A stretch of 64,000 nucleotides of DNA from contig JAOZFT010000004.1 of NCBI GenBank assembly GCA_027492035.1, positions 32,001-96,000 of the forward strand. The letters are read 5' to 3'. Positions 1-64,000 of the stretch are shown piece after piece. Each line of letters starts with the position of its first letter. Positions within the stretch are counted from its first letter, which is position 1. The stretch comes from Thermoproteota archaeon. Lineage in GTDB: Archaea; Korarchaeota; JAOZGF01; JAOZFZ01. The translations under genes were made by a program, and so were the position numbers. The notes below the pieces were generated by a model that saw only the letters and a list, made by a program, of their open reading frames with translations, had not been told where the DNA came from and did no database searches.

Positions 1-569
1 TTAGGCATCACAATAAAACCTTCTTCCTTGTCACCATAAGAAACTGTTCTTCTCAACAAATGGAGGTAAGCCACTAAAGCAGCAGTTAACGCATCTATTT
101 CATGAATTGAAATTTTCTTCCTTAAAAACTTCAAACCTAACCTTTCAAATTCTTTCTTGAGAAGATCCACCTTCTTTTTACTTTCAAACCCAAAAATTTT
201 TTGCGCCCCCCTTGGAAAGACTTCAATCACTTCCACCCCTTTCTTCCTGATTTCTTTGCTTAACTTTATCCCTCTATTCGTTAATTTTACCATACTAGGC
301 AAATTGAAAGACAAAACCTTTATTTTTTTAGCAAGGAGTTGTTTCTCACAAGATCTTAGAAGAATTTTTTCCTTACCTCTCCTTTTTAGAGGGAAGCTAA
401 GGGGGGAATCTATACTTACTAATGTAGGTTTCACTCCATGAATAAATTCTATTATTTCATGGTTAGAGTAAAGGATAAAAGTGTTGGCGGAACCTTTTTT
501 TAACACACAAATACCTGAAGGATTGTTTTGTTCTGCAGCTAAATCTACACCAACTACTGTGTCTTTCAA
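1..569 (-). CDS. DUF429 family predicted nuclease (RNase H-like fold), runs off window edge
   Basis: Manual translation from TTG at 569: KDTVVGVDLAAEQNNPSGIC...VSIDSPLSFP...LRSCEKQL...VIEVFP...HEIDALTAALVAY...GDKEEGFIVMP; motifs GVDLA, IDSPLS, EVFP and DAL match DUF429. Absent from the ORF track because it is open at the edge. Confidence 0.8.
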   Translation of the reverse strand, partial: MKDTVVGVDLAAEQNNPSGICVLKKGSANTFILYSNHEIIEFIHGVKPTLVSIDSPLSFPLKRRGKEKILLRSCEKQLLAKKIKVLSFNLPSMVKLTNRGIKLSKEIRKKGVEVIEVFPRGAQKIFGFESKKKVDLLKKEFERLGLKFLRKKISIHEIDALTAALVAYLHLLRRTVSYGDKEEGFIVMP

Positions 570-575
570 ACTGGG

Positions 576-779
576 TCACGGAATTTTGAAGGAATACTTC
601 TCTCTCAACCTCTTCAAAACAGCCTCTGGTTTTAACTCTTCAAAATCTTCCAAGTTGGCTTCAATTATTTCTTCAGCTTTCTTCCTCAGTTCAGGATTTA
701 AATCTTTTAACCCTTCCTCAATGTGTTTAGGCACTTTCTTCCTTTTAAGGAAGTCTTCAGGCCTTAAAACCTTCCCCAT
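576..779 (-). CDS. small hypothetical protein (67 aa, charged/helical)
   Basis: GGTGA ribosome-binding site upstream; co-directional with and 6 nt from the DUF429 gene; typical K/E-rich composition. Confidence 0.6.
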   Translation of the reverse strand: MGKVLRPEDFLKRKKVPKHIEEGLKDLNPELRKKAEEIIEANLEDFEELKPEAVLKRLREKYSFKIP

Positions 780-894
780 TCAATCACCCTTCCAAAAATT
801 TTCAACAATGAACTAAAGAAATAAAACCTCTCCTTTCCTTTAAAAATAAATAATTAAAGAATCGAGGAATTAAAGGGTTTTATTTTCAAAGGGA

Positions 895-1929
895 GTGACT
901 ACCAAGTTGGGAGTTAACTTAAAACCTTTAATCAGTCCTGAAAAAACAAGTTTTGAAAAATTAACAGGCAAAGTTTTAGCATTTGACGCAAACAACATGC
1001 TTTACCAGTTTCTAGCTTTAATTAGAACCTCAAAGGGCGAATTATTCAAAGATTCACAAGGAAGAGTAACTTCACACTTAAACGGCTTAATTTTCAGACT
1101 GACAAAGTTTTTAGACTACAACATAAAGCCTGTACTTGTCTTCGACGGCCCTCCTCTAAAACTAAAAATGGAAACTTTGAAAAAGAGAAGAAAACAAAGG
1201 GAAAAAGCTGAAAAAGAATGGCTGGAAGCTTTAAAGGAGGAAGACTATTTTAAAGCTTGGTCAAAAGCTGTTCAAACTTCAACGTTAACAAAGCAAATGG
1301 TTAAAGAAACAAAGGAACTCTTAACTTACATGGGTATTCCATTTGTGCAAGCCCCTTCAGATGCAGAGGCGCAAGCTGCTTACATGGCATCAAGAAAACA
1401 AGTTTACGCCTCATGTTCAAGAGATTACGACTCTATTTTATTCGGTTCACCTAGACTGTTGAGGTACCTAACATTTACTGGAAAAAAGTACCTAAGGACA
1501 AAAAAATCCTGGTATAGGTTAACACCGGAAAAAATTGAACTGAAGAAAATATTAAAGGAGTTAAAAATTACGAGGCAGCAGCTTGTGGATATAGCTTTAC
1601 TTGTAGGCACTGACTTCAATGAAGGAGTGAGGAGGATAGGGCCGAAAAAAGCTTATTTATTGGTTAAAAAATATGGCGGGATAAAGGAGTTAATAGAAAG
1701 TGGAAAAATCAGTTTCAAAGGAGATGTAGATGCTTTAAGAAAAATTTTTCTGGAACCGAAAGTGATAGATTGCGTAATAACATGGCACAAGCCAGACCGT
1801 GAAAACTTGATAAGCTTCCTTTGTGAAGAGAGAAACTTCAAAGAAGAAAGGGTTGAAACAGTGATAAAAAGACTTAATTCCTTTTTTGAAACACAGAAAC
1901 AATTAACTATTCAGAAATGGACGAACTAA
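895..1929 (+). CDS. fen: flap endonuclease-1 (likely start TTG at 907)
   Basis: LGVNL start, DANNMLYQFL, VFDG, APSDAEAQAAY, SRDYDSILFG, LVGTDFNEG..IGPKKA (H3TH) and C-terminal PIP box KQLTIQKW. Confidence 0.96.
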   Translation: MTTKLGVNLKPLISPEKTSFEKLTGKVLAFDANNMLYQFLALIRTSKGELFKDSQGRVTSHLNGLIFRLTKFLDYNIKPVLVFDGPPLKLKMETLKKRRKQREKAEKEWLEALKEEDYFKAWSKAVQTSTLTKQMVKETKELLTYMGIPFVQAPSDAEAQAAYMASRKQVYASCSRDYDSILFGSPRLLRYLTFTGKKYLRTKKSWYRLTPEKIELKKILKELKITRQQLVDIALLVGTDFNEGVRRIGPKKAYLLVKKYGGIKELIESGKISFKGDVDALRKIFLEPKVIDCVITWHKPDRENLISFLCEERNFKEERVETVIKRLNSFFETQKQLTIQKWTN

Positions 1930-1955
1930 TTTTTTGAAGGAAGGGTGGAAAGTAA

Positions 1956-2258
1956 ATGAAGAAATATAAAGTTGTAATTGAAGTTGTGGATGTGAAGGGT
2001 TACTGTCCCCTCTATAAGGAGGGTGATAGAGTTACAGCTGAAAACTTCTATTTTAAAACAAGAGAATCTTCAAATATTTGTTTACATGCTTTCGTTTCTA
2101 TGTCAACTTTATTGTCTTCATTTTTGCACGGGGTTTCGGCTAAGGATTTGGGTTTAAGTGAAAAAGAGGATGAAGGCTTCTTGGAATGTCCAGACCCTGG
2201 CCCCCCTTACACAAAGGGTGGAAGAGTAGTTTTTAAGTTGAGGAGAATACCAGTTTAA
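1956..2258 (+). CDS. TIGR04076 family protein (Cys-containing, unknown function)
   Basis: VKGYCP...GD, ICLHA, CPDPG..GRVVFKL pattern. Confidence 0.75.
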   Translation: MKKYKVVIEVVDVKGYCPLYKEGDRVTAENFYFKTRESSNICLHAFVSMSTLLSSFLHGVSAKDLGLSEKEDEGFLECPDPGPPYTKGGRVVFKLRRIPV

Positions 2259-2276
2259 AGAGGGTGCCTTTAAACA

Positions 2277-3455
2277 ATGAAAATTTGCATTGTAGCCGGA
2301 GTGAGGCCAAACTTTGTTAAAATAGCTCCCCTTTATAAGGAGTTAAGCAGAAGTAAAAAACATCAATTGTTAATCGTTCACACAGGCCAGCATTTCAACA
2401 ACTCCCTTTCAAAAGTTTTCTTTGAACAACTCAACATACCTAAACCTGATTATTACTTAAACGTGAATTTTGGGAGTATAGCATCCCAGTATTCCTTGCT
2501 GCTTCCACGTTTAAGTAAAGTTTTAAGCGCGGAGAAACCTGATTTAGTTACTGTAGTAGGGGATGCAAACCCATCTTTTGCAGCGTCCTTAACTTCAGCA
2601 TTAAACCAAATACCAGTAGCACATGTGGAGGCTGGGTATAGGAGTATGGATTACAGAATGCCTGAGGAAATAAACAGGGTTTTAACGGATAAATTATCCA
2701 CTCTCCTTTTCGCACCAACAGGAACAGCTAAAAGAAACCTTTTAAGTGAAGGGTTCAGCCCAGAACAAATTTTCTTCGTAGGAAACATAATGATTGATTC
2801 ACTTAAAATGTTTAAAGAGAAATATGAAAAATCAAGGATAATGGATAGGTTAAACCTAGAAAAAAAAGGCTTCTGTTTAGTGACTATACATAGAAGAGAA
2901 AACGTGACTGACCAGGGGAATTTATCGAAAATTGTAAAAATAATTTTCGAAGTCCAGAAGAGGATAAAAACAATTTTTCCGATTCACCCGCTCACTAGAA
3001 AAAAAATGGCTGAAATAAATTTGCTGAAAAAAATTGAAAATATGGAAAATCTTCTCTTAGCAGAACCTTTACCTTATTTTGACTTCATTAAGTTGGAGAA
3101 AGAAAGTTTGTTTGTGGTAACTGACTCAGGAGGAGTGCAAGAAGAAACAACTTACTTCCAGAAACCTTGTTTAACCTTAAGATACAACACGGAGAGGGTT
3201 GAAACAGTTTTGAAAGGGACTAACAGACTTGTAGGGCTCGAAATAGAGCTTGTAAAAAAATATATAAGGAAAATAGAGAAAGGGGAATGGTTTGAAGGAA
3301 CAATCCCTATAAGATGGGACGGAGAAACTGCTGCACGAATCAGAAGAATACTTGAAAACTGGAGTAAACCAGTAAATTGGTTAAACATGTTAGAGAAGGG
3401 AGTGCCTATTAAAGAGATAAAATTTGATATTCAGTGGAAAAAATTCAATTTATGA
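2277..3455 (+). CDS. wecB: UDP-N-acetylglucosamine 2-epimerase (non-hydrolysing)
   Basis: GVRPNFVK, HTGQH, VGDAN, HVEAGYRS, MPEEINR, TDSGGVQEE, TERVE. Confidence 0.93.
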   Translation: MKICIVAGVRPNFVKIAPLYKELSRSKKHQLLIVHTGQHFNNSLSKVFFEQLNIPKPDYYLNVNFGSIASQYSLLLPRLSKVLSAEKPDLVTVVGDANPSFAASLTSALNQIPVAHVEAGYRSMDYRMPEEINRVLTDKLSTLLFAPTGTAKRNLLSEGFSPEQIFFVGNIMIDSLKMFKEKYEKSRIMDRLNLEKKGFCLVTIHRRENVTDQGNLSKIVKIIFEVQKRIKTIFPIHPLTRKKMAEINLLKKIENMENLLLAEPLPYFDFIKLEKESLFVVTDSGGVQEETTYFQKPCLTLRYNTERVETVLKGTNRLVGLEIELVKKYIRKIEKGEWFEGTIPIRWDGETAARIRRILENWSKPVNWLNMLEKGVPIKEIKFDIQWKKFNL

Positions 3456-3629
3456 CGGTATTTTTTTCAAAATTAACCAAGAAAAAACCTTTTCCTGATT
3501 AAATTTATTCCGAAGCACATAGAATTTTTTACAACAAAATAAAAAGTTTTTAAAAAAGACAAGCATGTTTTCTTCCTTTTCAAAGGGAAAACTCCTTTAC
3601 CAAAAATTTTTAGGAGAGGTTTAAGCGAA

Positions 3630-4880
3630 ATGTCAACTAAAAAAATAAACCCCTTCGAAGAAATGTTAAAGGTATTAAAAAGAACTGCCGACCTATTAAA
3701 GCTTGACTCCGGCACATATGAGATTTTAAGCCATCCAAAAGAAGTGTTAACGGTTTCTTTACCTGTAAAAATGGATAATGGTTCAATAAAAGTGTTTCAA
3801 GGATACAGAGTTCACTACAATGATGCCCGAGGACCCACTAAAGGAGGGATAAGGTATCACCCTAATGTGAACCTAGATGAAGTGAAAGCATTAGCTGCAT
3901 GGATGACGTGGAAAACAGCGGTAGTGAACATTCCCTATGGTGGAGCAAAAGGAGGGATAACATGTAACCCTAAAGAAATGTCTGAAAGAGAACTTGAGAT
4001 GTTAACCAGAAAATATGCATCGGCAATAGCTAAATTTGTGGGTGTAGATTTAGACATACCTGCCCCTGACGTAAACACGAACCCTCAAACAATGGCTTGG
4101 TTCTTTGATGAATACGTAAAGATAAAAGGGGAAGTCCTTCCAGGAGTGATTACCGCTAAACCTTTAAGCATAGGAGGCTCTCAAGGAAGATCTTATGCGA
4201 CAGGAAGAGGTGTCTTTTTCACAGGCTTAGAAGCCTTAAAAACCAAAAACATAAACGTAAAAGGTGCAAAAGTTTCAATTCAAGGGTACGGCAACGCGGG
4301 ATATTACTCAGCAAAGTTTTTCCATGAAGCAGGAGCAAAAATAATAGCTGTAAGCGACTCAAAAGGAGGAGCCTACAGCCCTGACGGGATGGACCCTGAC
4401 AAACTGCTTGAATTCAAAAAGAAAACGAAGACTGTTAAAGGATTCCCAGGCAGCGACGAAACAGATACTAGAGCTCCTTTATTCACAGAATGTGACATAG
4501 TCATACCTGCTGCTTTAGAAGATCAAATAACCAGTGAAAACGTGGACAAAGTGAAAGCAAAAATAGTTTTAGAGGCAGCTAATGGACCAACAACAACCGA
4601 AGCAACGCAGTCGCTTTTTGAGAGGGACATACTGGTAGTGCCAGATATATTAGCGAACGCAGGTGGTGTAACAGTAAGTTATTTCGAGTGGGTCCAAAAC
4701 AGGCAAGGATATTACTGGACAGAGGAAGAGGTGGATGAGAAACTGAGGAAAATAATGACTCAAGCTTTTAGAGATGTCTATCAAACATCTCAAGAGTACA
4801 AAGTGGATATGAGGACTGGCGCTTACCTTGTAGCTGTTAAAAGAGTTGTTGAAGCCATGAAAGCTAGAGGGTGGATTTAA
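3630..4880 (+). CDS. gdhA: glutamate dehydrogenase (Glu/Leu/Phe/Val family)
   Basis: GPTKGGIRYHP, GGAKGG, DIPAPDVNT, QGYGNAG, EAANGP, PDILANAGGVTVSYFEWVQN. Confidence 0.96.
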   Translation: MSTKKINPFEEMLKVLKRTADLLKLDSGTYEILSHPKEVLTVSLPVKMDNGSIKVFQGYRVHYNDARGPTKGGIRYHPNVNLDEVKALAAWMTWKTAVVNIPYGGAKGGITCNPKEMSERELEMLTRKYASAIAKFVGVDLDIPAPDVNTNPQTMAWFFDEYVKIKGEVLPGVITAKPLSIGGSQGRSYATGRGVFFTGLEALKTKNINVKGAKVSIQGYGNAGYYSAKFFHEAGAKIIAVSDSKGGAYSPDGMDPDKLLEFKKKTKTVKGFPGSDETDTRAPLFTECDIVIPAALEDQITSENVDKVKAKIVLEAANGPTTTEATQSLFERDILVVPDILANAGGVTVSYFEWVQNRQGYYWTEEEVDEKLRKIMTQAFRDVYQTSQEYKVDMRTGAYLVAVKRVVEAMKARGWI

Positions 4881-5038
4881 GAGCATCCCCCCTTAAGTGA
4901 ACTTTCCCTTAACTTCTTTCTAAAACCACCTACTTTTTTATTTCCTTAAAAAAGGCTTTTTAAAAATTTTTAGGAAACATACACAAATTTTAGGCTTAAA
5001 ACCATCTAAGCCCTTCCTTAAACATCAATCCTCTACCG

Positions 5039-5089
5039 CTTTTTTCTTTTTGAAAAGAAAAAAGGAGGTAGGGGCTCTTTGCACCCCTA
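5039..5089. terminator. hairpin and T/A tracts between convergent gdhA and ferredoxin genes
   Basis: TAGGGG-N9-CCCCTA hairpin (5069-5089) 7 nt past the fdx stop, followed by a T-run on the minus strand; also a 12-bp inverted repeat CTTTTTTCTTTT-tg-AAAAGAAAAAAG (5039-5064). Confidence 0.55.
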
Positions 5090-5095
5090 TGTCAT

Positions 5096-5284
5096 TTATT
5101 CAAGAGTTATTGATTCCGTTGGGCAGGACTCTACACAGGCATTACATTCGGTACAGCTTTCAGGATGAACTACAACAGATTTTTCATCCTTTATTTCGAA
5201 ACAGTTGGGATCTGCTGGACACACGCTTTCACAGACCCCACAACCAATACATGTTTCTGCATTCACAACAGGTTTTTTTGCCAT
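5096..5284 (-). CDS. 2[4Fe-4S] ferredoxin
   Basis: Two CxxCxxCxxxCP motifs: CIGCGVCESVCP and CTECNACVESCP; GGTGA RBS. Confidence 0.95.
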   Translation of the reverse strand: MAKKPVVNAETCIGCGVCESVCPADPNCFEIKDEKSVVVHPESCTECNACVESCPTESITLE

Positions 5285-5502
5285 ACATCTTCACCCCCTT
5301 CTTTTTAAGTTCATCAGGTTTCAGAGAAATGAAAGGGATTGTTTAGGAAATTCTTTTGAGGAAGGTAATTGAATTTTATTTAAGTTTTTTGTATATATGT
5401 TTAGGGTTTGAATTTTTCCTTAGCTGTCTTCATTCAGGTTTAAAAACACTGAATAGGGCTTTTGTTGGTTATTTTTCTTTAGATGGAGGCTGAAGTGATA
5501 AA

Positions 5503-6090
5503 ATGATTTCAGCTATTGTTCTTGCAGCCGGCAAATCTGAAAGAATGGGTAAAAATAAGCTTTTGCTTGAAATTAATGGAGAAACCATGATTGAACACGT
5601 AATTAAGGCTTTGCAGGAATCAAAAGTTGAAGAGATAATTGCGGTGGTGGGCTTTTACGCAGAAGAACTCACAAAAATTTTGAAAAAGTATAACGTTAAG
5701 GTAGTATTTAATAAGGATTACGAGAAAGGAATGACTTCTTCATTTAAGAAAGGTGTTGAGAACTTAAGTAGGGAATGTGAAGCCTTCTTCTTGGTTTTAG
5801 GGGATCAACCTTTCATAAAAAAGGAAATAATTAATAAGTTGATAGAGAGGTACAGGGAGAGAAGGGCATTAATTGTTTCCCCTATCTACAAAGGTAAAAA
5901 GGGACATCCTGTTCTTTTCGATAAAAAATTGAAAAAGGAGATTCTAAGTTTAAAGGAGGAAGAAGTAGTTAGGGATATAATCCATAGGCATGTGGATGAT
6001 GTTTTGCTAGTTGAAGCCCCTATGAATGTTATTATGGATATTGACACAAAAGAAGATTATGAAAGAATTGTTAAGAAGTTGAAGAAGTAA
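5503..6090 (+). CDS. mocA: molybdenum cofactor cytidylyltransferase (MocA-like NTP transferase)
   Basis: LAAGKSERMGKNKLLL, LGDQP, GHPVLF, DIDT; convergent with xdhC. Confidence 0.85.
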   Translation: MISAIVLAAGKSERMGKNKLLLEINGETMIEHVIKALQESKVEEIIAVVGFYAEELTKILKKYNVKVVFNKDYEKGMTSSFKKGVENLSRECEAFFLVLGDQPFIKKEIINKLIERYRERRALIVSPIYKGKKGHPVLFDKKLKKEILSLKEEEVVRDIIHRHVDDVLLVEAPMNVIMDIDTKEDYERIVKKLKK

Positions 6091-6094
6091 TTAC

Positions 6095-6934
6095 TCACTT
6101 CCGTCTTTCCTTTATTATTTCAGCCATTGTAGAGACAGCTATTTCTTCTGGAGTTTCTGCATTTATGTCTAAACCCATTGGAGCCTTAATTCTCTCCAAA
6201 GCTTCTTCAGTAAATCCCTCGTTTCGAAGTTCAGAGAAAACAACTTTTGCTTTATGTTTACTTCCCAACATACCTATATATCTAACATTTTTCCTTAAAA
6301 TATTCCTTAGAATTTCTTTTGAAGGCTCCACTTCACCTAATGTTATAGCTATAAACACTTCTTCTCCTTCAGGTATTTCTTGTGAAGCTTGACTATAATT
6401 TTCATGTTTAATTGTTGCAAAGGGAATTTCTTCTTTACCAATTGATTCTTCCTCATCTATGACAGTGACTTCAAACCCTGATAAGGCACCTATTTTAGCT
6501 ATGGATTTACCTACATAGCTTCCCCCAAAGATGATTAATTTCGGTTTAGGTTTAACCACATCAACAAACACCTTTATTACGCCGCCACACACTAAACCTG
6601 TTTTCTTTCTCGTTTTATCTGTTAACATCAACTCCACAACAGAAGGTTTACCTTTCTTAAAGACTTCCAAAGCTTTCTTAACTATAAATTTTTCCACGCT
6701 CCACCCTCCAATTGTGCCATGACGTTCACCATTGCTTAAAACAATCATTTTCGCTCCAGGTTCACGGGGGGCAAACCCCCTTTTTTCAATCACTGTGCAA
6801 ATGGCGAAGCTTTCTCCTTTATTTAAAAGTTCTGTTGCTTTCTTGAAAATTTCTAGGTCAGAAACCCCTACTTCTGAAAGTATTTTTTCCAAAACAGTTC
6901 GCCCCGTTCTAAACCTCCCCAAAATAAAAAACAT
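6095..6934 (-). CDS. XdhC/CoxI family Moco insertion chaperone (start uncertain)
   Basis: GFAPREPGAKM, GTIGG, GLVCGG, YIGMLGS, APMGLDINAETPEEIAVS. Confidence 0.9.
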   Translation of the reverse strand: MFFILGRFRTGRTVLEKILSEVGVSDLEIFKKATELLNKGESFAICTVIEKRGFAPREPGAKMIVLSNGERHGTIGGWSVEKFIVKKALEVFKKGKPSVVELMLTDKTRKKTGLVCGGVIKVFVDVVKPKPKLIIFGGSYVGKSIAKIGALSGFEVTVIDEEESIGKEEIPFATIKHENYSQASQEIPEGEEVFIAITLGEVEPSKEILRNILRKNVRYIGMLGSKHKAKVVFSELRNEGFTEEALERIKAPMGLDINAETPEEIAVSTMAEIIKERRK

Positions 6935-7125
6935 TAAAAAAGATAAATAAAGTAGCTGTTCCTTTTCCAGGTTCGAGGAAAAATTAAAAAGTTAAATTAG
7001 TTCCTAAAACCTTTAAATTTTTAAGGGAATGTTAAGCTTCAGAAATTCAGAGGAGACGTCTCAGAATTTCGCGAGACTTTTTTGGGAATATTAAAGTTTT
7101 TCTTTTGTTTATGGAATTAGTTTAA

Positions 7126-9825
7126 ATGGAGAAGATAGGAGTGTACAGCAATAGGGGTAATATTGGAAGCCGTGTCTTTCTGAAAAAGATAATAGTAGCT
7201 TCTTTGTTAAGTTTGCTCTTGCTTCAACCAGTTCTGAATTGTTCCTCACTCCAGAATAAACCATACCATGTTTTGGTTCAAGAAGTACAGGATTACTTAT
7301 TAGCACTACAGCAAAACGACGGTTCTTTAAATATTGAAACGAGACTTTATCCTGTAATTGCCTCTTTTCTTTCAGAAATGAGGGAAAACTTCAAAAGTGG
7401 AACTTCTTCCGATGCTTTAAAGGCACTGAAAAATTACATAGTTAACAACTACTGCGAAGACGGGAAATGGAAGAAAGGGGTTTCCATAGAAACAATGATT
7501 TATTTAGCTAATGCCCTGGTTTCCACCATTACTTCACAGGAGGCTTCAGAAATAGAGTCCTTAGTAAACGATGCAGCATCAAAAATTTTGAATTATTTCG
7601 AGAAGCCAGGCAACGAAGAGTTTTTCTTCCAAAAAAGCGACTTGGTTTTCGAAGCTACTCACCTATTTAGTCATTATCTCAGATTGAAAAGTGTAACTAA
7701 GGCTTCTGAGGCTTTAGTTACAGTTCTAGGGGACATATTGAAGAGGCAATCAAACAATGGAAACTGGATAAATACGGAAGGAAATGAAGATACAATTTAT
7801 ACCACATCAAAAATGCTCCAGTGCCTAATTGAAATAAATGAAGCTATGCCTGCCGAAAAAAACATTAAAGCTATGGAAAGGGCAACAGATTGGCTAATCC
7901 TCAACAGAAACAGGAATGGAGGGTGGGGAGCCGCTAACTCCTACACAGGCTTAGTAATGGATGCCCTTATTAATTCCCACTTAGGATACGGCTTGGTTAA
8001 TCTTTCATCCCTAGCAAAGATTGCTGACGACTTGGAAAAACTACGCAACCCGTCTGGAGGCTGGTCTTTAGGCCCCACATTCCATAAATCAACAGCCATT
8101 CTTGCAAAAGCTTACTTAATTATTTTTAACGAATCCTTAAATCTTAAATATTACGTTAACTCTTATACAGGGATATCATTCCTCGTTAATGAGTGGTACC
8201 TGAATAGATGGGAAGAAAAGGATCAAATTAGATCTGTGAGTGAAATAGGGTCAATTCTGCTTTTCTACTCAAATTATTTACTTAAAACGTTGAATAGCCT
8301 TTATTTCGAAACAGAGGAAGTAACAAGTGAAGTTTCTTCTAAAATCTCCTTCTTAAAAGAAAAGACAGATTTAGAGTTATCTCTCTATATTAAAAAGTTT
8401 AATATGAGCAATGGATTAAAGAAAGAAAGTAGAGACGCTGCATTAAGGAATGATTGGAACCTTTCAGTTAGGAGAATTTATGAAGCTTACAACCAACTTA
8501 CATCCCTAAACAGTGAACTTTCAGAATCAATAAATGAAACCAGGAAGAAAGCAGCAAATGATTACCAAGAAATAGAAACCTCAATCAATGCCTTAAATCT
8601 TTCCTCAAAAGAAAGAAGCGAACTTAACACCTTGCTTAACCAGCTTTATGAAGCATTGACGCAGGAGAATTATAAATTATTTAATAAATTAAAGGAAGAG
8701 ATCTTGGAAAACATTAGAAGCATTACAAAAAAGGGGTTAACAAGTGAACAGCTTACATTCCTCAAAAAAATTCAAGAAATAAACAACTCACTAATTAAGT
8801 TAAGAGAAGAAGCAATATATGCTGAAAAAAGAGGAATGTCTGTCCAGAAGGTTTTAAACCTAACTTGTGAAGTCAACAAAACAATTAAAGATGCGTTAAG
8901 CTATATTTACTTAAATGAAACAAAAAAAGCTTCACTTTTGATTAAAAACTCAACAAGTGAACTAGTGAATGCAAATTATACCTTAAAGTTAAGTGAAGAA
9001 ACATTTAATTCAATCCAAACCGCTAAGAATAAACTTCTGAACATCTCAAGCCAATTGGTGCAGTTGAAAATCAGGGGATATGAAACAAAAGAAATAGAAT
9101 CCCTTAAAAACGACTCATTAATCTTGTTAAGTTTAGCGGAAGAGAAATATCGAAGTGAAGACTTTAATGGTTCAAAACTGCTTTTAACGAGAGTGGACAG
9201 TAAAATCAATGAAATACAAGACAAAATAAATAATTTATCAACCGCACAGCCTTTATTAAATACTTTTCTACTATACATCATCTTAATACCTGCAGCAGCT
9301 GCTGTTTTAGCGATAACGGTTCTTCTACTAAAAAAGAAACAAGTTTCAGTTCTTAAAAAAGAAGAAGAAACTGAAGAATTAAAAGTTGATTTAGAATTCC
9401 CTACTTCTTTGAGGACGAAACTACCCCTTGAAGAAAAAGAAAAGTTTTATAGGAGGGAAATACCTGAGGCTTTAATGTTACCTTTTTTGGAGGAAATAAA
9501 CTTGAGCGAAGAAAGAAGAAAAGTTAAGGAAATGCTTCAAGTAATTTCTAAAATAGCCAAGGAAGTTAATGTGGAAGCTATTAAAGACAGCATTTCAACA
9601 CTTGAGGATAACTTAGAAAAAATAACTTCTGAACAAAAAAGATTAAGTTCATTGCTTAGCAAAGCACCACCGGAAGAGAAAAAAATTTACTCAACCAGAA
9701 TAAGGGAACTGGATGAAAAAGCAAGAAGAATAACTCAAGTTTTAATTCTGAAAAGAATCCAGTTGGAGATAGGGGAAAGAACCAGGGATATAATTTCAAA
9801 TGTTAAATCCTTACTTTACAAGTAG
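7126..9825 (+). CDS. large membrane-anchored surface protein: signal peptide, prenyltransferase/squalene-cyclase-like alpha/alpha repeats, coiled-coil stalk, TM helix, cytoplasmic tail
   Basis: Hydrophobic N-terminus KKIIVASLLSLLLLQP; QW-like repeats QQNDGS, QSNNGNW, RNRNGGWG, RNPSGGWS; many N-x-S/T sequons; TM FLLYIILIPAAAAVLAITVLLL followed by KKK. Confidence 0.7.
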   Translation: MEKIGVYSNRGNIGSRVFLKKIIVASLLSLLLLQPVLNCSSLQNKPYHVLVQEVQDYLLALQQNDGSLNIETRLYPVIASFLSEMRENFKSGTSSDALKALKNYIVNNYCEDGKWKKGVSIETMIYLANALVSTITSQEASEIESLVNDAASKILNYFEKPGNEEFFFQKSDLVFEATHLFSHYLRLKSVTKASEALVTVLGDILKRQSNNGNWINTEGNEDTIYTTSKMLQCLIEINEAMPAEKNIKAMERATDWLILNRNRNGGWGAANSYTGLVMDALINSHLGYGLVNLSSLAKIADDLEKLRNPSGGWSLGPTFHKSTAILAKAYLIIFNESLNLKYYVNSYTGISFLVNEWYLNRWEEKDQIRSVSEIGSILLFYSNYLLKTLNSLYFETEEVTSEVSSKISFLKEKTDLELSLYIKKFNMSNGLKKESRDAALRNDWNLSVRRIYEAYNQLTSLNSELSESINETRKKAANDYQEIETSINALNLSSKERSELNTLLNQLYEALTQENYKLFNKLKEEILENIRSITKKGLTSEQLTFLKKIQEINNSLIKLREEAIYAEKRGMSVQKVLNLTCEVNKTIKDALSYIYLNETKKASLLIKNSTSELVNANYTLKLSEETFNSIQTAKNKLLNISSQLVQLKIRGYETKEIESLKNDSLILLSLAEEKYRSEDFNGSKLLLTRVDSKINEIQDKINNLSTAQPLLNTFLLYIILIPAAAAVLAITVLLLKKKQVSVLKKEEETEELKVDLEFPTSLRTKLPLEEKEKFYRREIPEALMLPFLEEINLSEERRKVKEMLQVISKIAKEVNVEAIKDSISTLEDNLEKITSEQKRLSSLLSKAPPEEKKIYSTRIRELDEKARRITQVLILKRIQLEIGERTRDIISNVKSLLYK

Positions 9826-9915
9826 TTTTACAAGTAGAATTACTTGCGAGAGGATAAGGAACAAAAGAATATTTAAACACAAAAAAGCTTAGCAAAAAGG
9901 AAAGAGGGGGTTCTT

Positions 9916-10650
9916 TTGAATGAATACTGCTTCTACCTAAACAAAGTAATTAAGCAAAAAATAGATGAGACAGTGAGGTGGAGGTTTTACAGGTATGGGA
10001 AAGGGGAACATAAGGGACCTAAGTTAAAAATAAACGTAACAGAAAAGAGGATAAATGTAAAAGCTAGTTTCATGTATGAAAACCTTATTGAGTGGATATA
10101 TATCCAACTCACAAGGAAAGAAAAACATAAAATAAAAGGTAATATCGAATCCTACTTTAACCTGGAAGAGTTACTGCCTGAAACTAAATTAACCAAAAAA
10201 ATAAGAAAAACCGCCCAGAAACAAATCCTCAAAATAGATGACGAAATAACTTTAACTCAACTGAAAACCCTCTTTTCAAAAGTAGCGCCTTTCTCATACA
10301 TGTTTCTTTCACTTCAACCTGTTGAGAAAGGGGAGATAGAGAAAGTTAAGACAAAAAAGAAATTCCCTAAACCTGAAAAGCTTTTAGAACCTGAACTAAG
10401 CTTCACCTCAGCAACTTTTCCATATTCACAAGAGAACTTGGTTTTTATTACTGAATTAGTTGCACCTGACTTCACAACACCTAAAATCTTTAAAGAATTC
10501 ATGATTGAAAACGAGTTCAACATTTTAGAATTTATACCTCCAGAGAAAGGAGAAGTCACAAGAAAAACTGTTAAAAGGAAAACAGAAATAAAAAGGAAAC
10601 TAACAGTCGACAAATACACCAAAGAGAGAAAAGTTTCAGTAGTTATTTGA
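9916..10650 (+). CDS. conserved archaeal hypothetical protein
   Basis: Long ORF with genome-typical composition; N-terminal FYRYGKGEHKGP segment resembles an uncharacterised archaeal family (recollection, not searched). Confidence 0.65.
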   Translation: MNEYCFYLNKVIKQKIDETVRWRFYRYGKGEHKGPKLKINVTEKRINVKASFMYENLIEWIYIQLTRKEKHKIKGNIESYFNLEELLPETKLTKKIRKTAQKQILKIDDEITLTQLKTLFSKVAPFSYMFLSLQPVEKGEIEKVKTKKKFPKPEKLLEPELSFTSATFPYSQENLVFITELVAPDFTTPKIFKEFMIENEFNILEFIPPEKGEVTRKTVKRKTEIKRKLTVDKYTKERKVSVVI

Positions 10651-10858
10651 CAAGAAGAATATTTAATGGGAAAGAGAATACCTTTAGAGCTTTTGACGTG
10701 AATTTTAAGTCTATAATGCCTTAAAAACAACTAAATGAACGGTAAATGTGCAAAAAGCATGGTAAAGTTGCTTTTTTCCACCCTTCAATTTTTAAATGAA
10801 GAAACCCCTTTACGATTAAAAGATTCTTCTTTTAATTCAAGGAGGAGGCAAGAAAGGT

Positions 10859-12148
10859 ATGATGCTTAAATCTACCTTAATGTTTGATTACGCCAGTTGG
10901 ACTAAAAGAATACCGGAAAACATAATAAGAAAACTTTTAAAATACAAAACTAGGTATTACTTTGCCGGCGGAAAACCAGGCATTTTGCCCACAGAAATCT
11001 TTGCAAGAATTTTGGTTGATTTAGGGGTTAACCAGTTTCAAAAACTTTTAAATGGAAAGGAAAGGGAAATTGTGGAGGAGTATAATTACGGACCCACAAG
11101 TGGATTGGATTCATTTAAGGAAGTACTAAGTAAATTTTTGAAGGAACACGACAGGTTAAGGGTTCCTCCTGAAAATATAGTTATAACTACTGGTTCACAG
11201 CAATCAATTTATGCTCTACTAGACTCCTTAATAGATCCTGGAGACGTAGTTTTATCTTCTAACCCTACCTACCTTGGATTCATGAATGTAGCTGAAAAAC
11301 TTCAAGCTAAAATTGTAACGTTGCCAACTGATGAGGAAGGGGTAGTGACAGATTACCTTGAAAAAATATATGATGAAACAGTTAAAGAGTTAGGGAAGAA
11401 ACCTGAAATCATTTACGTAATCCCGGATTCAGATAATCCCACAGGAACCACTTTGCCTTTGAAGAGAAGAAAAGCCCTTTTCAACTTTGCAGCTGAAAAC
11501 AACATTTTAGTAATGGAGGATGCAGCCTATAGGGAGATTCAATTTAGGAAAAAAATTCCTCCAATGAAAAGTTTCGACGAGGAAAACAAGCTAGTTGCTT
11601 ACTTACGTACCTCTTCAAAAGAGGCTGCACCGTTCAGAGTAGCTTACAATGTAATTCCAGAAGGATTAATTAAAGAAGTAATAAAGGCAAAGGGATACTA
11701 TGATCTTTGCACCGCAAAAATACTGCAAAAAATACTTGAGATATATTACTCAAAATATATTGATTTAGTGCTGCCTAAGACTGTAAAAAGGTATAGGGAG
11801 AGATGTGAAGCCATGTGTAAATCCTTAGATGAATCATTTCCTGAAGGGGTGAGAACAGACCCGAAAGGAGGCTTCTTTGTTTGGTTTAGGTCAGCAAAGA
11901 AATTTAATGCATCCAAACTTCTTGTGGAGGAAGCCATTCCGAATGATGTTGCTTACGTCCCTGGGGAAGCATTTTTCACAACATATGGTTACTTTTACAA
12001 CCCAGACATTAATAAATTAGAAAGAACGAAACCAAGAAAGAATACAATGCGGCTAAGCTTTTCTTACATGACACCTGGAGAAATAAGAGAAGGAGTAAAA
12101 AAACTTGGAACAATCTTAACCGAAAAAATCGATAAATACTTAACTTAA
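10859..12148 (+). CDS. PLP-dependent aminotransferase class I/II (LysN/ARO8-like)
   Basis: FAGGKP, YGPTSG, ITTGSQQ, NPTG, EDAAY, TSSK (PLP lysine), GGFFVW, MRLSFS. Confidence 0.9.
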   Translation: MMLKSTLMFDYASWTKRIPENIIRKLLKYKTRYYFAGGKPGILPTEIFARILVDLGVNQFQKLLNGKEREIVEEYNYGPTSGLDSFKEVLSKFLKEHDRLRVPPENIVITTGSQQSIYALLDSLIDPGDVVLSSNPTYLGFMNVAEKLQAKIVTLPTDEEGVVTDYLEKIYDETVKELGKKPEIIYVIPDSDNPTGTTLPLKRRKALFNFAAENNILVMEDAAYREIQFRKKIPPMKSFDEENKLVAYLRTSSKEAAPFRVAYNVIPEGLIKEVIKAKGYYDLCTAKILQKILEIYYSKYIDLVLPKTVKRYRERCEAMCKSLDESFPEGVRTDPKGGFFVWFRSAKKFNASKLLVEEAIPNDVAYVPGEAFFTTYGYFYNPDINKLERTKPRKNTMRLSFSYMTPGEIREGVKKLGTILTEKIDKYLT

Positions 12149-12247
12149 AACACTTAGATCTTAAAAAGAGGTAAGGCCAAAGCTTCTTCAGTAATAAAGA
12201 TTATTTCTTGTTTTAAATTGGAAAACCGTAACATTTTTAAAATTAAA

Positions 12248-12272
12248 TATTGGTTGGATTATCCAGCCAATA
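12248..12272. promoter_or_regulatory. 25-bp palindromic operator candidate upstream of DUF4430/ECF-S genes
   Basis: TATTGGTTGGAT-T-ATCCAGCCAATA, 11 of 12 arm positions complementary, just downstream of a TATA-like AT tract. Confidence 0.6.
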
Positions 12273-12315
12273 ATTTATGCAACACTTTTTAATTTTGAAG
12301 GAGGTTCTTGGAGAA

Positions 12316-12756
12316 ATGGATAGGGGAACTCAAATAGCTATTTCATTAACCATAGTAGCTATTCTATTTTCATCTTTTGCTTTAATACATTCCCAGCAAG
12401 GCATTAACAGAGTAGAGAAAAGGTTGAATGAGTTAGAGTCTTTACTTTTAGTGAAAGCAGAAATAATTATAGATTACGGAAACGGTACAAAAACAACCTC
12501 CACAGTGGAGTTACCTAAAAATTCAACACTTCTTGATGCATTGAGAAAAGTAGCTGTGACTGAGGAAAAGAAATTTGATTTCGGAATTTTGGTGGAGTCA
12601 ATTAATGGTGTTAAGAATAATCCTTCAACCAAAAAGTTCTGGATTTGGTATATTTTCCAAAATAACCAGTGGAAAATGGGGCAAGTTGGTGCAGATCAAG
12701 AAATACTGCAAAATAATGCTAAGTATAAGTGGTCCTACGAGGCATATTCTTCCTAA
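12316..12756 (+). CDS. DUF4430 (transcobalamin C-terminal-like) membrane-anchored protein, probable cobalamin-binding
   Basis: N-terminal TM helix, then IDYGNG...TLLDAL...FGILVESINGV.N....FWIWY....MGQVGADQ, typical of DUF4430; start placed at ATG 12316 after GGAGGT. Confidence 0.8.
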   Translation: MDRGTQIAISLTIVAILFSSFALIHSQQGINRVEKRLNELESLLLVKAEIIIDYGNGTKTTSTVELPKNSTLLDALRKVAVTEEKKFDFGILVESINGVKNNPSTKKFWIWYIFQNNQWKMGQVGADQEILQNNAKYKWSYEAYSS

Positions 12757-12790
12757 CTTTCCATTCATAAAAGGGGGTAGTAGTTTTTCT

Positions 12791-13327
12791 ATGATTGAAA
12801 ACTACACTAAAAAATTGTCTTTAGTGACTGTTCTAAGTTCTTTAGCTATTGCCTTAGAGATTGTAAAGTCTATTTCTCCCGGGGGATTTGTCTTATTAGC
12901 TGGCATAGAACCTGTTACTCTGTTAGTTGCTTTGGGAGGAACATTACTGGGCCCTCTTTACGGTTTTTTTCAGGGTTTAGTGACAAACCTGCTTTACAGT
13001 TTTTTCTTAGGGGTGTCTGTTATTTTACCCTTTACAGCCTTAGGTTTCGGATTGATTGGTTTCTTGGCTGGTTTACTGCAAAAGTACTTAAAAAATGATA
13101 ACCAAGTTATTTTGGGTTTAATGGGATTTTCTTATTCCCTGCTTTTCGACCTTTTAACAAATATCGCCCATGCTTTCCTGTTCAATATTCCAATTGAAGT
13201 ATCGCTAATAGCTGGTTTTCTACTTCCCCCATTTATAGGCGTAAAGCACTTGATAAGTAATTTCATTCTTTTCTCCTTTGTTTTCCCTATCCTTAAAAAG
13301 AAAATAGAGTTAATTGTAGGTGTTTAA
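12791..13327 (+). CDS. ECF transporter S component (CbrT-like, probable cobalamin)
   Basis: About 6 TM helices, IEPVT...G..LGP.YG and YSLLFDLLTN...H.ISN motifs; directly follows the DUF4430 gene; start re-assigned to ATG 12791. Confidence 0.75.
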   Translation: MIENYTKKLSLVTVLSSLAIALEIVKSISPGGFVLLAGIEPVTLLVALGGTLLGPLYGFFQGLVTNLLYSFFLGVSVILPFTALGFGLIGFLAGLLQKYLKNDNQVILGLMGFSYSLLFDLLTNIAHAFLFNIPIEVSLIAGFLLPPFIGVKHLISNFILFSFVFPILKKKIELIVGV

Positions 13328-13351
13328 GCAAAGTAGTTTAGCCATGTAAAG

Positions 13352-14680
13352 TTAAGCCATGAGATATTTCTCAATTTCCCAAGGAGTAACAGCCTCCCTG
13401 TATTCACTCCATTCCTTCATTTTCTCTTTAAAGAAAGTGTTGGACACGTGGCTTCCCAGTGCTTTCACAACTATTTTATCTTTTCGAAGTTCCTTTAAAG
13501 CCTCAAACAAGGATCCAGGGAGGGTTTCAATGCCTAACTTGTTTTTCTCGGTTTCATTAAGGTGGTAAAGATCTTTATCCAAAGGTTCGCCTGGGTCTAT
13601 TTTCTCTCTGATTCCGTGAAGCCCAGCTTCTAAAACAGCTGGGAATAAGAGGTAAGGGTTAGAAAGTGGATCCGGACATCTATACTCAAGCCGTGCATGT
13701 TTCTTCCTGCCTGGAAAATAATGAGGAACCCTCACTAAAGCGGATCTGTTTCTTCTACTCCAAGCAACGTAAATTGGAGCCTCATAACCAGGAACTAACC
13801 TTTTGTAGCTATTAACTGTCGGCGCAGCAATAGCTGAAAGAGCTTTTGCGTGTAAGAGTAAGCCCCCAATGAAGTATTTAGCTGTTTCGGAGAGGCTGCC
13901 ATATCCTCTCTCATCAAAAAAGAGGTTTTCGTTTTCCATGTTAAAAAGACTTAAATGTATGTGCATACCGTTTCCTGCCGCACCATGGAAAGGCTTAGGC
14001 ATAAAAGTGGCTATAAAACCATGCTGCCTAGCCACTTCCTTGGCTACAAGCTTATAGAGAATAATGTTGTCGGAAGTTGCCACAGGGTCAGAAAACCTGA
14101 AATTGATTTCATGCTGGCCGGAACCTACTTCATGATGATAAGCCTCGATTTTGAATCTTTCATTTTTAAGTAAGTGCGATGAAAACGACATTCTGAATTC
14201 TTCAGTTAAATTGCTTCCAGGGGACATGTCAAAATACATGCCATCATTAATTCTTTCGACAGGAACCACTTTGCTGGAAGAATCCCTTTTCAAAGTGTAA
14301 AACTCAACCTCTGCCCCTACAAAGAACTGAAACCCTAATTTATTGGCTTTTTCAAGAGATTTTTGGCAAACAAATCTAGGATCTCCCTCAAATCTCTTGT
14401 TCCCCGGCCTATAGATATCACACAGCAACGCAGCAGTCTTTTGCTGAGGCAGTAAAGTAAATGTTTCAGGATCTGGTTTCATCACCATATCGCTTTCATA
14501 TATTTCAACAAAACCCGGAATCGACGAGCCATCAAAACCTATACCTTCCTCTAGAATGTTTTTCAAAACTGAAAAGGGAACTGTTCTACCCCTTAAGTAA
14601 CCATTAACGTCTGCAAAAAGCAAATGCACAAACTTAATTCCCTTCTCTTCCCCCTTCTTCATCACATCATCAATGCCCAT
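13352..14680 (-). CDS. glnA: glutamine synthetase type I
   Basis: FDGSSIPGF, ESDMVMKPD, HHEVGSGQHEI, FMPKPF, GNGMHIHLS, NSYKRLVPGYEAP, RLEYRCPD. Confidence 0.96.
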   Translation of the reverse strand: MGIDDVMKKGEEKGIKFVHLLFADVNGYLRGRTVPFSVLKNILEEGIGFDGSSIPGFVEIYESDMVMKPDPETFTLLPQQKTAALLCDIYRPGNKRFEGDPRFVCQKSLEKANKLGFQFFVGAEVEFYTLKRDSSSKVVPVERINDGMYFDMSPGSNLTEEFRMSFSSHLLKNERFKIEAYHHEVGSGQHEINFRFSDPVATSDNIILYKLVAKEVARQHGFIATFMPKPFHGAAGNGMHIHLSLFNMENENLFFDERGYGSLSETAKYFIGGLLLHAKALSAIAAPTVNSYKRLVPGYEAPIYVAWSRRNRSALVRVPHYFPGRKKHARLEYRCPDPLSNPYLLFPAVLEAGLHGIREKIDPGEPLDKDLYHLNETEKNKLGIETLPGSLFEALKELRKDKIVVKALGSHVSNTFFKEKMKEWSEYREAVTPWEIEKYLMA

Positions 14681-14787
14681 AAGCTTCTCACCAAATGTGT
14701 AAAATGGTTTTTTTGTTGTAATAAAGAATATAAAATTTAAATGTTATGGTGTACATTTGTCCAAAAAAAATAAAAAGGTGGTGATGA

Positions 14788-15234
14788 ATGTTGATAGATG
14801 AATCAGATAAAAAAATTTTGAAACTTTTAAATGAGGATGCTAGACTTTCCTATAGGAAAATATCTCAAAAAACAGGTCTCTCCGTGGGAACAGTAATTTC
14901 AAGAATAAGGGAAATGGAGAAAAAGGGGATTATTAGAGGGTATGGCGCTGTTTTAGACCCTGAAAAAGTAGGTTACGACATCGCCGCCATTATTGAAATA
15001 ACTATAGCCAAAGGGAAACTTTTAGAGGTTGAGAAAAATATTGCTGGTAAAAAAAATGTTTACGGCGTTTACGATGTGACAGGAGACACAGATGCAATAG
15101 TGATTGCGAGATTTAAAACAAGAGGAGAGTTAAGCAAATTCGTTAAGTCCTTGTTAAGCATGGAGTATGTTGAAAGAACAATAACTCATGTAGTACTTTC
15201 AATTGTTAAAGAAGATTTTAGAGTGTTAATTTAA
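14788..15234 (+). CDS. Lrp/AsnC family transcriptional regulator, divergent from glnA
   Basis: IDESDKKILKLLNEDARLSYRKI HTH; RAM domain VYDVTGDTD. Confidence 0.93.
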   Translation: MLIDESDKKILKLLNEDARLSYRKISQKTGLSVGTVISRIREMEKKGIIRGYGAVLDPEKVGYDIAAIIEITIAKGKLLEVEKNIAGKKNVYGVYDVTGDTDAIVIARFKTRGELSKFVKSLLSMEYVERTITHVVLSIVKEDFRVLI

Positions 15235-15326
15235 GGGAAGGAAACAAAAATGTATTTTTTTTAGGTTTTTTAAAGTAGTTGCCAAAAAAAAGAAATACCG
15301 TTTATAGGAAGAAAAAAGGGAGGGTG

Positions 15327-16526
15327 TTAGAGCTTAGGTAAATCCTTCACCATTTCTTCAAAACTTTTCTTTTGTGACGTTCGACTGTAAACAGTGGGGT
15401 TTCCAAAAAAGGGAGGTAGCATTTGTTCACTTTGCCTTGGCAACGGTGCCCCTTGCTGGAAAAAGACGTTAGAAGATGATTCATCTTCAACTGATTCAAC
15501 TTCAGTTAGTGGAGTTAAGATAGATTCAGACTTAACTCCAGTTAAAATAAGTATTACTTCTACTTCATCTCCCTTGCTTTCGTCAAGCTGTACACCCCAT
15601 CTTAAATATGCTCCTGGCAGGATTTGGTTAGCTATTGTTTCAGCGGCACCTTTAACTTCATTCAGTGTTACCTTCCTTCCTGCTATTATGTAAATTAAGG
15701 CTGCATTTGCCTCAGTTATATCTACATCCAGGAGAGGATTTCTCAATGCATTTTCTACAGCTTCCTCTATCCTGTTTTCACCCTTACCTACCCCATGACC
15801 TATTAAAGCAACTTTTCCCCACTTAAGCACAGTTTTTATGTCTGCAAAATCAACATTTACTAGCCCTTTCTGGAAAGCGGCCTCTGACACGGCTTTTATC
15901 ATTTTTCCTAGGAGTTCACTTGCTACACCGAAGGCCGCTTCAATTGTTTCTGCACCTGCAACTTCTGACAGTTTCTCGTTATCTATTACAATAACTGTGT
16001 CAGCATATTTTCTTAATTCCCTTATCCCGTATTTTGCAACTTGTATTCTTGGCCCTTCTAATTTGAAAGGAAAAGTAACAACTGCAACCACTATCGCCCC
16101 TTTTTGTTTAGCTACTCTCGCAACTACAGGTGCCGCACCTGTACCTGTCCCCCCACCCATTCCTGCAGCTATGAAAACTAGGCCGTATTTACATTCCTCA
16201 AGTAAACTGTCTATTTTGTTAAGGGATCTTTCAGCCGCCATTTTTCCAATGGAGGGGTTCCCTCCAGCTCCTGTTCCATCTGTTAATTCACGCCCTATCA
16301 ACACTTTGTAGTCAGCGAGGCATTTGTCTAAGTGGTCCTTGTCTGTGTTTATTATTGCCAAGGTTACATTTTTTACATTTAGTGTTTTTAGGTAGGTTAT
16401 GGTGTTCCCTCCAGCCCCACCAACTCCTATAGCAAATATTTTTCGTGCTGTTTTGGTTTCTCCAGGATAGGGAGCCTGGTAAGCGTTGAAAGTTCCTGTT
16501 TCAAAGGGAGCAAGACCATCAAACAT
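15327..16526 (-). CDS. ftsZ: cell division protein FtsZ
   Basis: GVGGAGGN, NTD, GAGGNP, tubulin signature GMGGGTGTG, PFKLEG, IDNEKL, T7 loop NVDFAD. Confidence 0.95.
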   Translation of the reverse strand: MFDGLAPFETGTFNAYQAPYPGETKTARKIFAIGVGGAGGNTITYLKTLNVKNVTLAIINTDKDHLDKCLADYKVLIGRELTDGTGAGGNPSIGKMAAERSLNKIDSLLEECKYGLVFIAAGMGGGTGTGAAPVVARVAKQKGAIVVAVVTFPFKLEGPRIQVAKYGIRELRKYADTVIVIDNEKLSEVAGAETIEAAFGVASELLGKMIKAVSEAAFQKGLVNVDFADIKTVLKWGKVALIGHGVGKGENRIEEAVENALRNPLLDVDITEANAALIYIIAGRKVTLNEVKGAAETIANQILPGAYLRWGVQLDESKGDEVEVILILTGVKSESILTPLTEVESVEDESSSNVFFQQGAPLPRQSEQMLPPFFGNPTVYSRTSQKKSFEEMVKDLPKL

Positions 16527-16603
16527 TTCTTTTATTCACCTTTCTTTTAGTATTTTTTAATTGAAGTAATTGTAAGAGAAGGGGGAGAGAGTAAATAAAA
16601 TTT

Positions 16604-16645
16604 AAATTATTACATTTGTAATAATTTTGTTTTACACGTGTAAAA
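16604..16645. promoter_or_regulatory. tandem palindromic operator pair (TTACA-NN-TGTAA x2) upstream of ftsZ
   Basis: AAATTATTACA-tt-TGTAATAATTT (16604-16627) and perfect TTTTACACGTGTAAAA (16630-16645); centres 22 bp apart. Confidence 0.65.
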
Positions 16646-16871
16646 ATTTTATTTTTTTGGAAAGGAAAGAAATACTTTTCTTTAACTTCATATTCTTAAG
16701 TAAAGTTATTTTAGGGTTTTTTGTTTTCTTGTTCATGGCTGATGATGTAAAGTGTCCTTTAAACATTCTTTTTAAATGGGTTCTTACGTAAGTTTCCATT
16801 AGTTAAACAATATTTAATTTTTCTATGTTTTTGGGAGAGGAATGTTCCAGAGGAAAAGAAGGTGAGGAAAA

Positions 16872-17612
16872 TTGAAAGTTTTTGCAGTTTATGGTTTCAA
16901 AGGATCAGGTAAAACAACGGTGGTAAGTAAAGTAATAAGAGAGCTTGGTAAGAGAGGGTATAGGGTTTGTGCGTTCAAAAACACCCATATTTCAGGTTTT
17001 TCCATTGATGAAAGGAATAAAGATACTTGGGTTTTTAGTAGGCATGGAGCAGTGGCTGTGGGAATAAGGGCAGATAGTGAAACATCATTCATTTTTAAAA
17101 AAAAGTTTTCATTGAACGAAATCATCAGTTTCTTGGATTGTGATTACTTAGTACTTGAAGGATTTAGGGATGAAATTGTTCCAAAGATACTTTGTGCAAA
17201 GGACGTTGAGGAGTTGACCAAAAGTTTTCATGAACTTGTTTTTGCAGTTTCAGGTGTAGTGTCTAATACTATAGAAAATTATAAGGGAGTGCCTGTAATC
17301 AATGCTTTGAAGGAAACAGACAGGTTAGTTGATTTAATAGAGAAGAAAGTTTTTCCTAAAATTCCTGAACTGAATTGTGGGAAATGCGGTTTTGGAAACT
17401 GCAGAAATTTTGCGGTGGCTGTGTTGAAGGGTGAAACTCCATTTAAGAAATGTGTTGCTTCATCTTCAAATGTTAGGATTAAGATTAATGGTAGAGATAT
17501 TCCTCTCTCACCGTTTCCAGAGAGGGTGGTGAGGAACGTTATTTTAGGGGTTGTGTCTTCCTTGAAAGGGTACAGGGAAAGGGGAAAGGTGGAAATCAAG
17601 TTGGAGAATTAA
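16872..17612 (+). CDS. mobB: molybdopterin-guanine dinucleotide biosynthesis protein B with Fe-S domain
   Basis: GFKGSGKTT P-loop, KDTW, VLEGF, C-terminal NCGKCGFGNC...C Fe-S motif. Confidence 0.88.
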   Translation: MKVFAVYGFKGSGKTTVVSKVIRELGKRGYRVCAFKNTHISGFSIDERNKDTWVFSRHGAVAVGIRADSETSFIFKKKFSLNEIISFLDCDYLVLEGFRDEIVPKILCAKDVEELTKSFHELVFAVSGVVSNTIENYKGVPVINALKETDRLVDLIEKKVFPKIPELNCGKCGFGNCRNFAVAVLKGETPFKKCVASSSNVRIKINGRDIPLSPFPERVVRNVILGVVSSLKGYRERGKVEIKLEN

Positions 17613-17629
17613 GAGGGGATTAAAAGTTT

Positions 17630-19738
17630 TTATATTGCGCAGGTTTCACAGTAGTAATCAAGTTCTGAAAGGACGCGGGAGTTCTCCATTTTTTCTAAGG
17701 GGAAGGAAGTTATTACTTGCAGTTTCCTTGAACCATGCCTATAAACAGTTATTCCCTTAGCTCCAAGTTTGTACGCTAACCAGTAAATTTTCTCTACGTC
17801 ATTAGGTGTAGCGTAATGTGGAAGATTTATCGTTTTTGAAACAGAGTTATCTACATATTTTTGGAAAGCTGCCTGTATTTTTACATGCTGTTCTGGAGGT
17901 ATGTCAAATGTCGTCACGAAAAGTTTTCTCACCCTTTTGGGGATTTCCTCCACGTCCTGTATTGAAAGTTTGTTAGCTATTTTCTTGATTAATTCTTCAG
18001 AGTAAAAACCCTCCTTAACAGCTATTGCTTCGAACAATGGATTAATTTCAAGTAGATTTCTACCTAAACTTTCAGCTAAATTCCTCATAAAACAAATAGA
18101 GAACAAAGGTTCTATGCCTGAGGAACAGTTTGCGATTATACTTATTGTTCCTGTTGGCGCTACTGAAGTAACTGTTGCATTCCTGAGGGCTTTGTATCCC
18201 TTTTTATCCCATATGCTTCCCTTGAAATTAGGAAAGCTTCCTTTTTCAAGACCTAACTCAACAGATTTCTTCCTTGCTTCTTCAGAAATAAACTTCATAA
18301 CTTTTTCAGCTATTTTAACAGCTTCCTCTGAAGCGTAGGATATGCCCAGTTTAATAAGCATATCAGCGAAACCCATCACTCCCAGACCTATTTTTCTATT
18401 AGCTTTTGTAGCTCTTTCTATTTGCGGAATAGGGTACTTATTAGCATCAATTACGTTATCCAAAAATTGGACAGCTAACCTAACTGTCTCCCTCAGTTTC
18501 TCCCAATTTATTTGGTTATCCTCCACCATGAGGGACAGATTTATTGAACCTAAGTTGCAGGATTCATAAGGAAGAAGGGGTACTTCACCGCAAGGATTTG
18601 TGCTTTCAATAACGCCTACGTGAGGAGTTGGATTGTACTGGTTTATTCTGTCAATAAATATTAGGCCTGGTTCACCGTTTTTCCAAGCCATTGTAACTAT
18701 CAAGTTCCAAATTGCAAGGGCCTTCAATTTCTTGACAGGTTTATTTGTCCTGGGGTTTATTAATTCAAAGTCCTTACCTTTCTCCACTGCAGACATGAAT
18801 TCATCTGTTACAGCTACAGAAAGATTGAAATTGCTTAAAACCCCCTCTTTTTCTTTAGCAACTATAAAATCGAGAATATCAGGATGGTCAACCCTAAGTA
18901 TTCCCATGTTAGCCCCTCTCCTTTTCCCTCCCTGCTTTATAACATCTGTAGCTACATCAAAAACTCTCATGAAAGAAACAGGACCAGATGCTACACCTCC
19001 GGTTGACCTGACCACGTCTCCCTTAGGCCTAAGCTTTGAGAAAGAAAATCCTGTTCCTCCACCTGATTTTTGGACAAGAGCCATGTATTTCACGGCGTTA
19101 AAAATACTTTCCATGTCATCTTCTACAGGAATTACAAAACAAGCTGATAACTGCCCTAAATCTGTTCCAGCATTCATCAGGGTTGGAGAGTTAGGAAGAA
19201 ACTCAAGTTTAGTCATCATCTTATAAAATTTCTCTTCTAACTTCTTGATTTCTTTCTCATTCTTTTTATACTTCCTTTCAACCTCAGCTATCGTCTTCGC
19301 AACTCTACGGAAAAGTTGAGCTGTAGTTTCAATTACTCTACCGTTTTCATCTTTTCTCAAATATCTTCTTTCAAGGACAAGTATTGAGTTAAGTGGAAGC
19401 TTCAATTCGTCAGTGATCCCTAATGAAGCTTTAACCCTCCTTATTTCAGCCCTTTTCTGCCTGTAAAGGATGTAAGCCTTAGCCGTTTTGTAATGCTTAT
19501 TTTCAACAAGAACTTTCTCCACTAGATCTTGAACCTGTTCAACACTAGGTATTTCGCCTGGTTTCAACTTTTTCTTAAGCAATTCTACAACTTGGCCAGC
19601 TAATTCTTCCGCCTTCTTTCTATCTTTCCCACCTACAGCCTTAGCAGCTTTCCATATTGCCTCAGTTATTTTTTCTTTGCGAAAAGGAACTTTCCTTCCA
19701 TCTCTTTTAATTATTTCTTTTATTTCCCCGCTTTCCAA
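17630..19738 (-). CDS. nrdJ: class II (adenosylcobalamin-dependent) ribonucleotide reductase with N-terminal ATP cone
   Basis: [10 protein letters not shown]...[12 protein letters not shown] cone; [49 protein letters not shown]; C-terminal CxxC; no intein. Confidence 0.93.
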
Positions 19739-20062
19739 TTAAGCCACCTAGAAAACAAAGATTTCAAAGATGAAAATTTTTTTAAGGGGGAAGCTGCCGA
19801 GAAAGGAACATGATTCAAATACACAACTACTTTACTTACGTGAATAATAAAGGCACCCAAGAAAAAGGGGGTATACCTAAGAATTTTAAAACTTTTCTGA
19901 TTTGAAAAAAATTTACCTGTTACAAGTAAAGATAAACGAAAAGAAAAACTCGAAGGAGGAGAAAAATAAAAATTAATTAGTGAAACACAAATAAGAAACG
20001 TTGCAAGTTTTTGAAAAACAGAAATTTCTTCAGGAAAAAAGGAAAAAGGAGAGAGGTTCCAT

Positions 20063-20794
20063 TTGAAAGAAAAACTCTCAGAAAAAATGCCAGAAATTTG
20101 CTTAACAATTACTTCGATAATGATTGCTATTGTGTTTGCAATAATTTACATTGTTAAATGTTCGCAGCCTATTAAACTAGACTTCACGGGTTTTATTGAA
20201 AACATAGGAAACAAGATTATTGATTTAATAGAGGTAACAGGTTATCCAGGAATCCTTTTTCTCATGGTTCTGGAAAGCGCCTTAATGCCAATACCCAGTG
20301 AAATAGTTATGCCCTTTTCAGGTTACTTAGTTCTACAGGGGAAACTAAACTTTACAGGAGTAGTTTTAGCCGGTTCGATTGGAAATTTAATAGGATCCCT
20401 TTTATCCTACTTGATAGGGTTAAAGTATGGAAGAAACTTCCTTGTAAAATACGGAAAATTCCTTTTGATAAAGAAGGAACATTTAGAGCTTGCAGAGAAA
20501 TGGTTTAAGAAATACGGAGACAGAACTGTTTTATTCAGCCGGCTACTGCCAGTAATAAGAACTGTTATTTCATTACCAGCTGGAATAGGAAAGATGGAGG
20601 GGGGTAGATTTACTTTATATACAATAGTTGGAGTGGTACCCTGGTGCTGCTTCCTAACCTATGCAGGAATTTTGTTAGGGAAAAATTGGACATGGATAGA
20701 GAAAATTTTACATAACGCCTCTATAACGATTACACTCCTCCTAATAGCTGCTTTAATAGTTTACTTTTTAAAGAAAAACATAATGCAAGGCTAA
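20063..20794 (+). CDS. DedA family membrane protein
   Basis: LESALMPIPSEIVMPFSG, SRLLPVIRTVISLPAG. Confidence 0.92.
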   Translation: MKEKLSEKMPEICLTITSIMIAIVFAIIYIVKCSQPIKLDFTGFIENIGNKIIDLIEVTGYPGILFLMVLESALMPIPSEIVMPFSGYLVLQGKLNFTGVVLAGSIGNLIGSLLSYLIGLKYGRNFLVKYGKFLLIKKEHLELAEKWFKKYGDRTVLFSRLLPVIRTVISLPAGIGKMEGGRFTLYTIVGVVPWCCFLTYAGILLGKNWTWIEKILHNASITITLLLIAALIVYFLKKNIMQG

Positions 20795-21003
20795 TTTACT
20801 TGTGTAGTTCCTTTCTTAATATTTAACTCCAGAAAAAGTGGAGATAAAGTTAAGGAAAAACAGAAAATAATAAGTTCCCTTTAACAACAGTATTATTTAT
20901 AGTTTTGCCCTTTTTTATTACTTCTTGAAAAGGAACCTAAATTTCTTCTCAGCTAAATTTTTCTCACAAGTTTCAGAAAATTCCATTCAATTTTAAACTG
21001 GAA

Positions 21004-22167
21004 GTGTTGAAGATGGGGGAAGTCCTAGTTGGAACATCGGGTTGGAGTTACGTTGAGTGGGTAGGACCCTTTTACAAAGAAGAAAAGGGAATGTTAAAGT
21101 TTTACTCCTCAATTTTTTCTTCTACAGAGGTTAATTCAACTTTCTACGCCTTGCCCCCCAAATGGATGGCTTTCAACTGGATAAAAAACACCAGTGAAGG
21201 ATTTCTTTTTTCTTTAAAGATTCCTAGACAGATTACTCACAAGTTGAAACTTGAAAACGCCGAAAAAAGCTTAAACGAATTTCTGTCTTTAATTGATCCT
21301 TTAGCTAAAAAAGGTAGACTCGGAGCCTTTCTTATTCAGTTACCCCCCAAACAAGAGCGTGACACAGAGAAATTGGAATCCTTCCTTTCAATTCTACCAG
21401 AGAAGTTCAGTTTTGCTGTTGAGTTCAGACATTTAAGTTGGCTTGAGGAGGAGGTTTTTAAGATTTTAGAGAAATATAACGTGTCTTATACAGTTGTCGA
21501 TGAACCCCTTCTTCCCCCTTTAGTGAAAGTCACTAGCGATTTTAGTTACGTAAGGTTTCATGGGAGAGGCAGGAAATATTGGTATAATTACCTTTACTTA
21601 GAGAAAGAATTGAAGGAGTGGGTTCCTAGAATTGAAGATTTGAAAAATCAGGTTAAGAGGATTTATGTTTATTTTAATAACCATTTCAAGGGTTATGCTC
21701 CGAAGAACGCTTTAGAACTTTTGAACATGCTTGGAACCCCCTCAAATAAAGAAATGAGGGATGTAAAGAATAGACTTGATAAATGGTTTGAAACAGGAGA
21801 AGTAGTTATTAGGCCTATACTTACAAAATTGCCTTCGAAAGGAAAGATTGGATTAAAGGAATTATTGGAGGTTTTCACGGATAGAAGAAGGTTAGAGAGA
21901 GCAAGGAAAATAGAATGTGGGGAAGTGAGGTTTTTAAAAGCAGATGAAAATTTAATCGAGGGAAAAGTTAAGGATTACACCGTAATAATTGACTTAAAGA
22001 ATAAAGTTTTAAGTCATGATTGCGCCGATTGGGGCAAAGTATGTTTAAAAAAGCTTTTTTGTAAACATGTGGCAGCTTTTTTCTTAAACATGAAGACGAA
22101 AAAATCTAAACAAACACTTATGAAAATTTATGAGGAAAGGGGTGACTGGAAGTTTAAGCCTTTATGA
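21004..22167 (+). CDS. DUF72 family protein with C-terminal SWIM-type zinc finger
   Basis: GTSGWSY..W, EVNSTFY, QLPP, VEFRH, YVRFHG, YFNN; tail HDCADW...CKH. Confidence 0.88.
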   Translation: MLKMGEVLVGTSGWSYVEWVGPFYKEEKGMLKFYSSIFSSTEVNSTFYALPPKWMAFNWIKNTSEGFLFSLKIPRQITHKLKLENAEKSLNEFLSLIDPLAKKGRLGAFLIQLPPKQERDTEKLESFLSILPEKFSFAVEFRHLSWLEEEVFKILEKYNVSYTVVDEPLLPPLVKVTSDFSYVRFHGRGRKYWYNYLYLEKELKEWVPRIEDLKNQVKRIYVYFNNHFKGYAPKNALELLNMLGTPSNKEMRDVKNRLDKWFETGEVVIRPILTKLPSKGKIGLKELLEVFTDRRRLERARKIECGEVRFLKADENLIEGKVKDYTVIIDLKNKVLSHDCADWGKVCLKKLFCKHVAAFFLNMKTKKSKQTLMKIYEERGDWKFKPL

Positions 22168-22176
22168 TTCAGTTAC

Positions 22177-22467
22177 TTAAAAATTTTTTAATTCTTTATT
22201 TAGCAGTTCAGCCATTATATGGCTTGTTACCTCAACATACACCTGCGATACCCCCTCTATTTTGGAAATCCTTTCTTTAATTTCTTTACCTATCATTAAA
22301 GCAAAAGCAGGTGGACAAAAAGGTGAAGTTAAGTGAAACTTTACTTTAATAGTACTATTTCTAATTTTTACTTCATCCACTAATTTCAACTCTGTAATAG
22401 GTACACCTATTTCAGGATCTAAAACTTTACTTAATTCTTGAAGGATCTGGTTTTCAGTAACCGTCAT
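22177..22467 (-). CDS. DUF59/SufT-like Fe-S cluster assembly protein
   Basis: VLDPEIGVPITELKLV and LTSPFCP motifs. Confidence 0.88.
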   Translation of the reverse strand: MTVTENQILQELSKVLDPEIGVPITELKLVDEVKIRNSTIKVKFHLTSPFCPPAFALMIGKEIKERISKIEGVSQVYVEVTSHIMAELLNKELKNF

Positions 22468-22570
22468 AATTATTTCACCTCTTTAGGCTTCTTCTTCCCC
22501 TCTAACCAAAAAAATGAAACTCAATATTTAAAAAAAGTGAATATTCCTTTTCACAAAGGAGGTAGGGATT

Positions 22571-23134
22571 ATGGAAAGCTTGATTGAAGAGATTTTGCAG
22601 TGGGGCAAAATTATTTATGAAAGAGGGCTTGTTTCGGGAAGGAACGGAAGCATCAGTGCAAGAGTTGGAGATTTCATGTACATCACAAAAAGAGATACAC
22701 CCCTCTTTATGCTCAAACAGGAAGATATAATGACTTTTCTGATTTCGAAAGATGAAAAAAACTCTGATTCTGGAATTGACGTCATTGTTCATAGGGAAAT
22801 TTATAGAAACTCTAAATTTAATGCCATCATTAAAGTTTACCCCTTGTATTGCATGGTTTATTCAACTGTTTTTAACCAGCTTGAAACTACTGGTTTACCC
22901 TACAAACTTACTAAAAACTTGGGAGTAGTGCCTGTTTTAAAGTTTGAAAACATTCAAAAACTGGTTCATGAAGTAGTGAGGAGTTTAGGGAGGAGTAAAT
23001 TGCTGATGATTCATTCGTATGGAGTGTTGAGCACAGGTTTTGATTTAAGGGAGTGTTTTAATCAAGTTGAAGAGCTTGAGTCCTTTCTTAAGTTTAAGTT
23101 TATGTTAAAACTTGGACAAGGTCTTCAAAAATAA
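22571..23134 (+). CDS. class II aldolase/adducin-fold protein, metal ligands degenerate
   Basis: RGLV..RNGSISAR, YIT, H.EIY fold motifs present; HxH replaced by KVY and NHG by SYG. Confidence 0.75.
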   Translation: MESLIEEILQWGKIIYERGLVSGRNGSISARVGDFMYITKRDTPLFMLKQEDIMTFLISKDEKNSDSGIDVIVHREIYRNSKFNAIIKVYPLYCMVYSTVFNQLETTGLPYKLTKNLGVVPVLKFENIQKLVHEVVRSLGRSKLLMIHSYGVLSTGFDLRECFNQVEELESFLKFKFMLKLGQGLQK

Positions 23135-23306
23135 AGCAGTTTAGATTTTCAGAGGATGAAAGGCCCCTTTTAGTTGATTAGCTATTTTATTTTTTCTTTT
23201 TGACGAAAACTCCTTTTTTGAACAGTTTCCAAAACAAAAAACTTTATATACGGACTCTTCCTTTTGAGAAAAGCAAGTTTTCCTTTTTCTAAGGTGAACT
23301 GTTAAA

Positions 23307-24014
23307 ATGTTAAAAAAGAAATTTTTTAAGTTCCTTGTAACAGTATTGGCTTCTGCCCTCTTATTAGCTACGTTAATGCCTCCATGTTTTTCTTTTCAAG
23401 AAATTGACTTATCTAACCGCTTCTACCTTGTCCAGAGCCAGAAAGTTCTTGTCATAACAGGTGACAACCCTGTGCCTGAAGATTTAAAAGCTGCCCAATT
23501 GGTTGCTGATTCTTTGAAGGAGAAAGGGAACTCTTCTGTTGAAATAGTTTCAGTTTCCCAAGTAAATAAGGAAGAGATAGAAACAAATAACTTGGTTTTA
23601 ATAGGGGGTCCCTTAAGCAATTTCTGGTACTACAGGTTACAATCACACTTCTCTTCATGGTTGACATATTACAAGGACAAGTGGACACTTGCAATTTCAG
23701 GTGTTCTCATTCAACATTTAAACAGCGGTTTCATAGATTTAGAAGTTAATCCCTATAATAGCAACAAGTTTGTTTTCATTGTCGCTGGAATGACTAGAAA
23801 TGGGACTCTTGCTGCAGGAATGGCTTTTGCAGAGTCTGATTTGTTAGCAAACAAAATAACAATTGTCAACTTTGTTGAAGGAGGTTATAAAGAAGTGATG
23901 TGCTTACCTTGGTTGGATGAGACAGTTAGAGAGAGACTGCAGTTAACACTTCCAGTAATGGGAAGCCTTTCCAGGACAGTCTTTGTTTTAACAAATTTTA
24001 AATTGATAGGTTGA
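23307..24014 (+). CDS. secreted S-layer-associated-domain protein
   Basis: Signal peptide; NLVLIGGPLSN and VFIVAGMTRNGT motifs typical of archaeal S-layer-related domains; TTTATATA TATA box near 23243. Confidence 0.65.
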   Translation: MLKKKFFKFLVTVLASALLLATLMPPCFSFQEIDLSNRFYLVQSQKVLVITGDNPVPEDLKAAQLVADSLKEKGNSSVEIVSVSQVNKEEIETNNLVLIGGPLSNFWYYRLQSHFSSWLTYYKDKWTLAISGVLIQHLNSGFIDLEVNPYNSNKFVFIVAGMTRNGTLAAGMAFAESDLLANKITIVNFVEGGYKEVMCLPWLDETVRERLQLTLPVMGSLSRTVFVLTNFKLIG

Positions 24015-24021
24015 AAAGTTT

Positions 24022-25587
24022 TCAGGAGGATTTCACATACTCCAACTTAACCCCTTTCTTTAATAACTTAATTAGTGTCCTCCCTTCCCTTGATCTTCTC
24101 TTAATTTTTATTTTTCCATCAGAGCCGCAGTGAGCAGTGAAAATATATCTTCCGTCAGCATAAATATCTGTTTCACTGTTTTCAAAGCCTCCAGGAAGCT
24201 TTAGAACAATCATTCCACGGATGATTTTGTAATATTCTTCTTCCTCTTCTTTAATAGGCATAACAACAACTTCTTCACCGAAAGAGTAAAGTTCATAGTC
24301 TAACTCACCTGTTGAGAGATCTCTTACCTCAATAACTGGACGTGACAACGCCCTGTCTGTGAAACCAGTTGGAACCTTTGTTTTTATTTGGAGAGTGTAA
24401 ACTTTCTCTATTCTCCCTTCTTTAATAAATATGACTGTATCAACTATTTGAGGAATCATGCCTAGCTCTACTCTTCCTATCAGTCTCTGTATAGCATCAA
24501 CTGGTGAGGAAGCATGAGTCACCCCTATCATCCCTACACCTGCTAACCTCATATCGGTGTAAACTTCAAAATCTGATGTTTTCCTCATTTCATCAAATAC
24601 TGTGTAATCAGGCCTTACAAGCAGCAGCACATCCGCTGTTTTAGACATGTCACCCTTTATTGAAGTGTACTGACTTACTTGTGGGGGCACAACTAAATCT
24701 CTTGGACTTTCCATTGTTTTAACGATTTTACCCTTTTTGAAGTACCATTCAGCTAAAGCTTGAGCAAACGTGGTTTTACCTGCTCCAGGGGGGCCTGAAA
24801 TAAGTATTCCTTCCGCTTTTTCACCTAGTCTTTTAATTAGTTTTCTTGACATGTCGTAATCTTCCAGTTTCACTTTCACAATCGGCCTTACGGCTGTTAT
24901 TTCAAGCCTTTCAGAGAAAGGAGGAACAGCTATTACTATTCTGTACTGGTGGAGTTGAATAACTGAAACCCCTTCTTCGTCTATCTCCACGAAACTATAG
25001 GGGTCTCTCCCTACCTTTTCTAGTATTTCAATAATCATTGCCTTCATTTCTTCAGTAGTTAACTCTTTATCAGACAGTTTAACCAGTCTCCATTTCCCAG
25101 GCTCCCCCTTTTTAGCTAACGGCTTACACCCTTCTTTCAAATGGATACTCATGACACCAGGTTCGAAAAATTTCTCTATAAAAGTGTTTCTGGTTTCAGG
25201 CCTTATTAAAATACTTTTCACCCCTTCAAGTTCAGCTATTTTACTTGTTACAAATTTAGCTGTTAAGAGAGTAGCGTTGTTTTTTTTGGCTATTTCTCTG
25301 CTTACTCTTGAAGCTGTTTTTTCGTTAACTTCCCCTTGAGTAAGTGGTTCATAGATTTCTAGGTTTATTATTCCCTCCTCATGGCATTTTTTCAATTTTT
25401 CCAGTTCATCTAAAGCACTTAAGCTTCGAGTCTTACCCTTCAAAAATTCTTGTTCCGTTAACCTTAAAACCTCAGAGGGAATTATTAGGTCCCCCCTGAT
25501 TTTTTTGGACCTGAAGTAATCCGAAACAAAGGAGTTGTAGATTGATGAATAATCTGCTACATAAACTTGTTGCACTCTGGTTCCCAT
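24022..25587 (-). CDS. PIN-domain ATPase PINA (Holliday-junction branch-migration family)
   Basis: N-terminal PIN-like domain, MSIHLKE, EITAVRP, GPPGAGKTT, TMESPRDL, RPDYTVFDEMR, GRVELG. Confidence 0.92.
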   Translation of the reverse strand: MGTRVQQVYVADYSSIYNSFVSDYFRSKKIRGDLIIPSEVLRLTEQEFLKGKTRSLSALDELEKLKKCHEEGIINLEIYEPLTQGEVNEKTASRVSREIAKKNNATLLTAKFVTSKIAELEGVKSILIRPETRNTFIEKFFEPGVMSIHLKEGCKPLAKKGEPGKWRLVKLSDKELTTEEMKAMIIEILEKVGRDPYSFVEIDEEGVSVIQLHQYRIVIAVPPFSERLEITAVRPIVKVKLEDYDMSRKLIKRLGEKAEGILISGPPGAGKTTFAQALAEWYFKKGKIVKTMESPRDLVVPPQVSQYTSIKGDMSKTADVLLLVRPDYTVFDEMRKTSDFEVYTDMRLAGVGMIGVTHASSPVDAIQRLIGRVELGMIPQIVDTVIFIKEGRIEKVYTLQIKTKVPTGFTDRALSRPVIEVRDLSTGELDYELYSFGEEVVVMPIKEEEEEYYKIIRGMIVLKLPGGFENSETDIYADGRYIFTAHCGSDGKIKIKRRSREGRTLIKLLKKGVKLEYVKSS

Positions 25588-25612
25588 TTCACTTGTTCCC
25601 CCATTCCAATAG

Positions 25613-26125
25613 TTAGAGACCTTTTAGTAATATTTCTTCCTTGAAGTTTTCAAAAAGTTGTTTTCTCCTTTTTAGTTCAGGTATTTTTTCAGTGAAAACC
25701 TCTGAACCATAAACCCTTTCTATTAACTTAAAAGCCAATTCAATAATTTCAACAGCGTCTTTAAAAAAGTTTAGTGTTCGCATCTCGACATTTCTAGCCA
25801 GTATCTTTACCTTATCCCCTTCCCTTATAAGTAATTCATCAAAATAGAGATTTCCTTTATCATCCTCCTTCATTTGGGCGTCAACAGAGAAGAGGGATGG
25901 GTTACCGCTTTCATCAATAAATAAGTGTCCACTGTAAAAACCTTCATTATAGAGAGCAATACACGCATTTAACAAATCAATTATTACTGACTCAAAATGG
26001 ATCCTGAATTGTTTAACGAAAGGGTTCAGTGTTTTGCCTGAATCAAGTCTGTTAAGGGATAGTTTAAGCGTACAAATTATTCCTTTATCCCTTTTTAGTT
26101 CAAAGTTTTCCAGGGTGAAAAACAA
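25613..26125 (-). CDS. hypothetical protein
   Basis: 170-aa ORF with GAGGT RBS, directly upstream of and co-directional with PINA. Confidence 0.6.
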   Translation of the reverse strand: MFFTLENFELKRDKGIICTLKLSLNRLDSGKTLNPFVKQFRIHFESVIIDLLNACIALYNEGFYSGHLFIDESGNPSLFSVDAQMKEDDKGNLYFDELLIREGDKVKILARNVEMRTLNFFKDAVEIIELAFKLIERVYGSEVFTEKIPELKRRKQLFENFKEEILLKGL

Positions 26126-26239
26126 ATTTTTTAACCTCTAAACTTACTTTTCCTTTTGAACCTTATTTAAATCCTCTTTCCACTCTTTCTTTTTAAATCC
26201 GTTACTTTTTGTTAAGGTTGATGCAGGTGGGAGGGTAAG

Positions 26240-26815
26240 ATGAAGAATTGGAAGAGAGGGGTGCGAGTTTTAGGTGTTGCTGAATCCTTTGCAAAGAAGG
26301 AGAAATTTTCTTGGGTTGTGGGAGTTGTTATGAAACCGAACCTTTTCATTGACGGAGTTAAGTTTGTTAATTTAACTGTTGGGGGGCTGGATGGAACAGA
26401 GAAAATAATTAAGTTGATTAAAAAATTTAACCGAAACGACATAAGGGTTTTGATGTTTAATGGCTGCGTTATAAGTTGGTTTAACATTATTTCGCTTCCA
26501 GAGATTTACGAAGAGTTCAGAATTCCCTTAGTTTGTGTAACTTACAATGAATCAGAGGGATTAGAGAAATTTTTGAAGGAGTACTTCCCTTCATCTTATA
26601 AGCAAAGGCTGAAACTTTATTTGGAGAACGGACCGAGAGAAAAGGTGAAATTGAAAACCGGTAAAGAGGTTTTTCTTAGATTTTTAGGTTTAAATAGAGA
26701 GGAGGCTGCGGAATTAGTAAATCTTTTCACTGTACAAGGGAAGAAACCTGAACCTTTGAGAGTAGCTAATTTAATAGCTAGAGAGTTAAGGCTAACTGTT
26801 AAGGAGAGTAAATAA
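26240..26815 (+). CDS. DUF99 family (endonuclease V-like) protein
   Basis: RVLGVAESF, TVGGLDGT, GCVISWFNII, PEPLRVA. Confidence 0.88.
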   Translation: MKNWKRGVRVLGVAESFAKKEKFSWVVGVVMKPNLFIDGVKFVNLTVGGLDGTEKIIKLIKKFNRNDIRVLMFNGCVISWFNIISLPEIYEEFRIPLVCVTYNESEGLEKFLKEYFPSSYKQRLKLYLENGPREKVKLKTGKEVFLRFLGLNREEAAELVNLFTVQGKKPEPLRVANLIARELRLTVKESK

Positions 26816-26995
26816 TTTAATTGTTTAGGAAACTTTTCTGAATGTTTCCAAAGGTAACTTTTTTAAAAAAAATTGAAAAAAGAACCTTGGAAAAAGAAAG
26901 TATTGTTTTCAATCCCCTAAGCTTTTTTTAAGAAAAAGAAGCAATACAGATACCTTTTTTCAACAGTACTTTTTGTTAAAAAAGAGGCTTCATCC

Positions 26996-28117
26996 ATGAA
27001 TGAAGAAGAAACTGTTGTGACACCTTGGGAAGTGAAAGGGAAACTTGACTATGTAAAACTAATTGAAGAATTCGGTACAAAACCATTAACTAAAGAAATA
27101 ATTGATAAACTTAAGAGTATCAGTGGTGGCCAGCATCACCTGATGATCAGAAGAAAACTTTTCTTTTCACACCGTGACTTCGACTTAATACTTAACCTTT
27201 ACGAGGAAGGAGAGAAAATAGTGCTTTACACAGGTAGAGGCCCATCCGGGCCTGTGCATCTTGGCCATTATGTCCCCTGGATTTTCACAAAATATCTTCA
27301 AGACGTTTTACATGCAAAGCTTTATTTTCAAATGACAGACGATGAAAAATTTCTTTTCCACAGAAACCTAACTCTTAAAGAAACAAAGAAATACACCATT
27401 GATAATGCTTTAGACGTGATTGCTGCAGGTTTTGACCCTAAAAAAACAAAGATCATAGTGGATTCAGAAAATATCTCATATCTTTACAAGATAGCTCTTA
27501 AAGTTGCTAAAAACATAACTTTTTCAACTATGAAAGCTGTTTTTGGATTCAAGGCAAGCACAAACATAGGTTTGATTTTTTACCCAGCCATTCAAGCAGT
27601 ACCAGCTTTTCTAGAAATGGAGTTGACAGGTGAAAGAACATATACGTTAATTCCTTGTGCCATTGACCAAGATCCTTACTGGAGAATTACACGCGACGTG
27701 GCAGCAAAAATAGGGTACACTAAACCTGCAAGTATTTACAATAAGTTTTTTCCAGGTTTATTAGCAGAAGGTAAAATGTCTTCCTCAATCCCGGAAAGCA
27801 CAATTTACATGACTGATAGAGATGAAGATGTGAAAATGAAGATAATGAACGCTTTCACAGGGGGGCAGCCGACAATTAGAGAACAGAGAGAGAAGGGAGG
27901 GAACCCTGAAATATGCACTGTTTTCCAATACCTTTACTTCCTTTTTGAACCGAGAGATGACAAGATAAGGGAGAGAGAAAAAGCTTGCCGAAAAGGCGAA
28001 ATTCTTTGTGGGGAATGTAAACAATATTTGATAGATAAGATAATTAAGTTTTTAGGGGAACATAGAAAGAAAAGAAAGAGGGCTGAATCTTTACTTGACA
28101 AGTTTTTAATGAAGTAA
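26996..28117 (+). CDS. trpS: tryptophanyl-tRNA synthetase (archaeal/eukaryal type)
   Basis: VTPWEV, YTGRGPSG..HLGH, TDDEK, IDQDPYWR, KMSSS, AFTGG. Confidence 0.96.
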   Translation: MNEEETVVTPWEVKGKLDYVKLIEEFGTKPLTKEIIDKLKSISGGQHHLMIRRKLFFSHRDFDLILNLYEEGEKIVLYTGRGPSGPVHLGHYVPWIFTKYLQDVLHAKLYFQMTDDEKFLFHRNLTLKETKKYTIDNALDVIAAGFDPKKTKIIVDSENISYLYKIALKVAKNITFSTMKAVFGFKASTNIGLIFYPAIQAVPAFLEMELTGERTYTLIPCAIDQDPYWRITRDVAAKIGYTKPASIYNKFFPGLLAEGKMSSSIPESTIYMTDRDEDVKMKIMNAFTGGQPTIREQREKGGNPEICTVFQYLYFLFEPRDDKIREREKACRKGEILCGECKQYLIDKIIKFLGEHRKKRKRAESLLDKFLMK

Positions 28118-28162
28118 ATTTTTAAACAGTTACTTCCTACACAAATTTATTGAAAGAATTTT

Positions 28163-28224
28163 AGAGATGATGAAAAAGATTAGAAAGGATTTCTTAAATG
28201 ACTTTCTGACGGGCAAACTGATCT
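28163..28224 (+). ncRNA. candidate C/D-box guide sRNA
   Basis: C box ATGATGA (28167-73), D box CTGA (28218-21), about 55 nt span, intergenic, followed by a T-run; D guide TGACGGGC is antisense to the universal 16S GCCCGUCA. Internal C'/D' boxes are degenerate. Confidence 0.4.
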
Positions 28225-28614
28225 TTTTCTCTTTATTAAGGGAGAGCACTAAGAGAATTAGGCAACATTAGGAATAAATAAAAACAACGTGGGCTGGAGA
28301 GGCCTATAGAAAACTTTACTTACATTTAGTATTGCCTAAAATATTTTGAGTTACTTCTTTTTAAACTGCTTTTTCTAAATTTTTAGGTTGAAATAATGAA
28401 CTTTCTTACCTATAAACTTCTCTTGTCTTTTTTGGGAAGCCTTTTAATGAACATAACAAATTATATTTTTCTAAACACGGAAAAACCAAGCATCCTTTTT
28501 GTCATCAGAATTTTCTTTGAAGCCTGTCCTTTTACAGCTAACGGATCAATACCTTTTTTTGAATCAATAGCAAGCTTATTTATTATTTGTTCTTCGATTT
28601 TTATGAACTTCTTT

Positions 28615-30264
28615 TTAAAGTTTTTTGGCCTTTTGCCACTGTGAAGCATTTAATTTGTTGCTGATACATGCTTCCACAAATCCTTTAAACAACGGGTTAG
28701 GTCTTAACGGCCTTGAAGTGAATTCTGGGTGGAATTGACTGGAAACCATGAAAATGTGACCCGACAACTCTGCAATTTGCATTATTTTACCGTCAGGTGT
28801 TGTTCCTGAAAAAACAATTCCATTCTTTTCTAACACATCCACGTATTCCGGATTAATTTCATATCTATGTCTAAATCTTTCAACTACTTCTGTTTTCCCG
28901 TAAAGTTTGTATGCTAAGGTGTTAGGTTTTATTTTAACTCTTTGACCACCTAGTCTCATTGTTGCACCATATTTATGTTTTTCTATAAGCTTCTTCTGCC
29001 AAGGGAGGAGGTCAACAACGGGGTGAGGGGTATCTGGATCAACTTCAGTTGTATGGGCCCCTTTTAAGCCGCATACGTTTCTAGCGAATTCAACAATGGC
29101 TAACTGCATACCAAAACAAAGCCCCAAATAGGGGATGTTGTTCTCCCTTACATATTTGATTGCAGTTATCTTTCCTTCAACACCAAAGCTTCCAAAACCA
29201 CCTGGTACAATTACACCGTTAAACTTTTTCAGAGTAAATAAATTGGCTATGTTTTTCTCGAATGTTTTGGCGTCTATAAATTTAATATCTGGTTTAACGC
29301 TGCTATACCAGCAGGCGTGTTTAACTGCCTCTATTACTGAAATATAGGAGTCTGGTAACTTGAACCTCCCTGTATCAAAGTATTTCCCAACTATTGCTAT
29401 TTTTACGCTGTCATTTAACTTTTTAACTTTCTCAATGAATTCCCTCCATTTTTCAAACTTAGGTGTTCTTGAGGACATATGGAGTTTTTTCAATATTTTA
29501 TCTCCAAGTTTCTGTTTTTCAAATACTAGGGGGAGTTCATAGATGTTTTCTAGGTTAGGGTCTGAAATCACATATTCTTCTTTAACGTTAGAGAAAAGAG
29601 CTATTTTCTTTTTCCTTACTTCGTCCAAAGGTTCTTCAGACCTGCAAACAACAAAGTCGGGAAGGATACCTAACTCCCTTAATCTGGCGACACTATGCTG
29701 AGTTGGCTTTGTTTTAGCCTCTCCTAAATGTGGAGGGACAGGGACATAACTTACATGGACAAAAAGCACTTTTTCTCCGTCAAACTTCATTTGTCTTGCT
29801 GCTTCAAGAAAAAGAACGTTTTCGTAGTCACCCACAGTTCCACCTATCTCTATGAGTGCAAAGTCCATGTTGTCCGCTACACAACGATACCTTCTTTTTA
29901 TTTCATCAGTTACGTGAGGGATAGGTTGAACTGTTTGTCCAAGGTATTCGCCACTTCTTTCCTTCATTATTACTTCGTAAAAGACTTGTCCAGTGGTTAT
30001 GTTGTGGGATTTAGAGAGGTTCAAGTCTAGGAAGCGTTCATAATGTCCAAGGTCTTGGTCTATTTCTCCACCGTCTTCTGTAACCCAAACCTCCCCATGT
30101 TCCGTGGGGCGGAGAGTACCGGCGTCGAAATTAATGTAGGGGTCTACCTTTGCAGCTGTCACTTTAAACCCTCTGAATTGAAGCATTTTAGCTATGGAGG
30201 CAGTTGCAACACCTTTCCCTAAACCACTTAGAACACCGCCTGTGACAAAAATATAAACAACCAT
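28615..30264 (-). CDS. pyrG: CTP synthase
   Basis: FVTGGVLSGLGKG, DPYIN.DAGT, EIGGTVGD, KTKPTQHSV, GLCFGMQ, ERFRHRYE, QFHPEF. Confidence 0.97.
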   Translation of the reverse strand: MVVYIFVTGGVLSGLGKGVATASIAKMLQFRGFKVTAAKVDPYINFDAGTLRPTEHGEVWVTEDGGEIDQDLGHYERFLDLNLSKSHNITTGQVFYEVIMKERSGEYLGQTVQPIPHVTDEIKRRYRCVADNMDFALIEIGGTVGDYENVLFLEAARQMKFDGEKVLFVHVSYVPVPPHLGEAKTKPTQHSVARLRELGILPDFVVCRSEEPLDEVRKKKIALFSNVKEEYVISDPNLENIYELPLVFEKQKLGDKILKKLHMSSRTPKFEKWREFIEKVKKLNDSVKIAIVGKYFDTGRFKLPDSYISVIEAVKHACWYSSVKPDIKFIDAKTFEKNIANLFTLKKFNGVIVPGGFGSFGVEGKITAIKYVRENNIPYLGLCFGMQLAIVEFARNVCGLKGAHTTEVDPDTPHPVVDLLPWQKKLIEKHKYGATMRLGGQRVKIKPNTLAYKLYGKTEVVERFRHRYEINPEYVDVLEKNGIVFSGTTPDGKIMQIAELSGHIFMVSSQFHPEFTSRPLRPNPLFKGFVEACISNKLNASQWQKAKKL

Positions 30265-30319
30265 TTAATTACTCATCTCCCCTTTTTCCCAAATTTTGTG
30301 AAAGAGACTTGCTAAAATT

Positions 30320-30997
30320 TTAAATTAATCTCTTCTCAATTTGTTTTAAGTATTGGTTTCTTGTTTCAGAAAATTTAGGAATTATTATGTGAATCTCTCC
30401 GAAGTTTTCGTCTTGTGAGATGTCGATTTTCTTACTTTTAACAAGGAAAAGAATGGAAATAAAAAGATCTATTATTTCTTCTTTGGGTTTACCTGAAATT
30501 AAGGCTGTAAAAGAGATTTTGCTTTTTCGGAGAAGCATCAACAGGGAATAGGTTTTGTGTATAGTTTCTGAAAAGTCAAATGTAAATACTTTATTGCTGA
30601 ATTCTTCCCTTTCCTCTATCTTATTTACTTCTGTTTTTCTCCTCCAGTACTTTCCCATAGATGCTTTAAGTGCAGAAACTAGTTCATCGTAGGTTATAAA
30701 CTCCCTTGTTTTGAGAATAGGCACTAAATTTACTTCCTCTGGATTTGTTTCTACCTTACGCACTTGCCTTTTTGAAACTTGCTTTTTCTTTTTCAAAATG
30801 TACTCTATCTTCATCCTCAGAAGGATGGCAGCAGCTAAAATTACTCTTCCAGAAATTTTGAGGTCTACTTCCACTTTCTCTATTTCTTTTAAATACTCAT
30901 CTGCTAAAGCTGAAATATCTATTTCCCAAGGGTTAAATTTCTCTTTTACTATTCGGTAAAGTAACCCTTCCCAATCCCTGAAATTAATTTTTTTCAT
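30320..30997 (-). CDS. scpA: segregation/condensation protein A (kleisin)
   Basis: NPWEIDI..LADEYL, SGRVILAAAILLRMK, C-terminal FISILFL...QDENFGEI; ATGA overlap with smc. Confidence 0.9.
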   Translation of the reverse strand: MKKINFRDWEGLLYRIVKEKFNPWEIDISALADEYLKEIEKVEVDLKISGRVILAAAILLRMKIEYILKKKKQVSKRQVRKVETNPEEVNLVPILKTREFITYDELVSALKASMGKYWRRKTEVNKIEEREEFSNKVFTFDFSETIHKTYSLLMLLRKSKISFTALISGKPKEEIIDLFISILFLVKSKKIDISQDENFGEIHIIIPKFSETRNQYLKQIEKRLI

Positions 30998-33849
30998 TTT
31001 TTAAACCTTAACATTACCACTCGCGAAAGGCCATCTTTCATTGTTACACCCACTAGCTGGTCAGCTTCAGCTAAAGTTTCCTTTTTAAGTGAAGCTAAAA
31101 TGAACTGGGTTTTTCTTGATTCCTCCTTTAACAACTTAGCGAATTTTTTACAGTTTAAAACATCCAAGGAGGAGTCAACTTCATCAAAAACATAGAAGGG
31201 AGATGGTTTAAATTTCTGGATAGCAAGTATGAAAGCTAAAGCCGTCAACGTTTTTTCTCCACCTGACAAAGCATCTATGTTAACTATTTTCTTTTCTGGA
31301 AGTTTAACTTCAATCACTAAACCGCTCTCTATTTCGTTTTCGTCCTCAAGCCTAAGTTTACCTTCTCCACCTGTTAGTTTATTAAAGACAAAGTTAAAGT
31401 TTGCAGAAACTTTTTCTAAAGTTTTTTTAAACACTTCCTTCTTTTTCTTTTCAATTTTATTAATTAAATCAAGTATTCTCTCCCTCTCCTCCAATACTTT
31501 TTGATACTTACTCTCTAAGTCATCTAATTCTTTTTTGAAAGAAAAATATTCCTCTTCAGCTTTGAAATTTAATTTCCCAAGCTGAGCAATCAATTTTTCA
31601 AGTTTTTCGATTTCCATCTTAGCCTTGTTTTCGTCTATGTCACCGAAAAGGTCTAGTCTTAAGCCTTTACTTTTCACTTCCTTCTTTAATCCTTCAAGTT
31701 CTGAATTTACTACAGCGAAGTTTATTTTTAGTTGCTCAAGTTGTTTTTTGCTCCATATGCTCTCCCTGAAAAAGCGGTCTTCTTCTTCCCTTAACTTTTT
31801 TAGATGCTCCTTAAGTTTTTTCCTTTTACTTCGCAATTCTTCAAAATTCATCCATTGATTTCCCATTTCAAGTAGTTTTTTATTTAATTCATTTATCTCC
31901 TTTTCTAGTTTAAGGTTTTCTTTTTCAAAGCGTTTTATTTCGTCTTCAACCTTAGTTCCTTTTTGGAAAACTGTTTTTTTAGCGTAGCCCCCAAAAACTA
32001 CACCATCTTTCTCAACTAAGTTACCGTTTAAATCCACTACCCGGTATTTCCCTATTTCACTTCTCCTTAATTTACGTATATCCTTTACAAGTAAGGTTCC
32101 CCCGAACACGTAATCAATTACTTTTCTGAATTTTTCGTCGTATTGAATGAAATCCTTTATTAAACCTAAACTTCTACTTTGCGGAGGTGGAGGTTTTTTT
32201 GTTTTGACGGTGTCTAATGGTATAAACCTTGCCCTTCCCACCTTTCCCTTTGTTAATATTTCTATACATTTCTTAGCTGTTTCAAAAGTATCAACCACTA
32301 TTAAGTTTAGTTTGGAACTTACCGATGACTCAATTGCTCTTTCATAGCCTTGTTTAGGTTTTATTAACTCGGAAAGTAAACCGTAAACCCCAGGTAGATT
32401 CTTGAGATGAATTGCTGCTTTTGGTTTAAATTTATCCAGGAGAGTGTTTAGTCTTTTAATTTCAGCTTCGTTAGCTTTCAGTTGAGCTTTTTTTACTTTT
32501 AAATTACTTTTTAAGTTTTCGTAACGTATAGATTCTGTTTCTTCAATTAATTTTTTCTCAATTCTTTCTATATCAGCCGTTTTCTCCCTTATTTCTTCCC
32601 TTATTTTGACTAATTCTTCATCATAATTTATTTTAGTGTAGTTTTTTATTTGGTTCTCTATTGAAGCCTTTTTCTCGTTTAAGCTTCTGAAACGGGAAAC
32701 TAAGATACTGTCTTCCAAGTGCTTCCTTCTTTCCTCTAGTTCAAAGTACTTCTTCATTTTTTCTATTTCTTTCTCTAAATTTTCAACTATTCTCCTTTTC
32801 TCGTCAATTATTATTTTTATTTCTTGGAGTTTTTGAAGAGTTTCCTCTAGCTTCTTTAAAGCTCTCTCTTTCTTTTCTTCATATTCACCTATGCCGCTTA
32901 TTTCGTCTATTATTCCTCTCCTTTCTACAGGTTTCATTTTAACAATTTTTGTTACGTCACCTTGTAACACAATGTTATGACCACTTGGTTGGAGACCATA
33001 CCTAGCTAACATGTCCATAACAACTGTCCTGGTTGCTCTTTCCCCGTTTAACCTGTAAACACTCTGTCCTTTATTTGAAATCTCTCTTGAGATTTCGATC
33101 TCTTCCCCTTCCCCCTTGAGCTTTAAAGAAACTTTAGCTTTCTTTTTTTTCAGTTTATTGCAAATTAATTGGGTTAAGTTTTCAGCTCTTAGGTTTTTGG
33201 AGCTTCTAACCCCTAATGTGAAGTTTATTGCTTCAATAATGTTTGAGTTGTGGATAAAAATGTTGTTACCTACAAAATTGTGTGTAAAGGGAATGAATAA
33301 ATCATAAACTTTCCCCTTCTCTTGGAAATAATTTATTTTCTTAATTATGTCAATTCCCAGTTTGTCACTTTTTTCCACATAAGAAAGTATTTTTATTCCT
33401 TCTTCCAAGCTTCTTGCTTCTAAAAACTTGAAGATGTTGTTTTGAATAACTAGAATGGGATGGTCAGAAGTTGTCTCTATTTTTCTCCCTTTAATTGTTT
33501 CTATTTCCAGTATTTCTCCGTTGTTCATTTTTTCTACGAAAAAAGACAATTTACTTTTGCAAAGGGAGCTGGTGGCTGGGTTAAAAGTAAGAATTTTGTA
33601 AGGGGATTCCTTCCAGTAGTAGAAAAAGCCTTCAGGTGAAGGTTTTCTTTCACCTTTCTTCTTTGCTTCATCCACTATTTTCTTTATTTCAAGTGGTTCA
33701 TTGTCTACTAACTGAATCAAAGTGTCCCCTTTTACACATTTCCCGCTTCCGTTAGGTCCAGTTATAGCATTAAAACCTGTTGAGAAGGGGATCTTAGCTC
33801 TTTTAAAGGATTTGAAATTTCTGAGGGTTATTGATTCAATTTTCAACAA
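30994..33849 (-). CDS. smc: chromosome segregation ATPase SMC (short-armed), intein-containing precursor
   Basis: NFKSF, Walker A GPNGSGK|SN split by an insert, Q-loop LQGDV, hinge GVYGLLSELI..GRARFIPLD..GGY, signature LSGGEK, Walker B FDEVDSSLD. Confidence 0.93.
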   Translation of the reverse strand: MLKIESITLRNFKSFKRAKIPFSTGFNAITGPNGSGKCVKGDTLIQLVDNEPLEIKKIVDEAKKKGERKPSPEGFFYYWKESPYKILTFNPATSSLCKSKLSFFVEKMNNGEILEIETIKGRKIETTSDHPILVIQNNIFKFLEARSLEEGIKILSYVEKSDKLGIDIIKKINYFQEKGKVYDLFIPFTHNFVGNNIFIHNSNIIEAINFTLGVRSSKNLRAENLTQLICNKLKKKKAKVSLKLKGEGEEIEISREISNKGQSVYRLNGERATRTVVMDMLARYGLQPSGHNIVLQGDVTKIVKMKPVERRGIIDEISGIGEYEEKKERALKKLEETLQKLQEIKIIIDEKRRIVENLEKEIEKMKKYFELEERRKHLEDSILVSRFRSLNEKKASIENQIKNYTKINYDEELVKIREEIREKTADIERIEKKLIEETESIRYENLKSNLKVKKAQLKANEAEIKRLNTLLDKFKPKAAIHLKNLPGVYGLLSELIKPKQGYERAIESSVSSKLNLIVVDTFETAKKCIEILTKGKVGRARFIPLDTVKTKKPPPPQSRSLGLIKDFIQYDEKFRKVIDYVFGGTLLVKDIRKLRRSEIGKYRVVDLNGNLVEKDGVVFGGYAKKTVFQKGTKVEDEIKRFEKENLKLEKEINELNKKLLEMGNQWMNFEELRSKRKKLKEHLKKLREEEDRFFRESIWSKKQLEQLKINFAVVNSELEGLKKEVKSKGLRLDLFGDIDENKAKMEIEKLEKLIAQLGKLNFKAEEEYFSFKKELDDLESKYQKVLEERERILDLINKIEKKKKEVFKKTLEKVSANFNFVFNKLTGGEGKLRLEDENEIESGLVIEVKLPEKKIVNIDALSGGEKTLTALAFILAIQKFKPSPFYVFDEVDSSLDVLNCKKFAKLLKEESRKTQFILASLKKETLAEADQLVGVTMKDGLSRVVMLRFKK
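33247..33738 (-). mobile_element. mini-intein (164 aa, no homing endonuclease) in SMC Walker A
   Basis: Block A CVKGDTLI, block B TTSDHPIL, block F VYDL..PFTHNF, block G IHN followed by Ser(+1); excision restores GPNGSGKSNI. Confidence 0.93.
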
Positions 33850-34119
33850 AGCAACCTCTCAAAAAGGGATGAAGGAAAATCTTTTGCAGAATCAACAATA
33901 AGGAAGAAACGTGTCCCCTTGAAAAGGATGAGAACTTTTAAAAGTTTATTTTTAAATTTTTATACTTAAAAGGAAAATTAAAAATCATTAAAACAATTTG
34001 ATGTTTTCCATTGGAAGGGACAGAGGGGTAAAAATAGGGCAGGGAGTTAATTTGTACTTGTTTGAAAACCCTTAAAAAGTTTTTTCATTAGAGAAATAAG
34101 GAAGTAATGGAGAAAAAAT

Positions 34120-35241
34120 ATGTGGATGCCCCAAAGGCTTGACGCTTTAACAGTCTGGTTTAATAAGGAAGTAAAGGAAAGATTAAAATGGTATTATGAA
34201 GTAATGGCTGAAAAGAAACCAGCTAAGTACTTGATCTGTAAAAGAGTACCTACAGAATTGAAACTGGAGGAAGCAAGTGAAAAAGAGCTGTGGAGCGAAC
34301 ATAAAAGGTTAAGTGAAGAGTTTAAAAAAATTTGGAACAAAATAAAAAAGGGAGAGTTAAAATTAAATGAGTTAAAAAGGGCAAAAACAAATTTTTTAAG
34401 CTTAAAGATAGAGATAGTAGAAAGGATACTGGAAAATTGCCATTTCTGCGAAAGAAAATGCAGAATCAACCGAAGAAAGGAGGTAGGGTACTGCAAGTTA
34501 AAAGATAAAAGTTATGTTGCATCCTTCTTCCTCCATTATGGTGAAGAAGCCCCTTTAGTCCCAAGTGGCACAATATTCTTTCTAGGTTGCAACTTCAGCT
34601 GTGTTTTTTGCCAAAACTGGGATATAAGTCAAGAATGGAGGAGAAACAACAGGGTAAACGGAGTTAAAGCAGATCCTGAAGTTTTAGCAAGAATCATCAA
34701 GGAACTAAAAAGTAAGAGGGCGAGGAATATTAATTTCGTTGGAGGCTCCCCTACCCCAAATTTGCACACGATTTTGAATTCCTTAAAGTACATAAGCGTC
34801 AACGTACCTCTGCTTTGGAACAGCAACTTCTACATGAGCATGGAAACAAACAAAATCTTAACTGAAGTGATTGATATATGCCTACCAGACTTAAAATATT
34901 TCAACGACGAATGTGCTTTAAGGTTGTCGAAGGTTCCAAAATATTTTGAAAAAGTGTCTAGGAACATCAAGTATTTTCATGATGAAGAAGTAGATACAAT
35001 CATTAGACACTTGGTTTTACCTAACCACCTGAATTGCTGCAGCAAACCCTTACTGGAATGGATAAGTGAAAACTGCCCACATGCCTTAGTGAATTGCATG
35101 AGTCAGTACAGACCTGAGTTTCTGTGCAAAAGACACCCTGCACAGTACCCTGACATAAACAGAAGACCTAGTCAAGAAGAAATGAAAGAGATACACAGTT
35201 ACTGCGACAAATTAGGTTTAGTGTGGCGTCCTATTTCCTAG
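34120..35241 (+). CDS. radical SAM protein, PflX-like
   Basis: CHFCERKC, HYGEEAPLVPSGTIFF.GCNFSCVFCQNWDISQ, NINFVGG, IRHLVLP, QYRP. Confidence 0.9.
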   Translation: MWMPQRLDALTVWFNKEVKERLKWYYEVMAEKKPAKYLICKRVPTELKLEEASEKELWSEHKRLSEEFKKIWNKIKKGELKLNELKRAKTNFLSLKIEIVERILENCHFCERKCRINRRKEVGYCKLKDKSYVASFFLHYGEEAPLVPSGTIFFLGCNFSCVFCQNWDISQEWRRNNRVNGVKADPEVLARIIKELKSKRARNINFVGGSPTPNLHTILNSLKYISVNVPLLWNSNFYMSMETNKILTEVIDICLPDLKYFNDECALRLSKVPKYFEKVSRNIKYFHDEEVDTIIRHLVLPNHLNCCSKPLLEWISENCPHALVNCMSQYRPEFLCKRHPAQYPDINRRPSQEEMKEIHSYCDKLGLVWRPIS

Positions 35242-35580
35242 GAAACACTGACATCTGATAATGAAAGGCAAGTCAGGGAAGAAACAGTACAAGGTTTTAT
35301 CAAATGAATAGAGGGAATATCAGAAAATGAATTTAAGGTCCGTATGGGTTTCATGTTGCAATTAAGATGCTATACAACACGGAATTCTTCAAGTAATAAA
35401 GAACCATGAAAACTTGAGAATTGGAAATAATCAAAAGTTAACTTTTCACTTAAGGAGGGTTATTTCTGGTTACTTTTCGTAATAACTAGATATATCGAAA
35501 AATTTAAAACTCTTAAATAACATTTCAATATCAATACATATTTAGGTATAGGAGGTAGGAGGGAAGGGGGAAGAAAAAAC

Positions 35581-36717
35581 GTGCTGAAGTTAATTTTCAA
35601 AATGGCTTTCAGAGATTTTATTATGCGTAAAGCAAGAACTATTTTAACAATTTTAGGTGTAGCTATCGGTATAGCTACAGTAGTTTCCCTTGTTTCAATT
35701 TCAACCGGAACTAAAGCGCAAATGGAGAAATCTTTAGCTGGATTAGCCGACTTCATGGTTTCTCCATCTAGTAACGCCTTCGGCACTGGAAGTAAAATGG
35801 ACTACACTTACTACCTTTACATCAGGGGATTCCCTGAAGTAGAAGCTGCTGCACCTTACTTGGAGGGGATACTGGCTGTTAATAATAAATTATCGCTTAT
35901 TATTGGATTGGATCCTTCCATCGACGCTATCCATAGCTCTCCAATAAAAGAGGGAAGAAGTATTAATTGGTCAGCTAAAGAAGCAGTTGCAGGATATGCA
36001 GCTGCTCAGTCACTCAACCTAAAAGTTAACATGATTTTACATATTTCTAAAGGACCTGGATACAAGGGAGAAGATTTTAAGCTTGTTTCAATTCTTGAAA
36101 GGACAGGAGGGTTCATAGATGGAGAGATATACATACCTTTACAGTACATGCAGAGAATAATGAAAGCTGAAGGTAAAATAAACGGTGTAATTATTAAGTT
36201 GAAAAGTCCTAACTTGGCGAATTCCTTCAAACAAAGAATAAAAAAGAACCTCCCTGACCTGGAAGTGTTCTCACCAGGGACCATAATGGAAAACATAGGA
36301 GAAGTTCTGTCTCTCCTGGACTCTGTTCTTCTTGCAATAAGTGGGGTATCTTTACTCGTAGGCGTAACAAGTGTTCTATCCACCATGATCACAAATGTAA
36401 TAGAGAAAACCAGGGAGATAGGGGTTATGAAAGCTATAGGGGCAAGTAGACGGCAAATATTAACTATTTTCCTTTTCCAATCCGTAATTGTTTGCTTAAT
36501 TGGGGGAATTTTGGGTGTTTTCTTCAGTATAGGGGTTTCTCCCTTCTTGGAGCAGCAAATTAGTTTAGCTTCCGGAATATCTTTCCAAGCTGTTTACTCC
36601 CCTGAACTTGTGCTTGGAGCAATTGCTTTATCGTGTTTGTTAGGTGTCGCCTCAGGTTTCATTCCTTCGTGGAAAGCAGCTAATATCCAACCCGTGGAGG
36701 CCCTAAAATATGAGTGA
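35581..36717 (+). CDS. ABC transporter permease, MacB/FtsX type
   Basis: RTILTILGVAIG, extracytoplasmic domain, [31 protein letters not shown]. Confidence 0.92.
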   Translation: MLKLIFKMAFRDFIMRKARTILTILGVAIGIATVVSLVSISTGTKAQMEKSLAGLADFMVSPSSNAFGTGSKMDYTYYLYIRGFPEVEAAAPYLEGILAVNNKLSLIIGLDPSIDAIHSSPIKEGRSINWSAKEAVAGYAAAQSLNLKVNMILHISKGPGYKGEDFKLVSILERTGGFIDGEIYIPLQYMQRIMKAEGKINGVIIKLKSPNLANSFKQRIKKNLPDLEVFSPGTIMENIGEVLSLLDSVLLAISGVSLLVGVTSVLSTMITNVIEKTREIGVMKAIGASRRQILTIFLFQSVIVCLIGGILGVFFSIGVSPFLEQQISLASGISFQAVYSPELVLGAIALSCLLGVASGFIPSWKAANIQPVEALKYE

Positions 36718-37582
36718 AAATATGGATAAAGTAGTAATAAAGTTAGTTGAATTAACTAAGATTTATGAAGTAGGAGTACCTGTGAAAGCTTTAGATAACG
36801 TAAATCTGGAGATAAGGAATGGTGAATTCGTTTCAATAGTGGGGCCTTCAGGTTCAGGAAAATCAACGCTTTTAAACATGATAGGTTGTATGGATAAACC
36901 TACTTACGGCAAAGTTTACGTAGATGAAGTTGATGTTACACAGTTGAAGGAAAAGGACTTAGTTAAGTTAAGGGCTGAGAAGATAGGTTTCGTTTTTCAA
37001 ATGTTTAATTTAATCTCTACCTTAACTGCTTTAGAAAACGTTCAACTACCCATGCTTTTTTTAGGCAAAGGATATAAGGAGTCTTTAGAAAGAGCTGCTT
37101 TGTTGCTTAGATTAGTTGGTTTATGGGATAGAATGAACCACAGGCCTCTCCAGTTAAGCGGTGGACAAAGGCAGAGAGTAGCCATAGCCAGAGCTTTAGC
37201 TAACGACCCTCCCATAATTCTAGCCGACGAACCAACCGGTAACTTGGACAGCAAAACCGGTCAAGAAATCATTGAAATTATGCGGGAAATAAATGAAGTG
37301 ACAAATAAAACATTTGTAATTGTTACCCATGACTTGGAGGTGGCTGAAAAAACCGACAGAATAATTTTCTTGAAGGATGGAAAAGTAATTACGGAGAAAG
37401 GTAAGATTGAAGAGAAGAAAAGTTCTATTGAAAAACTTTTGGGAGAGTTGGAGAAACTGAAGAGGGAACTGCTTCTTCTCAACATAATGAAGGAAAGCTT
37501 AGATGCTGAAACCTATAATTGGAAAAGGACGGAGATTTCGGAGAAGATAATGCAAATTGAGGAAGAGGTGGAGAGAAGGTGA
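36710..37582 (+). CDS. ABC transporter ATP-binding protein (LolD/MacB type) with C-terminal coiled-coil extension
   Basis: [37 protein letters not shown]. Confidence 0.94.
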
Positions 37583-39855
37583 AAAGAAAACTAACATTAG
37601 TTTTAACGCTTACAGCGCTGGTTATTATCTCTCAATATTTACATATTCAGATTTCTTTTTCAAGTGAAGAACCACGCGAAGGCCCCGAAATATCAGTTAA
37701 TAAGGATGTGAAGTATGAGCTAAGTGTCAGTTTTACAGGTAAGAAAGCAGCATTTACAGAGGACGTCCAGTTAACAATTTTTAACAGGGGAAGAGAAACT
37801 CAAAAAATAAATTTGACAGATAGGGTTTTCCAAGGAAAAATTGAAACTTTAACATTTAAAGAGGGACCTAGAAACAGTTTTTCGGAGAAAATAGGTGATG
37901 TTCTTTACCTGGAATGGATAAATCTTGAAGTGAAACCGCATTCAACAACCGTGATACATTACGAAATCGACACGGATTTCGCATTAATTAATGCAAAAGT
38001 AACTTTTTTAGTAAATGGGGAAAAATCTAAAGTTATTCATGTTTCAGGTGACCGGTACCTGTTTGTTAACAGGTCTGACAATTTGTCGCTTTTAATCAAT
38101 TTAAGTAATGAGTTGCCTGTGTGGGTGAATGAAGTAAAGTACTACCCCTTCCAAATTCTTTTATCTGTAAATATACCTGAGGATTACTTTATGTACGTCA
38201 AAGCAGATCCTGAACCTACTTTATCAAGTTCTTTAATGGGGGTAGAGGTTAAAACTTGGAGTTTTACCCTATCAAACAGTTCTGAAAAAATTAAACTTAA
38301 TCTTAGAGCGAAAAGAAACGCTTCTTTAGGCTTTGTAGAAGTAGACCCGATTAGAGTGGTGGTTTTACCTCAACCTAAAGAAACCATTCAAATGCTTGAG
38401 AATTCACGGGAGAATATGCAGAAATCCATAGATCAACTTAACAACATGAGCAAATATTTAAGTAATTTCAGCAATGTTTTAGATGCTGAAACTAAGCTTT
38501 TAAATGCTTCACTGCGTTACATGAATTTTGTTTCTAATTCCCTCAGGAATTTATCTGGTGGGACAAGGAATATTTCTTCAGCTCTAAACTTAACAAGTAA
38601 AGGATTAAAGAACCTTTCCAACCTGGTTGGTGACACAGTTACTAGACTGAGGGTTTCTACCAGCTCTATACCTTCAAATCCACCTTTCCTTCTCCACGTA
38701 TCTGAGATTCCAGCTTTACCTCCAAATTTCCCAATACCTATAAACTCTTCTTTATTAAACAAATTAAAGGAAATGTTTTCGGAGGTAACTCAGGAAGTTG
38801 TGGATAAAGTGAACTCATTTATTACCAATATTTGGTCCAGTTTTATTTCACAAGTTGTAACTCCGTTGAGGAGACTAGTTCTGGAGCTCGAGTTTCTAAA
38901 GAAACAATTGAACTATGTTTCTGACTCCGTTTCTTTATTAACAAATGCAACAGGCAACGTTTCCACTGCTTTAAAACTACTTTCAAACCAAACAATGAAT
39001 ATACATGATTTAATCAATGAATCCTATCAAGTGACTCTGCATTCAAAAAAGGCTGTAGATAAAATGGTGGACGAAATAAATTCTCAAATTTCTAATTTAA
39101 CGAGGAAGAAAAAAGACCTTGAGAACGAAATAAAACTTTTAGCCATGAATACTCCCTTAAACATGCCTGTTTCAATTGTTTCCGTTAAAAATGGAGGAAT
39201 CCATTTCTCAATTAAAAAAATCGGCGACAAAAACTGGGAAGTAAGGGATTTGCAATTAGGCGAAGCTTTAGGGCTTAATTTAACTTGTGTCTCAATCTGT
39301 TTTGATGAAACGTCGGAAGTAAAAACTTTTGTGCAGGGAGAGGGAGGTGAATTTGTGGAAGTTAACCCCACTTCCTTAAACATGTATGTAGGAAATGGAA
39401 CCATAACCTTTTTACCCTATAACTCTGATGCAGGAAACGAGAGACCCTTTTTAAAAAGTTTAACAGGTTCAGAAATTAGGATAAGGATAAAGTCAAAGGA
39501 AAAACCTAAAGTGAAAGCGGTGCTGGATCTAGTAAACAGTTCTTGGTTAAGTTTTGAAGAGAATAATGAATATGTAGTATATGTTCGGTTGCCGAAAATC
39601 TCCTATGGTTTCATTCCGAAAAGTTTAGAAACACCCAACTTCAACTTAACTCAGGAAAGAGAGAAAGTTTCAGGTTTTAAGTTTGAAAGATGGATGTGGA
39701 TTCCCTTACTTACTATTCCATTGATAGCAACAACGCTTTTGATATTAAGAGAGAAGCCTCCTAAAGTTGTTGTCACTGATAAATTAATTTCAAAGGTTGA
39801 CGAATTAGAAAAGAAACTGAAAAGTTTAAGGAACAGCCGAAAACCTGTTAAATAG
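37579..39855 (+). CDS. large membrane-anchored surface glycoprotein with long helical hairpin
   Basis: Signal peptide, beta-rich N-domain, long heptad region split by a Pro-rich segment, second beta-rich domain, TM WMWIPLLTIPLIATTLLIL; about 20 N-x-S/T sequons; GTGA overlap with the ABC ATPase gene. Confidence 0.7.
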   Translation: MKRKLTLVLTLTALVIISQYLHIQISFSSEEPREGPEISVNKDVKYELSVSFTGKKAAFTEDVQLTIFNRGRETQKINLTDRVFQGKIETLTFKEGPRNSFSEKIGDVLYLEWINLEVKPHSTTVIHYEIDTDFALINAKVTFLVNGEKSKVIHVSGDRYLFVNRSDNLSLLINLSNELPVWVNEVKYYPFQILLSVNIPEDYFMYVKADPEPTLSSSLMGVEVKTWSFTLSNSSEKIKLNLRAKRNASLGFVEVDPIRVVVLPQPKETIQMLENSRENMQKSIDQLNNMSKYLSNFSNVLDAETKLLNASLRYMNFVSNSLRNLSGGTRNISSALNLTSKGLKNLSNLVGDTVTRLRVSTSSIPSNPPFLLHVSEIPALPPNFPIPINSSLLNKLKEMFSEVTQEVVDKVNSFITNIWSSFISQVVTPLRRLVLELEFLKKQLNYVSDSVSLLTNATGNVSTALKLLSNQTMNIHDLINESYQVTLHSKKAVDKMVDEINSQISNLTRKKKDLENEIKLLAMNTPLNMPVSIVSVKNGGIHFSIKKIGDKNWEVRDLQLGEALGLNLTCVSICFDETSEVKTFVQGEGGEFVEVNPTSLNMYVGNGTITFLPYNSDAGNERPFLKSLTGSEIRIRIKSKEKPKVKAVLDLVNSSWLSFEENNEYVVYVRLPKISYGFIPKSLETPNFNLTQEREKVSGFKFERWMWIPLLTIPLIATTLLILREKPPKVVVTDKLISKVDELEKKLKSLRNSRKPVK

Positions 39856-40882
39856 GTTTTAGGAAATCGCCTTTATAGCCTAAAACCATATGCAAATACT
39901 TAGCGTCCTCTTTTAAGTCTTCAATTTCTTCTATGTCCCCTCTCACCTTCACCTTTTCACCTTTTTTAACATGTTCAGTAAACCTGCCTCTAAAACTTGT
40001 TAATTCCTTTATTTTCTCTAAGCCAGGGAGGTTACTAATTGGTTTGACGTTGCCGACCACGTATTTGCACGGTGTAAAAATGGAGTCCTTATCTTCCCAT
40101 ATTTCACAAGTTATGGTTCCTTTACCTATGAAACGAAACTTTAACTCTCCATATTTGTACCTGATTTCACTCCTTTTTTTCACAAGCCTGACAAAATAGT
40201 CTTTATCCTTTATTTTGCCGTGAAGAATTTTCTTGGCTTCAATTTTTCTTAGGTGCATATTTGAAACTGCTTTTTCACCCCATCTAAAGGACACTATCCT
40301 TTTAACTGTTTCCAAATTATAAGGCTTAATTTCTCCTTCATTCCTCATTTCCTTCAGTGCAGAGTAAACTTTTCTACTTTCCCTTTCACCATAAACAACT
40401 AAATCTATGTCTGAATCCTTTGTTTCTAAACCCACCAAAACAGAACCGGAGACCCCTATGGAGGAAAAGAAACCCCTTCTTTCATTAAGTTCCCCCACAA
40501 ATTCACAAATTAAAGTTTCCAGTTCACTTTTCCTCTTTTTTAAAGTAAGCTCCTTGATTTTTTCTACTGGGTTATAAATTTCCTTTATTTCACTCAAAGG
40601 AACACTTTGAATCAGTTTACTCATTACTGGGTCAAAATAAAGATATTTTGGGTATTTCTTCCTTAAAAGATTGAAGCTTTCATTTAGGTCGTAAACTCTC
40701 AAATATTTCCTCTTCCCTCTTCTCCTATTTCCTTTACTTGAAGGAACATAACATAAAAAAGCTGTTACCCTATTTGGTGGATGGACTCCTCCTTTAACAT
40801 GGAAAAGTAATCCTTCATTTGTTTCAAGATAAAACCCCTCATTTAATTCAGGGAATTCCATTTTTAGCCACATCCTTTTCAA
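39848..40882 (-). CDS. COG1665-type nucleotidyltransferase (pol-beta fold + C-terminal OB-like domain), paralog 1
   Basis: HPPNRVTAFLCYVP; GVSGSVLVG..SDIDLVVYG; SFRGRF..GEKVKVRG.IE. Confidence 0.8.
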   Translation of the reverse strand: MKRMWLKMEFPELNEGFYLETNEGLLFHVKGGVHPPNRVTAFLCYVPSSKGNRRRGKRKYLRVYDLNESFNLLRKKYPKYLYFDPVMSKLIQSVPLSEIKEIYNPVEKIKELTLKKRKSELETLICEFVGELNERRGFFSSIGVSGSVLVGLETKDSDIDLVVYGERESRKVYSALKEMRNEGEIKPYNLETVKRIVSFRWGEKAVSNMHLRKIEAKKILHGKIKDKDYFVRLVKKRSEIRYKYGELKFRFIGKGTITCEIWEDKDSIFTPCKYVVGNVKPISNLPGLEKIKELTSFRGRFTEHVKKGEKVKVRGDIEEIEDLKEDAKYLHMVLGYKGDFLKPI

Positions 40883-40924
40883 AGAAACCTGGATAGAAGG
40901 GTTTGAAAAGGTTTAAAGGATGCA

Positions 40925-41335
40925 TTAATGAAAAAAAAGTATACTATCAGCTAATTTAACCCCTTTCACTGTTTCAAGTTCTTTAAACAATTTCTTTATC
41001 TTCCTTCCTTCCCCTAAACAAATAATTGTTTCTAAACAGTCCTCTTCTAAATGAATATGAGTGGAACTCATGACAATGTCATGGAAAAGATGCTGTTTCT
41101 CAGTTATCTCTTCTTGGCAACCATGTTTCTCATGGTCATAAATCAAACTTATTACTCCAATATTAGCTTCTTCTTTTTCAAAAGTTTTATGTTTATTTAT
41201 TAGTAATCTTATAGCAGCTCTTATTGCTTCAGACCTATTAGCAAAACCTGTTTCATCAATGAAAGAGTCAAGCTCTTTCAAAAGACTGTTAGGCAAACTA
41301 ACACCGAACCTAACAATTTCTTTTTGAGGCATCAA
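40925..41335 (-). CDS. nikR: nickel-responsive regulator NikR
   Basis: RHH RFGVSLP..LL..LD...NRSEAIR; YDH; Ni ligands QH and HIH..DCLE. Confidence 0.92.
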   Translation of the reverse strand: MMPQKEIVRFGVSLPNSLLKELDSFIDETGFANRSEAIRAAIRLLINKHKTFEKEEANIGVISLIYDHEKHGCQEEITEKQHLFHDIVMSSTHIHLEEDCLETIICLGEGRKIKKLFKELETVKGVKLADSILFFH

Positions 41336-41412
41336 AATTCTTCCTCACATTTTAAGGAACTCTTCCGTGGAGGTGTCTTATGAAAACATGCTATGTTTTT
41401 AAACTTAAAAAA

Positions 41413-42477
41413 CTATTCTTCAATTTCTTTTATATATTCATCTTCTCTGAAGGCGCTGGAACCGATTACTACCCTGAAATACTCTCCATTACCTTTAACT
41501 TGCATAACTTTTTCAAGTTCACCTTTAACTTCTATCCTGTCCCCCTTTCCTGCAATATCCATGAATAAACCTTCGTAAGAAACTACCTCTTTTATTTTTC
41601 CAGGTTGCAGATTTCCATTGAACAATGAAACCTCACTTATTTTGTAAATGGAGGGAAGGAAAACAGCTTCAGATGAATCTTCAACTGTAGCTTTCAGGAT
41701 TACTTGCTTAATTGGAAGGTAAAGTTTGTCACCGTATTTTTCCTTTATTTCTTCATCTTTCCTTACTGGATGGATAGAGAAATAAGTGTTTTGGTAGAAG
41801 CCGTAGTTCCACCTTCCCTTTCCAATGTGATAGAGTTCTTTGTAGCCCAAGGTTTGAAAAAGAGACATCCTTTTCTCAACCCATTCCTTCAACTTTTCTT
41901 TAGTTAAAGGTTTCAACTGAGCTTCTTTACATTCCAAAATTTCTTTAAGGACTTCCTTAACCCTAAAAGAGTTTCTAGAGCCGTAAACAATTAAATCTAT
42001 ATCTGAAAATTTTGGGTTATGGATTCCAAGCAATATCGAACCTGTTACTCCGAAATTATTTATTTCTACACCGCTTAAATCAGAAATTTCTTTAACAAGG
42101 CTTACTGTTTTCCTTTCCAGTGTATCGATTTTTCTTCGGTTTAAAAGTTTTTTAAGTTTTTCTTCAGGCTTATAATATTTTTTAATCCTTTCCTTTGGTA
42201 CAAAAGAGAAAAACATGTTTCTAACTGGACATTTCGAAACATAAAGGGGGTAGTTGTTTTTTAGGAAATCAATGGTTTTCTTAACTTCAACTGCATGGTA
42301 GTGGGTAAGTTTTCTTTTATAACTTACTCCCTTCCCCCTCCATTCCCCATCTTTGGCTGGTGTGTACTTTAGATAGGCAGTGTACTTGTTTTTTGGATGT
42401 AAATAACCTGTTACACAGAAAAACATGTCCTCCCTTGTTTTTATGAAGTCACGGTCTTTAGGTTTTCTTATTTTCAT
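41413..42477 (-). CDS. COG1665-type nucleotidyltransferase, paralog 2
   Basis: DRDFI..FFCVTGYLHP...AYLKYTP; GVTGSILLG..SDIDLIVYG; SYEGLF..GDRIEVKGELE. Confidence 0.82.
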   Translation of the reverse strand: MKIRKPKDRDFIKTREDMFFCVTGYLHPKNKYTAYLKYTPAKDGEWRGKGVSYKRKLTHYHAVEVKKTIDFLKNNYPLYVSKCPVRNMFFSFVPKERIKKYYKPEEKLKKLLNRRKIDTLERKTVSLVKEISDLSGVEINNFGVTGSILLGIHNPKFSDIDLIVYGSRNSFRVKEVLKEILECKEAQLKPLTKEKLKEWVEKRMSLFQTLGYKELYHIGKGRWNYGFYQNTYFSIHPVRKDEEIKEKYGDKLYLPIKQVILKATVEDSSEAVFLPSIYKISEVSLFNGNLQPGKIKEVVSYEGLFMDIAGKGDRIEVKGELEKVMQVKGNGEYFRVVIGSSAFREDEYIKEIEE

Positions 42478-43502
42478 TTCTTCACCGTTTTAACAAATTC
42501 CTCTTTCAAACCTGAACCTATAATTACCCTATACCTACCTGAGCTTGACTTTTCAAGCATTCCTTTAACTATAACCACTTCACCTCTTTTCAAGTAGCTC
42601 CTATACAAGCCGATCATAGAGACTATTTCTTCCACTGTAACATTAGGAGTTCTCCCCTCTAAAAAACATTTTTTTACCTTGTAAATTACTGGCCTGAACA
42701 TCGACTCCGCAGTGTCAGCAACTTCACAAGTTACTGTTACAGGATGTAAAGGTTTCCATTCCTCTTCATTTCTTATTTCATTTATTAGCCTTGTAGCGTT
42801 TAAAACAAACCTTTTTCCATTGTAGAATCCGGTATTCATTCTCCTTTCCTCCACTTCATTCTTTCTTGAAATTTCCAAAACTTCTCTTTTCTCTAGCACC
42901 TGTAAAGTTTTAATTACTTTTTCATAGTTTCTGGAGCCGTAAACAGCTACATCTATATCACTTTGCTCACTATGCATGCCTAAACTTATTGAGCCATGGA
43001 TGCCGAAAAAATCAATTTTCACTTTTGAGTAAAACGAGAGGAGATGAATCAAATTTAATGCTTTTTTTTCCAGTTCATCCTTCATTCTCTTACTTAAAAG
43101 TTTTTTTAAGCATTCATTTGGGCGGTATACCTCCTTTATTTTGTCACGTAAGGGAGCAATCAACCATTTCTTCAGGTTCAAGTCATAAAAAACGTAACCT
43201 GGGAAATGACTCTTCAAGGACTTTATTATTTGCGAGTAATTTTCTGGAGAGTAAAGTAAAGCTGGCCTAACCATTTCTACACTTTTAAAAAACCATTTTT
43301 GACTAAGCCATTTAAGTTTGAAGTTGTAAGCCAGTTTTGAAGGGATGTATTTGAGGAAGCTTATTACCCTGTTCCAGGGATGTTTATAGCCGAAAGTGTA
43401 AAATATAAAATTGTCCTTTGAAACTATGACATCACCATCCCTGAAAATTCCATTTCCCGGCGTGTAAGGTTTTCTATTTTTCATTCCCTCCCCTTCTTTC
43501 AT
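42474..43502 (-). CDS. COG1665-type nucleotidyltransferase, paralog 3
   Basis: RDGD..IFYTFGYKHP..VISFLKYIP; GIHGSISLG..SDIDVAVYG; SMIGLY..GEVVIVKGMLE. Confidence 0.82.
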   Translation of the reverse strand: MKEGEGMKNRKPYTPGNGIFRDGDVIVSKDNFIFYTFGYKHPWNRVISFLKYIPSKLAYNFKLKWLSQKWFFKSVEMVRPALLYSPENYSQIIKSLKSHFPGYVFYDLNLKKWLIAPLRDKIKEVYRPNECLKKLLSKRMKDELEKKALNLIHLLSFYSKVKIDFFGIHGSISLGMHSEQSDIDVAVYGSRNYEKVIKTLQVLEKREVLEISRKNEVEERRMNTGFYNGKRFVLNATRLINEIRNEEEWKPLHPVTVTCEVADTAESMFRPVIYKVKKCFLEGRTPNVTVEEIVSMIGLYRSYLKRGEVVIVKGMLEKSSSGRYRVIIGSGLKEEFVKTVKK

Positions 43503-43517
43503 GCTTCCCTTTCTCTG

Positions 43518-44672
43518 TTAAATGGCTTCAGTGATTCTTTTAGCTTTCCTCTTTAAATTTTGAAACACTTTTAAATAGTTTTTATGAGTGTCTACAACGC
43601 TGCAAACAGGCTCTCCTTTTTTAACCTCTGTATTCGGGGGAGAAAGATCTTTCACAAAACTGTAAAGTTTAAGGTTTGGCACCTTCCCTTTCCTGGGCGA
43701 AAAAACAACTCCTCTCCCGCTGAATTTTTTAGCTTTAAATTTTTTCTTCGGTAATTCTCCGTTACAGGCTTGCAAATGTAACTGAGTTAAGTTTATTTCG
43801 TATGCCCTTTCAATACACCCTATGCTTCCTTGAAACCTGGGGTTGACTTCAACAAGGTAAGGGATTCCTTTCTTTAGAATAAAATCTATTCCGTTTGATC
43901 CGACGAGGCTGAATTCATTCGTTAAAGCATCAACAATTACCTCAATTTGTTTTTTGGTTTCAGGTTTAACTTTGTACGGTGAAATATTGCCGCAGAAAGT
44001 GAAATCCCCAGGCGAATTTAACCATTTCTCCCCTATTAATTGCCTGTTTATTGAAACTAGAAAGGCTTCTTCTCGGTTTGAAAGAAAGGATGCGCTTGCA
44101 TCCACCCCTTCCACATACTTCTGCACTAGAACTTCCCCCTTAACAGCAGGGATGTCGTCTTCTGTTAAAATAAGTTTTTTCCCTTTACCGCCACTTCCGA
44201 ATGGGGCCTTTAAAACTAAGGGGGGTTTCATTTCGTTTAAGATATTTAAAACTTCATCGTAGCCTTTAACAATTTCTGTTTCTGGGAAGTTAATCCCTCT
44301 CTCCTCCAGAAAACTGAAAAATTTTCTCCAATTCCTCACATTCCTCACCGAATCAGCACCGTTTCCCTTCAAAGGGAAAATTTTACTTATTTCCTTCCAG
44401 AAAAAGGGGAAATCGTCGAAACCAGAGGTTACCAGACAAAAATCAATCTCTTCAGTTTCCTTCAGTTTCCTCAGTTCCTGTAGACATCTCTTGATTCCAG
44501 TTTTAATGTCCTCAAGCTGAAACCAAGGGATTTTAATTGTTTTAACCGTCTTATCAACTACATCTAAATCTTTCCAATAGGTTACACAGTATATTTCATG
44601 GTTTAAATTTTTCAGCGATTCTACAACCCCCCTTACGTTATAGCCAACTACCAATACTTTCAAAGGAACCAC
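43518..44672 (-). CDS. ATP-grasp domain protein (COG2232-like, C1-cofactor-associated family)
   Basis: LKAPFGSGG, VQKYVEG..ASASF, FTFCGN..P, LVGSNGIDF, EVNPRFQGS, GEPVCSV. Confidence 0.85.
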   Translation of the reverse strand: MVPLKVLVVGYNVRGVVESLKNLNHEIYCVTYWKDLDVVDKTVKTIKIPWFQLEDIKTGIKRCLQELRKLKETEEIDFCLVTSGFDDFPFFWKEISKIFPLKGNGADSVRNVRNWRKFFSFLEERGINFPETEIVKGYDEVLNILNEMKPPLVLKAPFGSGGKGKKLILTEDDIPAVKGEVLVQKYVEGVDASASFLSNREEAFLVSINRQLIGEKWLNSPGDFTFCGNISPYKVKPETKKQIEVIVDALTNEFSLVGSNGIDFILKKGIPYLVEVNPRFQGSIGCIERAYEINLTQLHLQACNGELPKKKFKAKKFSGRGVVFSPRKGKVPNLKLYSFVKDLSPPNTEVKKGEPVCSVVDTHKNYLKVFQNLKRKAKRITEAI

Positions 44673-44885
44673 TTCTTTGTAAAATTTATTTTGTTTTACC
44701 TATTTAAAGGGGGAAATTAGAAACGAAACAAGAGAAAATTTGAGAACAGGCACTTCGCATAACAGAAACTTTTTTATTTTCCCTTTTCAAAGTTTTAAAA
44801 GAAGTATAAAAGTTTAAAAATAAACTTTAACTATTTCGCCTTCCTTTCTTCTTCTTGCAAAAGGAGAATAAATTTTAAAGTAGAG

Positions 44886-44903
44886 GAAAAAAGTTTATAT
44901 AAA
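44886..44903 (+). promoter_or_regulatory. BRE-TATA promoter of the Fe-S/AOR/cooC/mtmCB operon
   Basis: GAAAAAAG followed by TTTATATAAA about 45 nt upstream of ATG 44946. Confidence 0.55.
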
Positions 44904-44945
44904 TCATTTATAAATTCTTGGAAGGATTGGTCCTGGTGCTGTAAA

Positions 44946-45380
44946 ATGCCTATTAAAATCAGGGTAGATCATCCAGATAGATGTATGGGCTGCTATAACT
45001 GTGTTTTTGCCTGCAGCCGAGAACTGTACGGAGTGATTTCTAAAAGATTTTCTGCAATTCAGGTGCACGATTCAAAAACTTCAAATACGTTTCTCATAAG
45101 GGTTTGTGTCGGCTGCACCGACCCTGACTGCGCCAACGCCTGCCCCTACGAAGCATTGAAACCTCGGCCGGAAGGAGGAGTTGAACTTGTCAACCCTGAC
45201 AAATGTAAAAAATGTGAAGATAGACCCTGCATACCAGCATGTCCAGTGAATGCTTTACCATGGGACCCTATCAATAAGAAACCCATAATTTGCACAGAGT
45301 GCGGTGAATGTGCCAAATACTGTCCACATGAAGTTATTTTTTACGGAGAAGTGATTGAAGCTACACCGTCTCCGATTTAA
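44946..45380 (+). CDS. multi-[4Fe-4S] electron-transfer subunit (AOR partner)
   Basis: CMGCYNCVFAC, CVGC..PDCANACP, CKKC..PCIPACP, CTECGECAKYCP. Confidence 0.9.
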   Translation: MPIKIRVDHPDRCMGCYNCVFACSRELYGVISKRFSAIQVHDSKTSNTFLIRVCVGCTDPDCANACPYEALKPRPEGGVELVNPDKCKKCEDRPCIPACPVNALPWDPINKKPIICTECGECAKYCPHEVIFYGEVIEATPSPI

Positions 45381-45396
45381 AAGGAAGGGAGAAAAA

Positions 45397-47148
45397 GTGG
45401 AGAAAGTACTTTTTATAGATCTAACTGAAAGGAAAGTTTGGAGTGAAGAGAAGGGGGAATTGTTTAAAAAATTCCTAGGAGGATCAGGAGTTGCAATAAA
45501 TTTGCTTCATGAACTTTGCCCTGAAAAAGAGGATCCTTTCTCACCTGAGAACCCGATAATTTTCGCTGTAGGGCCCCTGTTAGGGGTTTACCCATCTTGC
45601 ACAAAAACAATAGCAATGTTTAAATCTCCTTTAACAGGGAATTTAGGTGAATCACACGCAGGAGGCAGGTTCGGTACAGCTTTAAGATGTGCTGGCTACG
45701 GCGCAGTAGTTATAAAGGGAGTTTCAGCAGAACCTGTTTACTTAGATATTTACGACAATGACAAGGTGTTGTTTAAAAGAGCCGCTTCCTTCCTTGGGCT
45801 TCCACCCAGAAGAATAATAGATTATCTGAAAAGAGAGGATGTGCTGGGTTTAGAGAGTGTAATTGCAACAGGGTTAGCAAGTGAAAAATTTGTCGCGTTC
45901 GCAGGGGTAATAGTTGATAAACACTTCTATTTTGGAAGATTAGGTTTAGGTACAATTTTTGGAGCAAAGAATTTGAAAGCCATAAGAATAACTTCTGACG
46001 GTAAGATTCCGATAAAAAACGTAGATGAATACAAGATTTTGTATGATGAAATTTATGAGAAGATAGTTAAAACGGATGCTATGGCTAAATACCATAACTT
46101 AGGAACTCCTCAAAATGTTCATTCTTTAAATGAAATAAGAGGCCTTCCAACAAGAAACTTTCTTTCAGGATATTTTGAAGAAGCTGAAACCATTTCAGGA
46201 GAATATTTTGCAGATAACATTTTGTTACGTAAAATGCCATGCTCCCACTGCCCAATAGGATGCAAACATGTGGCACTGGTTAAGGAACAATTTGCTGCAC
46301 AACATGAGCTAGAAGTTCTTGAACTTCCATACGACTATGAACCAATTTATTCACTTGGTTCAAACCTTGGAGTAAGTGACACAGTAGGGGTGCTTAAGCT
46401 TATTTCAACCTGTGACCTTTATGGCTTGGACGCCATGATAACAGGCAACTTACTTGCGTGGGTTACTGAAGCATTCATGAGAAATTTAGTGACTGAAAAA
46501 GAAACCTTGGGACTGAAACCTAAATGGGGTTATTACGAAACCTACATAAAAATGATTGAAAACATAGTTAAAATGCCTAACTCTTTCTATGCGAGTCTTG
46601 CAATGGGTAAAGTGCCTGTGAAGGAGGGAGAAAGTTTCTACATGACAATTGGCGGTAACGGAGTAGCAGGTTACCACACAGGCCTAGCCCAAGTTTTAGG
46701 TACAGCCATTGGCGCTAGACACTCCCACGTAAGCAACGCAGGATACTCTTTAGACCAAAAGTACTTAGGAAAAGAATTACCACCCGAAGAAATAGTTGAT
46801 ACATTAATAACTGAAGAACAGAAGAGATGCATACTTGAATCATGTGGAGTGTGTCTATTCGCGAGAAGAGTTTATGATTTAGAACTTATTTCGAAAGCTT
46901 TAAATCCTTTAGGCTGGAATTACTCAGCAGATGAACTCAGAGAAATCGGTAAAGAGATTTATAGGCTGAAGTTTAAGTTTAAGTTCAGGGAAGGGTTCCA
47001 ATTTGAAACTTTGCACATCCCAGAAAGGTTCTTTGAAACCCCCTCAGCTAATGGCTTAATAAGTAAAAAGAAATTCTTTAAAGCATTAAATTACGCAGCG
47101 AAAAGGATAAAGGAACTAGCTGAAATTCCAGTGGTTGAAAAGAAATGA
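45397..47148 (+). CDS. aor: aldehyde:ferredoxin oxidoreductase family (W/Mo-pterin)
   Basis: FLGGSG, KSPLTG..GESHAGG, GRLGLG.IFGAKNLKAI, LPTRNF, CSHCPIGC, DYEP, CDLYGLD, CGVCLF; start re-assigned to GTG 45397. Confidence 0.92.
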   Translation: MEKVLFIDLTERKVWSEEKGELFKKFLGGSGVAINLLHELCPEKEDPFSPENPIIFAVGPLLGVYPSCTKTIAMFKSPLTGNLGESHAGGRFGTALRCAGYGAVVIKGVSAEPVYLDIYDNDKVLFKRAASFLGLPPRRIIDYLKREDVLGLESVIATGLASEKFVAFAGVIVDKHFYFGRLGLGTIFGAKNLKAIRITSDGKIPIKNVDEYKILYDEIYEKIVKTDAMAKYHNLGTPQNVHSLNEIRGLPTRNFLSGYFEEAETISGEYFADNILLRKMPCSHCPIGCKHVALVKEQFAAQHELEVLELPYDYEPIYSLGSNLGVSDTVGVLKLISTCDLYGLDAMITGNLLAWVTEAFMRNLVTEKETLGLKPKWGYYETYIKMIENIVKMPNSFYASLAMGKVPVKEGESFYMTIGGNGVAGYHTGLAQVLGTAIGARHSHVSNAGYSLDQKYLGKELPPEEIVDTLITEEQKRCILESCGVCLFARRVYDLELISKALNPLGWNYSADELREIGKEIYRLKFKFKFREGFQFETLHIPERFFETPSANGLISKKKFFKALNYAAKRIKELAEIPVVEKK

Positions 47149-47942
47149 AAATTTGTATTTCCGGGAAAGGGGGTACAGGAAAAACAACTCTTGCAGGGAC
47201 TCTTTCACGCTTGTTCGGGAGGGATGGTTATAAAGTTTTAGCAATAGACGCTGACCCAAACACTACACTAGCTTCAGCACTGGGCATACCGCCTGAAACA
47301 GCTGAAAAAATAATACCTATTTCCGAAAATAAGGAATTAATCAAGGAAAGAACAGGCACCCAACCAGGAAGTTCATGGGGTGTTTTCTTCAACCTTGTAC
47401 CTGATGTAAGAGATATAAAGGATAAGTTCAGTATTCAAGCACCCGACTCAGTATCTTTACTAGTGACTGGAACAATTGAATTCGGTGGAGGAGGCTGCTT
47501 CTGCCCAGCAGCTGCTTTACTGAAAACCCTCCTTAGTTATCTTATAGTGAGGGAGAAGGATGTGGTAATTGTTGACATGGAAGCAGGGCTAGAGCACTTG
47601 GGACGGGGAGTAACAAAAGAATTTGATGTCCTTTTAATCGTAGTAGAACCCAGCCTCAAATCCTTAGAAACAGCCGAGAAGATAAGAAAATTAGCTGAAG
47701 ATTTATCAATAAAGGAAGTATTTGTTGTCCCTAATAAGGTCTCCACTAAAGAACAATCAAGAAGAATCAAGGAGTATCTTTCTAACAAGGGATTTGAAGA
47801 AATAGGGGAAATACCTTATGACACAAACGTGATTGAAGCAGACATGGTTGGTAAAGCTTTACTTGATTACAACCCAAACTCTAAAGCAGTGAAAGCAATA
47901 AAGAAAATTTACCAAGGACTTGTTAAACTAAATCAACATTAA
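47145..47942 (+). CDS. cooC: CooC/AcsF nickel-insertion ATPase
   Basis: GKGGTGKTT, IDADP, GGGCFCP Ni-binding motif, DMEAGLEHLGRG. Confidence 0.92.
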   Translation: MKICISGKGGTGKTTLAGTLSRLFGRDGYKVLAIDADPNTTLASALGIPPETAEKIIPISENKELIKERTGTQPGSSWGVFFNLVPDVRDIKDKFSIQAPDSVSLLVTGTIEFGGGGCFCPAAALLKTLLSYLIVREKDVVIVDMEAGLEHLGRGVTKEFDVLLIVVEPSLKSLETAEKIRKLAEDLSIKEVFVVPNKVSTKEQSRRIKEYLSNKGFEEIGEIPYDTNVIEADMVGKALLDYNPNSKAVKAIKKIYQGLVKLNQH

Positions 47943-47979
47943 AAATCCCTAATCCATAAAAAATTGGAGGAGGGGCTTA

Positions 47980-48657
47980 GTGCCACCTGACTTGCTGACA
48001 GAAATAAAGGAAGCATTAATTTTTGGGAAATACGATACAGTAGAGAAAAAGGTAAATGAAGCATTGAAAAAGAAAGTTCCACCAATGAAAATCCTAAATG
48101 AAGCCTTAATTGAAGGAATGAAAGAAGTCGGGAGGAAATGGATTGATGGCGAAGTTTTTCTAGCCGACGTAATGATGTCAGCTGAAGCAATGAGGAAGGG
48201 AATGAATTTAATTGAGCCATTAATTTCTAAACCAGGAAAGGAAAGGAAGATTAAGGGCAAAGTGTTAATTGCAACCATTTATACCGACATCCATGACATA
48301 GGGAAGAAAATAGTTGCAGCTTTACTGCAAGCTGAGGGGTACGAAGTAATTGATTTAGGAGTTGATGTCCCACCTTCAAAAATAATTGAGGAGGCTTTAA
48401 AGAACAAAGTGGATTTAATTGGTGTTTCATGCCTCTTAACAACCTCTATTCTCTACATAAAAGACTTAATTGACTTCCTTTCCACAAGGAAGCTGAGGAA
48501 TAAATTTATTGTTGCAGTTGGAGGAGCTGCTTTAACAAAAGATAAATCTGAGGAGATAGGGGCTGATCTCTACGCCGAAACAGCGGAGGAAGCAATTAAA
48601 GAAATAAATGAAAAAATTAAAGAGTTTAAAGCAAGAGGTAAGGAGGGAAATGATTGA
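47980..48657 (+). CDS. methyltransferase cognate corrinoid protein (MtmC/MtbC-like)
   Basis: Cap domain (GMKEVG...GEVFLADV), B12 motif DIHDIG...DLGVDVP...SCLLT...VGGA. Confidence 0.92.
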   Translation: MPPDLLTEIKEALIFGKYDTVEKKVNEALKKKVPPMKILNEALIEGMKEVGRKWIDGEVFLADVMMSAEAMRKGMNLIEPLISKPGKERKIKGKVLIATIYTDIHDIGKKIVAALLQAEGYEVIDLGVDVPPSKIIEEALKNKVDLIGVSCLLTTSILYIKDLIDFLSTRKLRNKFIVAVGGAALTKDKSEEIGADLYAETAEEAIKEINEKIKEFKARGKEGND

Positions 48658-50014
48658 CCCCTGGGAGATTATAGGAAGGGGGGAGGAGGGACCCCACATA
48701 CCTGAAAAAGAATTTGACATGAACCTTTTCAAAAAACTAGCTTCTTTAGAGAAAGAGTACGAAATAAAATTCAACGGAGAGCCCCTCCTTCAGGATAAAC
48801 AAATGATAAACTCAATTTATGAAGCAGGTTTAGAGTTAGCTGTAGAAACAGGTTTCTATTTGCTTGACACACAAAGGAGAATTCTTTTCACAGAGGATGA
48901 AATAAAGTATTATTTATCTAAATCCAAGAAAAAACTAGTTTTAGGCGAAGGGAAAGAAGCTGAAGAATTGGTGAAAAGGGAAATCAATGACAAGAAACCT
49001 CCTTTGTTAATAGCAGGAATGGCTGGAACCCCTTTACCGGAAAGGGATTTCTTTATTAAAAGCGCCATGTCATACGTTAAAGAAGAGGTGGTGAAGGGTT
49101 TAGATCATGGCTCAATAACATCAGTTGAAGGGAGAGAAGTAAGAACTGGAAGTCCTTTAGAAATTCATGCAACTAGAAGAGAGATAACTTGGTTAAGGGA
49201 GGCTTTGCAGAGGGTAGGTAGACCTGGTTTACATTTACTAGACGGGGAATCAAGCATAACTTCAAAGGGAGTTTTATCTGTGCTTTCACCAAACTATTTA
49301 AGAAAAACAGACGCATACTTTGTGCCGGTGCTAAATGAAATGAAGACAGATTACGTTAGGTTAAGTAAAGCATTAGCTGGAACAGAATACGGTTGTTTAA
49401 TTGCGAGCTTGGTTGACCCAATTCTTGGAGGATACTCAAGAGGCCCAGAAGGAACAGCTATTTGTTCAATTGCAGAGTTAATACTGAGCAAAATAATTTA
49501 TCAAGCCAACTATTTTCTCCTACATCCCTCAGATATAAGGGTGAAGTCAACAACCACACCTCAGTGTACATGGGTCCTAGGTGCAGTAGGGCAAGCAATA
49601 AGTAAGAACACAGACCTTCTTGTTTTTGCAGATGTTTGGGTTACTTCAGGAGCAGGCACCGAAACTGTTTTCCAAGAAATAGTTCCTAACACCTTAGTGG
49701 CTACCTACTCTTCACTGCATTTATTGGGGCCTGTTACCGCTTGCGGTTTATTACCTAACGGTACAGGTCTTGAGGCAAGATACATGGGGGAAATAGCTGA
49801 AACAACAGCAAAGAAACAGCTTAAACCGGAGATAATTAACGAAGTAGCTTCCCGTTACTTAAATCTCTACATTAACAAGTTATCTTCACCAGATTTAGGA
49901 ATTAGTTTTAAAGGTCTTTACAACATGGAGAAAGTGACACCGAGAAAAGAGTATCTGAACACCTTTGTCGCTAACTTTGAAAAGTTTAAGAAAGAAATAG
50001 GTATCCACGATTAA
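48650..50014 (+). CDS. monomethylamine:corrinoid methyltransferase (MtmB) homolog without pyrrolysine
   Basis: GP..PEKEFD, YEIKF, IYEAGLEL..ETGFY..DTQR...FTEDEI, GSPLE, GRPG, NEMK.DY, GGY..GPEG, GLEAR..GE; no in-frame TAG; start re-assigned to ATG 48650. Confidence 0.85.
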   Translation: MIDPWEIIGRGEEGPHIPEKEFDMNLFKKLASLEKEYEIKFNGEPLLQDKQMINSIYEAGLELAVETGFYLLDTQRRILFTEDEIKYYLSKSKKKLVLGEGKEAEELVKREINDKKPPLLIAGMAGTPLPERDFFIKSAMSYVKEEVVKGLDHGSITSVEGREVRTGSPLEIHATRREITWLREALQRVGRPGLHLLDGESSITSKGVLSVLSPNYLRKTDAYFVPVLNEMKTDYVRLSKALAGTEYGCLIASLVDPILGGYSRGPEGTAICSIAELILSKIIYQANYFLLHPSDIRVKSTTTPQCTWVLGAVGQAISKNTDLLVFADVWVTSGAGTETVFQEIVPNTLVATYSSLHLLGPVTACGLLPNGTGLEARYMGEIAETTAKKQLKPEIINEVASRYLNLYINKLSSPDLGISFKGLYNMEKVTPRKEYLNTFVANFEKFKKEIGIHD

Positions 50015-50051
50015 AAGTTTAGAAAGTTACCTGTTTGCAATGGTTAATTTT

Positions 50052-51422
50052 TCATTGACGTAACCATTTCTTTTCAAGAAACCCTTTGATTTCTCTTGAA
50101 TCAAAAGGCCCAACCAGGACTTCCCAGCCGCTAACATCCTCTATTTCTCCACCTAATTTAGCTGCCCTACCTGGAATAATTATTTTCTTATGTTTAACCT
50201 TTTCTTCAATTCTGTTTTCTTTAATGAGTCTAGCTACACTGTCAGGGTTTATTTTATTCCCTGCAACTGAAGTGTTGACACTTAGCCCTCCTGTGTCAAC
50301 AACAAGCAAGTAAGTTGAAATTCCTTGAATTTTTAAGTCATTTGAAACTATGTGGTAGGTTAGAGAGTAGTTTGTAGTCATCATTACGGGAGAGTTTTCG
50401 TCAGGAGACCCTATCACGTAAAGTCCTGGTTTTATTTGTAACGGAATCCTTGGGTCGATGTAGATTGCTTGTCTTAGCAACATTAAAGGAAGAACTGCCC
50501 ATTTTACGATGTTGGAGAGGATAATTATTCCTCCATACCTTAGAAGAAAGGCTGCTGATGCCATTACCTCCCAGTAATCCTTAAAATTGCCATTATTTAC
50601 CTTGATCAAGTTTGGGAAAACCAAAGTCGGGTAACCTAGAGTTTTAATTTTCTTCTCAACAGCTCCCCTCCTAATAATTGTTAGTGAACTTATTTCATCC
50701 ATTAAGTTTTGACCAGGAGGAATTATTAATATTTCATTAACTCCGAATTGATTTAATCTGGTAATTAAGGTTTTAACTTCCTCTAGATTGCTTCCATGAA
50801 CAGCTACGGGGGTTTTAAATTTCTTTGCAAGCACAGCCATTTGATTCACGTTCATTGACGTAACTGGACATATTAAGGGTTTATCTTCACCCACAAACTC
50901 TAAAGCTTTCATTAAAGAGTAGGGAGTAGTGCTGCAAAGAATTAATGGGAGATTTGTGTGTTGTTTCACTATTTTTAAGGTTTCTACAAATTTTTCAGCG
51001 TTACCAGAAACAGACTTCACAGCAAACATGTTCAGTTTTAACGTCTGCCCCATTCTCTCAATTCTAAATTCTTCAGCTTCCTTTATTTTTTCAATTATTT
51101 CCTCGCTAGACATTCTGTCACTTATTTCTACTGCGAACAAAGCTTCATTGTAGAATTTCTCTTCATGTCTAAACGCAACTTTCTCTCCCCCTATAACTAC
51201 TTTGTTTCTTCCAGTACCTATCTCAACTTTTACAACTGGGGGAGCAGTTTTTGTTAAAAGTGCATCCTTAGCTTCCTCGCTTAAGTAGGGGCATTGTGAA
51301 GGGTTTGCCTTCCCTTCAACTATTTTGAAAGCGAACGCCATACAAGTAGGTACCCCGCATTCTCCACAGTTCTTTTTGGGAAGAAGTTTATAGATGTCGG
51401 TAGGACTTATTTTTTTAGCCAT
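50052..51422 (-). CDS. cdhE: corrinoid Fe-S protein large (gamma) subunit, second divergent paralog
   Basis: IYKLLPKKNCGECGVPTCMAFA..CP, GGEKVAFRHE, RQAIYIDPR.P, TTNYSLTY, DTGGLSV, IIIPG, W.VLVGP; start at ATG 51422. Confidence 0.9.
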   Translation of the reverse strand: MAKKISPTDIYKLLPKKNCGECGVPTCMAFAFKIVEGKANPSQCPYLSEEAKDALLTKTAPPVVKVEIGTGRNKVVIGGEKVAFRHEEKFYNEALFAVEISDRMSSEEIIEKIKEAEEFRIERMGQTLKLNMFAVKSVSGNAEKFVETLKIVKQHTNLPLILCSTTPYSLMKALEFVGEDKPLICPVTSMNVNQMAVLAKKFKTPVAVHGSNLEEVKTLITRLNQFGVNEILIIPPGQNLMDEISSLTIIRRGAVEKKIKTLGYPTLVFPNLIKVNNGNFKDYWEVMASAAFLLRYGGIIILSNIVKWAVLPLMLLRQAIYIDPRIPLQIKPGLYVIGSPDENSPVMMTTNYSLTYHIVSNDLKIQGISTYLLVVDTGGLSVNTSVAGNKINPDSVARLIKENRIEEKVKHKKIIIPGRAAKLGGEIEDVSGWEVLVGPFDSREIKGFLEKKWLRQ

Positions 51423-51433
51423 ATTTGCCGCCT

Positions 51434-52456
51434 TTACCTGGTTTTTAACCACTCCTCCACAGTTATAAACTGCTTAGGTTCATTGAAGAAATTATTAACG
51501 AATTCATTTATCAGCTTCGCTGCTTCAGGGTGTAGGGATGAAGATATGTTTGCTCCAGCCATTATCCCAGTTATTGCCGTTAAAACTTCGAAAGTTATTC
51601 CTGTTTTTTCTGTTTCGAGTTTATCTTCTTCCTGAAGTTCCCTTGCAAGCCAGCTTTCACTTGAAAAAATAATGCTTGGACTTTGAAGGATTTTGTCTCC
51701 TCTAAGGGCCCTTATTTTTACTCTTTCAAGCGTTGAAAAAGTATATTCGATGCCGTAACCTAAAGCCCCCGTGGTCACATCCATAATTATTTCTTTATTT
51801 GTTAATCCAAGGTTTAAGAGGGAGGTATTAAGTTTAAGTGCTTGGTTTACATCCATGTTTGTTTTTGCAAGTACAGGGTGTTTCTTTTCCAGACAAGCCT
51901 TACCTATTTCTTGGAAAGCATTAGTGTACACAGGCCCTATTAAACATTTTTCTCCTTCACATATTTCAGCTGATTTCGTCAATATTTCATTGTTTTTCCT
52001 GTAATCATCCATTTCAATGATGTCCATTACCCCTGTAATTAGGAGGGGGACCTTAACTGCTTGAAGAACTTCCTCAATAACGTTACTTATCTCTTTTTTG
52101 AAAGTTTCATTCCTTATAGAGAAGGCATCTGTCAATCTTAAGTTAACCATTTCTGCTTTAAATTTATTAACAGCTTCTCTACTCCATTCAACAGGGTTAT
52201 CTACCAAGTCACCGAAGAAATTAAACAGGGAACCGGGTAAAGGAGCATGGTAACAATACACTTCGTGAGCTATTCTTGGGGGGTTAGGGTTGATCCCTTC
52301 AAAACTGTAGAGAGGTAAGTATTTGTCTCCCCCTACAGTTACTGAGTAACTTCTAGTTCCCCCTTCAGTTTTTGTGGCCCCAATCTCAACTTCTTTAATT
52401 TCGCCCTCATATTTTTCGAAAGAAATGGGAATACTTGACATTTCAGTTTTCACCAA
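51434..52456 (-). CDS. cdhD: corrinoid Fe-S protein small (delta) subunit, second divergent paralog lacking the N-terminal extension
   Basis: EVEIGATKTEGGTR...VGG, EEVLQAVKVPL, MDVNQA, MDVTTGALGYGIEY, RAL.GD..LQ.P, W.ARE, HP.A. Confidence 0.85.
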   Translation of the reverse strand: MVKTEMSSIPISFEKYEGEIKEVEIGATKTEGGTRSYSVTVGGDKYLPLYSFEGINPNPPRIAHEVYCYHAPLPGSLFNFFGDLVDNPVEWSREAVNKFKAEMVNLRLTDAFSIRNETFKKEISNVIEEVLQAVKVPLLITGVMDIIEMDDYRKNNEILTKSAEICEGEKCLIGPVYTNAFQEIGKACLEKKHPVLAKTNMDVNQALKLNTSLLNLGLTNKEIIMDVTTGALGYGIEYTFSTLERVKIRALRGDKILQSPSIIFSSESWLARELQEEDKLETEKTGITFEVLTAITGIMAGANISSSLHPEAAKLINEFVNNFFNEPKQFITVEEWLKTR

Positions 52457-52633
52457 AAAATTACTTGGGTGAACAGAAACCTCTTTTTCAAATAAGTTTT
52501 TCCCTTAAAACAGTTTATTTGTCTCCTTCTAGAGGTGCAAAGTTCCCTTAGGAAAGGAAACGTGACTTCAAGGATGGGGTTAACACTGGATAATTTCTTT
52601 TGTGAGAGAAAAAATGTAGGTGTTAGGAAAAAA

Positions 52634-54028
52634 TTACTTCCATTTTTCTTGCATAAATTTAGGTATTCCTGAGGAATCTAATGGCCCTACAAGCACTTTC
52701 CAACCGCTTTTTTCCTCTATTTCTCCACTTAACCTTGAAGCTCTGCCAGGGATCACTATTTTTCTATGTTTCACTTTTTCTTCAATTTTGCTTTCCTTAA
52801 TTGAATCTGCGACTCTGTCAGCAGTTAATTTCCTTCCTGCAACAGCTGAATCAACAGATAACCCTTCTGTATCAACAACTAAGAGGTAGCAATCCAGTTT
52901 AGCTGACTGTATATCTGCAGCAACTGTGTAATAGGTTAAAGCGAAGTTGGTAGTGAATAATACAGGTGAGTTTTCGTTAGGTTGTCCAAACGTCCTTATT
53001 CCTGGTTCAACAGCCACAGGTTTCCTTGGGTCTGTATATATGTTTTCTCTTAGGATAATTTGAGGCAGAAGACTCCAACCTTCCAAGTTATGAACTATTA
53101 ATGCATCTGCAAACCTCACTATCAACATACCGGCTAAATATGTTTCCTCCCATTTCTTATCCAGTATACGTCCTTCTTGAGTCCAAGCAGTTATGGGAGT
53201 GCCTATTAACGGGAAACTAAGTAATTCATCATTTTCCTTAAAAGCTGCTCTACGGATCATTGTGAAATTGTTCAGGGTTGCTGAGACTCCATCGCCTGGA
53301 AAAGTACCTGGATCTAGAACTAAATCTTCGATTCCGTACTCTTTCATAGTTTTCACCAATGACTTAAGCAATGTTATATCGTTAGGTGCAAAAATTGTTA
53401 AGGGGCAATTATACATTGAAGCTAGTTCACCCATTTTGTCCCAGTTATCTTTTGTAGCTGCGTAAATAAGAGGCTTGCTGTTTTTAGCTTCTGACAAACC
53501 TGACTTCATGACTTTAGGGTTGAAGGTGCAAAGGATCATTGGTAAACTTGTGTTTTCAACAACTGTTTTAACTGTTTCCCCGAATTTTTCAGGATCTTCT
53601 GTTACTGACCTCACAGCCACCAAGTTTAGCTTTAATTCTTTGCCTATGTAGCTATAGGAGAAGTTTTCAATTTTCTTAACCCTCTCAATTAATTCGTCTT
53701 TAGGCAGGTCATCTGTAACATCTACAGCTATAGCTGTTGGGTTTATGTAAGTTAATTCATGTCTATACATCACATACTCTCCACCTATTTTCACTTCTTT
53801 AGTTGGGCTTTTAATTACTACCTCTTTCAGAGTAGGCTTTATTAAATCCCAAATTTTTTCTCGGTTTCTTCTGTATTTACTTGTTAAAAGAGGTTTACAG
53901 GCGTCAAGTCCAATTTCCATTGCAACAAGTTTAGTTGCAAAAGCCATACAGTTTTCTAGGCCACATTCTTTACAGTTAGTTTTGGGAAGGAGTTTATAGA
54001 TGTCTAGTGGACTTAATTCTTTAGCCAA
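52634..54028 (-). CDS. cdhE: ACDS complex gamma subunit (corrinoid Fe-S protein large subunit)
   Basis: LPKTNCKECGLENCMAFA, GGEYVMYRHE, VLDPGT, RENIYTDPRKP, TTNFALTY, VGPLDSSGIP. Confidence 0.95.
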   Translation of the reverse strand: MAKELSPLDIYKLLPKTNCKECGLENCMAFATKLVAMEIGLDACKPLLTSKYRRNREKIWDLIKPTLKEVVIKSPTKEVKIGGEYVMYRHELTYINPTAIAVDVTDDLPKDELIERVKKIENFSYSYIGKELKLNLVAVRSVTEDPEKFGETVKTVVENTSLPMILCTFNPKVMKSGLSEAKNSKPLIYAATKDNWDKMGELASMYNCPLTIFAPNDITLLKSLVKTMKEYGIEDLVLDPGTFPGDGVSATLNNFTMIRRAAFKENDELLSFPLIGTPITAWTQEGRILDKKWEETYLAGMLIVRFADALIVHNLEGWSLLPQIILRENIYTDPRKPVAVEPGIRTFGQPNENSPVLFTTNFALTYYTVAADIQSAKLDCYLLVVDTEGLSVDSAVAGRKLTADRVADSIKESKIEEKVKHRKIVIPGRASRLSGEIEEKSGWKVLVGPLDSSGIPKFMQEKWK

Positions 54029-54043
54029 GTTGCGTCACCTTTT

Positions 54044-55234
54044 TCAGAATTTTTTAGTAACCCAGTTAATAACTTCCTGAGGTTTTACAGGCTTTTGCTC
54101 CACCAGCCTCTGAATTACCGACTTCACTGTTTCAACTGCTTTGGGATGCATCATCATGAATAAGTCAACTCCAGCTAAAAGCAGAGTTAATGCAGTAACC
54201 ACTTCCCATATTGGTCCTCTTAGCTCCCTAGGTTCCCATTCTGGTCCTAGTTTTATCCATGCTTCTCTAGCAGCCCAAGCATTGGTTGTGCCTGAGGATA
54301 ATGGGTGCTGCAGCTCCTCGTCGCCCATTAACGCAGCAAGCCTCGTCCTTTCCATTATAGTGAATGCATAATCTAAACCATAACCTAAAGCTGCAGTGGT
54401 TGTATCCATTATTATGTTTTCTTTGGGTAAGTACTCGTAGAGTTTACGGTCAAGTTCTTTCTGCTGCTGCATATCCATTGAAGTAAAGGCAATTACGACA
54501 TGGCCGTGCTCCTTAATAGCTTTGGCGGCTTTTTCCAGATCCATGTCCAAGGTAACTGAGTTGATAAGTATTCTTTCTCCTTCAGCAGCCTCAGCCACTT
54601 TCTCAAAAACCTGTAAATCCTTTACAGGGTCTCCGCAACCCCCTACTGTCAAGGGTACTTTAACTGCTTGAAGAACTTCCTCCACTGTTTTCGCAGCCTC
54701 ACTTGGAGAAGTGTTTTCACGTAAGGGGTCTATGCTTTCCATGTGAAGGTTTATCATTTCAGCACCGAATTTGTTGACTGCCTTTTTAGCCCATTCTGCA
54801 GGATCATCTAACACATCTCTCCAATTATTTTTCACTGCTTTAGCCATGGGTATCTTGGTGTCGAAAACATCCAGTGAAACAACAGGGGGGTGGGGAGTAG
54901 GTGATTCAAAAGTGTAAAATGCAGGAGAAGTTTCTCCTCCCACCACTACGGTTTTATCCCTAGTACCTCCTTCCTTTTTAGTGGCTCCGATTTTTACTTC
55001 AACAACTCTTCCAGGGTAAATTTGAATAGGGGGGGTGAATTCAGTCTTTAAAATTTCAGTTGGTTTTTTGATTTGTGGAACAGCGGCAGGGTAGGGAATA
55101 AACCTTTGAGGCACTGGTTCAAACTCCAACTCTGAAAATTCAGCTTCAATGTTTTCTAGGATCATTTCAGAATTGTTTAATTTTTTAATTAGGTCAAGTA
55201 TGGAGTTGAAGAAAGAATTAGCTTCCTCGCTCAA
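54044..55234 (-). CDS. cdhD: ACDS complex delta subunit
   Basis: GATKKEGGTR, EEVLQAVKVPL, MDTTTAALGYGLDY, TNAWAAREAW, RGPIWE, FMMMHP. Confidence 0.95.
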   Translation of the reverse strand: MSEEANSFFNSILDLIKKLNNSEMILENIEAEFSELEFEPVPQRFIPYPAAVPQIKKPTEILKTEFTPPIQIYPGRVVEVKIGATKKEGGTRDKTVVVGGETSPAFYTFESPTPHPPVVSLDVFDTKIPMAKAVKNNWRDVLDDPAEWAKKAVNKFGAEMINLHMESIDPLRENTSPSEAAKTVEEVLQAVKVPLTVGGCGDPVKDLQVFEKVAEAAEGERILINSVTLDMDLEKAAKAIKEHGHVVIAFTSMDMQQQKELDRKLYEYLPKENIIMDTTTAALGYGLDYAFTIMERTRLAALMGDEELQHPLSSGTTNAWAAREAWIKLGPEWEPRELRGPIWEVVTALTLLLAGVDLFMMMHPKAVETVKSVIQRLVEQKPVKPQEVINWVTKKF

Positions 55235-55240
55235 TTAAGT

Positions 55241-55465
55241 CTACCTCTTTTCCTCTTTAGTTTTATGCAAAGTTAGTTTTTCAATACTGAGTTTAACCCC
55301 CTTAATTTTTTGAACTGATCCTTTAGAGGAGGGCTTGATGTGCATTTCATCAAAAGTTAAGTTTATGTTTTCAAGAATGGTTTCTGATTTCTCTATCTCT
55401 TCAATTAATTCTACAACTGTTTTAAGTAAAGGTTTTGGTTCCCTTCTTTCACTCAAGTTTTTCAC
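55241..55465 (-). CDS. 74-aa protein composed of CdhD-N-terminus-like and CdhC-C-terminus-like modules
   Basis: Tightly packed between cdhC (2 nt gap) and cdhD (6 nt gap); visible internal similarity to both neighbours (see findings). Confidence 0.75.
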   Translation of the reverse strand: MKNLSERREPKPLLKTVVELIEEIEKSETILENINLTFDEMHIKPSSKGSVQKIKGVKLSIEKLTLHKTKEEKR

Positions 55466-55467
55466 CT

Positions 55468-56883
55468 TTATCTCCTTTTCCTTTTCTTTTCTACTTTTTT
55501 AAGAAGCAATTTCTCGATGTTGATTTTTGCACCTTTAATGCTGATTTTAAAGTTTCCAATTGGTAGCGGTAAAGGCATTCCTTGGACAGGTACTCCAGCT
55601 GCAGGTACTGCTTCGATTTCTTCTTCTTCCTCTTCAGCTATAGCTTCTTCTTCCAATCCCATTTCTTTCCACCTTTCAACAACCGGGTGATTGACTTTTT
55701 CCAGGAACTCTTTTAATTCATCTATGTTCTGCACATCTTTCTCTGTAGCTATTTTATCAACTACATCTTTTGGGATGAAATCTTTTACTCTTTCTTTAAA
55801 GTCTGTAGGCATCCAAACAACTCTGTGCCATCCTCCATCAACCTGCAAAAATTTGGGGGATCTTGTGTATTCTATGGAAATGCCGTGGAAACCGTCTACT
55901 TGTCTACCTCCAGCTGTTGCATCCGCCATTGTCCCAAACCTTAAACCATTGACAGCGTTACCTTTGAAGTCCCTGTGAATTAGACCCATACCGTCCACTT
56001 CAGGGATATAGAAAGCTATGCCTTCAAAACATCCACAGGATGTGTGGGGGTATCCAAAAGCAGTGTAAAGCCATACTCTTTCAATAGCACCCAAGGACTT
56101 CTCCTTTGCAGCTTTATTGGCTCCAGTGTACTCTCCCTTCCAAGGATCTAAACATTCACCTTTAGGAATTGCGAAAATTGGTCCCTTTGGGTCTATTTTT
56201 GCAGCAGCACGTCCATCATACCAACTTATTGCTCCACAATTGGAATAACGTTGGGGAGTGATTATGCAGACATGGGTAGGAGCAAAGGATTGGCAGAGGA
56301 GGCAACCGTAGAATTCATCCACTTCTTCATCCTTTAACCCTCTAGCTTTAGCGTCTCTGGCTTCATAGACTTTCAATGCCATATTGTATTGTTCCTCTAC
56401 CTTTTTTGGGTCGGTTAAGAAAGTTACTTGTATTTTTTCAATTATGGGTAATTCTGACTTATATAATCTGATCATAACTTTCCCTACAAGTTCAAAAGTG
56501 TTTAATCCTTTTTTGAAAGAGTTTTTACTTACTCTGCACCAGATGTCGTATCTCTGGTTTAAGTGCATGAATCCCTCTATGTAATTTGTGAATTCATGTA
56601 TTCTTCTTTCAATGACGCCTTCTAGATCCTCTTCCAGTTCCTTTCCTGCCACTTCCACAAGAATACCGAACGGATACGTTTTTCCCTCTTCTAAATCTTT
56701 CAAGTCAGGCCCTACAATGCTTATTTTACCATCCTCAACTTCTCCTGGTTTCTTCACTCTTACGAGTTCAAACTTTGTTTTTACCTTCGGCCCCCCTAGT
56801 TCAACATACATTTCGTTTTTTCTTATTCTTTCCCCTTCATAAACTATTCCTACGTCAACAGGAATGTCTTGAAACATGGACAT
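55468..56883 (-). CDS. cdhC: acetyl-CoA synthase, ACDS beta subunit
   Basis: YEGERIRK, EGVIERRIH, CLLCQSFAPTHVC, CGAISW, HTSCGCFE A-cluster ligands; acidic linker and basic C-terminal module. Confidence 0.96.
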   Translation of the reverse strand: MSMFQDIPVDVGIVYEGERIRKNEMYVELGGPKVKTKFELVRVKKPGEVEDGKISIVGPDLKDLEEGKTYPFGILVEVAGKELEEDLEGVIERRIHEFTNYIEGFMHLNQRYDIWCRVSKNSFKKGLNTFELVGKVMIRLYKSELPIIEKIQVTFLTDPKKVEEQYNMALKVYEARDAKARGLKDEEVDEFYGCLLCQSFAPTHVCIITPQRYSNCGAISWYDGRAAAKIDPKGPIFAIPKGECLDPWKGEYTGANKAAKEKSLGAIERVWLYTAFGYPHTSCGCFEGIAFYIPEVDGMGLIHRDFKGNAVNGLRFGTMADATAGGRQVDGFHGISIEYTRSPKFLQVDGGWHRVVWMPTDFKERVKDFIPKDVVDKIATEKDVQNIDELKEFLEKVNHPVVERWKEMGLEEEAIAEEEEEEIEAVPAAGVPVQGMPLPLPIGNFKISIKGAKINIEKLLLKKVEKKRKRR

Positions 56884-57563
56884 TTTTTTCCCCTTCTTTC
56901 TTGTACGAATTTGAGCTTAGAGCCTTTTTAACTCTTTACTACAAACCATTTCTAAAATTAATTTACCTATTTAAATTTTTAACATTTAAAAATCTATCTT
57001 TTACCTTCTTGATGCTACTATATCTCTTTTTTGGCTTTATTTAAGCTGGAGGAAACTTCATCTACAAATAAATTTTTTACAAGGAAATTTAAGGGTTTTG
57101 AAGCTGAAAAAGAGGTTATAGGAAGCTGAGAAATACCGGGTTCTATAAGTTGTTTATATAGGTCTCTCTTTAAAAAACTTTTTAACAAAATAAAGTTTCT
57201 GGAGACTGAAAAATTTGTTTAAATGAAAAAAGAGAAGAAGAGTACAGTTTTTCCGGGTAGAGATGTTCCTATGCTAACAGGTTTATTTACTGCCTAAGTC
57301 CTCCATTATTTGTTTTTCACCAAAAATGTAAGCTGCTGGATAATTGATTACTTTGTTCAGCTTAATAAAAAGATTTGTAAAGTTTAAAAATAACTGTTGC
57401 TTAAAAAAACCGGAAAATAAAATGAGAAAGGGACAACTGCTACTGAAAAACATTGAAAAGGGTAAAATTTATATAAGTAATTTATAAACAATTTTCCTTA
57501 AACTTCATTTCCCTAAAGCTGTCCGTTTCAAAATCCTTTTCCTCTTTCCAGAGGCGATTCATT

Positions 57564-59909
57564 TTGTCAAAAAAGGACTTAAGAGTGAAAATAGGAGAAG
57601 TTAAAACAGAAAAAGGCACAATGAAAGATTTAGAAATTTCAATTGGGAGAATATTTGAGGAGGAGTGGGAGGAACCGGTTGGCCCAACCCCCTTTCCATC
57701 AATCAAGGACTTAAGGAACTGGGACTTCAAACTCTTAAAACGTTACAAACCATTTTACATGCCTTTCTGCGATTTATGCTGTTTTTGCACCTACGGAAAA
57801 TGTGACTTGACAAAAAATAAAAGGGGAGCTTGTGGAATCGACATGGCTGGCCAACAAGCCAGGATTGTTCTGTTAGCCTGTGCAATAGGTGCAGCTACAC
57901 ATTGTGGACATGCCAGACATTTAGTAGAACACTTGATTGAGGAATATGGAAGAGATACACCTCTATCAATGGGTGAAAACGTTGAGATAGAGGCTCCACA
58001 CGTAAGGCTTGTTTGTGGAATAAGGCCAAGGAAAATAAAAGATTTAGAAATAGCACTTGATTACGTGGAAAATCAAGTAACCCATTTGCTTTCTGCCATA
58101 CATACTGGCCAAGAAGGGCACTGGATGGATTTTGAATCAAAAGTTTTCCATGCAGGCATGATTGACCACGTCGCAATGGAGATAGCTGACATCGCCCAAA
58201 TAGCAGTTTACAACTTCCCTAAAGCCGACCCAGATGCTCCGTTGGTTGAGTTAGGTGCTGGTGTTGTAGACTCTAAGAAACCAACAATACTTGTGGTGGG
58301 GCATAACGTCCCTCCAGCCATAGCTATCGCAGATTACTTGACAAAAGAAAATCTTGTAGGCAGCGTTGAAGTTGCTGGCTTATGCTGCACTGCTATAGAT
58401 TTGACAAGGTACTCTTCATTTGCAAAAATAATTGGTCCAATGAGTTGGACTTTAAGGTTTATAAGAAGCGGATTAGCAGATGTAATAGTAGTGGATGAGC
58501 AGTGTGTAAGAACAAACTTAGTTGAAGAGGCCAAGAAAATCGGGGCGCTTTTCATTGCTACTTCTGAAAAAAACTGTCAGGGCCTGCCTAACAGAACAAA
58601 TGATCCAGCGGATCAAATCGTGGATGATTTAGTGAGTGGAAAACAACCTGGAGTTTTAATTTTTGACACTGAAAAAGTTGGGGAAGTAGCTGTTAAAGCA
58701 GCTTTAGCTGTAGCACCTAAGAGGAAGAAGAAAAGATCTCTTTTAACACCCAAAGAGATCATTGAGGGATCAAAGAAATGCATTAAATGCCAAGAATGCA
58801 TAAAGGCATGCCCAGATAATTTACCAGTGATGTATGCAGTGAATGATGCCGCTCGAGGAGATCTTTCTAAGTTAGCTGAACTTTATGAGAAATGTATCGG
58901 CTGCGCCAGATGTGAAAGTGCATGCAGCGTGAATTTGCCGCTTCACACTTACATCATTTCAGCTGCAGAGAAAAAAATGACGGAAGAAAAGTTTAAGATA
59001 AGAGCCGGAAGGGGACCTATTAGCGACATAGAAATAAGGGAAGTTGGTCAACCTATCGTTTTCGGTGAAATACCTGGAGTTGTTGCCTTTGTAGGTTGTC
59101 CAAACTACGCAAATGGTGGAAAAGAAATTCCTGAAATGGTTGATGAATTTGCAAAGAGAAGATACATAATTACTCTTTCAGGATGCGCAGCCATGACAGC
59201 TGGAATGTTCAAAGATGAAGAAGGGAAGACAGTGTATGAAAAGTATCACGGCAGATTTGACGCTGGAGGAGTTGTAAACGTGGGTTCATGTGTTTCAAAC
59301 CCACACATTTCTGGGGCGGCAATAAAGATAGCTAGAATATTCGCTAAAAGGAACATAAGAGCAAACTATGAAGAAATTGCTGACTATGTTTACAACCGTA
59401 TAGGTGCAGTTGGTGTTGCATGGGGCGCTATGTCGCAAAAAGCAGCTTCAATAGCTTCAGGTTTTTGGAGACTAGGGGTTCCAGTAATCGTTGGCCCCCA
59501 TGGTTCGAAATATAGAAGAATGCTGCTTGGAAGGAAAGACAGGGATGAGGACTGGTATGTTTGGGATGCAAGGACAGGTAAAAAAGTATATGTTGGACCT
59601 GCACCGGAACACCTGTTCTACACAGCTGAAACAAAGGAGGAAGCCATGGTTATGATAGCTAAACTTTGCATAAGACCTAACGATACAACTAAGGGGAGAG
59701 CTATAAAACTGACCCACTACATAGATCTTTACAAGAAATTTTACGGTAAGTTACCTGATGACATACATCTTTACGTCAGAACAAAAGCAGATATTCCATT
59801 AACCATGAAAGATGAAATACTCGCATATTTAGAAGCTAAAGGATGGAAAGAAAAAGCAACGCCTGACCCGACACTTCTACCTCGATTAATAAGGAAAAAG
59901 GAGGGATGA
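57564..59909 (+). CDS. cdhA: CO dehydrogenase, ACDS alpha subunit
   Basis: EPVGPTP, CDLCCFCTYGKC..GACG, C-cluster ligands GHN/GLCCT/DEQC/GCPN/SGC/GSCVSN, two extra CxxCxxCxxxC clusters, PDPT; TTTATATAA TATA box near 57468. Confidence 0.97.
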   Translation: MSKKDLRVKIGEVKTEKGTMKDLEISIGRIFEEEWEEPVGPTPFPSIKDLRNWDFKLLKRYKPFYMPFCDLCCFCTYGKCDLTKNKRGACGIDMAGQQARIVLLACAIGAATHCGHARHLVEHLIEEYGRDTPLSMGENVEIEAPHVRLVCGIRPRKIKDLEIALDYVENQVTHLLSAIHTGQEGHWMDFESKVFHAGMIDHVAMEIADIAQIAVYNFPKADPDAPLVELGAGVVDSKKPTILVVGHNVPPAIAIADYLTKENLVGSVEVAGLCCTAIDLTRYSSFAKIIGPMSWTLRFIRSGLADVIVVDEQCVRTNLVEEAKKIGALFIATSEKNCQGLPNRTNDPADQIVDDLVSGKQPGVLIFDTEKVGEVAVKAALAVAPKRKKKRSLLTPKEIIEGSKKCIKCQECIKACPDNLPVMYAVNDAARGDLSKLAELYEKCIGCARCESACSVNLPLHTYIISAAEKKMTEEKFKIRAGRGPISDIEIREVGQPIVFGEIPGVVAFVGCPNYANGGKEIPEMVDEFAKRRYIITLSGCAAMTAGMFKDEEGKTVYEKYHGRFDAGGVVNVGSCVSNPHISGAAIKIARIFAKRNIRANYEEIADYVYNRIGAVGVAWGAMSQKAASIASGFWRLGVPVIVGPHGSKYRRMLLGRKDRDEDWYVWDARTGKKVYVGPAPEHLFYTAETKEEAMVMIAKLCIRPNDTTKGRAIKLTHYIDLYKKFYGKLPDDIHLYVRTKADIPLTMKDEILAYLEAKGWKEKATPDPTLLPRLIRKKEG

Positions 59910-60436
59910 TGAAAATGAAACTCGAACCCTACCAAAAAGCTGAAATACCTGGACCGTCGAAAGCTTTCGCAATAAGCAATGCGAAACTGCTACTGGCTAA
60001 AATAAAGAAAGCGAAGAAGCCTTTAATGATTATTGGCCATAAATCTTTAGAGTTAGAAATAAATGGCAAATTACTTATAGACTACTTGGTTGAAATAGCG
60101 AAAAAATACAGGATACCAGTTATAACTTCTACTCCCACCTACCTAGAAATTAAGAGGAGGGGGTATGAAACAGTGTACCCAATGAATTTAATAGAGGCTG
60201 CCAGCATGGTTAAGGACCCTTCATGGACAGGGTTTGACGGAAAAGGAAATTACGACTTAGTTTTCATTGCAGGATTCCCTTACTATTATGAATGGTTGAC
60301 CTTGTCAGGTTTAAAACATTTCTCGTCAATTGAAACAATTAGTTTAGACCCTTACTATCAACCACATGCCTCATGGTCTTTTCCAACAATGAAGAAGGAA
60401 GAATGGGCCAAAATCATAAATGAACTGCTGGAATAA
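59906..60436 (+). CDS. cdhB: ACDS epsilon subunit
   Basis: AEIPGP, IKKAKKPL, DPSWTGFDGKGNYDL, LSGLKHF, YQPHASWSFP; ATGA overlap with cdhA. Confidence 0.94.
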   Translation: MMKMKLEPYQKAEIPGPSKAFAISNAKLLLAKIKKAKKPLMIIGHKSLELEINGKLLIDYLVEIAKKYRIPVITSTPTYLEIKRRGYETVYPMNLIEAASMVKDPSWTGFDGKGNYDLVFIAGFPYYYEWLTLSGLKHFSSIETISLDPYYQPHASWSFPTMKKEEWAKIINELLE

Positions 60437-60553
60437 AACATTCCTTTCAAACCTATCCTTTTTTACTAAATAAATTTCTCTAAAAAGTATCTTTACATGT
60501 AGGGAGGAGTTGTCGGCAGAACCACATGCTTCAGTTTTATTTCATTTTAGTTA

Positions 60554-61450
60554 TTGAGAGAGAAAATGAAGAGATTTCCCACCTATAAATTTACCCCACA
60601 CAAAAAACATTTTTTAACTTTTCCTGCAATAAAGGAGATTATTAAAGCATTCAATAAAGGAGTTAGTTGTTTAGAGATAACTTTGGACTTAGGCAAAACG
60701 GTTAGCACTATAAAGTTTGAAGAATTTAATGTAGTTTTTCCAGATGACGCTAAGATCCATGTTGAAATTTTAAGGAAAGTGAAAGACGAAAGAGCTGTGT
60801 ATGGAGTGAATCCTACAACTAATTCCCTATTTAAGGTTTCGTTTTCAAAAAGTAACTCCTTTTATAAATTGGTGAGCATAGGAAAGGAAGAAGCCCCCAC
60901 CTTAGAAATAAACGGAATCCATATGCATCAAATAAAGAAACTTACCCCCTGGCAAGATTCAAAAAAGAAAGTTTCAGCCGCACAAGTTAGAAGAGGAAGT
61001 AAAGTGTTGGACATAGGAACAGGTTTAGGTTACACCGCAATCCTCAGTTTCCAAAAATCCTTATGTGAAGTGTTAACCATAGAAAAAGACAGGAATGTAC
61101 TGGAAATAGCTGAATACAATCCCTGGTCCTGGCCTCTAGCTAACCAGGAAATAAAAATTCTAAACGGAGACGCTTCAAAAGAGATAAAGAAATTTGAAGA
61201 TGAATACTTTGACAGAATAATTCATGACCCACCTAGATTCAGTTTAGCAGGTGAACTCTATAGTTTAGATTTTTACCGTGAACTTTACAGGGTTCTAGCT
61301 AGAGGTGGCAAACTTTTCCATTATACAGGGGAACCGAGGAGGAGAGGAGGCAGATCAGTTATTGTGAAGGGAGTCAGTGGAAGATTAAAGAAAGCAGGTT
61401 TCAAAGTTGAAAGAATAAAGGAAACACAAGGCTTTTTGTGCTATAAATAA
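60554..61450 (+). CDS. predicted archaeal SAM-dependent methyltransferase (COG2521-like)
   Basis: APTLEINGIHMH, VLDIGTGLGYTA, NPWS, IIHDPPRFSLAGELYS, FHYTG. Confidence 0.88.
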   Translation: MREKMKRFPTYKFTPHKKHFLTFPAIKEIIKAFNKGVSCLEITLDLGKTVSTIKFEEFNVVFPDDAKIHVEILRKVKDERAVYGVNPTTNSLFKVSFSKSNSFYKLVSIGKEEAPTLEINGIHMHQIKKLTPWQDSKKKVSAAQVRRGSKVLDIGTGLGYTAILSFQKSLCEVLTIEKDRNVLEIAEYNPWSWPLANQEIKILNGDASKEIKKFEDEYFDRIIHDPPRFSLAGELYSLDFYRELYRVLARGGKLFHYTGEPRRRGGRSVIVKGVSGRLKKAGFKVERIKETQGFLCYK

Positions 61451-61575
61451 TTGGTTTAATCACACATTCCTATTTCTAGTTTCCAATTTTTACCTGTTTT
61501 AGCCAGGTTCAACCTCGTTAGGAGTTTAGTAAAGTAAAATTTTTCTCTGAATTCTTGCCTTAAAAAAGGATGTTT

Positions 61576-61995
61576 TCAAGTCTTCTTCCCCTTTCCAAGT
61601 AATTTTTTATAAATATTGACTAATCCGGTATTTGCGGTTATTATCTCGGAAGCCCTCGAATCTAAAGCTGAAGCTAAATGCACCGCTTCTGCAGGAGTTA
61701 GTTTCTCTTGCATAACCAATTTAAGAGCCTTAAACAGTATTTCTTCATTTAACTCAATAAGTTTTAAATTCTTAAAGAAAAGAAACATTTTAGCCTTCTC
61801 TAAAGCTATATCTCTACCTATTTCTTCATTTAATTCACCAAAAAACTTTACCCAAGTTAAAACTGAAGTACAAGCCCTAATTTCTCCTTTAACGGTTTTT
61901 AGCAAATAATTCCTGTACTTCTCCGTCTTTTCATTTAGATAACCAAGTACAGGTTCCAAAAAAACTTCTGGGAAGAAATAAATCAACTCTCTCAA
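61576..61995 (-). CDS. PIN/VapC-fold protein with degenerate active site
   Basis: PIN layout (IYFFPEVFL, TSVLTW, LTPAEAVHLASAL, IITAN) with most catalytic acidic residues replaced. Confidence 0.7.
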   Translation of the reverse strand: MRELIYFFPEVFLEPVLGYLNEKTEKYRNYLLKTVKGEIRACTSVLTWVKFFGELNEEIGRDIALEKAKMFLFFKNLKLIELNEEILFKALKLVMQEKLTPAEAVHLASALDSRASEIITANTGLVNIYKKLLGKGKKT

Positions 61996-62192
61996 CCCTT
62001 TTTTCTTTTATGCAAAGGGGACGAACAAAAACTTTCAATGAATTTTTCAGGTGGAAGGAGAGGCTTCAAAACTATAGCATCCCCTTTCACTTCAAATGTT
62101 ACAACGCTTCCTTCTTTTAAACCGAAATGATCTCTTATGTCCTTAGGAATCACTATTTGACCTCTTGCACCTAACTTTCTGGTGAAGTAAAT
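61992..62192 (-). CDS. AbrB/MazE/SpoVT-family DNA-binding protein (VapB-type antitoxin); no canonical start codon
   Basis: Manual translation IYFTRKLGARGQIVIPKDIRDHFGLKEGSVVTFEVKGDAIVLKP...KG*; its TGA overlaps the TTG of the PIN gene; absent from the ORF track. Confidence 0.75.
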   Translation of the reverse strand: MYFTRKLGARGQIVIPKDIRDHFGLKEGSVVTFEVKGDAIVLKPLLPPEKFIESFCSSPLHKRKKG

Positions 62193-62310
62193 TCCAAATC
62201 CCCTCCAAAAAACAAAATTTTTAACTTCCCTTACCTTCCTTTCTCCAAACTAAGGAACAAGAAATGAATTAAAAAGTTTTAGTTTTAAGTAATGTGAAGG
62301 AGGAAAAGGC

Positions 62311-63612
62311 ATGGTTTATTCACATATTCAAGATGTTCTTTTAGGCAAATTTAAAGAAGGAGAAACGGTGAACCTGAGAGGATGGGTTTACCTTACAAGA
62401 GACCTCGGTAACCTCTACTTCCTGGTTTTAAGAGATGCTACAGGTTTGCTTCAAACAGTTATAAGAAAAAGCAACACTGAACCTGAACTTTTAGAAAAAA
62501 TTAAACAAATTTCCCAAGAAACAGCAGTTTCTTTAAATGGCAAAATCAAGAAAGATGAAAGGGCACCTGGAGGATATGAAATAGAAATCAACAACTTAAA
62601 TATTTTAGGCCTTTCTAGAGATTACCCTCTCTCAAAAAAGTCACACGGAGTCGAGTTCTTACTCAACCACAGGCATTTATGGTTAAGAAGTCCTCGGCAA
62701 AGAGACATATTGAAAATTAGAGAGTCAGTTACCTGGTATGCGAGGGAATTTTTTAGGAGAGAAGGCTTCACAGAAGTACATCCACCTATGTTAACTCCTT
62801 CAATGGTGGAAGGAGGGGCAACCCTTTTCGAGCTAAAATACTTTGACAGAAATGCCTACTTAACCCAGAGTTCACAACTGTATTTGGAAGCTTTAATTTT
62901 CTCACTTGAAAAAGTTTGGTGTTTAGCACCTTCTTTTAGAGCTGAGAAATCAAGAACAAGGAGGCATTTGACCGAGTACTGGCATTTGGAAGCTGAAGAA
63001 GCTTTCTACAGCAACGAAGACAACATGAAACTTCAAGAAAAACTTGTAAGTTACATATGTAAGAAAGTAGCTGAGAAGAACAGAGAAGAACTTGAAACTT
63101 TCCAAGTTAGACCTGAGAGGCTGCTGAAAATTAAACCCCCCTTCAAAAGAATGAAGTATCAAGAGGCAATAGATAAGCTGCAAAGGAAGGGTTTTGACGT
63201 TAAATACGGAGATGATTTCGGAGCAGATGAGGAAGAAGCCCTCACAAAAGATATGGAGACCCCTTTATTCATAACTAACTACCCTTTAGAGATAAAGGCT
63301 TTCTACATGAAAGAAGACCCTAACAACCCAGGAACGGCACTTTGCGCTGATTTGCTTTTACCAGAAGGGTATGGAGAAGTTATTGGTGGAAGCGAACGTG
63401 AAACAAACTATGAAGTATTAGTTAAAAGGATAGAAGAAACTGGACAGCCTATAGAAAACTATAAATGGTACTTAGACCTAAGGAAATATGGTTCGGTGCA
63501 ACACTCCGGGTTTGGATTAGGACTTGAAAGATTGATAATGTGGCTGCTTAAGTTAAGCCATATAAGGGAAGCAGTTCCCTTCCCAAGAACCCCTAGCCGA
63601 ATCTACCCCTAA
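62311..63612 (+). CDS. asnS: asparaginyl-tRNA synthetase
   Basis: LRGWV, LRDATG, RHLWLRS, EGGATLF, YLTQSSQLYLE, FRAEKSRTRRHLTEYWHLEAE, GEVIGGSERE, HSGFGLGLER. Confidence 0.94.
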   Translation: MVYSHIQDVLLGKFKEGETVNLRGWVYLTRDLGNLYFLVLRDATGLLQTVIRKSNTEPELLEKIKQISQETAVSLNGKIKKDERAPGGYEIEINNLNILGLSRDYPLSKKSHGVEFLLNHRHLWLRSPRQRDILKIRESVTWYAREFFRREGFTEVHPPMLTPSMVEGGATLFELKYFDRNAYLTQSSQLYLEALIFSLEKVWCLAPSFRAEKSRTRRHLTEYWHLEAEEAFYSNEDNMKLQEKLVSYICKKVAEKNREELETFQVRPERLLKIKPPFKRMKYQEAIDKLQRKGFDVKYGDDFGADEEEALTKDMETPLFITNYPLEIKAFYMKEDPNNPGTALCADLLLPEGYGEVIGGSERETNYEVLVKRIEETGQPIENYKWYLDLRKYGSVQHSGFGLGLERLIMWLLKLSHIREAVPFPRTPSRIYP

Positions 63613-63677
63613 TAAGCCTTAAACAAGAAGTCAGGAAAGTTTAGAAGAGAAATTTGTAAAGGTGACAAAGTTATTTT

Positions 63678-64000
63678 TCAAATTGAAGCATCAGCTTTCT
63701 TTAAAGCTTTCTCCACTTCTTCCCTTATTATATAACCACCTACGTGGAGAATAGGTTCCTTGAGCTCAGGATCAACAGACATTGTAGCTGTACAAGGGTA
63801 ACTATGATGAGCCTTCGCTACAGCGTCATAAATGGTTTCTTTCTCAATTTTTACACCTATAAGTTTTTTTGCAACATACCATGTAGAGCCGCAAGGAGCG
63901 CTCCTTATCACAACAGTAGATGGAACTACATCATGCTTATTACCTTTTGTAACAGAGACTTCCAGTAGTGGCCTTCCTATCCCTAACTCATTTATGAACC
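63678..64000 (-). CDS. DUF166 family protein, C-terminal part (start beyond window)
   Basis: Open frame from the edge: FINELGIGRPLLEV...IRSAPCGSTWYVAKKL...HHSYPCTATM..DPE...LHVGGY. Confidence 0.75.
   Translation of the reverse strand, partial: FINELGIGRPLLEVSVTKGNKHDVVPSTVVIRSAPCGSTWYVAKKLIGVKIEKETIYDAVAKAHHSYPCTATMSVDPELKEPILHVGGYIIREEVEKALKKADASI

Follow-up and report, generated by a model that had tools for sequence, protein, structure and literature searches.

Described inteins nearest to the SMC insertion

The closest solved relatives of the insert described here are PhoCDC21-1 and PabCDC21-1 (6rpq, 6rpp), which rank first in the sequence comparison (E 8.7e-13 and 5.5e-12) as well as in the fold comparison (TM 0.89, rmsd 1.9-2.0 Å, 26-29% identity). 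Like our insert, they are natural endonuclease-free inteins of ~165 aa in DNA-handling ATPases, in their case from hyperthermophiles. However, their host is the archaeal MCM and not SMC, and we take them to sit in the MCM P-loop, in line with how the survey by Novikova et al. (PMC4760082) describes MCM site a. The Pyrococcus horikoshii RadA intein (2lqm, 4e2t, 4e2u) is likewise a HINT domain of the mini type in an archaeal DNA-repair ATPase (TM 0.83-0.86), although it is only 19-20% identical to our insert and resides in another host. Conditional behavior has been shown experimentally for this intein, the best-known case in which a substrate stimulates splicing (PMC5238726, in its available part).

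For SMC itself, the published record is short. Archaeal SMC ATPase is given as an intein-containing protein in the available part of the survey by Novikova et al. (2015/2016, Mol Biol Evol 33:783; PMC4760082), whose supplementary sheet 'Other_Archaea' holds one entry, Candidatus Nanosalina, in its 'Smc_COG1196...P-loop' column. This intein also belongs to an archaeal SMC (COG1196) ATPase, but the word 'P-loop' in the accessible sheet may denote the protein class and not the insertion site. Beyond this one survey line, nothing relevant on SMC or condensin inteins was found in the literature searched; a bioRxiv paper (10.1101/2024.01.08.574615) mentions inteins for RadA only, and PMC10710043 does not mention SMC.

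A class-1 mini-intein splits the Walker A motif

The window, that is, the whole stretch of 64,000 nucleotides that was analyzed, comes from an uncultivated archaeon and carries on its minus strand the chromosome-organizing gene smc, which is interrupted in frame where Lys37 would join the Walker A Ser (GPNGSGK/C...IHN/SNI, slashes marking the junctions). The original prediction had placed a 164-aa mini-intein at exactly this site (33247-33738), and both its coordinates and its junctions were confirmed. The parts of the insert are as follows.

33247..33738, minus strand: class-1 mini-intein, 164 aa, Cys1 to Asn164, no homing endonuclease (intein models above cut-off, AlphaFold model, structural matches)
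33736..33738, minus strand: Cys1 codon (block A; precursor residue 38), predicted nucleophile of the first splicing step
33460..33471, minus strand: block B, T90-S-D-H93 (TxxH); T90 and H93 vary hardly at all in alignment A1 of the allelic inteins
33247..33309, minus strand: blocks F and G, VYDLFIPFTHNF ... NIFIHN, in which His163 is the penultimate and Asn164 the last residue (TIGR01443 above cut-off)
33247-33252, minus strand: His-Asn, precursor residues 200-201, the intein end
33244..33246, minus strand: +1 Ser codon (Ser202; the Walker A Ser of GK-S), predicted nucleophile of the second splicing step

Block F reads V144-YDLFIPFTHNF and block G reads NIFIH163-N164, and Ser202 is followed by NIIEAINF. 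The catalytic residues of blocks A, B, F, and G, which had been predicted to be intact, could all be located. Three intein models match the insert above their curated cut-offs, namely Pfam Intein_splicing (59.2 bits; cut-off 35.8), TIGR01445 intein_Nterm (53.9 bits; cut-off 24.5), and TIGR01443 intein_Cterm (18.3 bits; cut-off 15.6), in agreement with the Hint-domain match that had been expected. By sequence, 24 solved intein-type chains match it at E <= 1, the best at 8.7e-13. The AlphaFold model is a HINT domain with a pLDDT of 96 and a pTM of 0.89, and ranks 1-13 of its Foldseek list (TM up to 0.89) consist of solved inteins only, with PhoCDC21-1 and PabCDC21-1 at the head, followed by RadA, VMA, PolII, and DnaB inteins. 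The BIL and Hedgehog HINT domains come at lower ranks, with E-values of 7e-9 to 4e-7 vs 7e-15 for the top intein. This is far beyond a chance match, and the insert is a real class-1 mini-intein by sequence and predicted fold. As the earlier reading had also stated, LAGLIDADG is absent: a profile search of the 951-aa precursor at E <= 0.1 returned neither this nor any other nuclease family. Because the HINT model accounts for all 164 aa and no nuclease domain is present, the element is a mini-intein and not a bifunctional (homing) intein. A second intein cysteine lies at position 60; it is kept in the near relative P0002 and is variable among the allelic inteins of alignment A1.

The GC content of the intein (0.329) is close to that of the exteins (0.334), and its GC3 of 0.348 lies within the extein range of 0.226-0.354. 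A foreign origin was sought in these values, but the intein matches its host gene in both, which makes base composition uninformative on this point.

The host gene encodes a short SMC and is coupled to scpA

The features of the host gene and its neighbor are given below.

30994..33849, minus strand: smc precursor reading frame, 951 aa, TTG start, intein included (ORF plus Pfam SMC_N and SMC_hinge)
33739..33849, minus strand: N-extein, aa 1-37, up to the Lys of Walker A
33739-33759, minus strand: first part of Walker A, GPNGSGK, aa 31-37
30997..33246, minus strand: C-extein, aa 202-951, with the rest of the N-head, Q-loop, short coiled coils, hinge, signature, and Walker B
32953-32970, minus strand: SMC Q-loop
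32077-32394, minus strand: SMC hinge (Pfam SMC_hinge)
31249-31269, minus strand: SMC signature, LSGGEKT
31174-31197, minus strand: SMC Walker B, FYVFDEVD
30320..30997, minus strand: scpA (kleisin), directly downstream of smc (Pfam SMC_ScpA 52.6 bits; cut-off 24.6)

All 951 codons from 33849 to 30994 are open without interruption, and the class features of SMC are complete, with an SMC_N head bearing Walker A, Q-loop, signature, and Walker B, plus the hinge. The precursor scores 195.7 bits against Pfam SMC_N and 102.9 bits against SMC_hinge. Its score against the NCBIfam equivalog TIGR02169, taken with the intein in place, is 622.8 bits and falls under the curated cut-off of 729.4, probably because the protein has short coiled coils and carries the insert. 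The protein is ~380 residues shorter than the TIGR02169 model, and the SMC orthologues of the phylum are equally short; without the intein it is a 787-aa short form. The start of scpA and the smc stop share 4 bases, and scpA is translationally coupled.

Allelic inteins at the same SMC site

A word-index homologue search with the intein part returned P0002 as its sole match (94% identical) and was too insensitive; the homologue set was taken instead from a full HMMER scan of protein representatives. Among the best 150 representatives are 69 SMC proteins whose intein lies at exactly this position, and 61 are empty at the site. By phmmer, all 69 of these allelic inteins match the window intein at E <= 8.8e-10, and its best non-self match reaches 73 bits, whereas the best solved intein gives 51.5 bits. 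Like the window intein, they lie between the Walker A Lys and Ser/Thr, possess the same splicing blocks, and share with it an extra helix-bearing stretch after block A (alignment A1); their +1 residue is Ser in 67 cases and Thr in two. The best matches are ~35-40% identical to the window intein over the matched stretches.

The allelic inteins differ in size, 48 having 367-618 aa and 21 having 156-288 aa. Of the proteins that were scanned, all six with large inteins contain SMC_N, SMC_hinge, Intein_splicing, and LAGLIDADG_3, and all four with small inteins lack LAGLIDADG. Endonuclease-bearing examples are P0027, P0039, P0005, and P0008, and mini forms are P0010 and P0015. Most of them (48 of the 69) keep a LAGLIDADG insert of ~350 aa, whereas the window intein consists of a 164-aa splicing domain alone and has a long branch in the tree, and its host is the 787-aa short SMC, unlike the hosts of the allelic inteins.

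Named species genomes were scanned with a degenerate DNA pattern for G-P-N-G-(S/C/T/W)-G-K-C, which finds only Cys-first inteins behind the exact motif. Among the 120 pattern matches listed, 47 had both junctions and 33 were not SMC inteins. At least 47 named species genomes therefore carry an intein at the SMC site, of which, judging by the record titles, 19 are archaeal and 28 bacterial; this figure is a minimum and does not estimate prevalence. Each of the 47 loci matches the window intein by phmmer. Allelic loci occur, for example, in MAGs of Pyrinomonadaceae (L057), Uhrbacteria (L049), Omnitrophota (L070), and Micrarchaeota (L042). In uncultivated archaea and bacteria, the GK/S junction of SMC is one of the P-loop sites that inteins commonly occupy. 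The novelty that the original prediction had entertained for the site is not supported, in view of these counts and of the SMC entry in the available part of the survey (PMC4760082). The insertion site is not new, and the window intein appears to be an ordinary mobile element of a known site family. As one more nuclease-free copy in a large, barely described family, it matters little alone; the family may be of interest to intein cataloguers and to those who seek small, thermostable, Ser+1-compatible splicing tools.

Occupied and empty alleles within the phylum

The search of SMC orthologues that had been proposed yielded both occupied and empty alleles. In all 11 fetched loci, the orthologues read GPNGSGK/SN at the junction, and removal of the intein gives exactly what these intein-free orthologues encode. 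Of 40 relatives, 31 have abutting matches to aa 2-37 and aa 201/202-300. For the remaining nine, the two SMC pieces were not both found among the matches listed; three of the nine are the g9 genomes G022, G027, and G035, in which the SMC C-extein piece has no match. Relatives also gave matches to the intein part, which were considered as hidden SMC inteins, but the five frames sampled proved to be MCM (three), an Lhr-type helicase, and TIP49.

An occupied smc was found in one of 43 species representatives of the phylum, and the site is empty in the sister genus and in every other member examined. In this phylum the intein is sporadic and looks selfish. The near relative P0002 retains it: 10 of 164 intein residues differ, none of them catalytic, against 22 of 787 extein residues. 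The divergence is 6.1% in the intein vs 2.8% in the exteins, about twofold per residue (Fisher p = 0.052), and the faster change of the intein would also fit relaxed constraint.

A midpoint-rooted tree was built from 115 unique SMC-site inteins. The window intein groups with six other divergent mini-inteins (support 0.95), all on long branches, its own branch being 1.5 vs a median of 0.22. A shared ancestry of endonuclease loss in this group was considered and is not inferred, because of the long branches and the midpoint root. Mini forms make up 14 separate mini-only clades. Neither the tree nor the best matches contain a close endonuclease-bearing sister of the window intein. The original prediction had taken the loss of the endonuclease to suggest long residence; this proposal stands only in a tentative form, the long branch, the lack of such a sister, and the host-like composition being consistent with it, and the empty site in the sister genus and the other phylum members examined speaking against it.

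Proposed splicing, origin, and alternative explanations

These results are best explained by a standard class-1 mini-intein, a selfish splicing element that has lost its homing endonuclease and occupies a widely used SMC Walker A site, a reading to which we assign a probability of roughly 0.85 and in which splicing and entry are deduced. In the canonical intein pathway, from which the steps are taken, Cys1 would attack the Lys37-Cys38 peptide bond (N-S acyl shift), the N-extein would pass to the hydroxyl of +1 Ser202 (transesterification), Asn164 would cyclize with the help of His163 and release the intein, and an O-N shift would then give a normal Lys-Ser peptide bond. The predicted product is a 787-aa SMC with an intact GPNGSGKS P-loop, whose partner would be the ScpA encoded alongside. 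Most likely, splicing is constitutive and quick enough to supply the cell with working condensin. Without the nuclease, the element would no longer spread by homing and would persist where precise deletion is rare. Horizontal entry is probable for its ancestors, in the form of an SMC-site intein of this family that still had its endonuclease; since the best allelic matches are only ~35-40% identical and a close sister with an endonuclease was not found, this entry is an inference.

It is very unlikely that splicing acts instead as a conditional switch, as the original prediction had proposed, in which the split P-loop keeps SMC inactive until a temperature, redox, or DNA cue and thereby gates condensin. 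From the function of Walker A, the unspliced precursor would have a disrupted P-loop, and with the ATP-binding loop split, precursor and product should differ in activity. There are precedents among inteins of other DNA-handling ATPases: a recombinase intein is stimulated by ssDNA (PMC5238726, available part), a mycobacterial DnaB intein responds to oxidative stress (PMC6195587, available part), and inteins have been proposed as environmental sensors in the accessible text of Novikova et al. (PMC4760082). Cys60, being kept in P0002, could in principle pair with Cys1. Against such a role, Cys60 is not conserved among the allelic inteins, the presence of the intein in a single phylum representative of 43 argues against a conserved regulatory function, and the sister genus manages without it. 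One form of redox control of splicing is a disulfide trap between Cys1 and a Cys at +1, which is impossible here since +1 is Ser. The 14 separate mini-only clades are what the decay of a selfish element would be expected to give. The more specific proposal, that the mini-intein has been kept in a thermophile-like lineage as an on-switch for condensin loading, with temperature, redox (Cys1, Cys60), DNA, or ScpA binding at the SMC head as the cue, is a long shot, and if true would provide the first regulatory intein in an SMC complex. Conditional splicing would link intein biology to chromosome organization, but nothing here points that way.

It is very unlikely that the insertion is dead, smc being effectively a pseudogene that fails to splice and another SMC-like protein compensating. 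The very long branch, the loss of the endonuclease, and the roughly twofold faster change of the intein between the two known copies could be read as signs of decay. Nevertheless, all catalytic residues are kept in both copies, the HINT fold is predicted complete and with confidence, and the 951-codon frame is open; the exteins, 97.2% identical between the copies, have intact ATPase motifs and a coupled scpA. Another HINT-type domain (BIL or Hedgehog-type autoprocessing) that cleaves and does not splice is scarcely credible: such domains do appear lower in the Foldseek list, but the insert interrupts, in frame, the best-conserved motif of a housekeeping protein, begins with Cys and ends with His-Asn before a nucleophilic Ser, exceeds the cut-offs of intein-specific N- and C-terminal models, and leaves the exact intein-free orthologue sequence when removed.

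The Interrupted smc Gene

The insert lies in the Walker A motif of an SMC protein gene, and the features of the locus are as follows.

33849 (TTG start) to 30994, minus strand: smc precursor, an uninterrupted open frame of 951 codons
33247-33738, minus strand: insert of 164 residues, between Lys37 and the Walker A Ser202
30320-30997: scpA, the next gene downstream, overlapping the smc stop by four bases (Pfam SMC_ScpA, 52.6 bits)

The smc product matches Pfam SMC_N (195.7 bits) and SMC_hinge (102.9 bits), and its top NCBIfam match is TIGR02169, the archaeal-type SMC, at 622.8 bits, below the curated cut-off of 729.4. Because scpA overlaps the smc stop and the C-terminal head retains the signature motif LSGGEKT and Walker B (FYVFDEVD), the locus is a genuine smc-scpA condensin operon whose P-loop is interrupted by the insert. 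Residues 31-37 of the precursor read GPNGSGK and are followed by Cys38; His-Asn occupies 200-201, and Ser202 leads into NIIEAINF.

The apparent start codon is the TTG at 33847-33849; a Shine-Dalgarno-like GAGG lies a few bases before it (window 33841-33866), and a second in-frame TTG comes immediately after it. SMC is unusually short in this phylum: the mature protein here has 787 residues and relatives' frames unbroken by contig ends about 758-833 (loci L012-L022), against the 1165 positions of the TIGR02169 model. The hinge occupies precursor residues 486-591, so that each coiled-coil arm is about half as long as usual. Among the representatives in a full HMMER scan, several empty-site SMC proteins are also about 760-1010 residues long.

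The Insert Is a Mini-Intein

Searched alone, the insert passes the cut-offs of Pfam Intein_splicing (59.2 bits; cut-off 35.8) and of the intein N-terminal (TIGR01445; 53.9 bits, cut-off 24.5) and C-terminal (TIGR01443; 18.3 bits, cut-off 15.6) region models. The class-1 catalytic set is complete: Cys1, T90xxH93, the block F Asp and His in VYDLFIPFTHNF, His163-Asn164 and a +1 Ser. Twenty-four solved chains match at E ≤ 1, the top ones being inteins, and two archaeal CDC21/MCM mini-inteins are the best (E 8.7e-13 and 5.5e-12). The fold predicted from a 17-row alignment (mean pLDDT 96, pTM 0.89) has as its first Foldseek matches in the PDB the mini-inteins PhoCDC21-1 (6rpq) and PabCDC21-1 (6rpp), with TM 0.89 and rmsd 1.9-2.0 Å; the RadA, VMA, PolII, PolB, TFIIB and DnaB inteins come next, and Hedgehog and BIL HINT domains rank lower. 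Since the domain-model scan detected no nuclease family in the insert and the predicted HINT fold accounts for all 164 residues, the insert is a mini-intein. The original prediction had placed an endonuclease-free intein at exactly these coordinates, and the domain models and predicted fold bear it out.

A Widely Occupied Site

Precursor residues 1-300 were compared with 1.84 billion representative proteins in the HMMER scan, which gave 2728 hits at E ≤ 0.001, and the best 150 were classified by locating both extein flanks.

Classification of the best 150 of 2728 hits
Intein at the identical position, both junctions (GxNGxGK, then Cys/Ser ... His-Asn, then Ser/Thr-Asn): 69
Site empty: 61
N-extein then Cys, C-extein flank cut off or unrecognised: 11
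...VHN ahead of the C-extein, N-side missing or weak: 5
Not SMC: 4

The 69 allelic inteins comprise 48 of 367-618 residues and 21 of 156-288; the first residue is Cys in 57 and Ser in 12, and at the +1 position 67 have Ser and two have Thr. Pfam scans gave SMC_N, SMC_hinge, Intein_splicing and LAGLIDADG_3 in all six large-intein proteins scanned, and SMC_N and Intein_splicing without LAGLIDADG in all four small-intein ones. All 69 match the window intein (E ≤ 8.8e-10; about 35-40% identity over matched stretches), and the best non-self allelic match reaches 73 bits, against 51.5 for the best solved intein; by these scores the window intein belongs to the SMC-site family as a distant member. 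The Ser-first forms (P0011, P0012, P0020, P0021, P0023, P0024, P0030, P0033, P0035, P0040, P0049 and P0050) are all large, at 525-558 residues, and cluster in the intein tree, joined by a single Cys-first intein, P0045. Of the four non-SMC hits, three are multi-intein MCM proteins. The fourth, P0072 (5631 residues), has 10 separate query-matching stretches, the best to query 35-140, a pattern suggestive of many HINT-type repeats.

Named hosts were sought with a degenerate DNA pattern for GPNG(S/C/T/W)GK-Cys in one genome per prokaryotic species, and the resulting counts are lower bounds. Among the at least 120 loci, the 120 listed include at least 47 in which SMC N-extein, intein and SMC C-extein are all present; these all come from the 80 whose flanks were fetched in full. 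In another 40 the N-extein runs on in an open frame for 100 residues or more, with the C-junction beyond reach or not recognised (11 long-flank, 29 short-flank), and 33 are unrelated pattern matches. By record title, 19 of the 47 are archaeal and 28 bacterial. All 47 match the window intein (E ≤ 3.9e-8), the best, L057, at 79 bits.

Hosts of the 47 complete loci
Archaea: Micrarchaeota 5, Pacearchaeota 4, Woesearchaeota 3, Methanosarcinales 3, Aenigmatarchaeota 1, Thermoplasmata 1, Nitrososphaera 1, unnamed archaeon 1
Bacteria: Omnitrophota 10, Chloroflexota including Limnocylindria 7, Methylomirabilota/Rokubacteria 3, Planctomycetales 2, Pyrinomonadaceae 1, Actinomycetes 1, Chlorobiota 1, Uhrbacteria 1, Candidatus Undivivens 1, unnamed bacterium 1

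The literature search returned one relevant paper on SMC inteins, the survey of Novikova et al. (Mol Biol Evol 33:783; PMC4760082), which describes P-loop intein sites in DnaB, MCM and RFC and names the archaeal SMC ATPase among intein hosts, with one entry, for Candidatus Nanosalina; its supplementary file 1 may hold more. SMC as an intein host is catalogued and hardly described, and the breadth of SMC-site occupancy is not in print as far as the literature searched reaches.

Empty Alleles in Relatives

When the same 300 residues were searched against 40 related genomes, the match to residues 2-37 adjoined that to 201/202-300 in 31, within open frames of 365-833 residues, the shortest ending at contig edges; for the other nine, the matches listed do not include both SMC pieces. 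All 11 loci fetched, including the family's only other genus (G001) and the order's only other family (G002), read GPNGSGK|SN without an insert, so that excision would restore exactly the relatives' sequence. Among 43 species representatives of the phylum, the source genome included, no other genome has an smc matching through the intein part. Intein-part matches in relatives fall in other genes: of the five frames sampled, each with an intein of its own, three are MCM, one is an Lhr-type helicase and one is TIP49.

These inteins of phylum relatives (L143, L144, L145, L146; genomes G022, G027, G031) are endonuclease-bearing or large, those in MCM coming from three genomes and the TIP49 ATPase being archaeal. 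G022, G027 and G035, of one genus, have no SMC C-extein match among the matches listed; their smc may be divergent or unassembled.

Orthologues include both allele states, empty in relatives and occupied elsewhere, as the original prediction had asked to be checked. Its interpretation is supported in part: the reading of a nuclease-free intein in the SMC P-loop stands, but the site is not new, being occupied in 69 of the best 150 hits.

Splicing and Its Alternatives

From the complete catalytic set and the predicted fold, the window intein most likely splices by the canonical four-step pathway, which would form a native Lys37-Ser202 bond and restore the GPNGSGKS P-loop. The Walker A Ser itself doubles as the +1 nucleophile, as is usual for P-loop inteins placed after GK. 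With 164 residues between Lys and Ser, the precursor should not bind ATP productively. A conditional switch, in which splicing would gate SMC, has a slim chance of being right: the locus offers no support for it, and a conserved role fits poorly with the sporadic distribution. A dead, non-splicing insertion is unlikely, given catalytic residues intact in two copies and well-conserved exteins: in the second copy, P0002 of a close relative, 10 of 164 intein residues differ, none catalytic, and 22 of 787 extein residues (Fisher p = 0.052). The junction residues, together with the exactness with which excision would restore the host sequence, leave virtually no room for a HINT domain that cleaves without splicing. 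What interrupts this P-loop is an ordinary intein without a nuclease, at an SMC site that is widely occupied and little described.

History and Other Inteins of the Genome

Lacking a nuclease, the window intein is incapable of homing. Horizontal entry followed by nuclease loss fits the occupancy of one in 43 phylum species against many endonuclease-bearing alleles elsewhere. Composition does not distinguish the intein from its host gene (GC 0.329 vs 0.334). A midpoint-rooted tree built with FastTree from 115 unique SMC-site inteins (165 match columns) has 14 separate clades composed only of nuclease-free mini forms. The branch of the window intein and P0002 measures 1.5 substitutions per site (median 0.22), and the pair groups with six other divergent mini-inteins (support 0.95), a grouping not to be trusted because all are long branches. 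Long residence is possible, since the lineage differs from the nearest sampled genus by about 40% in SMC.

In the same genome, an NrdD frame gave a weak match (18.4 bits) and no intein hit at E ≤ 1e-4, and a MoxR-type AAA_3 ATPase scored 30.1 bits, below the 35.8 cut-off. Two other ATPases of the genome carry further inteins by their Intein_splicing scores, a Hel308-type DEAD helicase at 41 bits and one of HerA/DUF87 type at 38.9 bits. Loci of this genome with intein signal in ATPases and other genes are G000:C9:168135-168449 (L004), G000:C21:100666-101121 (L005), G000:C34:4054-4461 (L007) and G000:C19:29802-30053 (L010).

Follow-up and report, generated by a model that had tools for sequence, protein, structure and literature searches.

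What a run of three strongly diverged nucleotidyltransferases (NTase1 to NTase3), joined by an ATP-grasp ligase and a NikR-type regulator, may be doing beside one-carbon (C1) genes is the question raised by this locus, which lies in a window of 64,000 nucleotides (the whole stretch of DNA that was analysed). The first-pass annotation had described the five genes as one co-directional run with a divergent intergenic region common to it and an AOR-MtmB-like run, and both statements hold, since all five are minus-strand ORFs in the order ATP-grasp, NTase3, NTase2, nikR, NTase1, and a 273-bp gap separates them from the opposite run:

43518-44672, minus strand: ATP-grasp ligase (ATP-grasp_3 type), 384 aa, first gene of the run; PF02655 at 1.2e-31
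42474-43502, minus strand: NTase3, subfamily C, 342 aa; PF18765 at 1e-6, PF01909 at 3e-5; placed in clade C
41413-42477, minus strand: NTase2, subfamily B, 354 aa; PF01909 at 3.4e-6; placed in clade B; AlphaFold2 model
40925-41335, minus strand: NikR-type nickel-responsive regulator, 136 aa; RHH_1 and NikR_C domains
39848-40882, minus strand: NTase1, subfamily A, 344 aa; PF01909 at 3.1e-7; placed in clade A
44673-44945, no strand: divergent intergenic region of 273 bp, common to the ATP-grasp/NTase and ferredoxin-AOR runs

The ORFs of NTase2 and NTase3 overlap by 4 bp. The opposite side of the intergenic region is occupied by the run ferredoxin-AOR-P-loop ATPase-corrinoid protein-MtmB-like, and CODH/ACS genes are located at 50-60 kb of the window. 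A TATA-like TTTAAATA, read directly from the sequence at 44701-44708 (minus strand), stands 28 nt before the GTG start, and the region 44673-44945 with this element is a putative promoter.

The NTases, of about 345 aa each, are paralogs with pairwise identities of 30% (E 2e-43), 25% (5e-25) and 32% (2e-44), and a fourth paralog, absent from the first-pass annotation, was found on another contig of the same genome (G000:C14:10015-10989). The NTP_transf_2 profile PF01909 matches the three window NTases with 31.1, 27.8 and 24.7 bits, which exceeds its curated cut-off of 21, and covers only the middle of each (3e-5 to 3e-7); in the wider family, a Pfam scan of 107 members (E up to 1) gave this profile for 99 and PF22600 for 33, and many relatives carry the JGI label 'predicted nucleotidyltransferase'. 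The residues G146, S147, D159 and D161 (in the numbering of NTase2) do not vary across 107 sequences, and each of the four subfamilies keeps them, so that the initially noted G-S and DxD motifs stand, with their spacing corrected from x(9-10) to GS-x(10-11)-DxD. The N-terminal pattern H-P-x-N...L-x-Y-x-P was recognised again, and the C-terminal OB-like domain, at first suspected from the letters, reappears at residues ~252-354 of the AlphaFold2 model of NTase2 (pLDDT 95.9). The family is thus predicted to comprise three domains, namely a small beta-barrel at the N-terminus, a catalytic domain of Pol-beta type and, at the C-terminus, an OB fold, and profile, motifs and modelled fold all assign it, as a prediction, to the Pol-beta-type superfamily.

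The multiplication of these genes is old, as had been supposed. Four subfamilies A, B, C and D, each forming one side of a branch in the NTase trees, are supported at 100, 96, 99 and 100 by FastTree (127 rows) and at 99, 94, 99 and 100 by IQ-TREE (66 rows). The histidine, the GS and SDxD motifs and the glutamate of the OB domain are conserved in 45 of 45 rows of A, 62-65 of 65 of B, 7-9 of 9 of C (the shortfalls being truncated ORFs) and 8 of 8 of D, and in subfamily A all 18 checked positions are conserved, each in 42-45 of the 45 rows. An ancient split into subfamilies A-D, all of them predicted from their residues to be catalytically intact, emerges from these data; because the catalytic residues are kept in all subfamilies, none of the copies looks decayed, and the relaxed selection in two copies that had been considered beforehand is not seen. 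In other genomes the A+B and C+D copies are often adjacent and overlapping, and B is the single-copy subfamily of the Thermoprotei-labelled genomes.

The link of the family to C1-cofactor genes, at first proposed from the window itself, is supported by gene neighbourhoods, a sister-genus operon, co-occurrence with Mch and a fusion with HPPK, and in related genomes too the paralogs are found linked to C1 genes, not apart from them. Among the genes within 4 kb of family members at 80 genome loci, CitG-like genes are the most frequent neighbour family (PF01874; 26 loci, median gap 46 bp), followed by an ECF-S-like membrane protein (18 loci) that is often encoded directly upstream of subfamily A and has a Pfam match of 28.7 bits, under the cut-off of 30.7. 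Recurrent too are FwdD (14 loci), an MptN-like RimK ligase (12), Ftr (11), FwdA (9), Mch and FwdC (7 each), MfnB, MfnE-like and MfnF-like genes (6 each), DmrX-like and Mer genes (5 each) and MptH-like (4), and 49 of the 80 loci have at least one of the listed recurrent neighbour genes. Among close relatives, the genome G001 contains the entirely co-directional order mtd-mch-fwdD-fwdB-fwdA-ftr-fwdC-mptN-NTase(B)-ATP-grasp, G002 has NTases A and B in a single run with MptD and FwdB, and the protein P0245 is a fusion of HPPK with an A-type NTase.

The phyletic distribution agrees with this link. Among 41 genomes of the window's phylum searched with both NTase and Mch queries, the family is present in 13, which are exactly those with canonical Mch (high-scoring in 13/13 carriers), whereas 26 of the 28 non-carriers lack Mch and the other 2 gave nothing beyond a divergent Mch-like match. 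Ftr was found in 11 of the 13 carriers and a CitG-like gene in 10, against 0/28 non-carriers for both, with RFAP synthase in 6/13 carriers and MfnB in 5/13; the family follows cofactor use (Mch) more closely than it follows any one gene of biosynthesis. In a second class, among 151 genomes of 85% completeness or more, 109 have both the NTase family and Mch, 9 only the family, 13 only Mch and 20 neither; Mch is present in 13 of the 33 non-carriers and missing in 9 of 118 carriers, and the carriers from other lineages have Mch in 5/5 cases; all these counts overstate the association because genomes within one group are not independent.

We give slightly less than an even chance to the reading that the NTases build or tailor a methanopterin-type side chain, perhaps by forming a phosphodiester in the manner of CitX, with a methanofuran-type one-carbon cofactor possibly being an additional target. 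The side chain of methanopterin ends in an alpha-ribosyl 5-phosphate joined to a hydroxy acid; to our knowledge, the enzymes for this ribosyl-phosphate-hydroxyacid end are not yet known, and the NTase family is a testable candidate for methanopterin synthesis steps that lack a known enzyme. No paper on a methanopterin role of the family was found. For the substrate, the reaction and the number of up to four paralogs we infer the following scheme. The most likely chemistry would yield a phosphodiester. First, a CitG-like enzyme would place a 5-triphosphoribosyl group onto the ribitol end of a precursor; an NTase would then link the alpha-phosphate of this group to a hydroxy acid, for example 2-hydroxyglutarate, with release of PPi, and amide-linked acids would be attached by ATP-grasp ligases (the window's own here, MptN-like enzymes at other loci), with the paralogs serving different acceptors or acting as A/B and C/D pairs. 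The sequential nucleotidylation and ligation suggested by the first-pass annotation may take this form.

The model for these steps is the system in which CitG and MdcB make triphosphoribosyl-dephospho-CoA, and CitX and MdcG, of the same fold class as nucleotidyltransferases, join the product to the hydroxyl of a protein serine with loss of pyrophosphate; a two-step route of this type would yield the methanopterin side-chain end. The likeness includes the CitG-family gene near the NTases in 26/80 loci and the G-S...DxD signature of the window NTases, whereas the family differs from CitX/MdcG by its N-barrel, NTase and OB architecture and by the proposed acceptor, a small hydroxy acid instead of a protein. 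Three NTase carriers depart from the pairing, as G022, G027 and G035, all with A+B pairs, yielded no CitG-like gene, and therefore a strict CitG partnership fails there. In published labelling work the ribosyl donor is reportedly PRPP and not ATP, which counts against the scheme above. The side-chain reading is weakened further by the location of the CitG-like gene on a separate contig in the window's genome, by the second-class genomes that have only one of the family and Mch, and by the solved folds closest to the model, those of RNA and DNA enzymes and of OB domains binding nucleic acids. As to membership in the CitX and MdcG families themselves, neither name is among the 25 most frequent of the 54 Pfam families matched by 107 members (E up to 1), and no match to either was obtained among the window NTases. 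A second parallel is offered by CofC/CofD of F420 synthesis, where nucleotidyl activation of a phospho-acid and its transfer to a phosphodiester solve the same logical problem in a C1/redox cofactor, with CofE-like and MobA-like genes near the NTases in 8 loci each; however, CofC is a MobA-like Rossmann-type transferase of a fold unlike that of the window NTases, and the recurrent neighbours include no CofD-like partner.

The ATP-grasp ligase was compared with MptN and MfnD, the glutamate-adding ATP-grasp ligases of methanopterin and methanofuran synthesis, to which it gives weak partial matches far under both equivalog cut-offs (NCBIfam: 37.9 bits against 400 for MfnD and 25.8 against 350 for MptN). 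Judged by its profile scores, it is a separate ATP-grasp_3 subfamily (PF02655, 110.4 bits). Its sister-genus ortholog L090:10370-11545 (44% identity, full length, E 1e-110) follows a B-type NTase at the end of an mtd-mch-fwd-ftr-mptN operon, where an MptN-like gene also precedes it. A more far-reaching and decidedly tentative version of the methanopterin reading is that A-D form a phosphodiester-forming toolkit, perhaps as a pair of two-subunit enzymes (A/B and C/D), which together with the CitG-like enzyme and dedicated ATP-grasp ligases would build the methanopterin-type ribosyl-phosphate-hydroxyacid end; if true, the paralog number would mirror an undescribed side-chain structure in these non-methanogenic archaea. 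Bolder still would be a variant in which subfamily B takes the place of the CTP-using half of LarC, so that nickel-pincer chemistry would be tied to C1 cofactor synthesis.

The NTases may, alternatively, serve salvage, processing an imported cofactor or precursor by, for instance, re-attaching or exchanging a phosphodiester-linked tail, and not a de novo step, which we consider unlikely. Five Mch-containing carriers at least 90% complete (G020, G022, G025, G026 and G027), in which neither RFAP synthase nor an MptH-like gene scored over the cut-off and MptD was not found, suit this explanation and weigh against the side-chain reading, as the family persists there without the known early pathway being detected, and the ECF-S-like neighbour of the 18 loci could be a substrate-capture protein, although this assignment scores under its Pfam cut-off. 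The window's genome, however, has RFAP synthase next to the CitG-like gene (on another contig than the NTase cluster), an MptH-like gene, MfnB, CODH/ACS and a full mtd-mch-fwd-ftr-mptN operon, its two nearest relatives share RFAP synthase and MfnB, and de novo pterin chemistry is indicated both by the HPPK fusion and by MptD beside the NTases of G002, as expected for synthesis of the methanopterin-type side chain.

The NikR-type regulator, with its domains PF01402 (3.1e-8) and PF08753 (5e-24), exceeds the equivalog cut-off (NF003381, 119.7 bits against 105). Its homologs adjoin NTases in just two of the 80 other loci, L023 and L044, so that the initial inclusion of NikR in the system was not sustained, and it is probably a passenger and not a conserved part of the cluster. 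Its presence would be explained if the NTases worked with LarB, LarC and LarE on a nickel-pincer-type nucleotide, or as the NTP module of a LarC-like insertase, which is rather improbable. LarC (6 loci), LarB (5) and LarE (2) are neighbours in several lineages, with the order citG-NTaseA-larE-larB-larC-NTaseB in L007; NikR stands beside A-B pairs in both loci named above; and in P0269 a B-type NTase is fused to a LarC part that covers positions 1-235 of the 375 in the LarC profile. Yet this fusion amounts to a single cluster at 90% identity (its 22 members come from several sources and bear the Anaerolineae label where named) and perhaps to a single event, LarC does not track the family (7/13 carriers and 8/28 non-carriers in the phylum), two ordinary LarA-type genes account for the Lar genes of the window's genome, and the nearby nickel enzymes (CODH/ACS) for the rarely adjacent NikR.

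The modelled fold brings in a further explanation, that of a template-independent nucleotidyltransferase acting on RNA 3' ends, or of an enzyme of tRNA modification or repair, standing near C1 genes by chance. The catalytic domain of NTase2 resembles TUT7, CutA and PolX (Z 8.0-8.7), with residues ~115-240 aligning to 8oef (Z 8.7, rmsd 2.6, 85 aligned) and the domain to 6ywn and 3au2 (Z 8.0 each), and shares its fold with TUT7, CutA, GLD-2, PAPD1 and PolX over Z 6.9-8.7 (81-100 aligned), so that terminal uridylyl-/poly(A)-type transferases and PolX are closest (Z 7-8.7), a resemblance graded as middling and of a common level. The OB domain (~252-354) aligns to the OB folds of SSB, RPA and MCM-N (Z 8-8.9; Z 7-8.9 with AspRS-type folds included), the best matches being 4me3 (Z 8.9), 3ulp (Z 8.2) and 1kaw (Z 8.0; rmsd 2.4-2.8, 79-84 aligned), and Foldseek gives a probability of 0.97-0.99 with weak E-values for SSB chains; the N-domain is weakly like Sm/KOW-type barrels (best Z 4.8, under the meaningful level). 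These predicted resemblances are the sole argument for an RNA substrate, which is otherwise not supported. The family differs from Pol-beta RNA nucleotidyltransferases by having neither PAP-associated nor RNA-binding domains and by its context of cofactor metabolism, no RNA-processing genes occur among its recurrent neighbours in the 80 loci, and a housekeeping role predicts neither the co-occurrence with Mch (13/13 against 2/28) nor the placement inside C1 operons and the HPPK fusion, which makes an RNA enzyme highly improbable. Least probable of all is nucleotidylylation or maturation of a C1-pathway protein, such as a formylmethanofuran dehydrogenase subunit, by analogy with CitX and acyl carrier protein or GlnE and glutamine synthetase, since, although Fwd subunits and molybdopterin-maturation genes (MobA-like 8, MobB 5, FdhD 2 loci) recur nearby and the target of CitX/MdcG is a serine in a protein, the neighbours of the family include no conserved gene for a small carrier protein, and the biosynthesis-type neighbours and the HPPK fusion better match a small-molecule role.

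The first-pass annotation described five genes in one direction, in the order ATP-grasp ligase, two nucleotidyltransferases (NTases), a NikR-type regulator and a third NTase, and this run was confirmed by the open reading frames (ORFs) and by Pfam as follows:

43518-44672, minus strand: ATP-grasp ligase (ATP-grasp_3, Pfam), first of the five-gene run
42474-43502, minus strand: NTase3, Pol-beta-type nucleotidyltransferase domain in mid-protein (Pfam)
41413-42477, minus strand: NTase2, Pol-beta-type domain in mid-protein, 4-bp overlap with NTase3
40925-41335, minus strand: NikR-type regulator, RHH and NikR_C (Pfam), NCBIfam above cut-off
39848-40882, minus strand: NTase1, Pol-beta-type nucleotidyltransferase domain in mid-protein (Pfam)

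The sole Pfam domain of each NTase in the window is the one matched by PF01909 and PF18765 (E 3e-5 to 3e-7), and no NCBIfam family was found for the three proteins; taken together, motif, profile and fold place them in the Pol-beta nucleotidyltransferase superfamily. The catalytic GS and DxD motifs were recognized correctly at first, with the spacing of 9-10 residues to be corrected to GS-x(10-11)-DxD. The three copies are strongly diverged and true paralogs (pairwise identity 25-32%, E 5e-25 to 2e-44), but their number was incomplete, as a fourth paralog (D) lies on another contig of the same genome (G000:C14:10015-10989) among the unrelated genes of a YjeF-type repair enzyme, a beta-CASP nuclease-like protein and a Fumble-type kinase.

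With a threshold of E 1e-10, the profile of the four paralogs matched 1047 cluster representatives among 1.84 billion proteins, and 461 of them remained at 1e-30; the relatives with names bear mostly the labels Bathyarchaeota, Thermoproteota or Nitrososphaerota, and in few cases Anaerolineae, Methylomirabilis or Asgard-type ones. The tree of 127 full-length members, taken from 80 genome loci and the window, was divided into four subfamilies: A (46 rows, support 100, including NTase1), B (64 rows, support 96, including NTase2), C (9 rows, support 99, including NTase3) and D (8 rows, support 100, including the fourth copy). With IQ-TREE under a mixture model, run on 66 rows of that tree and five from the nearest genomes as a consistency check of the groups predefined from it, each group was again separated from the rest by a single branch (A 99, B 94, C 99, D 100), and the old multiplication into conserved subfamilies that had been proposed is thereby upheld in both trees (support 94-100). 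The signatures H-P, G..GS, SDxD, YG and G..E are kept in 42-45 of 45 members of A, 48-65 of 65 of B (48 refers to the Ser/Thr/Cys position), 5-9 of 9 of C and 7-8 of 8 of D, while A and B have separate sets of nearly invariant residues, one per subfamily. Relaxed selection in two of the copies, named at first as evidence that would speak against the proposal, was found in none, the conserved residues being kept in A-D, and judging from the alignments no subfamily appears decayed. The initial observation is real and the genes of the NTase cluster are under selection; no sequencing runs and no RNA runs with the cluster were listed.

NTase2 was modelled confidently with AlphaFold2 from 107 relatives (pLDDT 95.9, pTM 0.93). 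In the model, residues about 115-240 can be aligned to PolX and to terminal uridylyl- and poly(A)-type transferases over their catalytic domains (Z 8.0-8.7), and residues about 252-354 to solved OB folds, namely those of SSB, RPA and the N-domain of MCM (Z 8-8.9), which supports the C-terminal OB-like domain suggested from the sequence. The N-terminal 115 residues modelled alone (pLDDT 93.2) gave no match at Z 5 or more among 48,161 chains, the best being Lsm5 of the Sm-like barrel type (4.8), and in the model this domain looks like a small beta-barrel. Foldseek against the PDB returned nothing at E up to 0.001 for the full NTase2 and the N-domain models, the three NTases and the 107-sequence profile had chance-level matches only to solved structures by sequence, and the matches in the ESM Atlas were the family's own unnamed clusters only. 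Invariant in the 107 sequences are His27 of the N-domain, Gly143, Gly146, Ser147, Asp159 and Asp161 of the catalytic domain and Glu322 of the OB domain, from which we infer one active site formed with contributions from all three domains. A TiaS-like tRNA-modifying enzyme, raised by the OB fold, was rejected, no TiaS-type family being among the matches listed in the Pfam scans.

For the neighbourhood survey, all the ORFs up to 4 kb away from any family member were taken from the 80 loci and clustered, and the clusters were named via Pfam and NCBIfam.

Recurrent neighbours of the NTase family, with the number of loci
CitG-like: 26 (median distance 46 bp)
ECF-S-like membrane protein: 18
FwdD: 14
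Unnamed 166-aa protein; MptN-like RimK ligase: 12 each
Ftr: 11
FwdA: 9
CofE-like; MobA-like: 8 each
Mch; FwdC: 7 each
LarC; MfnB; MfnE-like; MfnF-like (TIGR03123): 6 each
LarB; DmrX-like flavoprotein; DUF1464; Mer: 5 each
MptH-like dihydropteroate-synthase-like protein: 4
Mtd: 3
LarE; NikR: 2 each

At least one gene of the one-carbon (C1) pathway or cofactor-synthesis type was present in 49 of the 80 loci, several of the remaining 31 being short contigs, and methanofuran genes were also among the neighbours. The linkage to ATP-grasp and C1 genes, whose absence from related genomes had been named as evidence against the proposal, was seen in relatives. In G001, a genome of the sister genus within the window's family, the genes mtd, mch, fwdD, fwdB, fwdA, ftr, fwdC, mptN-like, NTase B and ATP-grasp form one co-directional run, whose terminal ATP-grasp is 44% identical to that of the window over the full length (E 1e-110), while A, D and C lie on a contig other than that of the C1 operon with B, C overlapping D; in G002, of the same order, MptD and FwdB follow NTase A and B on the same strand. 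The mtd-mch-fwd-ftr-fwdC-mptN operon of the window's own genome ends with neither NTase nor ATP-grasp, and since the G001 operon ends with both, the NTase-ligase block seems to have been relocated from the C1 operon tail to the site beside the genes of aldehyde:ferredoxin oxidoreductase (AOR) and CODH/ACS. There, a 273-bp region upstream of the ligase separates it from the divergently oriented genes of ferredoxin, AOR, P-loop ATPase, corrinoid protein and MtmB-family methyltransferase, as had been noted at first, and the CODH/ACS genes are found at 50-60 kb of the window. By the curated cut-offs, the ATP-grasp enzyme of the window counts neither as MfnD nor as MptN, and ATP-grasp was discarded as a conserved neighbour across the 80 loci because of the weak phmmer matches (22-51 bits) and one clustered homolog (locus L020), the conserved link with the NTases being seen in the sister genus only.

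Past the operon-tail ATP-grasp of G001 (L090:11596-12946, G001:C86), two overlapping ORFs of 342 and 111 aa precede an MBL-fold hydrolase; neither ORF had a Pfam, NCBIfam or NTase-profile match, and no counterpart was seen in the window. The window's own genome has a compact methanopterin-synthesis spot without NTase (L089:7904-10632, G000:C20), in which an overlapping DUF447 protein and RFAP synthase on the plus strand face a CitG-like gene on the minus strand.

One family gene was present in 40 of the 80 loci, two in 32, three in 6 and four in 2, B alone being found mostly in loci labelled Thermoprotei, Methanomethylicia, Culexarchaeum or Nezhaarchaeota. With the subfamily in each locus assigned by the best match to the four paralogs of the window's genome, adjacent A and B are co-directional in this order in 17 loci (at most 4 bp apart in 11, overlap in 8), convergent in 6 and divergent in 3, and C then D are co-directional and adjacent in 6 (4 overlapping). 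The window has a rearranged order, C-B, NikR, A, and D is located elsewhere. The complex prediction for A (NTase1) with B (NTase2), run from subfamily alignments without controls, scored 0.00, a value that speaks neither for nor against a heteromer. Up to four paralogs may correspond to different acceptors, to different cofactors or to A/B and C/D pairs. In one Bathyarchaeota-labelled group (L066, L068, L072, L079, L082), a C-D-A block is flanked on one side by an ECF-S-like/CitG-like pair and on the other by MobB and the CdvA/CdvB/Vps4-type cell-division genes.

Among the 43 species genomes of the window's phylum, 41 were searched with NTase2, and the family was found in 13, all of them (13/13) with a high-scoring Mch (E 1e-79 or better), while of the 28 non-carriers 26 were without Mch and 2 had only a divergent Mch-like match; the co-occurrence of the family and Mch is exact in this phylum. 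Ftr was present in 11/13 carriers against 0/28 non-carriers, the CitG-like gene in 10/13 against 0/28, RFAP synthase above the cut-off in 6/13 against 0/28 and MfnB in 5/13 against 0/28. In the second, larger class, centred on the genome of locus L009 and represented by 151 genomes at least 85% complete, the family was found in 118 and Mch in 122 (both in 109, family only in 9, Mch only in 13, neither in 20), and Mch was present in 5/5 carriers of other lineages. These counts, which are descriptive rather than tests because related genomes are non-independent and the MAGs incomplete, show that the NTase family closely tracks the methanopterin-type C1 pathway. The holders of H4MPT/MF genes in the accessible text of PMC5020050, including Ignisphaera, Thermoproteales, Bathyarchaeota and Thorarchaeota, match the range of the family.

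Accordingly, a link of the family to methanopterin/methanofuran-type C1 metabolism is highly probable, and its best reading, held tentatively, is that it may build or tailor the side chain of a methanopterin-type cofactor. The terminal part of methanopterin is ribitol-(alpha)-ribose 5-phosphate-2-hydroxyglutarate, and we know of no enzymes assigned over decades to the late tetrahydromethanopterin steps, namely the attachment of ribose 5-phosphate and hydroxyglutarate. The CitG-type enzymes attach the 5-triphosphoribosyl moiety of ATP to a hydroxyl group, and CitX and MdcG join the triphosphoribosyl group to another hydroxyl with the loss of pyrophosphate. By analogy, a CitG-like enzyme would first place the triphosphoribosyl group onto a precursor hydroxyl, an NTase-type enzyme would then make the phosphodiester joining that gives exactly the methanopterin tail, and the ATP-grasp ligases would add amino acids last, as MptN does; the same outcome could be reached by a CofC-like NTP activation of ribose 5-phosphate. 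Such a CitG-then-NTase route fits the neighbours, the co-occurrence and the fusion P0245 found among the profile matches, a 505-aa protein (one sequence on two contigs) with a bacterial-type HPPK domain and an A-type NTase. The HPPK product is the pterin diphosphate, condensed with an arylamine in folate and methanopterin synthesis, and the fusion therefore directly supports a pterin-cofactor role.

That the NTases catalyse the specific CitX-like step is rather doubtful. No sequence relation to CitX/MdcG was detected among the matches listed for the 107 members, by which the NTases do not belong to the CitX or MdcG families, the CitG-like gene is missing in some carriers, and the nearest PDB folds act on nucleic acids, all of which argue against it; the older labelling work reportedly favoured PRPP as the ribosyl donor, which counts against the CitG/ATP route. 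In the genomes G022, G027 and G035, A and B stand directly after fwd-mch, yet no CitG-like gene was found, and none of RFAP synthase, MptH-like and MptD was found in five carriers at least 90% complete; such carriers speak against a simple core-biosynthesis role. Either they import a precursor, with the family acting late or in salvage, which the frequent ECF-S-like neighbour fits, or they use unknown early enzymes.

A second, weaker thread ties the family to nickel. The search for longer relatives gave P0269 (674 aa, representing 22 sequences of several sources, with the Anaerolineae label where named), in which LarC profile positions 1-235 of 375 are fused to a B-type NTase, presumably occupying the place of the CTP-binding C-terminal part of LarC; LarB/C/E are among the neighbours, as in locus L007 with the order citG-NTaseA-larE-larB-larC-NTaseB, and NikR lies inside the window cluster. 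However, LarC does not track the family (7/13 carriers against 8/28 non-carriers) and the window's own genome holds two ordinary LarA-type genes, so this thread is left unexplained, and the side-chain role in C1 cofactors is preferred to it as the main function. The window NikR is a regular NikR, which most likely acts for the nickel enzymes nearby and is a passenger among the NTase genes. Between the NTase2 stop and nikR, a perfect 17-bp palindrome AAAACATAGCATGTTTT (41383-41399, minus strand), through which NikR may regulate its own gene, overlaps the TATA-like TTTAAAAA (41396-41403); the core of the palindrome recurs at two other places of the genome, both inside ORFs, and no NikR regulon could be drawn from it.

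Methanogenesis, anaerobic methane oxidation, bacterial methylotrophy and the archaeal Wood-Ljungdahl pathway all use methanopterin as the C1 carrier. A conserved family, predicted to be catalytically intact and travelling with C1 genes, offers concrete proteins for expression and assay, and its four fixed subfamilies suggest that the cofactor tail is possibly more varied in uncultured archaea than known. The literature search, with subscription journals largely outside its scope, found no paper on the family, which is unmentioned in the accessible text of PMC8305020, PMC3087415 and PMC5020050.

The divergent genes at 44946-50014 (plus strand) encode ferredoxin, AOR, a CooC/ParA-like P-loop ATPase, the corrinoid protein and the MtmB-family methyltransferase, the last being of 468 aa without an in-frame stop (Pfam MtmB 8e-93, no NCBIfam equivalog) and thus a non-pyrrolysine member, whose substrate is probably not monomethylamine. 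Two ACS gamma-/delta-type subunit gene pairs (cdhE/cdhD-like) follow in succession at 50052-55234 (minus strand), the second shorter and more divergent. On the other side, a pair of MacB/FtsX-type ABC transporter genes precedes the gene at 37579-39855 (plus strand), which overlaps NTase1 convergently by 8 bp, end to end, and encodes a 758-aa protein without a Pfam family. This protein has a signal-like stretch at the N-terminus, long coiled regions rich in Asn, Ser and Leu, and a membrane anchor at the C-terminus. At 30994-33849 (minus strand), a 951-aa SMC-type chromosome segregation ATPase carries an intein N-terminal splicing region at residues 38-134, directly after its P-loop region.

Follow-up and report, generated by a model that had tools for sequence, protein, structure and literature searches.

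The ACDS complex of M. acetivorans is an assembly of ∼2 MDa that is built around CoFeSP (Zimmer et al., bioRxiv July 2026, PMC13370988). As described in the text of that preprint, the N-terminal region of CdhD, which is archaeal-specific and precedes the TIM-barrel domain, is situated at the core of the complex, and residues 45–68 of CdhD were assigned to a hexa- to octameric coiled coil on the basis of GFP fusions and Leu mutants. [quoted passage not shown] How the archaeal ACDS coheres is only beginning to be resolved, and the functions assigned to the termini of CdhC and CdhA and to the extreme CdhD N-terminus have the standing of proposals.

The words ‘small protein’, ‘accessory’ and ‘sixth’ are absent from the text of this preprint on Methanosarcina (PMC13370988). 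[quoted passage not shown] The cdh operons of Methanosarcina carry an accessory gene between cdhC and cdhD, which we take to encode a CooC-type nickel-insertion ATPase, an NTPase of roughly 250 aa.

MicroProteins are small proteins that derive from an interaction domain of larger proteins and modulate the complexes of the latter, and they are familiar from plant and animal transcription factors. To our knowledge, the known examples are eukaryotic regulators and not parts of metabolic megacomplexes. An earlier reading of the DNA described here, made from its letters and translations (the sequence-only reading), had singled out a 74-codon ORF between cdhC and cdhD as a candidate scaffold subunit of ACDS. 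Here, we report on the origin, conservation and possible function of this gene, which is composed of the two terminal modules of its neighbors.

Gene order at the cdhC–cdhD junction

In the window, by which we mean the whole 64,000-nucleotide stretch of DNA that was analysed, a 74-codon ORF with a GTG start (orf74; 55241..55465, minus strand) is located between cdhC and cdhD, and proteins that are 100% or 93–97% identical to its product are called in public assemblies. A TTG codon at 55454-55456 (minus strand) is an equally possible start and would afford a 71-aa product. A GGAG Shine-Dalgarno-like motif, as read from the sequence, precedes the GTG by 6 nt (55472..55475, minus strand) and falls within the final codons of cdhC. 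The latter gene (55468..56883, minus strand) encodes the 471-aa ACS beta subunit with Pfam domains PF03598 and PF19436, and its stop codon at 55468-55470 leaves a gap of 2 nt to orf74. On the other side, cdhD (54044..55234, minus strand) encodes the 396-aa small subunit of CoFeSP, in which the PF03599 domain extends from residue 79; its TTG start at 55234 is separated from orf74 by 6 nt. Both gaps agree with the values given in the sequence-only reading. The operon continues with cdhE (52634..54028, minus strand; PF03599 and PF04060), which encodes the CoFeSP large subunit, and cdhA and cdhB (57564..60436, plus strand; PF03063 and PF02552), which encode CODH alpha and epsilon, are situated upstream and are divergent from cdhC. 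The operon slot of orf74 is the same as that of the CooC-type gene of Methanosarcina, but the latter encodes an NTPase, whereas orf74 encodes 74 aa that belong to no Pfam or NCBIfam family.

Directly downstream of cdhE, a second CoFeSP-like pair is found at 50052-52456 (minus strand), consisting of a cdhD-like gene (340 aa) and a cdhE-like gene (466 aa). The second CdhD-like protein has no N-terminal extension, its Pfam domain beginning at residue 23, and so could not join a core that is based on this extension. A single further genome represents this family (G001), and it too carries the same extra cdhD/cdhE-like pair (locus L020). We considered orf74 as the supplier of the missing N-extension for the second CdhD paralogue (51434-52456) and rejected this idea, because G001 has the paralogue and no mini-gene, and two genomes of another genus (G020 and G023, described below) have a mini-gene and a single CdhD match. 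Adjoining the cdh genes, the segment 47980-50014 (plus strand) encodes a corrinoid-binding protein (PF02310 and PF02607) followed by an MtmB-family methyltransferase of 468 aa (PF05369, E 8e-93), which is uninterrupted and has no in-frame stop; the listed ORFs of the two proteins overlap by 50 nt. At 61576-62153 (minus strand), a 53-aa MazE/AbrB-type protein is followed by a PIN-domain protein (139 aa) with a 4-nt overlap, and the two genes look like a VapBC-like toxin–antitoxin pair.

Similarity of orf74 to CdhD and CdhC

The D-like half of orf74 (residues 13–45; 55331..55429, minus strand) is made up of an amphipathic helix and an acidic amphipathic strand, and is a diverged copy of the N-extension module of CdhD from the same genome (CdhD residues 8–40; 55115-55213, minus strand), a module that is conserved across 53 aligned segments. 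The C-like half (residues 54–74; 55244..55306, minus strand) is composed of a basic amphipathic strand and a Lys/Glu tail and is a second version of the C-terminal tail of CdhC, produced by copying, the basic module of which tail (CdhC residues 443–471; 55471-55557, minus strand) is conserved across 53 aligned tails. The last 21 residues of orf74 can be aligned with the final residues of CdhC, the alignment running to the C-terminus in both proteins, and the two segments are alike basic and amphipathic. A recount reproduced the identities noted earlier, 12/29 for the CdhD N-extension and 10/15 for the core of the CdhC tail.

Both similarities withstand statistical scrutiny. Against CdhD, BLASTP aligns 33 residues at E = 5e-6, of which 12 are identical and 21 positive; composition-corrected BLASTP misses the match of the Lys-rich tail of orf74 to CdhC (E 1.2). 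Smith-Waterman scores were compared with composition-preserving shuffles, 2000 for each comparison. The N-half scored 72 against whole CdhD (shuffles 29.8 ± 4.6) and the C-half scored 55 against whole CdhC (shuffles 27.5 ± 4.0), with 0/2000 shuffles reaching either value, and the crossed comparisons remained at shuffle level, their scores being reached by 1046/2000 and 1600/2000 shuffles.

The enzymatic parts of the two neighbors are missing from orf74. It has no PF03599 match at E ≤ 0.1, and hence no TIM-barrel domain of the CdhD type, and no match to the ACS A-cluster domains (PF03598 and PF19436); a linker of 9 residues joins the two modules in place of the acidic/Pro-rich linker of CdhC. 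With a CdhD-type archaeal N-terminal extension module (helix and acidic strand) and a CdhC-type basic C-terminal tail, orf74 derives from the interaction modules of larger proteins in the absence of their functional domains and is encoded beside its presumed targets, as would be expected of a microProtein. Pfam and NCBIfam contain no family for orf74 or for the analogous mini-proteins described below. The CdhD module corresponds to profile positions ∼4–51 of the NCBIfam ACDS delta models, and the CdhC tail to the very end of the beta model, in each case as weak matches far below the cut-off.

A mixed MAFFT alignment (A2) placed the CdhC tails on the strand region of the CdhD N-extension and not on the C-half of orf74, and in one type of mini-protein (47–52 aa, see below) the second strand (‘AKK...’) resembles CdhC tails as well as the CdhD module of its carriers. 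The terminal modules of CdhD and CdhC may be related, or they may be convergent.

Tandem duplication of the junction

The DNA of the junction accounts for the composition of orf74. One unit (55328..55566, minus strand) spans the tail codons of cdhC, its stop, the spacer, the orf74 start and the D-like half; a second unit (55103..55327, minus strand) spans the C-like half of orf74, its stop, the spacer, the cdhD start and the N-extension. The two units are identical at 138/206 aligned bases (67%), with an alignment score of 62 as compared to 8.8 ± 4.6 (maximum 26) in 500 shuffles, and their likeness continues across the junction. Codons 4–6 of orf74 (TTG-AGT-GAA) mirror, in frame, the cdhD start TTG-AGC-GAG, and a purine-rich Shine-Dalgarno-like motif is present ahead of both starts. 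Trees of the module (47 columns) place orf74 together with the CdhD N-extension of its own genome and leave G001 outside (support 97/95 and 96/95). Since G001 contains both modules, with cdhC abutting cdhD and no ORF in between, and is excluded from this grouping, the duplication is placed in the lineage of the window, after its split from G001.

We conclude that orf74 is the product of a tandem duplication of ∼230 bp that reached from the last part of cdhC into the first part of cdhD. This event set a copied cdhD ribosome-binding site, start and N-extension in frame with a copied basic strand and stop of cdhC. The D-then-C module order, the reverse of that in the flanking genes, had been taken as an argument against read-through; read-through is indeed not involved, but the reversal is not odd, because a tandem copy of C-tail, stop, spacer, start and D N-extension yields exactly this order.

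Evidence for purifying selection

The next question is whether the duplicate has been maintained. Over the 33 ungapped codons that the D-like half shares with cdhD, the second codon position is identical in 29/33 cases and the third in 9/33, which is the chance level of 0.28 (Fisher p 1e-6), and pN is 0.36 as compared to a pS of 0.86. Third positions have been randomised while second positions were kept, and selection has therefore acted on residue class in each of the two copies. Purifying selection has preserved the D-like half from the duplication onwards. A decaying tandem duplicate of the junction had been named at the outset as a scenario that would refute the functional reading: the duplication is confirmed by DNA and trees, but the decay is contradicted by the codon positions of the D-like half, and orf74 is a real gene as had been claimed. 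For the C-like half (21 codons) the contrast between the same positions, 15/21 as compared to 10/21, is not significant (p 0.21).

These data bear on the view that orf74 is a functionless leftover, a junction duplicate that is open by chance and annotated merely for its start and stop. This view can draw on the narrow distribution of the gene, on the codon positions of the C-like half, on the long branch after the duplication (1.49–1.59 for orf74, as compared to 0.46–0.53 for the parental CdhD module in the same trees), and on the faster change of orf74 relative to its neighbors. A neutral copy, however, could not have third positions at chance together with second positions that are 88% identical. 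In neutral simulations from a proxy ancestor, in which indels were ignored, the share of runs in which the frame remained open was only 19% at 15% divergence, 7.6% at 25% and 5.3% at 33%, and independent analogues of orf74 are under purifying selection. A functionless remnant is thus unlikely.

Substitutions among close variants give a more detailed picture of the rate. The exact gene was found in no genomes other than three near-identical ones, and only three variants, at 100%, 97% and 93% identity, are present among 5.8 billion clustered proteins. Between the window and the genome of the 93% variant, orf74 differs at 5/74 residues, CdhC at 4/471 and CdhD at 4/396. Relative to the flanking enzymes taken whole (8/867 residues) orf74 thus changes ∼7-fold faster, yet its rate is close to that of the parental terminal modules (3 changes in ∼70 residues), and 4/5 of the substitutions among the three variants fall outside both modules. 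An exhaustive single-sequence HMMER search of 1.84 billion representatives returned orf74 itself and, besides it, only a protein of 545 aa (E 1.7e-4), scans of genome and metagenome contigs with orf74 found no relative, and in the ESM Atlas the best scores (0.83–0.84) were to unnamed clusters only. The gene is rare and lineage-restricted.

Related mini-genes in other archaea

The phylum of the window is represented by 43 species genomes, 10 of which have CdhD. Among the other readable cdhC–cdhD junctions of the phylum, 6/8 are without an intervening ORF; in one further genome (G002) the contig begins inside cdhD. In the genus g7 of this phylum (G020 and G023), a 42-codon GTG gene that contains the D-module only lies between cdhC and cdhD and is preceded by an AGGTGAT-type motif. 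Its two species versions differ by 17 synonymous and 9 non-synonymous changes, affording a dN/dS (omega) of 0.079; the omega values of the flanking genes are 0.038 (cdhD) and 0.044 (cdhC).

We also looked beyond the phylum. The best 80 loci for the cdhD of the window are from Bathyarchaeia/Bathyarchaeota, except for one ‘uncultured archaeon’ and one Candidatus Acidoferrum, and in the 74 closest loci with cdhC among these best 80 no mini-gene was found between cdhC and cdhD (0/74), the two genes abutting throughout. With respect to sequence identity, the cdhD of the window reaches up to 68% to genes of Bathyarchaeia and 66% to its own family, even though its genome is assigned to a phylum that is small and separate. 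In one class of 17 genomes the module profile A3 matched 14 genomes, always within frames of ∼400 aa, and no mini-gene was found (0/14). In a sample of 401 Bathyarchaeia genomes the same profile matched 242, 10 of which had at least two matches among the matches listed, and in 8 of these 10 two-match genomes a separate small ORF follows cdhC, so that at least eight Bathyarchaeia genomes carry one. The mini-gene is accordingly not a general component of ACDS, and most operons are without one.

Several types can be distinguished among the carriers. Five of the at least eight genomes contain a 47–52-aa ‘AKK’ type, the most widespread one, with ATG starts and GGAGGT-like motifs; the closest pair of this type gives an omega of 0.19. 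The mini-protein of genome G065 (73 aa; 74 aa as publicly called, P0021) is closely similar to the g7 gene and continues into a truncated stretch that resembles the CdhC tail. This mini-protein (L134, 1206-1448) ends in a stretch ‘GPTYK...’ that is closer to the start of the g7 CdhC tail (L017 and L018) than to that of its own CdhC, which hints at a D+C junction duplicate as the origin of this type too and at movement of cdh operons between phyla. Another Bathyarchaeia mini-protein, also of 73 aa, has a different C-terminal helix, and the only CdhD module match of its genome is on another contig. In genome G089 (L145, 1456-1599; P0025) the stretch from the cdhC stop to the module contains neither ATG nor GTG nor TTG, and the public call is a protein of 39 aa with Leu as its first residue; the ORF might use a non-canonical start, might be reached by a frameshift from cdhC, or might be a dead copy.

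Some apparent carriers were discarded. G101 has two contigs that each contain cdhC–cdhD, and in G173 the match is at a contig end. The single short-frame matches of G440, G295, G169, G303, G189 and G225 are likewise at contig ends, that of G438 is due to masked bases, and those of G155 and G292 come from a cdhD that is split on long contigs into 174 + 329 aa (L156, G155) and 233 + 315 aa (L157, G292); these splits are frameshifts or assembly errors. One additional protein (P0026, 91 aa, on a contig of 1,879 nt) has an ‘AKK’-type module behind an unrelated N-terminal part of 55 residues and may reflect a chimeric contig or a mis-called start.

A profile built from 13 mini-proteins (A6) retrieved 20 small proteins from the collection of 5.8 billion (E 9e-18 to 1e-7), all of the types described above, and the only name attached to them is ‘hypothetical protein’. 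orf74 matches this profile at E 9e-16 and is itself one of its members. In common with the mini-ORFs of g7 and Bathyarchaeia (P0010-P0025), it is a small ORF (39–74 aa for these proteins; 39–91 aa for the mini-set as a whole) that lies between cdhC and cdhD in the orientation of the operon, with a Shine-Dalgarno-like motif and a helix followed by an ‘ELE[DN]V’-type strand that matches the CdhD N-extension profile. Common descent was not found: orf74 nests with the CdhD of its own genome, the 47–52-aa type forms one clade beside the CdhD modules of its carriers (97/100), and the g7 and G065 types form another (81/95) that is separate from orf74. The tree is based on a short alignment, and many of its forks lack resolution. 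As far as such sequence comparison can tell, the mini-genes have three to four separate origins and are a recurrent form rather than one gene family. Most of them differ from orf74 in having the D-like module only, the C-like stretch of G065/P0021 being truncated and the ‘AKK’ type having a basic second strand, and orf74 is the only mini-protein seen with a full copy of the CdhC tail. Given that the analogues mostly retain the D-like module alone, the D-like half is probably the working part of orf74, and the C-like half may be less important. The synteny and selection survey that had been suggested for this ORF therefore gave a divided answer: syntenic analogues exist and are under purifying selection, but orf74 in its exact form occurs only in the three near-identical genomes.

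The analogues are also informative with regard to an explanation in which translation itself matters and not the peptide, the copied ribosome-binding site and start serving to couple CdhD output to that of CdhC. The spacing (2 nt from the cdhC stop to the orf74 start, 6 nt from the orf74 stop to the cdhD start) and the copying of cdhD translation signals by the duplication are what such coupling would look like. Pure coupling, however, would not need selection on residue class at codon position 2 or on the amino acid sequences of the analogues (omega 0.08 and 0.19), and most operons link cdhC to cdhD directly. We regard this explanation as quite improbable.

Structure prediction and charge

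The AF2 model of orf74 contains a helix (residues 12–26) and two strands (29–43 and 52–66); as these are the only strands of the model, they are predicted to form a pair. The model is of moderate quality, with a mean pLDDT of 69.5 and a pTM of 0.32, the five models ranging from 47.7 to 69.5, and the underlying alignment has 31 rows that cover mainly the N-half, with three rows in support of the C-half. This thin coverage of the C-half follows from leaving the mixed alignment A2 out of the folding. A D-only mini-protein was modeled as a helix (residues 16–25) and an extended, unpaired stretch (pLDDT 75.3). The earlier description of the modules as purely beta-strand does not hold, since in the AF2 model the D-like module opens with an amphipathic helix.

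The charges of the two modules are opposite in sign. The CdhD module has a mean net charge of −7.6 (range −12 to −3, n = 53) and the CdhC tail one of +6.5 (range +3 to +11, n = 53); orf74 combines the two, with −5 over residues 13–45 and +6 over residues 46–74. The 47–52-aa type is likewise acidic and then basic, and the g7 type is acidic throughout. Across 53 genomes the net charges of the CdhD module and the CdhC tail do not co-vary (r −0.05). Complex predictions scored 0.07 for orf74 with the CdhD N-extension and 0.04 for orf74 with the CdhC tail, to be read beside a mark of 0.32 and with the controls not folded; these scores carry no weight for or against binding.

The unpaired strand of the D-only model, which would seem to need a partner, is the kind of feature expected of an assembly chaperone that transiently covers the sticky amphipathic termini of CdhC and CdhD and is absent from the mature complex. 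From the position of the gene, the mini-protein would also be synthesised after the CdhC tail and before the CdhD N-terminus. The majority of organisms that have these modules nevertheless do without a mini-protein, and a chaperone is in our estimate very improbable.

Discussion

We favor the view, at a probability of roughly 0.55, that orf74 is a candidate enzyme-free hub or tether module of the ACDS core that originated as a junction duplicate. Its product is an enzyme-free copy of the two modules that are thought to hold CoFeSP (through CdhD) and ACS (through CdhC) at the core, and it would be made with the operon, joining or competing at the core. In such a scheme, the acidic D-like half could co-assemble with CdhD N-extensions and would offer additional docking to the basic CdhC tails, and the basic C-like half would be an additional ligand for the CdhD N-extensions. 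As a filler or adaptor, orf74 could change the number of enzyme modules that are tethered per particle.

This hub proposal is partly in print already. In the text of the preprint on M. acetivorans the N-terminal region of CdhD oligomerises and terminal docking is proposed, in line with the sequence-only reading (PMC13370988); the roles of spacer, nucleator or cap that the latter suggested are candidate roles. Within the literature covered, a free-standing module gene is not in print. The comparison also has a structural limit: the segment analysed in M. acetivorans (residues 43–88, with the helix at 45–68), as presented in the preprint, shows no likeness by eye to the helix and strand module described here, and a hub role for the present module is therefore extrapolated.

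The same anatomy would be expected if orf74 were a dominant-negative decoy, free copies of the modules titrating CdhC tails and/or CdhD N-extensions, loosening or shrinking the supercomplex and regulating it in the manner of a microProtein. The absence of a catalytic domain is as expected for a decoy, and the D-only analogues, being unable to bridge two partners, could only compete or co-oligomerise. The data fit a filler or adaptor equally well, however, and constitutive co-transcription together with tight spacing would be more typical of a stoichiometric partner than of a switchable regulator. A decoy is, in our view, a doubtful explanation, and we retain the hub or tether module as the preferred one.

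A broader version of the hub or tether reading is that the mini-proteins in general are repeated inventions by junction duplication, enzyme-free occupants of the core that set particle size or the ratio of ACS to CoFeSP. We advance this generalization only tentatively. If true, the mini-genes would be natural, genetically separable probes of how a megadalton complex coheres.

What is new here is the free-standing gene form of known ACDS terminal modules, in carriers that are uncultured. orf74 is a clean case of gene birth by junction duplication and of a microprotein in an archaeal metabolic operon, and the mini-genes are ready-made constructs of 42–74 aa for work on hub assembly, stoichiometry control and tethering. 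On at least three or four occasions terminal modules of ACDS have become genes of their own that purifying selection has maintained, and this recurrence, as judged from sequence comparison, argues that the modules may act on their own as interaction units.
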